From positions 372,001-422,614 of the forward strand of contig OY253690.1 of the NCBI GenBank assembly GCA_958009085.1: a DNA stretch of 50,614 nucleotides, given 5' to 3'. Source of the DNA: Protoeuglena noctilucae (lineage: Eukaryota). Under the pieces are notes generated by a model that did not search any database, was not told where the DNA came from, and saw only the letters and a program-made list of their open reading frames with translations. Position numbers and translations under genes: made by a program. Below are positions 1 to 50,614 of the stretch, piece after piece (within the stretch, counting starts at the first letter, position 1; every line of letters begins with the position of its first letter).

Positions 1-2886
1 GTCACGCCCACGGGCTTCTTCCCCGGCGTGCACGGGTTCGCCATGACCTACCCCGCGAACCTGGCCCAAAACAACGGGGGCCAGATCAACGCCTCGGCCG
101 TCGACGCATCGGGCAACTTGTATGTGTGCGTGTACACCGCGATGGGCTCCTCGACGACGACGAACTACATCAAGAGCCTCAACGGGGACACGAGCCTCCA
201 GGTCGCGGTGAACGACGCCAACTCTTCGGGCGCCGCGCCGTACGTGGCCAAGTTCGACCCGACCGGCACCCTCTTGTGGGCGTGGAAGCCCCTCGACAAC
301 CACTCGACCGTCTCCTCGAACAACGCCACATGCGTCGGCGTGGAGGTGCAGTCCAACGGGCACATCCAGTATGTCTTCAGCCTCCACTTCGGGGACTTCG
401 ACTCGTTCAACCCGGACGGGACTCTTCGGACGTCCGGCTTCGTCAGCGACCGATGCATCGATTACGTGCAGCTCACCGTGAATAGCGCGGGGGCCATCGT
501 GTCCTTCACCACGCCGGTCTCGACGAACGTCGGGGCGGCCACGGGATACAACGCCTGGTTCCCCGAGACGATGGCGTGGAACGGCAAGACCCTCATGAGC
601 ATCACCACGGCGTGGGGACCCAACGCGTACACGACCTCGCCCACCCGGCTCTACTTCGGCAACACGGGGCCAATCGGCTACTACAACGCCGCCTTCGTGT
701 ACCTGAACGATGACGCCGTCGCCATGATGGCCAACCCGATCCAGCTCACGGCGTCGAGCGAGCAGCTCGAGGTGGCCGGGATGACCACCGACTCGTCCAA
801 CAACCTCTTCGTCAGCCTGCTGTACTACGGCGGCGGGGGCTCCCGCACCATCAACAACCTCTCGAGCAACTCGTCCTCTGGGCACACCGTCACCCTCCCG
901 GCCGCGTGGTGCAACGTCGTCCTCTGGTACAATTCGTCCGGCGTGTACGTGGGCACGCCGCTCATGATCACCACCAACGCGAACGCCATGCTCGACATCG
1001 AGTGCGACGGCTCCGGAAACATCTACGGCTATTGGGCCACGTCGGACGCGAGCGTCACCGTCGGCGGCGTCACCGCCACCAGCAAGTACACGCCGTCCGG
1101 GTGGCTGGTCAAGTTCACGCCGACGGGCACCGTGAGCAAGCTCGCCTCGTGCATCGACGCCTCCGCCCTGAGCAGCACGTGGTTGGACTACAACCGGCGG
1201 CTCATGTTCGACGCCACCAACGGCCTCATGTTCCTCTGCCTCCAATGGGGCGGGACGGCGACGGGGACGGCCCTCACCAACCTCGACGGCTCCGCGAGCT
1301 CCGTCGTGAGCCCCAACCGTCCCGGCGGGACCGGCGCGAGCATCTTCGCCCTCAACTGCTCCACCGACAAGTGGGTTTTCGCCTTCACGCCGCTCGGGGT
1401 GGCGACCGGCCACCTCACGTCCGTGTACCAGAGCTACCGCGCGGCCCACGGCAAGCTCCTCGTCAACGGCTACGTCTCGACGGACCAGACGTCCTTGCAG
1501 GTGTACAACGGAGACAAGACGTCCACCACCTCCCTCACGACGGACTCGGCCGCGTACGGCAACTCGACGTACCAGCCCCTCCTCCTCGCCTACTCGTACA
1601 ACGCCACGCCCATGTCGGCCACGCTCCCGCTCCCGTCGCCGTCGTCGGGCAACTTCCTCGAGAAGACGCTGATCATGCAGCCGGGGCTGTCGTACGTGCT
1701 GACGGAGCAGAACAACGCGGGCGACAACACCCGGACCATCCCCACGGCGGCGACGGGCCTCACGGTCGTCCAGTACTACTACGCCGGCGACGCGTGGAGC
1801 CCCGACTTCTCCACCGTCGACCTCGTCAACACCGTCGTCTACGACAGCTCCTCCACCACCACAACCGTCTCCAACACGGACGCCGCCACGCTCAACGGCC
1901 TCGCCTCGAGCCAGTTCGTGAGGTCCGACGTGGCGTCGGGCGTGTCGTGCGCCTCGTCGACCCGGGCCTTCGCCGTAAACAACCAGGCGGGCGGTTTCCA
2001 GGTGGCGAGCTTCCAGTCGGCCGGGACCGAGGTCCTCGGCGTCTCGCCGGGCGCCGTCGCCGTCGCGGGGAGCCTGACCGTGTCGGGCGGGATCTCCGGC
2101 TCCCTCCCATGGTCGGGCGTCACGGGCATGCCGACGTACATCGGCTACGTGTCCACCCTCACGTCCGACTGCCAGAGCCAGCTCGACGCCCTCCGCACGT
2201 CATCGTTCCTCAGCCTCTCGGGCGGGACGGTCAGCGGCACGGTGACGGCGACGTCCTTCATCGCCGACGGGAGCATCACGTGCCAGAGCCTCTCGACGTC
2301 GGGCGCGGTGCGGATCGACGCGTCCAACCCGGGCCCGCTCGTGTACACGCAGTATCCCGCGGGGGTCTCGGACTCGTACGGGCTCGCCCAGGAGTCGAGC
2401 GGGAGGTTGTACCTGTACGCCTCGAGCTACTACGCGAGCTCGACAATCCAGCTCGGGTTCGTGACGGGGGCGGGGACGTACGCGTCCAAGGTCGTCGTGT
2501 CGCAGGGGAGCCCCGAGGTGGCCGTGTCGGGGAGCGTGAAGGCGTCGGGGAGCCTCAACTTCGACAGCGGGGTGATCCCGAGCGTGGGGCCGAGCTCCTC
2601 CGTCATCGTGGCGGGGACGGCCGCCGTCGTCGGCGCCGACCACCAGGCCATGACGCCGGGTCTCTACCGCTGCACGCTGGTGGGGTACAACAACGTGGTG
2701 CCCAGCTTCTCCGAGGTCGTGATCCACGCCCAGGACGCGGGGTCCGGGAACCTGACGATGTACATGTCGGGCCAGGACGCGAACGTCTACCTGCTGTGGT
2801 CGTACGCCAACAACGAGATCCAGATCAACAACACCTCCGGCGTCACCTACGCCAACGTCGCGTGGAGCGTTCAGAAGATCGGGTAG
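1..2886 (+). CDS. Viral fibre / receptor-binding protein with N-terminal beta-propeller (SBBP-like) repeats; 5' end truncated by the window
   Basis: Frame is open from base 1. Propeller-type motifs: AVDASGNLYV, YVAKFDPTGTLLW, TDSSNNLFV, CDGSGNIYG, LVKFTPTG. Tail-fibre motifs: DAATLNGLASSQFVRSD, IGYVSTLTSDCQSQLD, LSLSGGTVSG. Beta-rich C-terminal head. Confidence 0.75.
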   Translation, partial: VTPTGFFPGVHGFAMTYPANLAQNNGGQINASAVDASGNLYVCVYTAMGSSTTTNYIKSLNGDTSLQVAVNDANSSGAAPYVAKFDPTGTLLWAWKPLDNHSTVSSNNATCVGVEVQSNGHIQYVFSLHFGDFDSFNPDGTLRTSGFVSDRCIDYVQLTVNSAGAIVSFTTPVSTNVGAATGYNAWFPETMAWNGKTLMSITTAWGPNAYTTSPTRLYFGNTGPIGYYNAAFVYLNDDAVAMMANPIQLTASSEQLEVAGMTTDSSNNLFVSLLYYGGGGSRTINNLSSNSSSGHTVTLPAAWCNVVLWYNSSGVYVGTPLMITTNANAMLDIECDGSGNIYGYWATSDASVTVGGVTATSKYTPSGWLVKFTPTGTVSKLASCIDASALSSTWLDYNRRLMFDATNGLMFLCLQWGGTATGTALTNLDGSASSVVSPNRPGGTGASIFALNCSTDKWVFAFTPLGVATGHLTSVYQSYRAAHGKLLVNGYVSTDQTSLQVYNGDKTSTTSLTTDSAAYGNSTYQPLLLAYSYNATPMSATLPLPSPSSGNFLEKTLIMQPGLSYVLTEQNNAGDNTRTIPTAATGLTVVQYYYAGDAWSPDFSTVDLVNTVVYDSSSTTTTVSNTDAATLNGLASSQFVRSDVASGVSCASSTRAFAVNNQAGGFQVASFQSAGTEVLGVSPGAVAVAGSLTVSGGISGSLPWSGVTGMPTYIGYVSTLTSDCQSQLDALRTSSFLSLSGGTVSGTVTATSFIADGSITCQSLSTSGAVRIDASNPGPLVYTQYPAGVSDSYGLAQESSGRLYLYASSYYASSTIQLGFVTGAGTYASKVVVSQGSPEVAVSGSVKASGSLNFDSGVIPSVGPSSSVIVAGTAAVVGADHQAMTPGLYRCTLVGYNNVVPSFSEVVIHAQDAGSGNLTMYMSGQDANVYLLWSYANNEIQINNTSGVTYANVAWSVQKIG

Positions 2887-2992
2887 CGTCGCCCGACGAG
2901 ATGAGGGTAAACGCCGTCATGGTATGCCCGGAAGTGTGTGACTAGAATCGGCCCCGACCCATTCGCGCCCTTCCCTCCGTACAACAATCAAG

Positions 2993-3445
2993 ATGACCGA
3001 CCTGCACCCTCTGATCGTGGCCGAGGCCGACGATGTCATCACCGCCGTCCGGGCGAATCCGGACTTCAAGTACGTCCGGTTCAGCGCCTACGGCCCCCCC
3101 GAGCAGCCCCTCGACGAACTCATTCGGCGCGGGAACGACGGCGTCCTCCCGGAAAGCGACGTCGAGCTTCACATGCGGATCTACGGCGACTTCGAGGAGC
3201 GCCACTCGGCCGGTGGCGAGGTCTGCTTCTGGAGAATCCAGTACCGGGGCCACCGGATCGCGAGCCGGCGCGAACGCGCCAAGGAGCTCGCCATCGCCGA
3301 CATGAGGCGGCTCGAGAAAGTCGTCTCGTACCACCACCCGGACGTGGGCGTCATGAAGCGGGGCCTCACGAAGAGAGAGTTCCGGGAGTTCTTCGATGAT
3401 CAGGGTGAGCCGATCACGAACGCCTCGTCGAGGTTCCTCCGGTAG
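2993..3445 (+). CDS. Hypothetical viral protein (150 aa)
   Basis: ATG-started ORF with GC3-rich codon usage like its neighbours; 3' end overlaps the convergent ATPase gene. Confidence 0.6.
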   Translation: MTDLHPLIVAEADDVITAVRANPDFKYVRFSAYGPPEQPLDELIRRGNDGVLPESDVELHMRIYGDFEERHSAGGEVCFWRIQYRGHRIASRRERAKELAIADMRRLEKVVSYHHPDVGVMKRGLTKREFREFFDDQGEPITNASSRFLR

Positions 3446-4302
3446 CGCTCCGGGAGCGGGAGGAGCTTCAGCCCGACGAAGCAGTCGTGGCTGCCCACCG
3501 TGGCCTGGTCCCACATCGCGATGAACTGCTCGGGCGTGATGTCGTCGTCACACAGCGACGCCGCGATGTCCTTCTTGACCTTCATGTTCGAGCACTTGTA
3601 CAAGGCGAAGGTGTTCACCATGCTCCGCAGGCTGAGCGGCAGCGTCTGCGTCCAGCTCTGACTCGAGATGAAAACGGAGCAGCGTCGGTGCCGGCACAGG
3701 ATCACGAAGCGGTTCAGCGGCCCGCTCATCCACCGGCTGAAGACGGTGTTGTCCCCGAGGTGGTCGTCGATGACCAGGCATGCCGTGGGCTTGCCGCGGG
3801 GGTACCTCGGGGCCGGCTTCCAGTCGAAGAAGTCGAGCAGGTCGAGCTCCTCGCCGGTCAGCCTCTCGATCTCGGGCTGGCCGAACTCGTTCGACGGCAG
3901 CCGCCTGAACTTCTGGTACACGGGCGCGTAGGACTCGCCCAGCTCGTGGCGGCTGAGGTGGTGCTCGATCACGTCCGTCACGTGGTCCATGTCGAAGTGG
4001 TCGAGGTACTCGATGTCGACGCCGAGCGCCCTGAACGCATTCAGGGTGCCCTTCACCTTCTTGTCGCGGCCGCTCGTCGGCGAGCACCAGAAGACCCGGT
4101 CCCACGCCTTGGCCTCCAGGTACATCTTGAGGAAGTTGAGGAGGAACGTCGACTTGCCGCGGCCGATCCCGCCGACGACGTAGCCGAACAGCACCTGGTT
4201 GTCCTTCCCCACGTCGGGGAGGCCCTCGGGCCCCTCGCGCACGTGGTCCTCGTCGCCCGACAGCGGCACGAGCCGCGGCACAGAGACCTTCGAGAACTGC
4301 AT
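3400..4302 (-). CDS. A32-like (FtsK/HerA superfamily) DNA packaging ATPase, ~300 aa
   Basis: Walker A GGIGRGKST, Walker B CLVIDD, and the A32 family motif RHRRCSVFISSQ. Start placed at MQFSKV (ATG 4302), just downstream of an A8 tract. Confidence 0.9.
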   Translation of the reverse strand: MQFSKVSVPRLVPLSGDEDHVREGPEGLPDVGKDNQVLFGYVVGGIGRGKSTFLLNFLKMYLEAKAWDRVFWCSPTSGRDKKVKGTLNAFRALGVDIEYLDHFDMDHVTDVIEHHLSRHELGESYAPVYQKFRRLPSNEFGQPEIERLTGEELDLLDFFDWKPAPRYPRGKPTACLVIDDHLGDNTVFSRWMSGPLNRFVILCRHRRCSVFISSQSWTQTLPLSLRSMVNTFALYKCSNMKVKKDIAASLCDDDITPEQFIAMWDQATVGSHDCFVGLKLLPLPERYRRNLDEAFVIGSP

Positions 4303-4344
4303 GCAGAAAGAGGCGGCTTTTTTTTCGAGCGTTCCCGCAAAAGC

Positions 4345-4683
4345 ATGTCCACGTACACGATGGCTGACGTCCGCGCCCTCGAGCGGGAGATCCAGCGCGC
4401 TCACCCGGGCCTCGACTCGTGGTTCGCCCAGGTCCTCGCCCACCAGCACCTCCGCGACGACCTCGGCCGGGAATTTCAGGACCAGGAGCATGCGCCGCTG
4501 CTTTGTTCTCCAATCGAGGCACTCCCTGACGAGCGGGGTGCTGACGTGGGCGACGGGGAGCCTGAGCTTCCCGACCGAGACGCTGCGGGTCCGCCTGGCG
4601 GCGGTCCTGATGCCGGCGGTGAGCTTCCAGGCGCGGGCGCCCATCACGCTGACGCTGAACGGGGCGGCGACCAGCCTGCCTGA
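4345..4683 (+). CDS. Small hypothetical viral protein (112 aa) overlapping the penton gene start
   Basis: ATG at 4345, divergent from the ATPase. N-terminal ~50 aa look helical (MSTYTMADVRALEREIQRAHPGLDSWFAQVL); the rest overlaps the next gene in another frame. Confidence 0.4.
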   Translation: MSTYTMADVRALEREIQRAHPGLDSWFAQVLAHQHLRDDLGREFQDQEHAPLLCSPIEALPDERGADVGDGEPELPDRDAAGPPGGGPDAGGELPGAGAHHADAERGGDQPA

Positions 4684-5176
4684 CACGACGCTCGCCAGCT
4701 ACGAGGACACGGCCGCGTGGCTGACGGCCAACACGACGGGGCTCTCGTGGGACTACATCGAGTCCAGCAACCTCTTCCGCGTGACCAACGCGAGCGGCGC
4801 CCCCGCGACGGTCCAGTGCGACCCGCTCGGCTTCGGGACGGCCGTCGTCGTGCCCGACGGCGCGTCCGTCTCGGGGGAGGTGCAGCCGGTCCTCCAGTGG
4901 CTCCACGGCATCGTGGTCCGATGCAACCTGTTCCGCGGCCTCGCTTCGACGGCCGGCGGCTCCGTCGACGCCGGCGACGTCGCGGGGGTCGTGTCCACGG
5001 ACGGCGAGACGATCCGCTGGGAGAACCTGTCGGACGACTACCAGGTGTGCCGCTCGGACGCCGTCCGCTCGGGCATAGAGGTGCGGCTCCAGGACCTCGA
5101 CGGCAACCTCCTCGTGCCGACCCGCAACGTCACCGTCGTGCTGTCGATCGCCCCGAATTTTACCGGGGTGGAGTAA
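4490..5176 (+). CDS. Probable minor capsid (penton, single jelly-roll) protein, 228 aa
   Basis: All-beta composition. N-terminal FVLQSR...LRVRLAAVLMP, central IVVRCNL, and C-terminal IEVRLQDLDGNLL...VTVVLSI match the pattern I recognise in PLV/virophage minor capsid proteins. Adjacent to the packaging ATPase. Confidence 0.7.
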   Translation: MRRCFVLQSRHSLTSGVLTWATGSLSFPTETLRVRLAAVLMPAVSFQARAPITLTLNGAATSLPDTTLASYEDTAAWLTANTTGLSWDYIESSNLFRVTNASGAPATVQCDPLGFGTAVVVPDGASVSGEVQPVLQWLHGIVVRCNLFRGLASTAGGSVDAGDVAGVVSTDGETIRWENLSDDYQVCRSDAVRSGIEVRLQDLDGNLLVPTRNVTVVLSIAPNFTGVE

Positions 5177-5178
5177 AC

Positions 5179-7008
5179 ATGGCCGACGACACGCTCTGGA
5201 TCTGGCATGACGTCCTCGAGGGGCTCCGCCAGATCCGACCCCGGACGGAGGACGTCGAGCGCCTGCAGGCCGCCGTCGAGCGGGTGCGGGGGATGACGAC
5301 GAGGGAGAGGCTCGACCTCGCCACGCGGCTCTACGTCCACGAGACGGGCTCGCCCGACGTCCACGAGGGCACCGTCGACCTGGTCGACCGCCTCATGCGG
5401 CTCGAGGCCGCCAACCTCATCGCGGAGATCCGCCCCGGCCCCAACCAGGTCACCCTCCCCGCCTACCACGACCGCCGCCTCACCTTCCGCACCTCCCTTC
5501 CGCGCCTCGACTTCCTCGCCGACATCGACCACCTGGTCGCGGAGCGCAAGTCGTCCCCCCCGCCACTCGTCAACCCCCACAAGCGCGCCGCCGAGCGCGA
5601 CGCCGTCAACCCCAACGCCCCCAAGAGGTTCCGCACGCACGAGCCCGAGGAGTCGGAGACCGCCGCCGTCGCGCCCGTCGCGCCCGAGGAGTCCGAGGAG
5701 ACGAGGTCAGTGGCGGTGCGAGCCCCGAAGTGGAAGCGCGACCAGCTCCAGGCGCGCGGCGGGCCGTCGAAGTCGAAGGCTACTTCAAACCACTCGGCGC
5801 TCCGCCTCGCGGACCTCGAGGGGTACGAGCGGTCGGGCGGGCTGTCCCGCGTGACGGAGGAGCCTGCTGTGTCCGAGTCCGTCGGCGAGAGCCCGTCGAC
5901 GACGTCGAAGGCGGCCGGGCCGAGCGAGGCCGGGCCAAGCGAGACGGTCCGCGTCTCCGAGGCGACGAACGCGTACGCCCCCGAACCGGCCTCGCCGGCG
6001 TCTCGGCTGCCCGCGATCACGGAGGAGTCGTCGCGGAGCACGGGCATCGGCGGGGCCGCCCGCACGACGACTGTGTGGGACACCATCAACTCGCTCCGCA
6101 AGCGGGTGGGGCTCCCGCGGATGCGATTCGACGCCGAGATCCAGACCGAGCCCCCCGAGGAGCCCATGCCCGAGCGGCCCCCGTCGCCACACGAGGAAAC
6201 CGCGATGGCCGAGGTGCCGCCGTCGCCGCGGTTCGAGCGCGTGGACAACCCGGAGATCGCGATGTACGAGCTGCCCGACATCGTCCCCAAGGGCACCAAG
6301 ACCGGCCGCGGCGTCCGGAAGGGGAAGTCGAAGCCGACCAAGGTGGTGGTCTTCCGGGACGGCCCGGGCGGGCCGCCCGGACCTCCGGGAGCCGGACCCG
6401 GGACCGCCATCATGGAGCCGGAGGAGCCGGAGGAGCCATCCGGTGCGGGGCCGTCGACGGCGGGGGCAGGGGGCGGCGCACCTCCTCCCGGACCGCCTCC
6501 GGGCGCTGTCGAGGACGACAACGGCGTCCCGGACCACGCCGTGATCCGGCTGGCCGAGCTGACGCAGGGTCCGGGGTACTCCGTGGCTGCAGGAGGGGGC
6601 GGGGAGCCCCCGGGCGGTCCCGGACCCGACGGCGGGGACGTGTACGAGGACGAGCCGATGGGGCCGCCGATGCCGACGGGGACGCACGACGCCGTCGTCG
6701 CCGACCCGCCCACGGCGTCGCAGCCGGCCGCCGAGCCGGAGCCCGACGTCCCCATGGACCCGGAGTTGGGTCAGGAGCCAGCCGCTGGTCCCGTCCCGAA
6801 GGAGGAGCCGGACGACTACGGGCCCATGCCGGTGGACCACGGCTACCTGGAGGAACACGAGACGAAGTGGCCGCCGTTCGACGGGGGCTCCCCCGAGGAC
6901 GACGCAGGCGTCGACCCTGTGTCGGCGTCGGACGCGGACCCCGAGTGGCCGCGGCTACGCCCGCCGATGCACAGGATGCTCGGCATCTGGTCACGATTTA
7001 CTATATAG
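5179..7008 (+). CDS. Hypothetical viral protein, 609 aa: helical N-terminal domain plus long acidic Pro/Glu/Gly-rich disordered tail
   Basis: ATG 2 nt after the penton stop; long ORF; low-complexity PEEP/PGPPG segments. Confidence 0.65.
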   Translation: MADDTLWIWHDVLEGLRQIRPRTEDVERLQAAVERVRGMTTRERLDLATRLYVHETGSPDVHEGTVDLVDRLMRLEAANLIAEIRPGPNQVTLPAYHDRRLTFRTSLPRLDFLADIDHLVAERKSSPPPLVNPHKRAAERDAVNPNAPKRFRTHEPEESETAAVAPVAPEESEETRSVAVRAPKWKRDQLQARGGPSKSKATSNHSALRLADLEGYERSGGLSRVTEEPAVSESVGESPSTTSKAAGPSEAGPSETVRVSEATNAYAPEPASPASRLPAITEESSRSTGIGGAARTTTVWDTINSLRKRVGLPRMRFDAEIQTEPPEEPMPERPPSPHEETAMAEVPPSPRFERVDNPEIAMYELPDIVPKGTKTGRGVRKGKSKPTKVVVFRDGPGGPPGPPGAGPGTAIMEPEEPEEPSGAGPSTAGAGGGAPPPGPPPGAVEDDNGVPDHAVIRLAELTQGPGYSVAAGGGGEPPGGPGPDGGDVYEDEPMGPPMPTGTHDAVVADPPTASQPAAEPEPDVPMDPELGQEPAAGPVPKEEPDDYGPMPVDHGYLEEHETKWPPFDGGSPEDDAGVDPVSASDADPEWPRLRPPMHRMLGIWSRFTI

Positions 7009-7021
7009 GGGGGTAGACATC

Positions 7022-7648
7022 ATGGACGCCCGCACCATGGCCCTCCTCGCGCAGGGCGCCTACCACTCCGACCCCGTCGTCGGCCCGTGGGTCCGTCGGG
7101 GGGGCACGCGGACCATCCACGTCTACCGCAGGGCCGACGACCCGGGCGTCGAGGCGATCGCGTACCGCGGCACGGAGGTGTCGGACCTCGACGACGTCAT
7201 GACGGACCTCGAGCTCATGGCGGCGGGGGGGATGGGGTCGGGCGCCTTCTGGCTGCCCGTCAACGCCGCCCTCAAGGACCGCGTGCAGGAGGCCGTGGCT
7301 TTCGCCCGCACCCGCGTCAGACCCGGCGTCAGGCTGGTCCACGTCGGCCACTCGCTCGGAGGGACGTGCGCCCTCCGCGCCGCCTACGTGGCGGGGGGGA
7401 TCGCCAACGCCTTCGCCCCGTACGTCCCCGTCCGCCTCCCGTGGAACCAGCTCAGGTACCGCCCGGGCATGACGGTGTACGGCAACCGCGTCGACCCCAT
7501 CATGTGGGAGACGATGCTCGACCGCAACTTCCGCCCGGGCTCGGGGTCCGCGAGGTGGAGGCTGATCAGCGAGGCGGGGCAGGGGCCGACCCGGGCGGAC
7601 CAGATGGGGCACGGCCTCGGCCCGTGGACGAGCGGCCGCGCGGCGTGA
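7022..7648 (+). CDS. Class-3-like lipase (alpha/beta hydrolase)
   Basis: Nucleophile motif VGHSLGG (GxSxG) and upstream IAYRGT...DVMTDL motif. Lipases are a known PLV accessory gene. Confidence 0.85.
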   Translation: MDARTMALLAQGAYHSDPVVGPWVRRGGTRTIHVYRRADDPGVEAIAYRGTEVSDLDDVMTDLELMAAGGMGSGAFWLPVNAALKDRVQEAVAFARTRVRPGVRLVHVGHSLGGTCALRAAYVAGGIANAFAPYVPVRLPWNQLRYRPGMTVYGNRVDPIMWETMLDRNFRPGSGSARWRLISEAGQGPTRADQMGHGLGPWTSGRAA

Positions 7649-7679
7649 ACGTCGTGAAAAAATAATCGCCCGCGGGGCA

Positions 7680-8666
7680 ATGACGAAGCTCCGCGTCGCC
7701 GACCTCTTCTGTGGCCTCGGGTCCTTCCACCGCGCCGCCAAGGCGCTCGGCCACGAGGTCGTCTTCGCCGCCGACCTGGACCCGCGGGTCCGAGAGGTGT
7801 ACCGCGAGACGCACGGCCTCGAGCCCGCGGGGGACATCGGGACTGTCGACTGGGGCGCCGTCCCCGACTTCGACGTGCTGTGCGCGGGGCCCCCCTGCCA
7901 GAGCTTCTCCACGGCGGGGCGGCGGGGCGGCCTGGGCGACGCCCGCGGCGACCTCATCCTCAAGATCGCCGACGTCCTGCGCGCGAAGCGGCCGCGGTGG
8001 TTCGTCGTCGAGAACGTCCCCGGCCTCGTCACCATCGACGCGGGCGAGGCCTTCCGCACCGTCCTGCGGACGTACAAGGACGCGGGCTACCGGGTCAAGT
8101 GGGCCATCCTCCGCAGCCACGAGCACGGCCTCCCGCTCTTCCGCAGACGCGTCTTCGTCGTCGGCTCCCGCGACGGCGAGCCGTGGACGCCGCCGCCGCC
8201 GATGCCCTTCGCCTCGCGCCCCACGCTGTCGGAGGCGCTCGGGAGGCCGTTCAAGGCGAGGATCTCGCGGTCGCCCAAGACGACGTACAACTCGACGGCC
8301 ACCGACAAGCGGCAGTGGGCCCGCCTCGCCCTCGAGGACGGCTCGAGCTACTGCCTCACCGCCGACGACGTCCAGAGGCTCATGGGGTGGGGGCCCGACG
8401 AGATCGATTGGGGCCGCTGGAGCTCGAGGGCCGCGAGGATCCGGATGCTGGGCAACAGCATCCCGACGTGCCTCAGCCACGCGGTCCTCGCCGGCCTAGG
8501 CGTAGAGCCGGTCGAGGGCGCGGGCCGCGCGGAGGACGAGGGCGGGGTCGGTCCCGAGCTTGAAGGAGACGGAGCGGTGCCGCTTGGAGAGCTCGAGCTC
8601 GACGGCGGCGGAGTCGGAGCCGTCGAGCAGGAGCTCCGAGCCGATCTGCTCGAGCAGAGCGCCTAG
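7680..8666 (+). CDS. DNA (cytosine-5) methyltransferase, bacterial/viral Dcm-like
   Basis: Motif I DLFCGLG, IV GPPCQSFS, VI ENVPGL, VIII RRRVFVVG, IX LTADDVQRLMG and X MLGNSI, in canonical order. Confidence 0.93.
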   Translation: MTKLRVADLFCGLGSFHRAAKALGHEVVFAADLDPRVREVYRETHGLEPAGDIGTVDWGAVPDFDVLCAGPPCQSFSTAGRRGGLGDARGDLILKIADVLRAKRPRWFVVENVPGLVTIDAGEAFRTVLRTYKDAGYRVKWAILRSHEHGLPLFRRRVFVVGSRDGEPWTPPPPMPFASRPTLSEALGRPFKARISRSPKTTYNSTATDKRQWARLALEDGSSYCLTADDVQRLMGWGPDEIDWGRWSSRAARIRMLGNSIPTCLSHAVLAGLGVEPVEGAGRAEDEGGVGPELEGDGAVPLGELELDGGGVGAVEQELRADLLEQSA

Positions 8667-8777
8667 GTCCACCTTGATCCTCGAGGCGTCGACGACCTCG
8701 ACCACGTCCACCGCCGTGCAGTCGAGCGTCGCCAGGAGCTGGCCGCCGCAGCTGAGAACCACCATCGTTATCTGCAT
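8496..8777 (-). CDS. Small hypothetical viral protein (93 aa)
   Basis: ATG at 8777 with the same upstream CCGCGGGGC context as the MTase; overlaps the non-conserved MTase tail. Confidence 0.5.
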   Translation of the reverse strand: MQITMVVLSCGGQLLATLDCTAVDVVEVVDASRIKVDLGALLEQIGSELLLDGSDSAAVELELSKRHRSVSFKLGTDPALVLRAARALDRLYA

Positions 8778-8859
8778 GCCCCGCGGAAAAAACGGCCCAA
8801 GGGGATCGGCGCCAGGCGTTGAATTAAAAGGGGGAGAGCAACACCAGCAACCAGCGAAG

Positions 8860-9195
8860 ATGATGCGGGAGAAGCGCGAAGACATGGCGCGGGCCCTGTC
8901 CCTGCCCTGTTGGTACCTGGAGTCGCGGCTCTTCCGCGACGGGCTGTTCCCCCAGATCGAGCGGCTCGACGACGCGAGGGACTTCGACGCCATCCTCGAC
9001 CTGGTCGGCGGCGACGAGGACAACGCGCTGGCCCTCCGGTACCACATGGCGGCGACGCAGGGGCTGTACAAGTGGAACATGGCCCAGGAGAGGGTGCTCG
9101 TGCCCTTCAAGCTACGCGATCTCGACGACGCCTACGTCGACCTCTACATCGCCATGTCCCGCACCACGGCGGGGGGGACGGTCGTCCTCGTGTGA
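8860..9195 (+). CDS. Small hypothetical viral protein (111 aa)
   Basis: ATG after an AT-rich intergenic islet; coding-like codon usage. Confidence 0.55.
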   Translation: MMREKREDMARALSLPCWYLESRLFRDGLFPQIERLDDARDFDAILDLVGGDEDNALALRYHMAATQGLYKWNMAQERVLVPFKLRDLDDAYVDLYIAMSRTTAGGTVVLV

Positions 9196-9497
9196 GCAGG
9201 TGACAATTCGACTATTTTTTCGCAGGAAGCCCACAAGGATCTGGGAACCCGGGGAGTCGGCGAGAATCGCCAGGGTCCAGGCCGCGCGGGCGAGAAACAA
9301 CCTTGCACCAGGTCCATGTACCCGGATTAATTTTATCCGGGACCCGCGCGCCGGTCTCGAAGCCCGAGAAGCCCCGGCGCTGGATGTCTGACCAGGTTCT
9401 AGAACATGGGTAAATACCCTAGCCCTGGCGAAGCGCATAAAAGTTCGCGCGCGCGTGGTTTCGCGGACACTTTCTGCGCTTCCGACTCCGATCGAAG

Positions 9498-10200
9498 ATG
9501 CCGAAGGCCCCGATCAAGAAAGGCGAGCCCTACGAGGAGCGCGCGCGCGCGCTCCTTGCGCGAGTGAGGCTCGATAGGTGCATCGTGCCCTTCAACAACA
9601 AGGGGGTGCCGAAGCGCTGCGGCAACAAGCCGCATATGACCATCGCGAACACGAGGCTGCACCTCAACTGCGTCGAGCTTGCGTGCGAGAGGCACCGCGG
9701 GTGAGGGGTCCGGGCGACGAATCCCCCGCAACCTTGCGCGCGCTTCCGGGCCCCACCGGCATCACCCGACGCCCTTGCAGGGTCGTGGAAGAGCTCCTGA
9801 GGGAGTACATCATTAACAACGGCGGAAACCCCACCTGGTGAGGGGCCTGGACTGGTCCGGACAACGGCGTGTGCTCCCGGAAACCGAGTCTCAGTCTCTG
9901 TCGTCTCCGAGTCCACAGGGTCCACCAAACGGACATGCACTTCGAGGCACTCAAGATCGCCGCGAGGGCCAACCCGGGCGACGACACATACGAGATCCCC
10001 CTCTGGCTCCCGTGCACTGTCGGGGAGACGACGGCAGGCAGCACCCACGCCCCCGCAGATCACCCACAAGCGCCGCAAGGTGGTCTCCGGGACGGGTGCC
10101 GCGTCTGGAGCCAGGTGCGTGTGTGTCAGTGCGTCGCTGCACACGGGGTGTCCGGGACGGGCCGCTGATGACACCTCTCGCCTGGTCCGCAGTAACGAGA
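9498..10200 (+). CDS. Spliced hypothetical gene at the element's right end (3' end uncertain)
   Basis: Exon 9498-9700, intron 9701-9780 (GTGAGG...TTGCAG), exon 9781-9837, intron 9838-9918 (GTGAGG...CACAG). Splicing joins one frame: ...ERHRG-VVEELLREYIINNGGNPTW-VHQTDMHFEALK... Confidence 0.6.
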
Positions 10201-10424
10201 TGACCGGCTAGAGACGACGCAGGCGGCCGCAGTGTGGACGACACGGCCCCGACCTGGTGCGTGCCTGCGCCGCGTCACGGGGGGCATTACGCAGGCAGGC
10301 CGGGGGGCTGGGCTCAGACCGAGACGCTTGTTCGGTGTGCCCGCAGATCCATGCAAGTAGACTTTCGCTGGTCGCTGTTGCTGGTCGCCTGGCGCTGTCG
10401 TTGCTCCCCCCCGCTGATCCCCCC

Positions 10425-10580
10425 CTACCAGCGCAAGCTGGTGACCCACCCCCGGGTCGTTAATCTGGGATACGCCCGCCCGGCGTGTAACAAGTGGGTA
10501 GCCACTACCAGCGGAGGCTGGTGACCCCACCCTGGGTCGTTAATCTGGGATACGCCTGCCCGGCGTGTAACAAGTGGGCA
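10425..10580. repeat. Tandem duplication, ~80-bp period, 2 copies
   Basis: GGGTCGTTAATCTGGGATACGCC...CGGCGTGTAACAAGTGGG occurs twice (units start ~10426 and ~10506). Confidence 0.9.
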
Positions 10581-10679
10581 TGGCGGCAGCCAACCAAACA
10601 TGCACTACCCAGCGGGGGGGCCTTGATCTGTCAGCTCACCCCTGGGCGGGCACCCAGTTGAAGAAGAACCAGCGAGCCG

Positions 10680-10950
10680 GTGATCAAAGAACCCTCTGGC
10701 CGTTCCACCGGTCCAATTTTTTTTTGACAGATTTTGGGGAAATCTTTTTCGGTCTCCCCGAGCCGGCCATTGTCCGTTGTCCCCCGTTGTGATCAAAGAA
10801 TCCCCTCGCATGGCCGTTCCACTGGTCCAATTTTTTTTTGACAGATTTTCGGAAATCTTTTTCGGTCTTCCCGGGCCGGCCGTTGTCCGTTGTCCGTTGT
10901 CCGTTGTGGTCAGCCCCCGCATGGCCGGTCCACCGGTCCAGTTTCTGACA
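10680..10950. repeat. Tandem repeat, ~109-bp period, 2 copies plus a partial copy, with poly-T tracts
   Basis: TGATCAAAGAA at 10681 and 10790, each followed by GGTCCAATTTTTTTTTTGACAGATTTT; partial third copy ~10915-10950. Confidence 0.9.
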
Positions 10951-11045
10951 TATGGGGGAAAACCCTTCGCGTTTCAGAGTGGCCTCCCGCCTGGTCAGGG
11001 CCTCTACCCTGACCGCTGTCTGTCACGCGAAGTGTGTCCCCGAAA

Positions 11046-11210
11046 TTCTGGCGTTTTCGGCGCTGTCAGTTCGCGTTTCAAAGGGCTTTTTCGTCAGGCG
11101 TCGAAATTTCGCGTTTTCGAACGGCGATTTTCGTCGTTTCGTTGTTTTCTGGCGTTTTCGGCGCTGTCAGTTCGCGTTTCAAAGGGCTTTTTCGTCAGGC
11201 GTCGAAAGTT
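11046..11210. repeat. Tandem repeat, ~101-bp period, 2 copies
   Basis: TTCTGGCGTTTTCGGCGCTGTCAGTTCGCGTTTCAAAGGGCTTTTTCGTCAGGCGTCGAAA at 11046 and 11147. Confidence 0.9.
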
Positions 11211-12169
11211 CGAGTCTCGCCGTTAGCTTTCCAAATGGCCAAAAAAGTTTTGCGCTGGCGCTGGTCTTACCCCACCACTGCTGCGCAGGCCACCATGAGC
11301 ATATCGGGCTGTCGATATATGGGCATAACTGGGCATGCAACGGAGTGGTTACGAGAGACGTAGTGCATATAGGTAGCCCATAGTTTTCCAGAAGCCCTGG
11401 CCGATGCCGTGCTTGGCGTCAAAGGGGCCGCAACTCTGCACGCTTTTCGCGTCTGGGCGGCCCCCTCTGTACCGTATCGGGTACAGCGAAGGCTAGCAAC
11501 GATGAACACCAACCCCAATATGCTGCTCTGCGCCGCCCCCGGATTGTTTGGAAGCAGCGCGGGCACTTTCAAAATCCACGCAGTGCATGCCTGCCCTAAG
11601 TTGCTCCTGACGATGTCTTACTCTCCACTTCTCTTCCCAACGTGTTGCTTTAGTGCCACGTAGCATTCAAACACCATCTATATGTCCATCGCCGTCCCCT
11701 CGAGGGCGTGATTCTCTCCGAGCAGCGCAATGCTTGATGGAGACTAGCATTGCATTCCTCCTTAATCGTACTTTTCTCCCTGTTAGCAACGAGGCTGCAC
11801 ATCAAGCATCGAGACGCGCAGAGGGCGCACAGTGCGAGAAAAATGCGCGCGACCCAATGGCATCGGAATCTCTGCGACATCGTCGCGATCGAATCTTTAT
11901 TGATGTCTGAAAGCATCGCAGCCGGCCATCGCTCGGATAGCTCCCCGGGCAGCGCTGGCCAGCTCCCACAGCAGCAACGCCTGGCCGCCCTTGCCGCGCC
12001 CCGTCGCGCCAGCCGTTCCGTCGGAGTGGCGCCTTGCCCCAGCCAGCGCACGCACACACAGCCAGACCATCTCGTCCGCACACTCCGCGCCGCTTCCGCA
12101 GCCCCAGAAAACCGCGGGGTGGCTTTGATCCGCTCGCCCCGCACGTTCGCGCCCCTTGCCGTCGTCACA

Positions 12170-12562
12170 GCGCCCCGATGATCTCCGTCACCGACTCTCT
12201 GCTTCAATGCGATTATCGACCACGCGATTGCAACGCAGGAGGTCCCCGATACGGCCTCCTTGACGCTCCGCGTGTCGCGCACGCGTGCGATCACCGGACC
12301 CGACCCCGGCGCGCCGGCGGCTCCGGCCCGGACGATGCGCCCCACGTTACCGGAGATAGTCCCTCTACCGATCGCGACCGACGTTGCGGCCGCAGGACGC
12401 CGTCGCTGCCGCGACTGGCACTGCCCACGCCGCCAGCCGCGCCTCAGCCCGGCGGGTTCCGCCCGAACACGGCGGACGCCTAATGTCCGCCGGCGGGTTC
12501 CAGCCTGGAACCCGCCCCGGAACCCGCCCGGGCCCCGGAACCCGCCCTGAGTCCTCCCAGTG
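12170..12562 (-). mobile_element. Degenerate dispersed repeat / DNA-transposon terminus (CACTG end), copy 1
   Basis: Alignable to 15088-15364 (shared GCGGCCGCAGGACG..GTCGCTGC.GCGACTGGCA and GCGGGTTCCAGCC); both end in TCCTCCCAGTG. Confidence 0.55.
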
Positions 12563-12863
12563 CCCCCAAGCGACACCCAGGGGGAGCCGGGCTGAGGGGC
12601 TGGGCTGGGTGTGGCTCTTCTTCTCTGCAGCTGGGTTTTGGTCTATGCGGCTCCTCCTACTCCTCCTCATATTTCCCCTTCTAGGTCTCTTCTTCTTCTT
12701 CATCGCCTCCCTTGAAGGACCTTCTGGCTGCTAGGGTTTTTTAGGGTACCCTACCCGCTTAGCCTAGTAGTAGTAGCCTCTTGAATTCCACAGTGGTAAA
12801 AAAAGCGCGCAGGGGGGCTGTTCGCGAATCTTGACACCCCAAGATAAGAAGCAAGCATGCATC

Positions 12864-14629
12864 ATGCGTCACGTGCTGGGGCTGACCGTGTGGTGGCTCT
12901 TGGGGTAAGTCCAGGCACGCATGCGTGTCTCATCGTCCCGACGTCACATTATGGCATGCTTTGAGCCCTCCGTGGCCCGCATGCCCCTGCAGGGTGTGCA
13001 CGGCGGAGGCTGCCCTCCATGTACGCTTTGCGGGGGCCGACTGCCCGAGTATCGATGGCGATGTGTCGCTGGATATCCCCTTCTTGACGCACCCGCACGA
13101 CGCCCTTCGCTTCGTGCTGACGAAGTACCCAGCCTTGCACTCCATAGAGTTCGCGGTCATGTCCCTGCTTGACATCATCGTCTATAGCACCGCCCACCAC
13201 CCGATCGTGAGCTACCAGGTTGCTGTGGATGGTGCTCCGGAGGGCCGCGCCGTCCTTCGGGTCTGGGCTCACGAAGATGTGGATGCAGCTGTTGCAGCAT
13301 TCGCACAGCGCTGGGAGCTCTCCGAGAGCGACAGGGCGGAACTGGAACGCAAGTCGGTAAACATCATACATGTAGTTGCCGACAACGACCCCGCCGTGCT
13401 CACGTTCGCGTTTCCGGACCAAAGTATGTTCGGCAATCTTCGAGCGGTGCGGGGCGCGTATCTTGGCCTCGCCCGTGGCATGTTCGCTGGACTCGTTATT
13501 TGTAGGCTGATGTGGTGGCTACATTGTTGGCCGCAGGACGCCGGGCTGAGCAAGTTCACGGCACAGGGCCCTGCCCGCGTGGACTCGACGGCATTCAGCC
13601 CATCCGTGGCGGGGCAGATCTTCCACGCGCTGAAAGGAACGCTCGGCGCGTCACACTGTGGGGAGGAAGATACCAAAATATGTTTTCTCCTGACCGACCA
13701 CCCTCATGTGCGTGCGACGGCAGCGTGGTTCCCCGACCCCGTCCAGTGGGCGGTGGGGCCCCTCCTGGAGCCCTTCCAGCCCGCCCTCGTCTCCGATGCT
13801 CCGGTCATGCGCGCCCTGCTGCAGTGCCGCGCATCGCCGTTGCCGCGGAGGGCCTGCGAGGCGAGCCCTTGCTGGCCGGTGGCCTTCACGGGGTGCGGCT
13901 ACTCGGGCACAGGACTGCTGGAGCGGCTTTTCCGCTCGGGCCTAGGAGTGGATTTGCGGCACGAGGAGCTGGGGGACGACGGCACGTCGTCCTGGCCGGT
14001 GGCATTCAGCGCAGCAGATGCGGCGTTCGAGCGCGTCATGGTTCAGGTGCGGCACCCGCTGGCGGTGGTGCGGTCGCATCAAAACACGGCATTCGCGTTC
14101 AATCTCGAGCGAGAACTCGAGGCGGCGGGCGTCAAGGACTTTGTCTACGCGGACGACGTCCTCCCTCCCTGGGCAGGGGCGGCGATGGGGCCCCCGTTCC
14201 AGGCGCTGGCGTGGTGGCTGTCGGCGAACGTGCTGGCCTTGGAGCACGCGGACTGCTGGTGGCGTCTGGAGGACCTGGTGGCGCACCCGCGCATGGCCGT
14301 GGAGATCTGTGCACGGGCGTGGCCGGGGCGGTGCGGGTGCGAGGACGTGGACTGGGCGGCCGTGCTGCAGGCGACGGGGCGATCCAACCGGCACGCGGTC
14401 GACGAGGCGAGTCACCCGGGGCGCGCGGCATGGGATGTTAGCGCCGAGGCTTGGCACGCTGCATGCCTCTTGGCAAGACAATGAACTTGACAGCCTCCCG
14501 GGTCCCCACGGCACGCAGGCGGTGTGGACGTGGCGGCTTTTGGGGTACTTGTCGCAGACGTCGGAGGAGCGGCAGGTGCTGCTCGAGGCCAGGCTTATGT
14601 GCGGGCTGCTGGGGTACGAGGACTGTTGA
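12864..14629 (+). CDS. Secreted/Golgi sulfotransferase-domain protein (spliced)
   Basis: Hydrophobic N-terminus MRHVLGLTVWWLLG, then intron 12905-12992 (GTAAGT..CAG). PAPS-binding-like motifs FTGCGYSGTGLL and QVRHPLAVVRS. Last exon ends LLGYEDC*. Confidence 0.7.
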
Positions 14630-15087
14630 TGATCAGAGGCGGTCGCTGTCTACGCTCCAGGCTTGAGGTATTTCAAGTCCTTGCAGTGCTAGAGGCCTCC
14701 TCTACGCCTGTTTATTTCCCAGAAGTCGAGGCCCAGTATACTGTTCTGCTGCGGATCCTGCCCTTGGTGCACAATGCCCAGCATCACAGGCTCACCATGA
14801 AGAGGTTGGGGCATGCGTCCTCCGCGACTTCATAATCCCTGTCGTACTGCAAGCAGCAGCCAAAACAGACGCTGCAGTCCCTGCATGTGTCACTTGCTGC
14901 AGGGGTGCCAGCTCCCAAATGGCCAGCCCCTGACCTTCCGCCTGTGGGAGGGCGAGTGGATGGCCGAGGCTGTGCCGGCCTTCCTGGCTGGGGCAGGGGC
15001 CGACACTGCTACAGCAGACAAGGTGGCGCTCCGTCGTCGTGCAGGTGCGGACCAGGGGCGGGTTCCATGTGTATGTGTGTCGACACA

Positions 15088-15364
15088 GCGCCCGATGCTC
15101 TATGTTACCGACCCTCTGCTTCAAAACGATTATGTACCACATGCATGCGAGGCTTTGGCCCGGCCGATGCTCCACGCGTCACCAAAGATGGTCCCCTTAC
15201 CCATCGCGGCCGCAGGACGCGGTCGCTGCTGCGACTGGCAGCGCACATGCCCAAAGCTGCGGCCCACTACGGCGCGTTCCGCCCAAACACGGCCGACGCC
15301 CAGTGTCGCCCAGCGGGTTCCAGCCCTGGAGCCCGCCCGGAATCCGCTTTAATTCCTCCCAGTG
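15088..15364 (-). mobile_element. Degenerate dispersed repeat / DNA-transposon terminus (CACTG end), copy 2
   Basis: Diverged copy of 12170-12562 with the same terminal TCCTCCCAGTG. Confidence 0.55.
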
Positions 15365-15523
15365 TTGTGCGCGCCTAGTATGCCTCCTTTAAGGCAACAT
15401 GAGGCAGTACTTCCCGAGCTGTGCTTGCGTTGTATGACAGCGGGTCGTAGATAGTAAGTAGCCCTGGGAGGCCGTCAAAGAAGGCCCTGTCGGCGGCAAG
15501 TGAATGGCAAGTCAGGATAATGC

Positions 15524-16804
15524 TCAGAGCTTTGCTGCCGACGAGGACGAGTGCGTGTCCATCCTCAGCACTCGCCTGGAGTTAATGGACAGCCTCCCCG
15601 TGTGCCCCACTACGCGAGTGGTGTCCGCCCAGATGTCCCAGCCCAAGGCCCGGACGCGCTCGGCAAAAGCTATGTAGTCAGTCGGGGACTGTGGAGCAGC
15701 AAAAGAAGCTTGGAGCATGTGCAAGAGCAATAAGCTGTTGCGGATCGAAACGGGGGTGGGGGTATAACGCCCGTTTTCACCTGCTCTAACAACCCTTCGA
15801 GCCCCTGCGTGCAAAACATGCAGGGGATTGCCCCAAACAGCTGGTTTTCAACCCATGTCTCTGGGAAGAAGGCCACGAGCTCCTCCACGACGTGCCGCTT
15901 GATGAGGACGAGCCCTGCGACGTCAGGCGCGTGCAGAGCCGTTGCGGCGTCGCATCCATCCTGTCGGGTGAGTCACAGGCGGAGACATGAGCGCAAGCAC
16001 CTGTCGCACCACTCACCAAACCCGACGCTCTTGACCCGGATGAAGCCGTCCACGACACGTCCGGGATCCGGCACGTCATCCTGCTCTAGAAGTTTGACGT
16101 TCTCCTCAAATGCCAGCCCAGGCAACACCGCCGCTGCTGTGCCCTGCGGGTGTAGATGCCATCCTCTCGCACGCCGTGCATGGCTGGCCATCAGCAGCGA
16201 ACAGTGACAAGCGTGATTCTCGCCTGCAAGACCCTACCGAAGTTGGGTCGGGAGCGGTGCAGCAGGGCAGGGATGGCCGCCACGTCGGCGTCGAATGCCA
16301 ACAGTCGCTCCACGTCCGCTGAGCGGGGCGACAAGGGCCGGGACTGAGCGAAGCGAGCACGCAACAAAGCCAGAGCTCGCAATAGGCCACAAATCCCCTC
16401 ACATGCCCTAAAATCGATGTCCACATCGGCAAGCAGAACGTGGGTCATCGTAGGGTCCTGAAGACTGGAGTACATGGACCACGAGCGCGAAAGGTAGGTC
16501 TCCGCAATATTTTTGGCGAAGCTCAGCTGCGAGCGCAATGTCGGGCTCTGGTATTTGATATTTGCGCCACAGCGAGGCATGACTCCGAAACTCCTCGCCA
16601 CAGCGAGGAACTGCGACCCGCCTGGATCTTCACGCCCTTGTCAGGACGAATCATGTGGAAATGGTGCGCCAGGTGAAATGCCGATATGTAGCCATCACTG
16701 GTAACAGCCATGCTGCTGCCGATCGTAGACAGCGTGACCACAGCGGCGAGAGCAGCCTCGTGCAGCGTGAGAAGAACCACGATAGCGGCTAGCATGACCA
16801 ACAT
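15524..16804 (-). CDS. GT-A fold glycosyltransferase-like protein with signal anchor (spliced), paralog of 31939-33259
   Basis: N-terminal MLVMLAAIVVLLTL; DxD motif THVLLADVDIDF; VKSVGFG; C-terminal DYIAFAERVRALGWDIWADTTRVVGHTG. Confidence 0.7.
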
Positions 16805-17619
16805 GCTCGCGGTAGATAGTGTAAAATGAAGTCTTGCGATGACTTTATTCCTTAAGGGAACGTCGAGCTTAGAAGCTGGCAATGAGGACGTCAACTCACA
16901 ACGCGGCACAACGCATCGAGCTAAAGGCCCTGGGGGTTTCAGAGGTCGAGGTAGTCCTGTAAGTCTTGGGGCGGTGTCAAGTCTTTCCCGGAGCTCAGGG
17001 GCCACCTTGGGCGCTACTTTCCTACTCCACGCATAGAAATAGTAAAAGACAGACGGGTCAGAAAAGATCGGGAGCGCCGGTGAGCGCGCGGGCCAGAATC
17101 GCCTCTGAAATGAGGCATCTGCGCAAATTCTTTCCTTTGAAGAATCCAGGACATATTTGGAAACGCCTCTTCGTCATGGTCCCCATTTGCTCCTGTGCAT
17201 CCAAGGGTGCGCATTTCTCGATAGATAAGCTTGTCGTTTGGCGCGAGCGCTGGGTCCCAAGTTGGGGTGGCACACGTCTTTCCTGGCGACATCAGTGGCT
17301 TTGTGACAAAGCTGCCAATGCCATCTGCTTGTTATGAATGTAGTTAAGCTCCCTGCACCGGCGTGTTGGGTGTTCAGCCAGTCGGCGCTGCCTGTTTAGG
17401 CTTCTCCCGCCACACCCTGTATAATTCTCTCCCCCCGCTTCAGATGCCCTTCTGAGACCGCGCCAGAGGCAGGAGATGGCGGATAGGGTCAGATGAAAGA
17501 GTTCGGCGGGATGGGGTTGGAGGCAGGACCCCAAACGCCGGAGCGGGGGGAGGAGACCTCAGGCCCCATCCCCACACTGGTGGGAGATTCGGCGGGTGCC
17601 GGGAGCCGGCTTTCCGCGA

Positions 17620-17723
17620 GTACGCCAGAACAGGGCCGGAACTGGGAGCGGAACTCTCCCGGTACGCGGTTTCCGGGTCCGCGGCCGCGTACCGCGGGTA
17701 CTGTGTCGGTACCGCCCTGGTAC
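17620..17723. promoter_or_regulatory. Cluster of six GTAC cores (possible SBP/CRR1-type elements or transposon subterminal repeats)
   Basis: GTAC at 17620, 17662, 17689, 17698, 17709 and 17720. Confidence 0.35.
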
Positions 17724-17898
17724 GCCCTTTTGGCGGCCCCGCTCTCCAGAGGCCTCTCGCCCCGCGCGTGCGCTCGCTAGGGGCTTGAAGAATGTAGATG
17801 TCGGCGCGCGAAGCGGGACGGTCGCCGGGCGACTCGGGAGACGGGGACACTGGTTGCGCGGGCGTGCGCGTTCCCGACCGCGACGCCGGCGTCCGCAG

Positions 17899-18419
17899 GG
17901 TCGGCTGCGGGTTCATTGGATACCGCGAGCCCCAGCGAGGTGCGCGCCGTGTACGTGCGGCGCGCCATGAGCCTGCGGGAGCTGGGCGACGAGGACCTGG
18001 CGCGGCTGGCGTCGGTGATACTGGAGGAGCACGGGGTGGCGCTTGAGGTGGTGCGGGTCGAGGCCATGACGGTGGAGGAGCAGGTGCGGCTGTCGGCCAG
18101 GGTCGACCTCATGGTGGGCGTGCACGGCAACGGCCTGACCAACCTGCTGTGGATGCCGCCGCACGGGGCGGTGCTGGAGCTGTTTGCGGCCGACTGGCAC
18201 TTCTACGATTATCAGATGCTGAGCGAGATCAGCGGGCACCTGTACAGCGGGGTGCAGGAGGGCAACCCGCATCCGTACCGGCGGGGGTCGCGGCGAGAGT
18301 CTGTCTACGGTATGCAAACATTTGGCCCAACCTCGCTGGACTGGGAGCTTGTGAGCCACGAGTTAGCCTTCCTGCTGGCGCGCATCATGGCATGTTGTGG
18401 TGGCCCAAATGAGCACTAG
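17899..18419 (+). pseudogene. 5'-truncated GT61 glycosyltransferase paralog (or terminal exon of a short gene)
   Basis: Motif EEQVRLSARVDLMVGVHGNGLTNLLWM. 17923-18301 is near-identical to 22083-22461; upstream sequence is not homologous. Possible acceptor CGCAG ending at 17898. Confidence 0.6.
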
Positions 18420-18614
18420 CTAAACCCTATGTCCAGCGGCTTTAGTGATGTGGAAGCACTTGGTGATGATGTGAGCACGCGGATGTGCCTTCAAGGATCT
18501 GGCGTAACCACGGCTTGCGGCAGCCCTTTTGTCCCCGACACGCCTCAGCGTTGCATTCGTCACAACCCTCACTCACACGCAAACCGAGGGGCTTCTAAGT
18601 CACACATCCTCACG

Positions 18615-20161
18615 CTAGCACGCAGTTATCGTGATGGGGAACCCGTCTCCTGGTCCGCTGGGCTCCGACCCCCATTGGACCCCCATGTCTCGCAGGACGC
18701 AGCACAGCTGCTGGTTGCGGACGTGGAAGTCGGCGGTGAAGTGCAGCTGCGTCGACGTCTTCTCCTTGTCCTCCCCGTAGAACTGCCACCTCTGTCGGGA
18801 CACCCGCCCCAGCTCCTCCGGGACGAGTCTCACCACGCGGCGCTCCACCCCCGCCATGGCCAGCCAGCCCGACAGTAGCACGTCGTCCACGAAGCGATAC
18901 TCCCACAGCTCTTGCAGCCACGCCTCCAGCGCGTCCCCGGCCCCCAGCCACTGCTTCCGGAACAGCACGCCCCTGTACCCCTCGACGATGTCCACGTCCG
19001 CCCACTGCACCTTGGACGGCTGTTCTTGCAGGATCATGTTGTAGCCCCTCCCGGCCATGAGGGGCGCGGCGGTCCACCCGCTGAACGCCACGGCAACATT
19101 CCCCCACGCCGACGCCCATGCCGCAGCGTGGTCCAGCAGGTGCCGGTCGTACCCCATGTCGTCGTCCACGATCAGGATCCATGCCCCGGAAGGCACGCTT
19201 GCGTCCAGGAACGGCGCCACCCACCTGCACGGCAAGAGCACATCCGCAGTTGCGTCCGGGCCTCCCTCACAGCGACGGACCCACCACGCCGCACTCCCGC
19301 ACGCTCACTTGGTCCCCGGCCCATAGTCCTCCACCTCTCAGACCTCCCACGTCGCCCGCACCTCCTCGGGCACCTGGTCCGCCGACCCCGCCAGGCCAAG
19401 CCGGTCCACCCACTTCGGCACCCACAGCATCCACCGCACGTCCCACCCCTCCAGGCCCTCCGTGCTCAGCCGCTGCAGCATGGGTGCCGTCACGACCACC
19501 AGCGCCATGTTGGGCGGGATGGTTCCCATGCTCACCACCAGCGTCGGCCTCTCAGCATTGGCTCCCCCCCAGCCCCAGCTCGGCGCCTGCTGCAGCGCCC
19601 AGCGCACCGACGGGCTCGGGGACGACCCGCCAGTGGGGCACGCGCGCAGGGGGCCGACGGCATCCCCCGCCACCCACAGGCCGGGCCGCGTGCTGGGCGC
19701 GTTGCCCTCGAGGCCCCAGACGCGCTTAGCCTGCTCCGGGCGGCCCAGCACCGGCAGCCACCCGTCCGAGGCCTCGAGGTCGACGCGGGACTCGAAGCTC
19801 CCGACGCCCCCGCCGAAGGAGAAGGCGTCTGAGGGGTGCACCACCAAGTGGACCTCGCCCGGTGCCGGCGAGGGCTCAAACGACCCGCCCGGTCCCAAGT
19901 CGCGCCACTCCGCGACCCAGGGGAACCATTCGAGGGGCCGTGTATCGTCTACCGCCCGCCACCCCACCCACGCGTGTGCGCGCACGTCGCTGGGCCAACC
20001 AGGATTTGCACCTGTTGACGCCCTTGCGACGCATGCCAAGACGACCAGCACAAAGATGGAACACCAGGCCTGCACAAGAGGCACCTCAGTTGTACTCTAA
20101 TTGGCAATACAACGGCAGAGATGGCGCGTCAGGCGGGGCAGAGAGGGCGGCACACCTTCAT
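18615..20161 (-). CDS. GT-A fold glycosyltransferase with signal peptide (spliced)
   Basis: 6-nt first coding exon ATGAAG, then AWCSIFVLVVLACVARA. Motifs LVVSMGTIPP, LIVDDDMGY (DxD), DIVEGYRGVLFR and FVDDVLLSGWL. Confidence 0.75.
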
Positions 20162-20622
20162 GATAGCAAAAAGGCTCGTCCGTGGCCCTGTGCGGCCCAA
20201 GGGAGTCGCTGTCAACGAATGCCCGTCAGATGATGAACAGAGGCGACAGCGTCACACGAGTTTCCTCATTGAAAGGAGCGGAAAGACCCAACGCATGCGA
20301 GTGCAGGCGCCACTACTGAGAACGGCCCACTTTTCGGAACGCCATGTGATTCCGTGCTGCGAGTGACGACTATCAAACTCGTTCCTCCGCTCGTGCACCT
20401 CCACCAAAAGGGACACCACTGTGTGTCTGTCACTGCTTTTGAATATTGTGGCACATTCGTGCACAAGTGTGACATGTGGATCAATCCTGCCTGCGCGAGG
20501 TTTGCGTGGGTCGCGGGCATCGCGCCTGAGCCAGCGGATCCGCGCAGATTTTCCATGCTGTGATGGTGGAGCCTGGATGCCGGCGAGCGGCAGCAGTTTC
20601 TTGGCGCGGTCGCCACGCGTAT

Positions 20623-22555
20623 ATGCACATCCTCTTCCTCGCGTGGTGCATCCTTGTATGGACGCTGAGGTGACTTCCTCACGTCGGGACCCTGGCCGGA
20701 AAGCGTGCGTGGGTCCGGCAACGAGAGGATACGCGTATTTGCAGGACTGGAGCCGCGCAGGAGAAAAAAGGAGAGATCCACACACTCATCGCGGTGGCTG
20801 GAGAGAAGTATGAGCTCCACTTCAAGCCCAACGAGCTGCTAGATGATGCCTTCGTGCGCTTTCTCCGCGACACGCCGTGGCCCTTCTCCCGACATCTGCT
20901 CGAGTCGCTCGCTCGGACAGCGTTTCGTCAGGTGGGCTCGTGCGCGGAACAGCTCGGTGGCTGGGGCCCACGGATGTGGGGAATCAACGCGCTGCCGCCG
21001 GATGCAGGCCGTGGAGGAGCGGAGCGTCCCCCGCGTCCGTCTCGTGATCAGGCATCCTCGTGCGCCGGGCGTAGAGTGCCTCCTGGACTCCTACTCCGGA
21101 GATGACTTCCAAGAAACGCTGCGCGGAATGCTGGCCCAGGTGGGGGCACGCGGGTCGCATCTGGGGCAGCTGGGGCGATGTGGGGAGCGGCTCGACGTTC
21201 CAGACCTCGCCTTCGCCGCGCCCAGTGCGGGATGGAAGCTGGGGACGGCGAAGGCCTCGGGACAGCGACGCACTGGCGCCTGGTGTCGGTCCTGTCGATG
21301 GACGGGGGGGAAGACCTCAACCTCAGCTCGCCAGATCCGGGAAAGTTCCGAGTGTGGGAGGGCGAGCGCCTGCGCGACAAGCTCCCGCCCTTCCTCGCCG
21401 ACGCGGGCGTCGCGGATGCCAGTCACACAGGCGCGCTCCTGCGTCGCGCAGGTGGGTGCTGAGCTCAAGAAACATCTCAACGCCAGAGGACATCACTAGC
21501 CAGGCATCTTGTGGTATCGCTGGCTTCGACCCACGCCCGCAGAGGAGAGGCTGAGGGAGACCCTGCTGGGCAGTGACGTGGCACCCGCCCTGTGGAGCAT
21601 GCCACCCCAGGCGACGGCGGCCGGCTACGAGCCGGACCAGGCATTCGCCCTCCGCCGCGGCGGCAGCGCACCGGCGTGGGCGGTGGACTACGGCGTCGTC
21701 CAGATTCCGAGCACTGGCTTCTGCAACAACCACTACTATCACGTCGTCGAGTGCTTCCTGGGACTCTTCGCCTGGTCCCGGGAGCACCGCGTGCCGGGCA
21801 GGGAGGTGGTGCAGGTGGTCGTCGTACACCCTGCCATGCGCATGCCGACCCACGATTTCTTCGCCTCAGCGTTGTTCCCTGAGGCAAGCATTGCCCCTGA
21901 GACCCCGGCCAGCCTGTCCGTTGCGGTGGTGGCTGCGAAGGCTGGTCTGGGAGACAACATCCCCCAGCGACCCATCGACACCAACCGAGCACTGGAGCAC
22001 TCCGCGGTCGTCGAGTCCTTTTGGTTCCCGGAGTTCCTGGCCGCCGTGTACGCTGCTGCTGGCGCGTCCCCCCGGCCCCGGCCCGCGAGCCCCGGCGAGG
22101 TGCGCGCCGTGTACGTGCGGCGCGCCATGAGCCTGCGGGAGCTGGGCGACGAGGACCTGGCGCGGCTGGCGTCGGTGATGCTGGAGGAGCACGGGGTGGC
22201 GCTTGAGGTGGTGCGGTTCGAGGCCATGACGGTGGAGGAGCAGGTGCGGCTGTCGGCCAGGGTCGATCTCATGGTGGGCGTGCACGGCAACGGCCTGACC
22301 AACCTGCTGTGGATGCCGCCGCACGGGGCGGTGCTGGAGCTGTTTGCGGCCGACTGGCACTTCTACGATTATCAGATGCTGAGCGAGATCAGCGGGCACC
22401 TGTACAGCGGGGTGCAGGAGGGCAACCCGCATCCGTACCGGCGGGGGTCGCAGCGAGAGTCCGCGTACGGCTTCCCAGTCTTTGCCCCAGGCGCGATCGA
22501 CTGGGTCCTCGTTAGCTCGGAGCTGAGGTTCCTGCTAAGCTGGATGATGGGCTAG
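20623..22555 (+). CDS. Glycosyltransferase family 61 (DUF563-type) protein with signal peptide (spliced)
   Basis: MHILFLAWCILVWTL signal; NHYYHVVECF; EQVRLSARVDLMVGVHGNGLTNLLWMPPHGAVLEL. Confidence 0.8.
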
Positions 22556-22658
22556 GAAGCTTTTAAACACGCAGACTTCCAGTCCTGTGGTGTTTATAAA
22601 CACCGGTTTGGGTTGTGAGGGCCCGTGGTGGCCAATGCGTGGCGGGTGCGGCCCCCGC

Positions 22659-23824
22659 TCAGATCTGCCCCGTGCCTTCGGCCGGGGCGGGGGCGTCGGT
22701 CACCGGGGTCTTGTCCTTGGCCGCCCTCTTCTTGGAGCCCTTGGCTGCAGCGGCCTTCTTGGCTCCCTCCGGCTTGGCCTTGGCGCCAGCCTTGGGGGCT
22801 GCGGCAGAAGGCAGGGGCAGGGAGCGGCAGTGAGAGCGGTCTGGTGCGTGCGGCGCCGGCGCGTGGATTCCAGCTCTCGGCACTCACCGGCCTTCTTCAC
22901 CCCCGAAACCCTGGGCTTGGTCGCCTTCTTGGCCGAGGCCGCCTTCTTGGCCGGGGTGGCCTTCTTGGCCTTGGACGGGGTGCCCTGCGAAGGTGTGGTG
23001 GGAGGCGTCGCCGCGGGCTAGCGTCGCACCGTAAAAGGGCAAGTGCGTGCCGCCATTCCAGGGCCTAACCCTAGCCCAGCCCATGCCACGCCCCTCGCCT
23101 GCGCCTTGGCCTCCGGGTCCTTGGCCGCCGCCCTCTTCTTGAGCGTTGCCTTCCTCGCCGCCCTCGCTGCGATTAAAGAAGGCGCGGAGTTTGTGAACGC
23201 CGCGGGCGCGCCGTGGCAAGGGCTGGCGGGCTCCCCACCACCGCACGCACCGACGCCGTCCGTTGCCTTGGCTGCCACCTTGCGGGGCTTGGGGGCCGCC
23301 TTGGCCTCCGCGGAGCCGTGCGCCTCTTCGGCGTCCTTGGCCTTGGAAGCGCGCTTGCGGGGCTTCTTGTCCTCCTTCTTCAGCTCGTCGCCCAGGCGGT
23401 AGGACGCCTGCGGCCGCATCACCAGACCGGCCCTGGCCACAAGCCCGCGCTGCCCCCGCCCCGCCACTGCGCTCAGATAACAGACAGCGCGCGGCCTCGC
23501 GCCAGACCCCTTGCCTTCTCCTTCGTCAGCTTCCCGGCCTCCACGAGCTTCCGGAGCTGCACCAACAGCTGCTTGTGGAAGTGCTCGCCGACCTGGAAGT
23601 TGGCGCCGATGTACTTGGCAATGGCCGCGGAGGACTGCGCCTTCCGGGTGCCGAGGGCCTTGATGGCTGCGTGGGGGGCGGGGCCGGCTCACGCGTGCAA
23701 CCACCCCACGCGCGACATGACCCGCCGGGCCGCCGTGCGCGCGCCGCGCCTCACCCCGGGCCACCATGACCTCGTACTTGGGGTGGGAGGGGGCGGGCTT
23801 GCCCGCCGTCTTCGTCTTCGCCAT
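22659..23824 (-). CDS. H1: Linker histone H1 (spliced)
   Basis: Globular domain SHPKYEVM/AIKALG..SSAAIAKYI..LRKLVEAGKLTKEK/ASYRL, followed by a Lys/Ala/Pro-rich tail. Confidence 0.92.
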
Positions 23825-24674
23825 GTCGCGCGCGTTCTGCAGGCGCCAGCGAGGGGGGCGCCCGTCGACCGCTCCGGGCCGTCCCGCCGCTCGCAAAAGG
23901 ACCCAAACCCCCCGAAAGCGGCGCCATGGAATGTTCTGCGCCAGCGGCACTGCTCCCGCGGGGAGCGCGGGGCCCGGCGCGGCCCGGGCGGGGCCCCAAA
24001 GCAGCGGGGGCGAGAATCCCGAGGGACCCCTGGCCACGGCCTCAATCCCTCGTTTCCTGAAGAAACCCCGCCCTCCTTGCGGCCTCGCCAAGTCAAAAGG
24101 AAGGGCCTATGGAGCGGAAGGCGAGCGGGGTGGGCGGAGAGCGCGGGCGGGTTTTGAAAAAAGGCCCAGAAAGCGACCCCCCCCGGCCACCCGCCGCCCC
24201 CGGGCGGGCAGACGCGACGGAGGACCGTCCAGTTGCCTGCCCTTCGCGAGAAAAGGGCACAGGCGGGGAGGCGGGGGCAGCCGCGGACGCGCGACGCGGG
24301 AGGAGCGGGGTTGCCTCGGGCTCGGTGCCGGGCAACAACGCCGCCGCATGCGGCCCGGCGAGGCCGCCCCCGGGGCTTGGATGCTCGGCACGCATCCACC
24401 AAAGGCCATGGACGAGCCGGGTGCGGGGGCGCGGGCCTCCGAGCGACGACGTGACCCGAGACGGGCGGGACGCAGGGACGCACCTTGTCGCTCGATACGA
24501 GAGATGTGGCGCAGATGGAGCCGAGGTGCCGCCTCTAGTAGCAAGCTCGCGCTGTGGTTTTGCCCGCTTGTTTGAAACTGCAGGCGGCAGGGAGTCGATA
24601 TCGACGCCCAGGAAGCCCGAAAAGCAAGATCACGACGCGTTCGGCGTGCTGAACGACATCCATCACGCCCCGCA

Positions 24675-27416
24675 TCAGCTGCTGCTAGGGACACGCGGCC
24701 GCGGTGGGCCATGCAGCGCGGTGGGCTGGGGCGGGAGCGGACCCCCGGGCGGCTGAACCCCGCGCGAATCTGGGAGGGCCAGGACGATGTCGGGCATGCC
24801 CGGGTGGCCCGCCCCCGGCTCCTCCGGCGCGTGGCCCCAGAGCGCGGCAGCGGGCACGACAGCGTCCTCGATGAAAGGGCTGTGCCCGGGTGCGGTCAGG
24901 TCGTCCGTGTCCATGGGAGGCGCGGCTGGGGTGGGCGTGGTGGCGATGTTGGCCTTGTTCATGATGTTGGCGATGTCGAGCGACCGGTCCGTGCCGTTTG
25001 TCTCCACGGACGACTGCGGGACGAGTGGGCTCCCCATCGACACGGCGGGGCTGTCGCCGATGCGCCGCCGCTTGACAACGCCCGGAGCGGCGGACGGCCC
25101 CGGGTGGGGGCCGCGTTGCATCTGGGCCGGCAGGTTCTCGTGGCTGATGGCCAGCACGTGCGGGTGCAGGAAGCTGTGGGGCGGCAGGGCGTTGAGCGTG
25201 TGTCGCCGGTCGAGGCCCTGCGCACAGGGGGGCAAGCGGCCGCGCATGAGCGGGGCGAGGTGGGATGAGAGTGGTTGGCAGGAGGAGCGGCGCAGGAGCG
25301 GCACAGGAGCGGCGCAGTGACCTGCGCAGCCCTCACCCACCGTGTCGCGCCCTCCACCATGCTCGCCGACCCGGGCAGACCCTCGTGCGGAGCGCGGCTC
25401 TGAGGCCAATTTACGGGCCCCGTGGCCCGCGGTGCGCGAATGGCCTCTCCGCTGCGGCGCCCTGTGGGGCCCACCCGTGCGCCCGCGGAGCCGTCCCGCG
25501 GGGGCAGCGCGTGCGGAGGGAGGAGGGCCACCGGGGTCGCCCCTCGCATCCCCAAGCCCCCGGCCGCCGTGAAGAAAGCCGAGCCGGCCGGCGCCGACCC
25601 GGCGGTGCCCCCCCGCGGCAGGTCCCCGAAGGGGGTGCCGGACGCGTCCGACAGCTTGGCGTGCGCAGCGCCCGGGATGTCCAGGGCAGGCGTGGCGGCC
25701 GGGGTGCCCTCGAGGGGCCGCGGGCGCCCGTGAGTTTTGGCGTAGATGCCGCATGCGTTGCAGAGCAGCTGGCCCGACGCCTTGTCCTTGCGCCACTGCA
25801 AAGAGGGCAGACACGGGCGAGTATTAGGACAAACGTGACGTGGGGAAGGAGTCCTTCAGGCAGGCATGCTGCCAAAGACGAAACGCCCTGCGCCACTTGC
25901 CAGGGGCGTGCTGGTCGTGCCGCAGTTGGCGCACGCGTTGGAGCCCGGGGCGCCCGACGCAGCCGTGAGGGGTGACGATGGCGTGGGGGACGCCGTCGTG
26001 GCGAAAGGTGCCGCCCCAATGCTGGTGCGCCCCGGCGGGTGTCGCGGCACCATGCTCGTGACCCCGGGGCCAGAGGCCAGGACTGTGGCGCAGCGAGGAT
26101 CGGGGCGCGGCAGTGAGGCAGTCCTTGTGTACTCTCCGGACTGACAGGCCCGAGGGCCGCGGGACTCACCGGGCGTGCCGTAGGGCGTGTTGTGGGTCGT
26201 GTGCACCCCCGCGACCCCGCGGCCCGCCCGCCCGTGCGGGGGGGCCCCCCGCCCCGGCCCCGCGTGCTCCGGCATGGCCCACCCGGCCCCCAGCGCCGGC
26301 GACCGCTCCCAGACCCCGACCTTGTCCTCCCGCCCCTCGGGCCCCGAGGCATATCCCGCCTCCCGCTTGTGCCCCGCCGCCTGCGCCGAGCCCGCGAATT
26401 CAAAGATGACCTCTGCCGCCACCTGCTCGCTCATCTGGCCCCCCGAGTTGCTCTCCAGCAGGGAGCGGATCAAGCTCTCGCGCCGCGGCGTCTCCACGCC
26501 CATCCTGCAGGGGCCACGGGCGGGCCCGGCGTCAGCGTAAGCGGCCGCGGGGCTGACTGACGAATGCGCCCCTCCACCCTCGCCCTCGCTCACCCATCCA
26601 GTGGGTTGCCGTTGTCCGCTGGCACAGCGACTCTCCTGCAGGAACCGAACGAACGAGCTCTGCAGTGTGCACAGTCATCCGCGCGGCGGGGGGAAGCGCG
26701 ACGCAGGCGAGGCGCGCAGCACGCACCACGCCAACCCCGGGTCGTGGGGTCCCCTCGACGCTTCACTCGGCCCGCTGCCCAGGTAGGCGCCCTCCCCGTC
26801 CTCCCCGTCGCTGCTGTCCTCGCCGGGGTAAAGCAGGTGACGATTCGCCACGCGGCGGCGCAGTCGGGACTTGAGCGGCCCCGGCGCGTCGCCCCTGCAT
26901 CACACAGCGACAGATGCAGCATGGAACCTGCGCAGAACTGATGCACCCTCAGTCAGGGCACCCTCCCAGGTGCTCCGCTCACCTCGGCTCGTCGTCCATT
27001 GCTGTCGCGGGCGGGAGCCCACCCCCGACGTCCGCCCTCCTGTTGGCCTGCGGGCCCTGGGCCAGCTCCACCGGCCGATGCTTGCCGTGGTTCTGCGGGC
27101 GCTGGGGAGGGCAGGGCCGGTGTGACGGCGAGGCTCGCGCCCCCCGGGCGACGCGGCCTGCGCATCGCGCGCTCGCCTTGAAGTAGATTCCGCACGCATT
27201 GCACAGGACCATGCCGGATGTCTGGGGGCAGGGGGGGGGCATGTTGGCCGCCCTCCCTGCGGGCGGGGACCCTCCCCGGCGCGCCAGCGGCTTCGCTGGA
27301 CTCGCCTTGTCCTTCCTCCATAGCGGCGTCACGCTCGTCCCGCAATTCCCGCACGTTTTGGCCCCGCCGTGGCCCGCCGTGCCCGCGGGGAGGCCCCCCG
27401 GGCTCGCGGACGACAT
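24675..27416 (-). CDS. GATA transcription factor with two CX2CX18CX2C zinc fingers (spliced; ends approximate)
   Basis: Finger 1 CGNCGTSVTPLWRKDK/TSGMVLCNACGIYFK; finger 2 CANCGTTSTPL/WRKDKASGQLLCNACGIYAK. Confidence 0.88.
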
Positions 27417-28409
27417 GCTCCCCCGCCCGCCCTGCGATTCGAGGAGGGCGCGCGTCATCGCCGGACCGAGAGCGCGCGGGGCGGGGGACGAGACCGGCAT
27501 CGCGTCCCGGAGCGCGCCCCAGGAGGACGTGGACGGGGAGGGCCCGGGCGCGCCCCGTCGGCGCACGGGACCGCGGCGAGAGCGCACAGAGCGCGCTGAA
27601 AAAGTCAAGCGAGCCATCCGCTTCGGCGAGGGCCGGCTCGGTGCGCTCCGGCGCGGGCAAGGGCGCGGTCCCGCCCGAAAAAGATGCCGGGCGCGGACGG
27701 CCCTCAGAACCCGCGCGGCATGCGTCCGCAGCATAGATGCGCCCATCGCGGAGCAAGCGAGCGCGGCTGGAGGGCCCGGCGCGCGGGAGGCAAGGCTAGG
27801 GAAGGCCGAAAGACTCCGGGGGACAAATCGACTCCCGCCGAAACTAGGTGCTATTCCAGGAGCGAATAATGCAACGGGAGGAGTCTCGGTCCCATCGCGA
27901 CGCGCGCCGGGTCGCTTCTGCGAGTCCCAGGCCCATCGGGCCCCGAACGGGCCCACGGGACGGCGTCAGCACGCGTGCGATTGACTCGCGAAGGACCATC
28001 GCGGGCGTCGGGACGTGGGATCCCCGGCATCGGCCTCGCAGATGCCCTGCTCACCCGCTCGAGGTCCGCGCGCGCGTTCCGCTTCAGATTAGGGCGCAGC
28101 GCCGACGTCTTAAGCCGCAAGATGGCCGGGGTCGCCCGCGAACCTCCACGCGCGCAGTGGCTCGCCCTAGGGTTCGGCGCTCGCGAGAGCCGAATCGTCC
28201 CTAAAACTCGCGTCGCGATTATCAGGTGATAATGACGAACGTAATTGGTGGGCGTGCCGACGCCAGGCTCGCGCTTCTGCACTCCGACTCTGACCGTCGG
28301 ACCTGACTCGACCTGAGGGGCGCCAAGGGGAACGCCTCCGCCTCCCCCGCCGCAGAAAACAGCTGCCTATTGACGATTTAGATCCCTCGAGCTGCCCTGG
28401 CGCGCAACC

Positions 28410-31803
<3,394 letters not shown>

Positions 31804-31938
31804 AACGTAGGGCAGGCGCGATGACGCCCGCCAGTTGCCTTCAACTCTTGGACATCTAGTCAGCTCGTGAGGGAGCTGAGGTTGCGCGTGCCTCTTGAAC
31901 AGTTCCGGGGCTATTCGAAACTCAAGCTACGCCTGTTT

Positions 31939-33259
31939 CTAGTAGAAATCTGGAAGAGCTTTGCGGGCTGCGGAGACGTCACCCCATGGCATGAAGCCCA
32001 CCGCCACGGGAGGGAGGCCGCTGTAGAAAGACCGGGAGTCAAAGGAAAGCCTCCCCGTGTGCCCCACCACGCGTGTGGTGTCCGCCCATATGTCCCAGCC
32101 CAGCGCCCGCACGCGCTCGGCAAAGGCCGTGTAGTCGTTCGGGGACTGCGGCACGGCAGAGGGGCATGGTACGTCGTTCCGTGCAGGCCGCCGGCTGCTA
32201 CAAATGGAAGCCGGTGTTTGGGACCACCCGCGCAAGGGACGCACCTGTGCGCCCCCCCCCTCGAGTCCCTGCATGCAGAAGACGCAGGGAACCACTCCCT
32301 GGGCCGCATCGGCGATCCACGTGTCGGGGAAGAAGGCCAGGAGCTCTTCCGCCACGTGTCGCTTCGCGAGGACGAGGCCTGTGGCGAGCCAGGGCCCCGC
32401 ACTTCTTGACAGTCACTGCGGCAGCGACGCCCGGTGCACTGAGCGTAGCCTCACCGAAGCCGACGCTCTTGACGCGGATGAAGCCGTCAACTGCGCGATC
32501 GTGATCCTTCAGCTCAACCGAGGAGAACAGGTGGACGTTCCTCTCAAACGCCAGGCCCGGTAAGACGACGCCAGCCGTGGTCGCCTGCATCTCAGAAGTG
32601 TGCATCTCAGAAGCGCGGCACCCAGCCGCCGGCCGGCAGAGCGTGGCAGGACTGCGGGGAGCTGCCCACCTCCATGACGTCCTCGTATTCGGGCTTGAAG
32701 CGGTGCAGGAGCGCGGGCACCGACGCAACGTCCGCGTCGAACGCCAGCAAGCGCTCCACGTCCGCTGCGGACGCGAGGGGCCTCACGCGCGAATCCGCAA
32801 GCGTGCGCGCAAAGTCGGCTTCAAAGATTGCGCGATGATTTCCCAGTGGTGCTCTCTCACTGGGTTTGAACTCGATGTCCCCGTCGGCGAACAGGAGATG
32901 CGTTACGGAGGGGTCGCGCAGGGCCATGGACAGGGATCTCGATCGCAGAATGGGAATTTCTGATGTACCAGTTTGAAGGAACAGCTGCGGAGCGGGGAAC
33001 GCTCGCGAACGTGAGGTGGCAGACTGCGAAAACATGCGCATGCTTCCACAGCCCGCAGGCCCTCGCTCACGCGCAGTTGCACCCTCCCCGATCGATCCAG
33101 GACATTATAGTAATTCATGAGGTCGAGGGCAGACGTGTAGCCCCAGTCAGTGAAGGACAGGCCATTGCCGATGGATGCCAGCGCCACGACCGCCTGCGCC
33201 GCGCGGGCCACTCCCTGCAGCGCAAGGACGGCCGCGACGGCCACAACCAGAGCAATCAT
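31939..33259 (-). CDS. GT-A fold glycosyltransferase-like protein with signal peptide (spliced), paralog of 15524-16804
   Basis: MIALVVAVAAVLAL; THLLFADGDIEF; DYTAFAERVRALGWDIWADTTRVVGHTG. Confidence 0.75.
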
Positions 33260-33477
33260 GGCCGCAAAGCCTCGCGGCGAGGCCCTGGAAATCCGTGTAC
33301 GGGCCAGCAGGCGAACCGCAACTCGCTGCCGCTAGAGCTGCTTATAGCAAGAACGGCGATGCGATCGCCGATCCGCAGCGACACTGCGAGCGGCAAAACA
33401 TGCCGATGCCAGCTCCACCCAGTGAAACCAGACCGGGACCTGAGACCCCGCCCTCTGTGTCAGGGAACAAGTTTCCC

Positions 33478-36469
33478 TCATCGGACGCCCATCTTCCTCA
33501 GGCCCAGCCGCACTCGGGCGATCTCCTTGTTCAGCACTTCCAGTCTCGCTTCCACTTCCGCCTGCGAGCCTCGGGTTCGTGAGCTCGCGCTCTCCAGATG
33601 CGCGCCCACCTCACCCAACTTGCATGAGCACGTCACGCACCTTGCGCTCCCGCTCCCTCCTTGTCTTCCCGGCAGTTCCCGCGGGCATCTTCGCGTACTC
33701 GGCCTCCAAAGCGCTTTTCTCCACGGAGAGCCCCAGGAGCTCGCGCTCCAACGCATCGATGTCACCCGTTGTGTCGGCACCTCCGCTCTGGGGGGTGGAG
33801 CTAGTCGGCTCAGGAAGGGGCCGGGGGGCGGGTGCCGAGTTCAGGGAACTGAGGACGTCCGCGGGCCTTACAGCAGGCCTGCGGGAGGGAGATGTTGGTC
33901 CAACGTTTCTGCCGCAGCTGAGGACGACACGCCCATGCAGCGTGCGACAACACGCATCACCTTCCCATCTGCGCGTGAGGCCGGACGGGCTCGGACGGCG
34001 CAGCGGCCGTGGACTCCACTGGGCGGCTCCACCGACTCAGTCGCGTGTTGGCGGCCCGTGTCCCTGCCCCCTGATCGGCCTCTCTCTCCACGGGTCCTCG
34101 GGGGCCAGCAGAGCCTTGAAATCCGCCGCGACGCTCAGGCGCGGGCTCGACTGCCGCGGAGAAGACTGGCGGCGGAAGGCGGGACGGGGCAGGCACCCGT
34201 GGCCCACGCACCTCTGTAGGCCCTGCTTCCTCGCGCCTCCCTGGCAGAGGACCGGGAGGCAGGGGCAGGGACTCCATCACGCGCCGCGCCACGCTGTCAG
34301 ACAAGAAGTGCATGAAGGCGTCCCTGCAGGGACAGCCAGGACAGGCAGGGTGTCAACTCGCTGGACAGAACGGGGCCCAGGCGCCCAGGTCCCCCCCCCG
34401 CCTGCAGTGCACCTCCGCGCCCGGACTTCCGGATCCATGGCCGCGCCCGGGAGGAAGAGGTCCTCGACGCTCAATAGCCGCCCCCCCGACCCCGGCCGGT
34501 CCAGGGAGGGGGCCCCTCCCTGCCCGGCAGCCGCCACCGACGCCCGCACTGCCTCCGCTGCCAGCTGCCGCAGTAGATCCACGGAGAGCGGACCCTGCCC
34601 CGGATCTTGCTCGCGCGCCGCGGGCTGGCCGCGCCAGGACAGCTCGCCCCGCAGCCACGCCACCTCGGCCCTTGCATCGGCCAGCGCGCCATCCAGGGCA
34701 GACGCCTGGCCCCGCAGCGCGCGCAGCTGCGATTCCAGTCCGGCGGCATGGGCCGATGCGCGCTGCGCTTCCCCCGCCAGCGCCGCCCGCTCCGTGGACA
34801 GGCCCTGGTGCGCTGCAGCCGCATCCGCCAGCGCCGCCCGCAGCCGGGCACACTCGGATTCGAATGCAGCCGCGGCCTGGCGAAAGGAGGATCGCTCCTG
34901 CAGCAGTCTTTCCACTGAAAGGGGGCAGGAAACGCGGCAAGAGTTACGGCACGAGGTCGCCAGAAATGCCTCATACCTGCATCCCGCGTCTCACCCGAGT
35001 GTTCCGTGCGCCTCTCTGCCTCCAAGGCCTCCTCCGCCCTCCGCCGCTCTCCGCCCGCCTCGGCCTGCAGCTCCGCGCACCGCCGGCTGAGCGTCTCCGC
35101 CTGCCGCGCAGCCTCACGCCAGGCCTCCGTCGCCCGGCCCAAGTCCGTCTCGCGGGCCGCCACGGCCCGGCTGGCGGCAAAGATCTCGCCCTCCAGGTGC
35201 TGGGCGCGCTGGGAAAGCTCCTGCAGCTGCCACTGCGAGCGGGGCAAGACCGGCTTCAGTCACGGACTCCTCGCAGCCCCCTGGAAGCGCCGCTCATCCC
35301 CGACGTACCCTACTCCGGGACTCCTTCTCGAGCATGCCCCGCAGCGCCAGGGCCAGGCGGTCCCGATCCTCCACGCTGGCACGCATCGCAAGCTGCATGC
35401 GGCGAGCCAGGCCCGTGACCTCCTCAGCTGCTCGCTCCGCGGCAGCCGCGGACGCGAGCGCGGCCGCCGCCCTGGCGCGCTCCTGCAAGCGATGAGGTAC
35501 AACAGCTGTTCGCACTCCTCGACGCGCCTTGGGTCAGGGTGGTGGCCGCGCACGCTGGACCCCCACCTGCTCCAGCTCCTCCGCCATGCCCTTCATGGCT
35601 GAATGGGCGTGAGCAAGACGCCGCTCGAGATCGTGGGCGCGCTCCACCCACACCTCCGCTGCCTCCGGCAGAGCCCCGGGGCCGTCCCGGTCCGACGCAG
35701 GGGGTGGCGAGGCCCACGCTGGGCGACCCTCGGGAACAGCTGTCGGGGGGAACAGCTGTCGGGGCCCCGCCTGGCCCACTGGGGACTGATACTGAACACT
35801 GTTGTACAGCTTTCGCGTCCCGGGCCCGCCCTTCGCCTCCCCGCTCCAGGGCCCCGGGGCAGACCGCCGGAGCTCGTCCCATGGCACGGCCCTCCCCGCA
35901 TCGGCGGCAAGAGGGAGGGCAACGGGCGCATCGAGGGCGACGAAGGACGTCTCCGCTGGCAGGAACACCAGGCCTGCGTCCCTGTCACCCTCCACATCCT
36001 GTGCCAAAAAGCTGCCCGCCTGAGCTCGCCCTTCCAACCACTCCACGGACTCCGCAATCAGTCGCGGTTGCGGCGGCGTTCGGGGAACGACCGGCGAGGC
36101 GTCCAGCGCTGCCGGCGGTGGCGGGGCGACCTGGCCGGGGGCCCCCTCCCGCAACTCTGGCCCCTCAGCCTTCGCGGCGAGCCGCAAGGGCTCCCGAGCG
36201 TGGGCCGCGTCGCCTGGACTCGGAACGGGGCTGCGACGGATCTTTGTGGATGCGGGAGAGGGGCCCGGGCTCCGCTCCGAGTCCGTGCTGCGCCGCAGCC
36301 GGTGCTTCGCGGCGAATGGAGACATGTCGGCCAGAAGAGCTTGATCTGCGTTCTCGCTGCTGGGGGGCAGGAACAGGGACGCTTCAGGAGGGCTGTATCC
36401 ATGCAGAAGACAGCCGCTGCAGAGCGCGCCGCACTCGCACACGAGCCCACCTCTGCTGGACGCGCGCAT
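33478..36469 (-). CDS. Uncharacterised coiled-coil protein (spliced)
   Basis: Chain of minus-strand exons with heptad-like Ala/Glu/Arg/Leu content (HDLERRLAHAHSAMKGMAEELEQ; AEVEARLEVLNKEIARVR) after a Pro/Ser-rich N-terminus. Confidence 0.6.
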
Positions 36470-37880
36470 TGCCCCCTCCCGGCGCCGAGGCGGTCGACTC
36501 GCCCGGAGTCAAAGCGGGGCCGGGCTCGGCCGGCCCGTCATCTCCTGCGCAGAACCAGCAGCGTCGAAGGTCGGAAGGGCACACTGACCATTGGTGAAAC
36601 ATTGAAAGGTCGCACTACGCTGCGCGGCCCATGCTCAACTTGTTTGAACCCTAGCTGAAGCCAGGAGCGATGGAGGGACCTGTGTGATGGCCTCCAGGTC
36701 GACTTCGCTTGGCGCACTGCGGGTGAGGGGATCGCCCTTTTAAAATCGGAGGGGTTACCCACTTCCGGCTTGGCACGGAGACAGAGGTGGCCCTCACCGC
36801 GTGCTCGCGTACTCCGATATCGCGTGCGCGTGGATGGACATGCCCCTCCGCGGGGCCGACGGGCCTGTCTCCGTCATCGGGGTCTCCCAGCGCTCCCGGC
36901 GGGAGCGTGAGTCACTCCGCAGCCGCTGGAAGTGCGAGAGGTCCACGAAAGCCCGTCAAAGGCTTTGGGTTGAAGAAAGGAGGACCTCTGGCAAGAGGGT
37001 CTCCCCCAATTCCCGCCTCGCCGCGCTCTCCTGCCGGGCAGCGCTCCTGGGACGCCCATGCTGCTTGTTGCGTCCTTGCCGTTAGATCAACCGGGTTTGC
37101 CGGCCGTTAGCGTTAGCGTTCATAAGTTAGCAAGTTGTCGAGGCGGTGGTGGTGGTAGCTTTAGAGCGGGTTTCCTTAGTATTTCTCTAGTGCTCGCAGG
37201 TACGTCAACAGGGAGGAGGCGGTGGTACTAGTGGATCCACGACCGGTGAGGACTTCCCCTGCGAAAACGTGGCAGCCTCTGCAATCGCGATTCCTCTCGA
37301 GTGCCTCTGAGGTGCAGCGAGTACCGGGACGCTGTCAGGCGCTCTGCCTGGCCGTCCCGCGTGCCCGAGGGTGGACCGCCGTTCGTACCCGCCGACGTGC
37401 GGCCCGTGCGCTTTCCGTGTCGCTTGCTGCTTGACAGAGCGCTCGGGGGCCAGCTTTCAGGTCACCTGGGTCTTGGAATGGGGAGTCGAGTTTGGTTGCC
37501 CCGCGCCGCTCCTAGGACCGTCTTCTCCCCCCTTTGGTAGACACAGCGGGTGGTGTTTTTCCAAAGTCATGTGCTGGCAGCACAGACGTGCCCGGAGATC
37601 GCACCGGGAGGTCGCCGCGCCCTTTTCTCCCCCAAACATTTGGCGCCCAGGCCCGCCGCGCATGACGACTTATGGGCGTGGATCGCTACGTGCGTCGATC
37701 GCAATCGCGTTCACTGGCACATGCACTAGCTCTTTTGCTGCGTTGCCGGGTTCGGCGGGGCGCGCGCGCTGGCACACTCGCGCCATGGAGGGAGGGAGCC
37801 CCGCGCGCCCACCCGATGTCGTCTCTCTTCCCTGCCGCGCAGGCAAGTCGAGGATTTCTCTGCGGCTCTCTCGCGGAGGC

Positions 37881-40800
37881 ATGGCGGCCAGGCGACGCCC
37901 GCCGCGGCGGGCCTCGCCGTCCGTCATGGGGTGGGGCCTCCTGCTGCTGGCCCTGGCCGTGGCGCTCGCGCTCTTCGTCCCCGCCAGCTCTTGGGTGACT
38001 GTGGACAGCGGTCACACCATCACGCTGCACGGGGACACGAGCGTCGGGCCCAAGCTGGCGGCCGGCAAGTACGACCTCACGGTCATGGGCGACTCGAGGG
38101 TCGGGGACATCGACAAGGCGCGTTGCGGTCGCGTCTGCTGCGCGTGCTGCCCGTCCGCGTGACATCCCTGCATTCTCTTGCTACTGATACCTCCCCGGGC
38201 TCCCCGCCCTCCGCAGGTGGACCCGTACTCTTCCAACTACAACCTCGACGTCCAAGGCGCTGTCTCGGCCGCCCAGGTCATCTTCCGCGAGCCCACGGGG
38301 CTCGGGAACGGGACCACGGGCACCACGAGGTGAGAATCTGCCTCGGTGGTGACGGCCAGGCCTCGCGCCGACCGCGGCCGTGCAAGGACCCCCGCGTTCC
38401 TCCCCTGCAGCCGGGACGTCCTGGTGCTGGAGAGCGCCGGGGTCAAGGACGGTTCCAACAACATCACGTCGCACATGGTGCGCTTCAAGCGGCAGACGGC
38501 CACGGTCAACTCCACGGGGACGACCTGGTCATCGCCGCAGACGCCCTTCCAGCTGACCCTGTACGTCAGCGGCGCGTCGTCCGGCAACACAGGCGAGCGA
38601 CAGCCGCGAGCAACCGGGGGCTATCTCGTCGGCTCTCTGCTCTGTCGCTGAACGGTCGTCGCCTTCCGCGATCCGCAGCGGGTCTCCTGCAAGCCGACAA
38701 CAGCGCGTCGTTCACCATCCAGTCGCTGGACAACGCGGCGACCAGCGCCTCGCTGGTGCTCACTGGCCGGGACGTGAACAACAATGTGGTGTCCGTCTAC
38801 ACCATGCGAAACCAGGTTTGGGGCCAGCGCTGCCGCGCACATCCACGACGGCGCATGCCAACGTGGGGTCGCGAACGCTGCACTGAGACCAGCCCACGCC
38901 CGCGTTCGCAGCAAGCCGTCCTGAGCATCTCGGCCACGGACAAGAGCGACTCTACGACGCCCAAGACGTCGTACGACTCGTTCTCCATCCAGGACCAGCG
39001 CATGGACCTGTCCGGGGCCAACCCGAACGTCCTGCCCAACCTCAAGGCAAGCAAGCCGGGTTAACGTGGGCATGCCCGCGCCCGACGGAACTCCCTATGA
39101 CTGTCAGCGGATGCCGAACCGCCCATCCACTCCCGCAGACGACGTGGCTGGCCGACCCTCGGATGCGCTTGCAAATCACAACGGGCGGGGACACGGTCCT
39201 GCAAGTGCGTGGCGGGCAGACGCAGTCTCTCGGGTCGGGCGTCTTCCAGGCTGGCATGGCCCGGGCCGAGGTGGCCCTCTACCAGGGCAACTCCATCCTG
39301 AGCATCGTGAACGAGCCGCTTGGCAACACGGCGGGTGCATACACGGACACGCTCGCCATTCGCAAGACGGTCGTGGATGGGAGCGGCAACAAGACGTTGT
39401 ACAACCTCGTGCAGATGCTGGACGCCGAGATCCGGCTCGTCCCGCAGCTCAGCACGGGCATGGTGCGCGTGGGCTACCAAGTGGGCACGATCACCGCCCA
39501 GAACAACGAGCCCAACTTCTACGGCGCCAACTTCCAGGCGAGCTGGTGGCGGGGGCTTCACGGCGGGTGCGAGCACCAGCACGGGCGCATGTGCTGTCAT
39601 GGCACCGACGCTCTTAGGCCGGCCCTCGCAGGTCGGCGACATGAACGTGCACTTCTACAACTCCAACGTGACGCCGCACCAGGCGCTCTTCCCCGGGGCC
39701 GCTTCCTCCGTGCCGCTCCCTGGCACGGAGATCAACGTCCACGGCTACGCGGAGAGCAGCACGTACGCCGACTACAGCCTGTTCCTCAGCTCGAGGAAGC
39801 TCATCAAGGCAGACACGCCGTCCCTGTACGTCGGATCGGGCAGCATCGGCAACGCCCCCACCCAGTCGTCCGCACAGCAGACGGCCAATGCCCTCTCGCC
39901 CCAGGTGCGCGCTTCAGCCATGCCTCCAGCGCCGCGACGGGCTGCTGAAGCCGGCTGCCACCGGAAGCACGCTGGCCCTTCCTGCCTCGCAGGATACATG
40001 GGACGGCGGGTGGACGGGCGGTGCCGTCATGGTCAACGGCACGGGCCTGACGCAAACGGCCGTGGACTTCCCCCTCATGCTGAGCACGTCGCATACCACG
40101 GCCAACCTGGCCAACGGCGGCAAGGCCGGCGTCAAGATCATGGGCGCGTACAAGCTCGACGTGGGGGGCATCTCGCTCTCGGACACGGCCGACGGCCGCG
40201 CCCCGGCCAACGACAAGAGGTGGGGCAGACGTCGCCTGCCGGCGAGGGACGGGAGTCACGTGTATAACATTCGCCGCAGCCCTCGTGCGCGTGGGACCTG
40301 CCACTGCCCCTTGATGCAGGTCGACGCGGCGCCTCACGAGCGTCGGATCGCTCCGCCTCTCTGCCTTTGACGCCAACACCAACTACGGGGTCTTCCCCGC
40401 GTACGGCACCGGCCTGGGCCTGCAGGCCACGTCGGAGGTTTACGTGGACGGGAACGAGAAGAAGGGCCAGGCGCGCCTGCGCGTTGGCAACGCCGTCATC
40501 CACGATGCGTGGTCGGACGCCACCCCCTACACCACGCCGGGTGAGGGGCGCGGGGAGCTGGGGTGTAGCGGTCTGCCACTGAGCTAGTGGCGGGAAGCGA
40601 GAACGCCGACGCCTTGCCCCGCGCAGTGATGGACGGCGTGCATGTGACGTCCACGACCAACCTCGACGCGGCGCTGCTGATGGCCGTCTCGTCCTACATT
40701 TCCGGGACGGAGAAGGCGGCGCCCGGCGCCCCGGCCACCACCGATGCCCTGAACCCGGCCCTGACCTCGACGGCCCACTCGGGCCTGATCGTCATCCGCT

Positions 40801-43800
40801 CCGAGCTCGAGGTCCGCATCGACGAGGCGTCGCTGCTGCGCGTTGGCTCCCCCGGGGCGTCCGTCCGCACGACGGCGTCGACGCAGTCGGTGGCCGCTGA
40901 CAGCGAGCAGTTGCCTCTGCGCATGGACGCCCCTCTCGGTTTGGAGGTCGGGTACCGGCCGGGGTACGAGAACCGCGGCAAGACTCGCAAGAGGTGAGCC
41001 CGTCTCCGCTTGTCCCGGCGATCTGAGGCGATAGGCCGGCCGCATACTGGTCAACTGTTCATTGCAACACGACGCGCAGGCCAATCTACACGTCCAACGA
41101 CCCCAATTACCTGGGGAGCAGCGGGCGGCCGACGGTGTTTATGCGGGACCTCGAGATGGACGGGTGCTCCATTCCCGAGGCGTCCTCGGCCGCGCTGCCG
41201 AACGACTCGTACACGGCCGCCATCTACGCCGCGCGCTCGTCGGGCGAGTGCGTCACCCGCATCGGCATCATGACCCCGCCAACGTCGGACCTGTCGGCTT
41301 TCGCCCAGGCGATCGGCAAGTACACCACGGTGCGTGGCACGTGCGCTGAGCGTCAATTTACGCCTCTGCGCTTCGCTCTTCGCCATCCTGCCGAGGCCGA
41401 CCCCAGTCGCTGAGTGCTGGCATCCCTGAAACCTCCCGCAGGGGTCTCAGGAGGCCAAGGAGCTCTACGTGTCGAGCGACAACTACGTGGACTTTGACCG
41501 CCGGAGTCGCGTCAAGATTGGCGGCATCTTCTTCGACGGCAAGGGCATGCAGGCCACGGACCCCTTCAACGCCTTCAGCGAGTCCTCGACGGGCCTGCCG
41601 ACGTCAGGGACGTGGTCTAGCCTGGCCGGCACGTCGGGCGACGCCAAGAACACCATCCGGGGCGACTCGGGCCTCATCCTCAACGGCGGGCGCCAGTCGG
41701 GCCCCGTCCAAGTGGTGGGCGGCACGAGCCGCGTGAATGGCACGGCCGGCGGCAACGTGACGGTCCTTACGGGGGGCTCCGGGGCCACGGGCTGGACGGG
41801 CGACTCGGGCGTCCTCACGCTGGCGTCGGCGGCGGGCGGCACAACGGGCAACTCGGGCAACGTGAAGCTCCAGTCCGGGACCATCACGGGCGGAGCGTCC
41901 AACACGTCGGGGACCGTGACGGTTTCGACGGGCGCCGCGACGGTGGGACGCTCGGGAGACGTGAAAGTGGCCACGGGCACCACGCAGTCCACCAGCACGT
42001 CGGGCAACGTGACGCTCGCCACGGGCAACGCGGCCGGCGCTGGGGCCGGGGACATCCGCGTCACGGTGAGCGAATAAGCGGTTTCACCAGGCCGGTTACG
42101 GCAGGAGAGGAACCGCAGACATACTGCAAACAAGCAATCTTCCACTGTCCCCACGCAGGGTGGCTCAAGCGGTGGCGCAGTGGGCGGCAATGTTCAGATC
42201 ACGGCTGGGCAGTCGACGGGCGCAACGGGCACGATCCCCGGCGGTGCCGTGACCGTCACGGGTGGGGCGGCCAGTGCGGGTGTCGGCGGCAGCGTGACGG
42301 TGGCTGGCGGGGCGTCCACGGGTGCGGTCGGCGGAGGAGTCACCATCGTGTCTGGCGCGACGTCCGCGGCCTCCAGCCCCAACCGCTCGGGAGACGTATC
42401 CATCCTGACAGCCGACTCGGCGGCCAGCGCCTCCACGGCCACCGGCACCATCACGGTGCGCACGGGCAACTCTGCCACCGGGACCGCCGGGAACCTGGTC
42501 CTCGCGACGGGCAGTGGCCTGTCCACGGGGGCGTCCGTGTCCCTGACGGCGGGGACAGCGACGCAGACCGCCAGCGCCCCGACGTCAACGCCTCAGGTAC
42601 GTTCCTGGCTGCAGCTGCTCGCCTTTGCCGCCACGGTACTCCCTGCACGCGCTGCCAGCGCCTTTTCTTCATGTCGCGACCGCTCGCAATTCGCGCGCAG
42701 GGCGGCAACGTCAACATCGCCGCGGGGAGCGCCTTCGCGGCTGGCAACAGCGGCGTGGGCGGGGGCGTCAGCGTCACGGGTGGCACGGGCTTCACCACGG
42801 GCGGCAACGTCAGCATCACGGGCGGCCGCGTGGTCACGTCCGCCGACACCAACAACGGCACCACGTACACCTACACGGACAACACCTATCGTGACGGAGG
42901 GTCGATCGTGCTGACGTCCGGCGCCGGAGCCACGCGCAACTCGGGCAACGTGGTCATCTCCACCGCCGCCTCCGGGGCCACGGGTGGCGCGGGCCAGGTC
43001 CGCATCACCACCGGCGACTCGAGCGCCACGACCTCCTGCTCCTCCGCTCCATGTCAGAACGAGGTGACAGCATGGCGTCGACCCTGGGGAGCCCATGCTG
43101 CGCTATGTATTGTTAAGTCATCATCGAGGGCCACCTGTTGCAATTGCAGGGTGCCATCGTCATCGCGGCGGGCAAGTCCTCGGTGACGACCGGCCCCGCC
43201 GTGAGCGTTACCGCCGGGGGGGCGACTGCCACGAACCAGCGCGGTGGCAACGTGGCCATTACTGCCGGCGTGGGGCAGGCGGGGCCGGGCGGTCACGTCG
43301 TCATCACGGGCGGACAGGGCCAGGGCTCGAACACCGGGTTTGGGAACGGCGGGGACGTGATCCTGTCGGGAGGCACAGCGCAGGCGACGGGCGCCACGGG
43401 CGGGAACGTCACCATCGCGTCCGGCAAGCCCCTCTCGTCGACGTCATCCAACAGCGGTGCCATCACCCTCACCACGCCGTCGCCGACCAGCCAAGGTGTC
43501 TCAGGAGACATCGGAGTCACGACTGGGGACGCCTCTTCTGCATCCGGCAACGTCACAGTGCAGACAGGGGCGGTGAGCGTGGGGCCCAATTCGTCGGGGA
43601 ACATCTCCTTAATGACTGGCAAAACGACCAATCAAAATGCTGGAGGCATCAGCCTCAAGACTGGCTCGAGCACGCTGACCGGGGGGGCTGTGAGCATCCA
43701 GACTGGCAGTGGACAACAGGGAGGAGACTTAACAGCCACCACCGGCAGCGCAACGACAACGCGCGGAGGCAGCATGACCCTAACGACCGGTTCAGGGGTT

Positions 43801-46800
43801 ACGGGCGGGTCCGTAAGAGTGTCGACCGGCAGCGGGGCGGCGGGCGCCGGCGGGGCGTTCACGCTGACCGCAGGGAGCTCGACCAGCGCAGCCGGCGGGG
43901 GTCTGACCGCAACGCTTGGGTCAGGCAGCACGCTGGGCGGCGGGATGACGGTGACAGCAGGAAGCGCGACGATGGGGACGGGCGGGGCGTTCTCGCTGAC
44001 GGCAGGGTCGGGGGTGACGGGCGGGGCGGTGAGCCTGGAGGCGGGCAGCGGGACGACGGGGGTCGGCGGGGCGTTCTCGCTGCTGGCAGGGAGCTCCACG
44101 TCGGCGACGGGCGGGGCGTTCACGGTGGCGTCCGGGTCCGGGGTGACGGGCGGGGCGCTGAGCGTGTCGACCGGCAGCGCGACGACGGGGACGGGCGGGG
44201 CGTTCTCGCTGACGGCAGGGTCGGGGGTGACGGGCGGGGCGGTGAGCCTGGAGGCGGGCAGCGGGACGACGGGGGTCGGCGGGGCGTTCTCGCTGCTGGC
44301 AGGGAGCTCCACGTCGGCGACGGGCGGGGCGTTCACGGTGGCGTCCGGGTCCGGGGTGACGGGCGGGGCGCTGAGCCTGGAGTCGGGCAGCGCGACGACG
44401 GGGGCCGGCGGGGCGTTCACGCTGTCGACGGGCAGCTCCAAGTCGGCGACGGGCGGGGCGTTCTCGGCCACGGCGGGCGCGGGCAGGACGGGCGGCGGGC
44501 TGAGCCTGGCGGCCGGGTCCGGGTCTAGCGGCGCGGGCGGGTCTATGACGCTGACGACGGGGTCGGGGACGACGGCGGGCGGCGGCCTGGCGATCGTGTT
44601 CGGCACGGCGACGACGGGGACGGGCGGGGCGTTCTCGCTGACGGCAGGGTCGGGGGTGACGGGCGGGGCGGTGAGCCTGGAGGCGGGCAGCGGGACGACG
44701 GGGGTCGGCGGGGCGTTCTCGCTGCTGGCAGGGAGCTCCACGTCGGCGACGGGCGGGGCGTTCACGGTGGCGTCCGGGTCCGGGGTGACGGGCGGGGCGC
44801 TGAGCGTGTCGACCGGCAGCGCGACGACGGGGACGGGCGGGGCGTTCTCGCTGACGGCAGGGTCGGGGGTGACGGGCGGGGCGGTGAGCCTGGAGTCGGG
44901 CAGCGCGACGACGGGGGCCGGCGGGGCGTTCTCGCTGACGGCAGGGTCGGGGGTGACGGGCGGGGCGGTGAGCCTGGAGGCGGGCAGCGGGACGACGGGG
45001 GTCGGCGGGGCGTTCTCGCTGCTGGCAGGGAGCTCCACGTCGGCGACGGGCGGGGCGTTCACGGTGGCGTCCGGGTCCGGGGTGACGGGCGGGGCGCTGA
45101 GCGTGTCGACCGGCAGCGCGACGACGGGGACGGGCGGGGCGTTCTCGCTGACGGCAGGGTCGGGGGTGACGGGCGGGGCGGTGAGCCTGGAGTCGGGCAG
45201 CGCGACGACGGGGGCCGGCGGGGCGTTCACGCTGTCGACGGGCAGCTCCAAGTCGGCGACGGGCGGGGCGTTCTCGGCCACGGCGGGCGCGGGCAGGACG
45301 GGCGGCGGGCTGAGCCTGGCGGCCGGGTCCGGGTCTAGCGGCGCGGGCGGGTCTATGACGCTGACGACGGGGTCGGGGACGACGGCGGGCGGCGGCCTGG
45401 CGATCGTGTTCGGCACGGCGACGACGGGGACGGGCGGGGCGTTCTCGCTGACGGCAGGGTCGGGGGTGACGGGCGGGGCGGTGAGCCTGGAGGCGGGCAG
45501 CGGGACGACGGGGGTCGGCGGGGCGTTCTCGCTGCTGGCAGGGAGCTCCACGTCGGCGACGGGCGGGGCGTTCACGGTGGCGTCCGGGTCCGGGGTGACG
45601 GGCGGGGCGCTGAGCGTGTCGACCGGCAGCGCGACGACGGGGACGGGCGGGGCGTTCTCGCTGACGGCAGGGTCGGGGGTGACGGGCGGGGCGGTGAGCC
45701 TGGAGTCGGGCAGCGCGACGACGGGGGCCGGCGGGGCGTTCACGCTGTCGACGGGCAGCTCCAAGTCGGCGACGGGCGGGGCGTTCTCGGCCACGGCGGG
45801 CGCGGGCAGGACGGGCGGCGGGCTGAGCCTGGCGGCCGGGTCCGGGTCTAGCGGCGCGGGCGGGTCTATGACGCTGACGACGGGGTCGGGGACGACGGCG
45901 GGCGGCGGCCTGGCGATCGTGTTCGGCACGGCGACGACGGGGACGGGCGGGGCGTTCTCGCTGACGGCAGGGTCGGGGGTGACGGGCGGGGCGGTGAGCC
46001 TGGAGGCGGGCAGCGGGACGACGGGGGTCGGCGGGGCGTTCTCGCTGCTGGCAGGGAGCTCCACGTCGGCGACGGGCGGGGCGTTCACGGTGGCGTCCGG
46101 GTCCGGGGTGACGGGCGGGGCGGTGAGCCTGGAGTCGGGCAGCGCGACGACGGGGGCCGGCGGGGCGTTCTCGCTGACGGCAGGGTCGGGGGTGACGGGC
46201 GGGGCGGTGAGCCTGGAGGCGGGCAGCGGGACGACGGGGGTCGGCGGGGCGTTCTCGCTGCTGGCAGGGAGCTCCACGTCGGCGACGGGCGGGGCGTTCA
46301 CGGTGGCGTCCGGGTCCGGGGTGACGGGCGGGGCGCTGAGCGTGTCGACCGGCAGCGCGACGACGGGGACGGGCGGGGCGTTCTCGCTGACGGCAGGGTC
46401 GGGGGTGACGGGCGGGGCGGTGAGCCTGGAGTCGGGCAGCGCGACGACGGGGGCCGGCGGGGCGTTCACGCTGTCGACGGGCAGCTCCAAGTCGGCGACG
46501 GGCGGGGCGTTCTCGGCCACGGCGGGCGCGGGCAGGACGGGCGGCGGGCTGAGCCTGGCGGCCGGGTCCGGGTCTAGCGGCGCGGGCGGGTCTATGACGC
46601 TGACGACGGGGTCGGGGACGACGGCGGGCGGCGGCCTGGCGATCGTGTTCGGCACGGCGACGACGGGGACGGGCGGGGCGTTCTCGCTGACGGCAGGGTC
46701 GGGGGTGACGGGCGGGGCGGTGAGCCTGGAGGCGGGCAGCGGGACGACGGGGGTCGGCGGGGCGTTCTCGCTGCTGGCAGGGAGCTCCACGTCGGCGACG

Positions 46801-49800
46801 GGCGGGGCGTTCACGGTGGCGTCCGGGTCCGGGGTGACGGGCGGGGCGCTGAGCGTGTCGACCGGCAGCGCGACGACGGGGACGGGCGGGGCGTTCTCGC
46901 TGACGGCAGGGTCGGGGGTGACGGGCGGGGCGGTGAGCCTGGAGTCGGGCAGCGCGACGACGGGGGCCGGCGGGGCGTTCACGCTGTCGACGGGCAGCTC
47001 CAAGTCGGCGACGGGCGGGGCGTTCTCGGCCACGGCGGGCGCGGGCAGGACGGGCGGCGGGCTGAGCCTGGCGGCCGGGTCCGGGTCTAGCGGCGCGGGC
47101 GGGTCTATGACGCTGACGACGGGGTCGGGGACGACGGCGGGCGGCGGCCTGGCGATCGTGTTCGGCACGGCGACGACGGGGACGGGCGGGGCGTTCTCGC
47201 TGACGGCAGGGTCGGGGGTGACGGGCGGGGCGGTGAGCCTGGAGGCGGGCAGCGGGACGACGGGGGTCGGCGGGGCGTTCTCGCTGCTGGCAGGGAGCTC
47301 CACGTCGGCGACGGGCGGGGCGTTCACGGTGGCGTCCGGGTCCGGGGTGACGGGCGGGGCGCTGAGCGTGTCGACCGGCAGCGCGACGACGGGGACGGGC
47401 GGGGCGTTCTCGCTGACGGCAGGGTCGGGGGTGACGGGCGGGGCGGTGAGCCTGGAGTCGGGCAGCGCGACGACGGGGGCCGGCGGGGCGTTCACGCTGT
47501 CGACGGGCAGCTCCAAGTCGGCGACGGGCGGGGCGTTCTCGGCCACGGCGGGCGCGGGCAGGACGGGCGGCGGGCTGAGCCTGGCGGCCGGGTCCGGGTC
47601 TAGCGGCGCGGGCGGGTCTATGACGCTGACGACGGGGTCGGGGACGACGGCGGGCGGCGGCCTGGCGATCGTGTTCGGCACGGCGACGACGGGGACGGGC
47701 GGGGCGTTCTCGCTGACGGCAGGGTCGGGGGTGACGGGCGGGGCGGTGAGCCTGGAGGCGGGCAGCGGGACGACGGGGGTCGGCGGGGCGTTCTCGCTGC
47801 TGGCAGGGAGCTCCACGTCGGCGACGGGCGGGGCGTTCACGGTGGCGTCCGGGTCCGGGGTGACGGGCGGGGCGCTGAGCGTGTCGACCGGCAGCGCGAC
47901 GACGGGGACGGGCGGGGCGTTCTCGCTGACGGCAGGGTCGGGGGTGACGGGCGGGGCGGTGAGCCTGGAGTCGGGCAGCGCGACGACGGGGGCCGGCGGG
48001 GCGTTCACGCTGTCGACGGGCAGCTCCAAGTCGGCGACGGGCGGGGCGTTCTCGGCCACGGCGGGCGCGGGCAGGACGGGCGGCGGGCTGAGCCTGGCGG
48101 CCGGGTCCGGGTCTAGCGGCGCGGGCGGGTCTATGACGCTGACGACGGGGTCGGGGACGACGGCGGGCGGCGGCCTGGCGATCGTGTTCGGCACGGCGAC
48201 GACGGGGACGGGCGGGGCGTTCTCGCTGACGGCAGGGTCGGGGGTGACGGGCGGGGCGGTGAGCCTGGAGGCGGGCAGCGGGACGACGGGGGTCGGCGGG
48301 GCGTTCTCGCTGCTGGCAGGGAGCTCCACGTCGGCGACGGGCGGGGCGTTCACGGTGGCGTCCGGGTCCGGGGTGACGGGCGGGGCGCTGAGCCTGGAGT
48401 CGGGCAGCGCGACGACGGGGACGGGCGGGGCGTTCTCGCTGACGGCAGGGTCGGGGGTGACGGGCGGGGCGGTGAGCCTGGAGTCGGGCAGCGCGACGAC
48501 GGGGGCCGGCGGGGCGTTCACGCTGTCGACGGGCAGCTCCAAGTCGGCGACGGGCGGGGCGTTCTCGGCCACGGCGGGCGCGGGCAGGACGGGCGGCGGG
48601 CTGAGCCTGGCGGCCGGGTCCGGGTCTAGCGGCGCGGGCGGGTCTATGACGCTGACGACGGGGTCGGGGACGACGGCGGGCGGCGGCCTGGCGATCGTGT
48701 TCGGCACGGCGACGACGGGGACGGGCGGGGCGTTCTCGCTGACGGCAGGGTCGGGGGTGACGGGCGGGGCGGTGAGCCTGGAGGCGGGCAGCGGGACGAC
48801 GGGGGTCGGCGGGGCGTTCTCGCTGCTGGCAGGGAGCTCCACGTCGGCGACGGGCGGGGCGTTCACGGTGGCGTCCGGGTCCGGGGTGACGGGCGGGGCG
48901 CTGAGCGTGTCGACTGGGAGCGCGACGACGGGGACGGGCGGGGCGCTGAGCGTGTCGACCGGCAGCGCGACGACGGGGACGGGCGGGGCGTTCTCGCTGA
49001 CGGCAGGGTCGGGGGTGACGGGCGGGGCGGTGAGCCTGGAGTCGGGCAGCGCGACGACGGGGGCCGGCGGGGCGTTCTCGCTGCTGGCGGGGAGCTCCAC
49101 GTCGGCGACGGGCGGGGCGTTCACGGTGGCGTCCGGGTCCGGGGTGACGGGCGGGGCGCTGAGCCTGGAGACGGGCAGCGCGACGACGGGGGCCGGCGGG
49201 GCGTTCTCGCTGCTGGCAGGGAGCTCCACGTCGGCGACGGGCGGGGCGTTCACGGTGGCGTCCGGGTCCGGGGTGACGGGCGGGGCGCTGAGCGTGTCGA
49301 CTGGGAGCGCGACGACGGGGGCCGGTGGTGCGATCACGCTGTCAACGGGCAGCTCGCTGAGTGCTGCTGGTGGGAGTATGTCTGTGACACTGGGCACGGG
49401 GGTGATTGGAGGCTCCTTTTCGCTGACGCCTGGCACCGGGACGACCACCAATGGGTACGTGAATGTTGGTCCACGCCTTAGGGTTTACGATACCTCGGGA
49501 GCTGCGCTCGGGGCTGGGTCGATGGTCTACATCCCGGTGCGTTTCTGCGTTGCGGCTTGCATATTGTCATGTGTCGCGTGTCAGAGAAATTAAACCAAAG
49601 CCATCGTAACTGATTTGCAGATCAAGGCTGTCTATGGCGTCAGCGTGTCCTTGACAGCAACAGCAACGTGGTCTTCCACCGGAGTGCTGCAACAATCCGT
49701 TGCTCTTTCAAATATAGTAGCCGGGGACACGCACTTTGCTATCTGCACGTATGCAAGTAAGTCAATCTTTGATTTGGCACTGCTTATCATGGCTTGACTT

Positions 49801-50136
49801 AGAAATTCTCCCTGAAAGTGTTTTTTTTTTTTTGCGCAGCCACCGTTACAATCAACGGAAACGCTTACAGTGCACAGCCCTCGTGCTTCATCAACGTGAG
49901 TCATGCGGCGCATTCAATGGGTGCATGCTTACATCATCTACTGGGCGACGAGCGCGGAGCGAGGAGCACTTTTTTTTTGTTTGTCGCAGGGAACGACGCT
50001 CTATATCCAGTTCTACGGGTATAACAACGGGACCACGTCGCCCACCATCAGCGTGACGGCGGCCACCCCCAACCTGTACGTGCTTGTGGTTGCCACGGAT
50101 GGGACAGGCCTTACGAGCACCGTGACAGCGGCATAA
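37881..50136 (+). CDS. Giant (~3,500 aa, estimated) secreted/surface Gly-Ser-Thr beta-repeat fibre-like protein, ~17 introns
   Basis: Signal/anchor WGLLLLALAVALALFVPA; beta-rich exons; 6.4-kb exon 43150-49536 made of GGxxxxxxGxxxx(xx) units; C-terminal beta-domain exons ending TSTVTAA* at 50136. Confidence 0.8.
43960..49330 (+). repeat. Coding higher-order tandem repeat: 39-45-bp subunits nested in a 513-bp (171-aa) unit
   Basis: Marker CGATCGTGTTC (AIVFG) at 44591, 45401, 45914, 46640, 47153, 47666, 48179 and 48692; five of the seven spacings are exactly 513 bp. Confidence 0.95.
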
Positions 50137-50313
50137 AGGCGTCGATACTGCACCTGCTGTGCTTGCCATGCATGAACATGTATGCACTTGCTTGATGTGA
50201 CCTGGTAATTTTTGAAGAATGACATGAACGCGCCAGCATCGGCATGCTACCCCAGTAGCCGCCTATTGTCAACAGAGCAATCCAAGCGGTGCTGGACTGA
50301 CTGACTCGCTTCA

Positions 50314-50614
50314 AGGTTTAGGGTAAGGGTTGGTTAGGTAGGGTTAGTTTTAGGCAGGTCAGTTTTTTTAGGGTTAGGTTAGGAGGGCAGGGTTAGGGTT
50401 AGGGTCAGGGTCAGGTAGGGTTAGGGTTAGGGTTAGGTAGGTTTAGGTTTTGGGGTAGGGTCAGGGTTAGGGTTAGGGTTAGGGTTAGGGTTAGGGTTAG
50501 GGTTAGGGTTAGGGTTAGGGTTAGGGTTAGGGTTAGGGTTAGGGTTAGGGTTAGGGTTAGGGTTAGGGTTAGGGTTAGGGTTAGGGTTAGGGTTAGGGTT
50601 AGGGTTAGGGTAGG
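50314..50614 (+). repeat. Telomere: degenerate proximal repeats, then (TTAGGG)n
   Basis: Variant units (TCAGGG, TTAGGT, TTTAGGG) at 50314-50466, then about 24 perfect TTAGGG copies from 50467 to the window end. Confidence 0.98.

Follow-up and report, generated by a model that had tools for sequence, protein, structure and literature searches.

What kind of mobile DNA occupies the left end of this subtelomeric locus, and in what state does it persist? The window, meaning the whole stretch of 50,614 nucleotides analysed here, opens with a dense run of intact open frames on both strands (positions 1-9200, from the ORF list and GC by codon position) and closes on 41 copies of TTAGGG, which to our knowledge is not the usual telomere repeat of green algae. 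Third-position GC reaches 0.95-1.00 across 1-9200 against about 0.5 at codon positions 1 and 2, so these frames far exceed the chance ORFs of GC-rich DNA. Frames overlap at 3400-3445 and 8496-8666, and neither a frameshift nor an internal stop was seen in the block, in agreement with the intact, overlapping frames of the original prediction. As a whole, positions 1-11285 are best explained as the right part of a small integrated DNA virus of the double-jelly-roll type, belonging to the Polinton-like virus (PLV) supergroup, a reading to which we assign a probability of roughly two in three (0.68). Its host is a GC-rich, intron-bearing marine eukaryote, and the insert ends 39 kb inside the telomere, close to the 40 kb first estimated; the proposed span of 1-11250 likewise holds, with DNA and RNA contigs now placing the right end at 11285 (Table 1).

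Table 1. Features of the window, with the basis on which each was placed.
Feature	Position	Strand	Basis
Fibre-like ORF, 961 codons seen	1..2886	+	GC3 0.91-1.00; related proteins
ORF, 150 aa, no assigned function	2993..3445	+	ORF list, GC3 frame
A32-like (FtsK-HerA superfamily) genome-packaging ATPase	3400..4491	-	Relatives, Pfam, fold model
Candidate minor capsid (penton) protein, 188 aa	4610..5176	+	GC3 frame, ORF; divergent to ATPase
ORF, 609 aa	5179..7008	+	GC3 frame, ORF list
Putative alpha/beta-hydrolase (lipase/esterase), 208 aa	7022..7648	+	Nucleophile elbow GHSLGG; weak matches
C5 cytosine DNA methyltransferase	7680..8666	+	PF00145, phrog_116
Small ORF, 93 aa	8496..8777	-	ORF list, GC3, RNA contigs
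ORF, 111 aa	8860..9195	+	ORF list, GC3
Host-style spliced gene, about 140 aa	9498..10211	+	RNA joints, depth, exon translation
Terminal non-coding repeat zone	10422..11215		Repeat scan
Right boundary of repeated unit, probable element terminus	11256..11285		Contig loose ends
Telomere repeat, TTAGGG x41	50368..50611	+	Repeat scan; at window end

The viral character of the block is carried above all by the packaging ATPase. Its 300-aa core begins at 4302 and contains a Walker A (GGIGRGKS), a Walker B (VIDD), and an arginine that are conserved among its relatives, with which it aligns end to end. By itself the protein falls below the Pfam threshold (Pox_A32, E=0.0014; 18.6 bits, cut-off 22.8). 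A relatives search returned 246 proteins at E<=0.001, most of about 290-310 aa; among 60 of these, 43 match Pox_A32 (best family E 3.5e-10), and FtsK_SpoIIIE is absent from the 25 families listed of the 26 that the 60 match. The AlphaFold model (pLDDT 95.4) has 96 BFVD matches at E<=0.001. The best of them is a viral protein without a name (TM 0.76; R4TIK5, which we take to be a PgVV protein); giant-virus A32 ATPases (TM<=0.55) come next, and the mavirus FtsK-HerA ATPase ranks 31st (E=7.7e-7, TM 0.46). In the PDB, the top match is the packaging NTPase B204 of STIV2. The window's protein has the same fold and motifs as B204 and the poxvirus A32 ATPases, though identity is 8-17% and its length is about 300 aa compared with about 200 for B204. 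Its assignment as a viral packaging enzyme of the A32/FtsK-HerA type, as originally predicted, is thus now well supported by relatives and modelled fold. A cellular or tailed-phage FtsK, the grouping that had been named as the counter-case, does not fit the Pox_A32 matches, the absence of FtsK_SpoIIIE from the listed families, and the viral fold matches. The three nearest ATPase clusters (that of the window's protein and those of its two nearest kin) lie on contigs of 102-529 kb, which locates them inside cellular genomes, and a 327-aa family member, P0154, lies on a contig of 3117 nt. For the ATPase relative P0004 and the fibre-like relative P0168, the longest contig is 20,097 bp in each case, which hints at, but does not prove, a common element of PLV size.

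The neighbouring frames extend this picture with varying firmness. The fibre-like ORF, whose 5' end lies beyond the window edge, is rich in Ser, Thr, Gly, and Asn, with D-x-S/G-G-N-x-Y motifs recurring in its first half. Related proteins are about 1060 aa long, so about 90 N-terminal residues lie left of the window. Although it matches no family in Pfam, PHROG, or the Atlas, its identity is 53% to the 1067-aa relative P0167 in an alignment of 873 columns (3-841 of the query, 93-956 of the subject) and 39% to P0168. The ORF is conserved in two related elements and may serve as the attachment fibre, at more than 961 aa. The 188-aa ORF beside the ATPase, small and beta-rich, would be the vertex (penton) protein. 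It matches nothing by sequence in Pfam, PHROG, or the PDB, its relatives search gave its own cluster only, and its predicted structure is too poor to use (pLDDT 40.6); in the Atlas, feature matches point to clusters without a name whose members are wholly or mostly viral (0.95, 171 shared features), a lead only. A clear lipase motif had been claimed for the 208-aa ORF. The GHSLGG elbow is indeed present and every match centres on it, but all are sub-threshold: Esterase 0.011, Lipase_3 0.02, and Abhydrolase_6 0.022 in Pfam, phrog_21992 (esterase/lipase) 0.0062 in PHROG, and cutinases and lipases at E>=0.022 in the PDB, aligned on the elbow. This putative hydrolase might act as a virion lipase at entry. 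The methyltransferase, by its sequence, is certain and bears out the first identification: it scores E=9.9e-50 against PF00145 (170.2 bits, cut-off 22) and 1e-62 against phrog_116 (residues 1-270 covered), and motifs I, IV, VI, and X read as FCGLG, PPCQ, ENV, and GNSIP in the translation. Its frame continues for about 55 codons beyond the last motif into the overlap with the convergent 93-aa ORF. The element is shown to encode an A32-kind packaging ATPase and a C5 DNA methyltransferase of its own. The 93-, 111-, and 609-aa ORFs have no match in Pfam; the last has a helical N-terminal part and a long Pro/Glu/Gly-rich tail that is probably disordered. The 150-aa ORF, convergent with the ATPase and overlapping its 3' end by 46 nt, has one Pfam match, which is noise (SinI, 0.066).

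Beyond the coding block, the repeat zone is built of an 80-nt unit present twice, a unit of about 113 nt present two to three times, and a 101-nt unit present twice, the last varying in copy number in RNA (joint 11045->11147). Contigs break off behind 11285 in runs X1, X2, and X9 and behind 11282 in X2, and past 11285 the contigs of three runs enter one common alternative flank, which was not found in the window. Run X2 covers the element at about 2x the depth of the flank, and run X1 at 1.2-1.5x. There are about two nearly identical copies of the element, the second with a different flank. No short-read contig bridges 11075-11256, and the contig beginning at 11256 has just 30 letters left of the boundary; the join to the subtelomere thus depends on the assembly of the window itself. 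Divergence among copies or strains is about 0.1%, which makes a recent insertion plausible. Classification covered 23 of the 31 listed differences, with the eight at 10353-14960 set aside, and gave 3 non-coding, 6 synonymous, and 14 non-synonymous changes, none of which creates a stop; at such shallow depth these counts give no sign of purifying selection. No indel between copies or strains is listed within 1-10011.

The ORFs had originally been described as intronless, which the RNA contradicts. RNA contigs define three minus-strand introns in the viral block, all GT..AG, alongside a multi-intron gene between the block and the repeats. The first, in frame and 108 nt long (4297-4404), shortens the ATPase to a 327-aa form; the second (5262-5482) is antisense to the 609-aa ORF; the third (145 nt, 8772-8916) lies in the 5' leader of the 93-aa ORF, removes its first ATG, and crosses the start of the adjacent plus-strand gene of 111 aa. 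The host-style gene has four plus-strand GT..AG introns, three at 9701-9780, 9838-9918, and 10115-10192 and one towards its 3' end at 10257-10346. Its product contains Cys and His, and its exons have no Pfam match. With the top RNA contig depth of the region (in run X9, 90-257, where the viral genes reach about 10-12), this gene, inside the element, appears to be the most strongly expressed element gene. The window copy holds 46 nt (10012-10057) that are missing from the RNA form, and its frame is changed. Four RNA runs contain 0.41-0.77 of the sequence words, while the host intergenic bin 11749-12282, covered by the DNA runs, has an RNA depth of 0 (X9) and 0.35 (X10). Spliced joints cannot stem from DNA, and the element is therefore transcribed. 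However, all three joints in the viral block are minus-strand and two are antisense to plus-strand genes, so read-through or antisense RNA fits as well as true viral mRNAs. In the proposed reading, transcription takes place in wild populations and the host spliceosome processes part of the RNA. Small viral inserts are already known; transcription and splicing in wild samples set this one apart.

Among known groups, the visible set (a long fibre-like ORF, the A32 ATPase, the adjoining small beta-rich ORF, and a putative alpha/beta-hydrolase with GHSLGG) is most like that of PgVV-type (Gezel-like) PLVs, such as the Phaeocystis globosa virus virophage PgVV-14T; the likeness seen is one of gene content. 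The available text of 10.1101/2022.07.28.501842 gives their core as MCP, mCP, A32, PGVV05, and Tlr6F, often joined by ABH and Ltf, and for PgVV itself describes Ltf, A32, mCP, and an ABH with GHSQGG. In these viruses, as in the window, the ATPase adjoins a small candidate minor capsid gene, the hydrolase elbow is of the form GHSxGG, the longest ORF is a fibre-like protein (in the window a putative counterpart of Ltf), the termini are made up of repeats, and algal genomes harbour integrated forms (10.1101/2022.07.28.501842). The window's element differs in its C5-methyltransferase, in the 609-aa Pro-rich ORF between penton candidate and hydrolase, and in its spliced transcripts and intron-bearing end gene. 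PgVV-type PLVs also have an MCP, PGVV05, Tlr6F, TVpol, and a tyrosine recombinase (10.1101/2022.07.28.501842), whereas the window stops before any such region: none of the 11 ORFs of 1-11250 matches a capsid family in Pfam or PHROG, and no replication gene (pPolB, TVpol, primase-helicase) or integrase (tyrosine recombinase, rve) was found among them. The PgVV capsid gene adjoins the fibre gene (10.1101/2022.07.28.501842), so the major capsid gene would be expected just left of the window. PLV genomes are about 14-40 kb long and bounded by terminal (inverted) repeats; in the window, the right terminus at 11285 follows the repeat zone at 10422-11215. With capsid, replication, and integration genes outside the window, PLV membership is a probable reading and the capacity for reactivation a conjecture. 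Endogenous PLVs are described from Tetraselmis and other protists (PMC9356565; 10.1101/2025.10.09.676808; PMC12220804). By description, these resemble the present element in being integrated, multi-copy, and expressed, in their case in culture and metatranscriptomes (PMC12220804), and a giant virus reactivates some of them (10.1101/2025.10.09.676808). The available text of PMC12220804 makes no mention of spliceosomal processing of PLV transcripts.

Two other viral affiliations have to be weighed against the PLV reading. An origin of the block in an endogenous giant virus (Nucleocytoviricota), or in a related virus of intermediate size (Mriyavirus or 'dwarf NCLDV'-like), is improbable. C5-methyltransferases are common in algal giant viruses, the Pfam family of the ATPase is Pox_A32, most of its named BFVD matches are giant-virus packaging ATPases, and the element reaches an unseen distance to the left. 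Mriyavirus-related groups also combine a methyltransferase with A32, according to the available text of 10.64898/2026.06.19.733378. Yet those giant-virus folds match less closely than the top unnamed protein (TM<=0.55 against 0.76), the Pox_A32 scores of the family are weak even at their best, the element stops just 7 kb from the ATPase, the longest contig of a fibre and an ATPase relative is PLV-sized, and Pfam found no further giant-virus domain in the 11 ORFs scanned. A virophage (Lavidaviridae-like) or a true Polinton/Maverick, which would share the A32 ATPase and penton as genes common to all these groups and whose distinguishing integration and replication genes would lie outside the visible part, is decidedly improbable. 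The mavirus ATPase is among the fold matches but a weak one, no Pfam domain of an adenain-type cysteine protease, rve integrase, or pPolB occurs in any of the 11 ORFs within the 11 kb on view, and the pairing of fibre and alpha/beta-hydrolase is that of PgVV-type PLVs (10.1101/2022.07.28.501842).

A PLV insert could also be dead or domesticated, that is, host-transcribed DNA whose intact frames reflect only recent insertion or subtelomeric duplication. This is unlikely, though several observations fit it: the 14 non-synonymous differences beside 6 synonymous ones, splicing by host machinery of transcripts partly antisense to structural genes, the 46-nt frame shift of the spliced gene in the window copy, and the possibility that segmental duplication of the subtelomere made the second copy. 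Against it, each of the nine compact ORFs is open and of full length when compared with relatives at 39-73% identity, which shows long-term constraint in the family, and the differences between copies bring neither stops nor, in 1-10011, listed indels. The copies part exactly at the end of the repeat-rich terminus, as expected of an element end. The present state of the element is most likely that of a latent provirus.

How such a provirus might be kept latent is suggested by 'punuivirus', a latent giant endogenous virus of Chlamydomonas. In the available text of 10.64898/2026.10.09.758095, its latency genes carry spliceosomal introns and are under host-like control, its virion genes are intronless and under viral control, and the virus, which encodes a TET dioxygenase, is described as opposing cytosine methylation by the host. 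The window shares the chimeric layout of intron-bearing and intronless genes, on the basis of four RNA-supported introns in one end gene and of contig depths. In contrast, 'punuivirus' is a giant virus with single-cell expression data (10.64898/2026.10.09.758095) and the window holds a small element. It is conceivable, if doubtful, that a small Polinton-like provirus has the same 'chimeric' two-part expression. In this design, the host-style, strongly expressed multi-intron end gene and a long spliced minus-strand RNA would share the promoter region 9196-9497, the RNA crossing the methyltransferase, lipase, Pro-rich, and penton genes in antisense before it reaches the ATPase. End gene and antisense RNA together would silence the intronless virion genes during latency, and the element's own C5-methyltransferase would join an epigenetic tug-of-war. 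If true, this two-part design would operate in natural bloom populations.

The viral block predicted at the left end of the window is real, as judged by its codon signature and its gene set. GC content is high across the window (0.56-0.79 per kb), and from 1 to ~9200 it reaches 0.95-1.00 at the third codon position (GC3) and lies at ~0.5 at positions 1 and 2, with the coding phase changing exactly at ORF borders. This pattern and its phase switches identify genuine, closely packed genes rather than chance ORFs of GC-rich DNA. The insert, hereafter the element (visible part 1-11285), likely belongs to the Polinton-like virus (PLV) supergroup (probability of about 0.7). Membership is unproven since the other defining genes lie outside the window or are not established, leaving the ATPase as the sole defining gene established within it. 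No tRNA genes were found across the whole window and no Rfam families in 1-16000.

Features of the element and of the adjoining host DNA (window coordinates)
Feature	Position (nt)	Strand	Remarks
Fibre-like ORF	1-2886	+	truncated by window start
150-aa ORF	2993-3445	+	
ATPase	3400-4491	-	
Spliced joint	4297-4404	-	108 nt, in frame near ATPase 5′ end, giving a 327-aa form
188-aa ORF (candidate penton)	4610-5176	+	
609-aa ORF	5179-7008	+	Pro-rich tail
Spliced joint	5262-5482	-	antisense to 609-aa ORF
Alpha/beta-hydrolase	7022-7648	+	
C5-MTase	7680-8666	+	
93-aa ORF	8496-8777	-	
Spliced joint	8772-8916	-	drops first ATG of 93-aa ORF; crosses start of divergent 111-aa gene
111-aa ORF	8860-9195	+	
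Spliced end gene	9498-10211	+	GC3 lower right of compact ORFs
Short tandem repeats, three kinds	10422-11215		
GT61 glycosyltransferase ORFs, two	17781-18416 and 21500-22552	+	Pfam
GATA zinc-finger ORF	26979-27965	-	Pfam
Multi-exon HSP70	28294-31800	+	Pfam
NAD-GH match	29729-30652	-	Pfam; opposite strand to HSP70

The ATPase alone falls below threshold for Pox_A32 (18.6 bits against a Pfam cut-off of 22.8). An exhaustive HMMER search recovers 246 relatives (70 at E<=1e-10 and 7 at E<=1e-30), mostly of about 290-310 aa, in which Walker A, the DD of Walker B, one arginine, and one glutamine are invariant or nearly so. Pox_A32 is matched by 43 of the 60 relatives scanned (best 3.5e-10), and FtsK_SpoIIIE is absent from the 25 families listed out of 26 matched by these 60 proteins. 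A structural model built from 93 sequences (pLDDT 95.4, pTM 0.91) has as its top viral-structure match the unnamed protein R4TIK5 (E=6.5e-15, TM 0.76), followed by giant-virus A32 ATPases (TM<=0.55), with the mavirus FtsK-HerA ATPase at rank 31. In the PDB, the STIV2 B204 packaging NTPase ranks first, then FtsK and HerA. Given the Pox_A32 relatives and these fold matches, the protein does not group with cellular or phage FtsK, and its original assignment as a viral packaging ATPase is upheld. A literature search on R4TIK5 and DUF5901 returned nothing.

The genomic setting of the ATPase family was traced through cluster look-ups, which place the ATPase of the window and the two proteins nearest to it on contigs of 102, 529, and 362 kb, inside cellular genomes; farther relatives occur on contigs of 1.4-19 kb. 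The longest contig is 20,097 bp both for P0004, an ATPase relative of 45% identity, and for P0168, a fibre relative of 39% identity, a hint that a single element of PLV size may carry both genes. A word-based homologue search returned only two proteins, the ATPase itself and one relative. No relatives were found in IMG/VR with the ATPase, a four-sequence ATPase alignment, or the distant relative P0016 as query, no related loci by scans of JGI metagenomes, and no match by tblastn of the ATPase against a phage collection.

Among the other compact genes, the predicted C5-methyltransferase is confirmed by PF00145 (170 bits, E=9.9e-50) and phrog_116 (1e-62), and from its sequence this identity is beyond doubt. 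The lipase call is weak: the matches of the hydrolase are all below threshold, and every one centres on its GHSLGG elbow. Two proteins of about 1060 aa are related to the fibre-like ORF, at 53% and 39% identity, so that ~90 of its residues lie left of the window; an Atlas search gave no usable match for it. The 188-aa ORF remains a candidate penton on the grounds of size, ATPase-adjoining position, and beta-rich character. It has no match in sequence searches and recovers its own cluster only in a word-based homologue search; the Atlas clusters that resemble it in features are unnamed and wholly or mainly viral (0.95), and a model folded from the single sequence is too poor for use (pLDDT 40.6). 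A perfect palindrome with a 7-bp stem (CCCGGAT...ATCCGGG, 9312-9332) lies within the 302 nt that separate the spliced gene from the last of the compact viral ORFs, and could be a terminator or protein-binding site.

The visible gene set fits the published description of PgVV-type PLVs (10.1101/2022.07.28.501842). Their core genes include MCP, mCP, and A32; an alpha/beta-hydrolase, with the elbow GHSQGG in PgVV, and Ltf, a fibre-like protein encoded by the longest ORF, are widespread and present in virions, and repeat units make up the termini.

Most of 402-8823 is spanned by RNA contigs. Across the host intergenic stretch 11749-12282, RNA depth is 0 in run X9 and 0.35 in run X10 although the DNA runs cover it, so carry-over of DNA does not by itself explain the RNA signal. 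The block had been described as intronless, which does not hold, as three spliced joints lie inside it. The ends of all three are CT..AC in plus-strand orientation, and hence GT..AG on the minus strand. The 327-aa ATPase form recurs as the relative P0154, on a 3117-nt contig. Both minus-strand genes with a joint at their start (4297-4404 and 8772-8916) begin ATG-CAG, the AG of which is the 3′ splice site, the annotated start being lost with the intron. A further joint in the RNA contigs (4806 to 15045, with loose ends at 4789 and 15062) was set aside, as it looks like a short chance match to an unrelated contig.

On one reading, the minus-strand RNA comes from a long transcription unit in which the two minus-strand genes are expressed behind spliced leaders; on another, it arises by antisense or read-through transcription and is processed at cryptic sites. 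The contigs are compatible with either. A literature search judged by titles and abstract openings found nothing on splicing of PLV transcripts. Published work reports that endogenous PLV genes are expressed in cultures and metatranscriptomes (PMC12220804), that introner transposons occur within integrated viral elements of dinoflagellates (PMC12166617), and that a latent giant virus has intron-rich latency genes alongside intronless virion genes (10.64898/2026.10.09.758095).

Four introns of 78-90 nt, all GT..AG on the plus strand, interrupt the end gene and resemble those of the host gene next to it (12.9-14.5 kb). In one RNA run the contig depth of the end gene is 90-257 versus about 10-12 for the viral ORFs. 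Unbroken DNA contigs run from 4366 to 10011 (X1) and from 1 to 10011 (X2), so every copy assembled in these runs has the gene joined to the viral block, and it is counted as belonging to the element. A segment of 46 nt in the window (10012-10057) is missing from the RNA form and changes the frame of the window's copy. An intron would account for the missing segment, but was rejected given its GT..CA ends, half the local intron length, and the break of both DNA runs at 10003-10011. An indel between two element copies is likelier, and we read the expressed copy as the one at the other flank, that is, beside the non-window sequence beyond 11285.

That second flank is seen where contigs of X1, X2, and X9 arrive at 11285, as all of them run on into one shared sequence absent from the window. 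This indicates that at least the right end exists in a second copy and marks 11285 as the end of the repeated unit, close to the 11250 first proposed. Contig depths, which are crude, are compatible with about two copies (element versus flank, 30 versus 13-17 in X2 and 120-146 versus 98-110 in X1). No contig crosses 11075-11256, where the 101-nt repeat lies, and the contig beginning at 11256 extends only 30 nt to the left of the boundary; the short reads are thus consistent with the join of the element to this subtelomere but do not prove it. At the other end, contigs of both DNA runs stop 235 nt left of the window start, as inferred from record length minus aligned length. About 1.3 kb past the element, X1 and X2 contigs show several loose ends at 12581-12765, together with a 1-nt deletion (12633) and a 72-nt skip (12659-12732) at low relative depth, suggesting that the host flank has a second allele or a repeat there.

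Beyond ~11.3 kb lie ordinary intron-bearing host genes, with Pfam matches in 7 of 32 scanned ORFs; the NAD-GH match is probably not a gene. The predicted telomere placement is borne out by 41 copies of TTAGGG that end the window (50368-50611). Just inside them, an open plus-strand frame of 2158 codons (43117-49593; GC 0.79, strong G-over-C skew), with about 42 imperfect repeats at periods of 84, 129, 213, 300, and 384 nt, has no Pfam match and is predicted to encode a Gly/Thr/Ala/Ser-rich protein.

Words of 2001-12000 are present at 0.94-0.95 in 'organism A' runs and marine metagenomes of 2016 and at 0.41-0.77 in four metatranscriptome runs, the 14 matching read-set rows coming from four studies. 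Contigs of four runs were aligned to 1-16000, X13 and X14 (0.05-0.06 of words) being left out. DNA contigs are ~99.9% identical to the window, with 11 (X1) and 13 (X2) differences over 10 kb and no indel listed within 1-10011. Among the 23 of 31 listed single-letter differences that were classed (the 8 at 10353-14960 being left out), 3 are non-coding, 6 synonymous, and 14 non-synonymous, and none creates a stop. Purifying selection is not evident among copies at such shallow divergence, and their intact frames could reflect the mere youth of the element. Comparison of protein sequences across the family does show constraint, as full-length ATPase and fibre proteins are kept at 39-73% identity in sister elements.

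Integrated PLVs in marine algae may serve as inducible defences against giant viruses. The element is intact in its visible part and nearly identical between a culture and samples from the wild sea, which makes it a concrete small-virus system for tests of latency control. Its more unusual side is that a small provirus transcribed in the sea shows splicing of the host type and has an end gene that bears introns and is apparently dominant. The 'intronless' criterion for spotting such inserts can overlook parts of them.

Follow-up and report, generated by a model that had tools for sequence, protein, structure and literature searches.

A giant spliced gene beside a telomere apparently encodes an old, undescribed fibre protein of green algae

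The last gene before the telomere in the window (the whole 50,614-nucleotide stretch of a Protoeuglena noctilucae contig analysed here) is a single spliced, expressed gene for a giant secreted protein, and its product is apparently an old, undescribed green-algal fibre protein. Its signal peptide is followed by a conserved head, a long repeat shaft predicted to form a triple beta-helix, and a small tail. The fibre probably serves as a structural filament at the cell surface, within either the cell coat or thin flagellar hairs.

Results

A single spliced, expressed gene

Eighteen coding exons on the forward strand, joined by coordinates between 37881 and 50136, give 10,692 nucleotides that encode 3,563 residues with no internal stop. 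Exons 1 to 6 lie at 37881-38117, 38217-38329, 38411-38592, 38679-38815, 38912-39046 and 39139-39537; exons 7 to 12 at 39632-39904, 39993-40219, 40320-40540, 40627-40993, 41080-41329 and 41442-42065; exons 13 to 15 at 42159-42596, 42701-43063 and 43150-49536; and exons 16 to 18 at 49621-49756, 49840-49895 and 49990-50136. The 17 coding introns are 81 to 112 nucleotides long, all have a YGCAG 3' end, and four have a GC donor; a GT-AG intron of 597 nucleotides in the 5' UTR (37246 to 37842, forward strand) brings the total to 18. This intron is placed by an RNA joint, seen in runs X2 and X3, from the UTR exon (3' part at 37200 to 37245, forward strand) to position 37843; the first X2 record has 170 letters before the joint, and the exon starts upstream at about 37076.

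Four of the 14 RNA runs listed were aligned to the gene, over the region 37200 to 43940. Contigs of X2 and X3, two runs of one marine metatranscriptome study, have 14 of the 14 coding introns in that region spliced at the predicted lengths, and contigs of X5, from a second study, have three of those 14 spliced. Run X9 has none spliced and a single unspliced contig across the whole region, and is taken as a DNA or unspliced control, its kind not being on record. One X2 contig of 4,882 nucleotides passes from the 5' UTR exon across the 597-nucleotide intron into exons 1 to 14 and the first 700 nucleotides of exon 15, reaching position 43856 inside the repeats. That one RNA contig covers exons 1 to 15 rules out several separate genes and bears out the initial annotation, which had read the locus as one spliced gene. 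The last three introns (49537 to 49989) are based on the open joined frame and canonical splice sites. For the aligned RNA contigs, no mismatch to the genome is listed. In a word screen, which has no bearing on expression in culture, the gene's words were almost absent from runs X11 to X14, which carry the species' own label, and made up a small share in X6. A proline-rich antisense frame of 1,950 residues was rejected as a true gene: it is the mirror of the repeat, and both the splice sites and the relatives favour the forward strand.

Head, shaft and tail of the predicted chain

The chain has a mass of about 322 kDa, sugars excluded. Across the whole protein, hydropathy exceeds 1.6 in a 19-residue window only in an N-terminal segment, where residues 1 to 37 (37881 to 37991, forward strand) form a putative signal peptide with an arginine-rich start, a hydrophobic core and probable cleavage before W38. 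In all five proteins examined, similarity starts right after the hydrophobic stretch and a small-residue site of the kind used by signal peptidase, a pattern that points to cleavage of the signal and conservation of the mature N-terminus. The non-repeat head, about 900 residues long (38 to 931; 37992 to 41693, forward strand), occupies exons 1 to 12, whose introns are joined by RNA.

The shaft that follows consists, by repeat analysis, of diverged repeats in exons 12 to 15 (41694 to 43956, ending in the start of exon 15), a homogenised array within the 6,387-nucleotide exon 15 (43957 to 49341) and a last group of diverged repeats ending at residue 3423 (49342 to 49452), all on the forward strand. 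The unit is a Gly/Ser/Thr-type repeat of 13 to 15 residues with the consensus G-G-x-h-x-h-x-[TAS]-G-x4-6. There are 149 strict matches to GG-x6-G and 164 units when a looser start is allowed; the spacing is 13 residues 46 times, 14 residues 12 times and 15 residues 88 times, never 12. The looser motif matches the whole protein 166 times, against a mean of 16.9 (maximum 24) in 50 shuffles. Glycines are invariant, positions 4 and 6 are fixed as hydrophobic, and positions 5 and 7 are mostly Ser or Thr. The core, 78% Gly, Thr, Ser and Ala, is built as a higher-order repeat of 12 units (171 residues, 513 bp). Four 513-nucleotide copies have one and the same sequence, from which a fifth departs at five positions. 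Such near-identity points to a recent expansion of the 513-bp unit, whose exact copy number depends on the assembly.

The C-terminal region of about 140 residues, encoded by the end of exon 15 and exons 16 to 18 (49453 to 50136, forward strand) and placed by the open joined frame and canonical splice sites, appears beta-rich from its sequence, contains two cysteines and has neither a membrane segment nor a GPI-like tail. The layout thus matches what the initial annotation had proposed, with a signal peptide, more than 150 GG-x6-G-x4-6 units and a small C-terminal beta domain; the unique region then put at about 1,000 residues is present but slightly shorter, at about 900.

No described family was found to account for any of these parts. 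Pfam gave no match on ten pieces of the gene, PHROGs gave none on five gene pieces and, in one scan, none for three window pieces and six head-bearing relatives, and PDB sequence searches gave no meaningful match; nor did exons 16 and 18 scanned singly. For the head, all three came back empty on the exons scanned and on relatives alike. No description of the family was found in a literature search whose reach fell short of most subscription papers. The proposal of an undescribed family agrees with these results.

Within the 2,492 residues of the shaft are 839 Ser/Thr, with 329 occurrences of [ST]-x-[ST] and 61 of T-x-T, and, together with the Ser/Thr at positions 5 and 7, such ladders could be read as an ice-binding or ice-nucleating surface. 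In the relatives P0023 and P0030, however, the motif-bearing span is 10-14% Asp/Glu and only 16-19% Ser/Thr, and glycans would be expected to cover the ladders. As a role of the family, ice binding, one of several offered at the outset, looks very improbable.

Structure models of the shaft

When exon 12 (208 residues) was modelled in three copies, the trimer scored 0.86, against 0.00 for the best of three controls, with contact agreement of at least 98% and pLDDT of at least 73 across runs; the modelling covers 208 of 3,563 residues at a copy number of three, and residues 1 to 68 of the piece have no confident placement. In calibration, the score mark was reached by 21 of 30 solved same-chain pairs and by none of 23 single chains (among eukaryotes, 17 of 29 and none of 30). 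Among eukaryotic pairs lacking an older solved relative only one of seven reached it, and the calibration used two copies, so the trimer may have passed because it is like phage helices already solved.

The best contacts pair a repeat with the following repeat of a different chain (125-141/142, 108-127, 140-157 and 143-161), while others join like residues (127-127 and 143-143) or connect position 4 to position 8 (125-129, 141-145, 106-110 and 159-163). We are fairly confident in reading these contacts as an intertwined triple beta-helix to which each repeat contributes one strand, both trimer and register being predicted. This reading, taken from the contact list rather than coordinates, would mean a rise of about 0.48 nm per repeat and, over 164 repeats, a shaft of about 80 nm.

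As a monomer modelled from 13 aligned sequences, exon 12 formed an open spiral chain with no intrachain sheet (pLDDT 57). Used in a fold search, this monomer matched three of 48,161 solved chains at Z of at least 2, all of them phage-type fibres or spikes with weak Z: 2c3f (Z 3.2, rmsd 5.6, 151 aligned), 4ufq (Z 2.9, rmsd 4.0, 119 aligned) and 24qj (Z 2.3, rmsd 6.1, 112 aligned). The first two are hyaluronate lyases of the phage tail-fibre kind and the third is a tailspike. We take 2c3f to be HylP1, which is a triple-stranded beta-helix according to the title of a cited reference. These searches leave families outside the matches listed in play. Foldseek, which the initial annotation had suggested alongside structure models, returned nothing from the PDB and no viral model at E 0.001 (best E 0.058). 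Peptidase_S74 (PF13884) had no match in the genome, with a control found in 2 of 14, and none on the end of exon 15 or exon 18, in scans that could miss an intron-split domain.

The main structural rival is a one-chain, two-sided beta-solenoid with two repeats per turn, about 40 nm long and resembling SufB/D or RTX rolls, in which case the protein would be a monomeric rod or adhesin. Modelled from its sequence alone, the core takes this form, with regular strands and a match to SufB/D at Z 12.8-14.5 (best: rmsd 2.7, 193 aligned). The pLDDT of that model is 42, however, the alignment-based chain opens without a sheet of its own, and the trimer scores 0.86 against 0.00, so that we regard the solenoid as unlikely. 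A disordered, mucin-like Gly/Ser/Thr tract would fit the low complexity of the core and the low pLDDT of the monomer, but the fixed hydrophobic positions, the invariant glycines, the scarcity of proline (13 among the 2,492 shaft residues) and the confident trimer rule against it and leave it hardly credible. The ordered beta-filament originally proposed is upheld, with a triple beta-helix preferred over a single-chain solenoid.

A head found in green algae and a repeat shared with phages

A search with exon 12 against 1.84 billion representatives gave 16 hits, ten on the non-repeat part and six on repeats only. The best relative, P0004, a Pedinophyceae protein, has 42% identity over 907 head residues (E=0) and is collinear from the signal peptide into the repeats. 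For two of ten clusters looked up, organisms are named, Pedinophyceae sp. YPF-701 and Chlorokybus atmophyticus, and two intron-bearing metagenome loci contain further relatives. Identity in the head between the window protein and its relatives is 30-44% over overlaps of 575 to 854 residues; all relatives are cut short, leaving the tail outside the comparison. Because one named relative belongs to the Pedinophyceae and the other is a Chlorokybus, the family, as judged by homology, is one that spans Chlorophyta and Streptophyta, and the fibre protein may be an old component, as yet without a name, from which algae build surface hairs or coats. Scans of viral contigs, prokaryote genomes and the fetched viral and bacterial loci did not recover the head, which was found only in eukaryotic sequences. 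When the head was searched in the Atlas, the top score was 0.80, which serves as a lead only, and a word-index homologue search proved insensitive (three hits in one run, its own query missed in another) and carries no information on distribution.

The repeat is more widely distributed. Atlas assigned unnamed clusters with the repeat to Oomycota, Chlorophyta and Bacillariophyta, at a score of 0.98 that has low recognition value. Searches of viral contigs with single repeat proteins and of phages by tblastn gave no matches; a degenerate DNA pattern of two repeats alone succeeded, recovering 61 viral and 62 prokaryote loci. Open reading frames with runs of at least five repeats occur at 43 of the 61 viral and 11 of the 62 prokaryote loci, several being near-duplicates. 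We scanned 38 viral frames: 36 of the 43, seven duplicates or fragments being omitted, plus two with shorter runs picked for their ends. S74, collagen, Mtd_N or T7-fibre families, presumably trimer-forming modules where they stand beside the repeat, were found in five of the 38, and in P0001 an S74 domain lies between two repeat blocks. PHROG families of tail or virion type were assigned to 10 of the 38, and 24 had no PHROG. The algal and viral repeat profiles agree, including at positions 3, 5 and 7, which lie outside the search pattern. The algal and phage repeats likely share ancestry; short glycine-rich repeats can converge. Of the viral or bacterial origin first suggested for the gene, the part that stands is the repeat, which is common to phage fibre-like proteins; for the whole gene such an origin stays conjectural, the head having been found only in eukaryotic sequences.

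Telomeric position, copy number and host

The first TTAGGG occurs at 50318, 182 bases past the stop codon, and opens a telomere that is degenerate and then, from 50467, a perfect array (50318 to 50614, forward strand); the end of the window is the end of its contig, C23. Contigs C1 and C2 have TTAGGG arrays at both ends. The genome comprises 26.3 Mb in 27 contigs, two further observations being contigs with organelle-type small-subunit rRNA, two in number, and an intron-bearing HSP70 within the window, the ends of which we take to resemble the nucleus-encoded plastid form of green plants. IFT57 is present in the genome and was counted for the flagellar reading. We read the host as a green alga with flagella. 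Upstream of the gene, at a distance of 29 kb, is a virus-like element.

Searches of the genome with four protein queries gave no second copy, nor any paralog at other chromosome ends, where the initial annotation had advised looking; significant matches fell only at the gene's own locus among the best candidates scored. None of six candidate loci had repeat runs, and a one-repeat DNA pattern gave 158 matches in the genome against 241 for its control, which is noise. Since the gene is single-copy, it is not a member of a subtelomeric multigene or variable surface-protein family. That it is the last gene before the telomere stands as first described, but any special meaning of the position does not, and the position seems incidental.

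These results also bear on a recognition or defence fibre of recent viral derivation, diversified at the chromosome end, that would act as a virus decoy or as an adhesin for prey or partners. In its favour are the place before the telomere, the rapidly homogenised array, the commonness of the repeat in viral frames and the virus-like element upstream. Against it are the single copy, the 18 introns (UTR included), the Pedinophyceae and Chlorokybus relatives, the absence of the head from the viral and prokaryote scans, and the agreement of the genome with the aligned RNA contigs, all of which make this reading improbable.

Discussion

As a secreted triple beta-helix fibre, the protein would work as follows. 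The chain would enter the secretory pathway, and three identical chains would zip into a triple-stranded beta-helix in which each repeat supplies one short strand and three strands, one from each chain, make a triangular rung. The second hydrophobic residue of the repeat would meet its mates on the threefold axis, the first would pack on position 8 of the neighbouring chain, and the linkers, rich in glycine, would form the corners of the rung. The outer Ser/Thr ladders would probably be O-glycosylated, as the 839 Ser/Thr make possible. The head of 900 residues is probably the part that anchors the fibre in some larger assembly; the small tail is likely to be either the place where the trimer begins to fold or the tip of the fibre. 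Having no membrane anchor of its own, the fibre would be held in a surface structure through its head.

Placing the fibre in flagellar hairs in particular is a tentative step. A whole flagellar hair is far longer than 80 nm, so the shaft could only be part of one. Haired cilia are described for the Pedinophyceae and for Chlorokybus zoospores in PMC6492006. Both named relatives thus come from groups with such cilia, and flagellar hairs are on that account the best single guess, although two named relatives make a thin link and a coat or a released glycofibril is nearly as likely. Two descriptions count against the hair role: prasinophyte hair scales are described as rows of globular subunits, and scales as mostly carbohydrate (PMC4494055). 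A fuller and distinctly speculative version would see a candidate protein filament of thin flagellar hairs in early-branching green algae, in which a domesticated phage tail-fibre repeat acquired a signal peptide and a docking head of eukaryotic kind before the divergence of Chlorophyta and Streptophyta, forming a triple beta-helix that dispenses with an S74 chaperone and whose length is tuned, ruler-like, by expansion of the 513-bp unit.

The same triple beta-helix might instead be a released or loosely held extracellular glycofibril of coat, mucilage or extrusome, with no tie to the flagellum, a possible reading though not a likely one. It would suit a chain with no membrane anchor after its signal peptide, a shaft so rich in Ser/Thr, and the similar repeats in oomycete, chlorophyte and diatom clusters; fibrils of the TLP-12 type were found free in water (10.1101/2025.09.30.679562), and Mamiellales ejectosomes are described as built of fibrils. 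The conservation of a 900-residue head at 30-44% identity, on the other hand, suggests docking in a defined assembly rather than free release, in keeping with the surface filament that we prefer.

The gene gives the filaments of algal hairs or coats a concrete candidate and provides a sequence for matching unassigned environmental cryo-EM fibrils; the reuse of a phage-type module by eukaryotes becomes testable in it. It also draws attention to a repeat without a Pfam entry that occurs across phages, in some bacteria and in several groups of protists.

Most known triple beta-helix fibres come from phages. The phage fibres and spikes matched here (2c3f, 4ufq and 24qj) and the viral frames L027-L087 have a repeat profile matching that of the algal protein and may be like it in predicted fold, and in them the repeat co-occurs with S74, collagen and tail-fibre families. 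The viral frames have at most 61 motif matches and no head, whereas the algal protein comes from a spliced nuclear gene, begins with a signal peptide, counts 164 repeats and lacks any known enzyme site. That the nuclear gene is spliced in RNA, that its head was not found in viral contigs, and that the pieces scanned have no PHROG match lead us to reject a virus-encoded virion part.

Among algal surface proteins, the Chlamydomonas mastigoneme (MST1; PMC11015965, PMC10602792) is a hydroxyproline-rich extracellular glycoprotein filament on the flagellum. It is like the role proposed for the algal protein, but its richness in hydroxyproline contrasts with the few prolines and the predicted beta-helix of the shaft, and a protein of the Chlamydomonas mastigoneme type was rejected on the proline count. 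Gralins, the scale-associated proteins of Scherffelia dubia, are type-2 membrane proteins of 748 to 1,074 residues that contain Ig-like or ConA-like parts; they are associated with the scales and hairs of flagella, and a bacterial origin has been suggested for them (PMC4494055). They share with the algal protein a probable place at the surface of green algae and a short arginine-rich start before the hydrophobic stretch (Arg/Ala-rich in gralins). SAP98, SAP116 and SAP126, set apart by description only, differ in size and build and perhaps in membrane anchor, the signal of the algal protein looking cleaved, and the accessible part of that account describes no such repeat. A Phytophthora loricrin-like protein was rejected, being described with 308 residues and no signal peptide.

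The closest likeness is to TLP-12, reported in 2025 from pond water as a eukaryotic glycofibril with no known host or role, a triple beta-helix of three intertwined chains (10.1101/2025.09.30.679562). TLP-12 and its giant alveolate candidates share with the algal protein a giant Gly/Ser-rich protist repeat chain, outward Ser/Thr as likely glycan sites and a triangular three-chain section, which on the algal side is predicted for 208 residues. The repeat of TLP-12 is a 12-residue GSxxSx7 with two strands per repeat and a rise of 9.6 A, whereas the algal repeat has 13 to 15 residues and, by the model, one strand; the TLP-12 candidates carry a C-terminal ICA/S74 chaperone and come from alveolates, whereas the algal protein, in which no S74 was found, has a conserved 900-residue head and belongs to green algae. 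The algal fibre would work like TLP-12 while falling outside it in both repeat and chaperone, and the gene adds a second repeat type, this one from a complete genome, expressed, joined to a conserved head and known with relatives on both sides of the green lineage.

Gene structure

The fibre gene, an 18-exon gene at window 37881-50136 (+), has GC donors in 4 of its 17 coding introns (window 38118-39631), a high share for a eukaryote, and all four of these introns are joined in RNA. The last three introns (window 49537-49989) have a GC content of 0.36-0.53, versus 0.56-0.73 in the remaining introns. This drop may stem from drift close to the chromosome end, or the 3' end of the gene may be younger. 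An antisense open frame of 1,950 codons (window 43632-49484, minus strand) mirrors the repeat exon, and we take it as a by-product of codon use.

Neighboring genes and a virus-like block

An intron-bearing HSP70 gene lies at window 28900-31800 (+). Both ends of its product look like those of the plastid stromal form, and because of this resemblance the host was placed among the green algae. Window 21500-22552 (+) encodes a Glycosyltransferase 61 domain (E = 3.8e-12), and the fibre gene lies 15 kb downstream of it.

Judged by its sequence, a block of long open frames comprising window 1-9200 and L026, the 10 kb directly preceding the window on contig C23 (contig positions 362001-372000), looks like an integrated Polinton-like virus. 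It encodes a C5 DNA methylase (window 7566-8663, +; E = 1.5e-49), an AAA_30 helicase-like domain (E = 2e-5), weak matches to an rve integrase domain (E = 0.005) and a Pox_A32 ATPase (window 3400-4695, minus strand; E = 0.0015), and a fibre-like ORF that spans the border, from L026 position 7454 to window 2883. Near the edge of the block, an 80-bp tandem duplication occurs at window 10425-10578, its copies 91% alike.

The repeat in other proteins

The fibre-gene repeat also occurs in long ORFs at seven prokaryote loci matched by a two-repeat DNA pattern (L089-L091, L097, L116, L125 and L142), in Patescibacteria-type genomes representing Saccharimonadia, Dojkabacteria and Peregrinibacteria; some of these ORFs carry Kelch, CBM_4_9 or SH3 domains. 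In P0001, a database protein bearing the fibre-type repeat, the S74 chaperone (residues 260-321) sits mid-protein with repeats flanking both sides, unlike its usual C-terminal placement.
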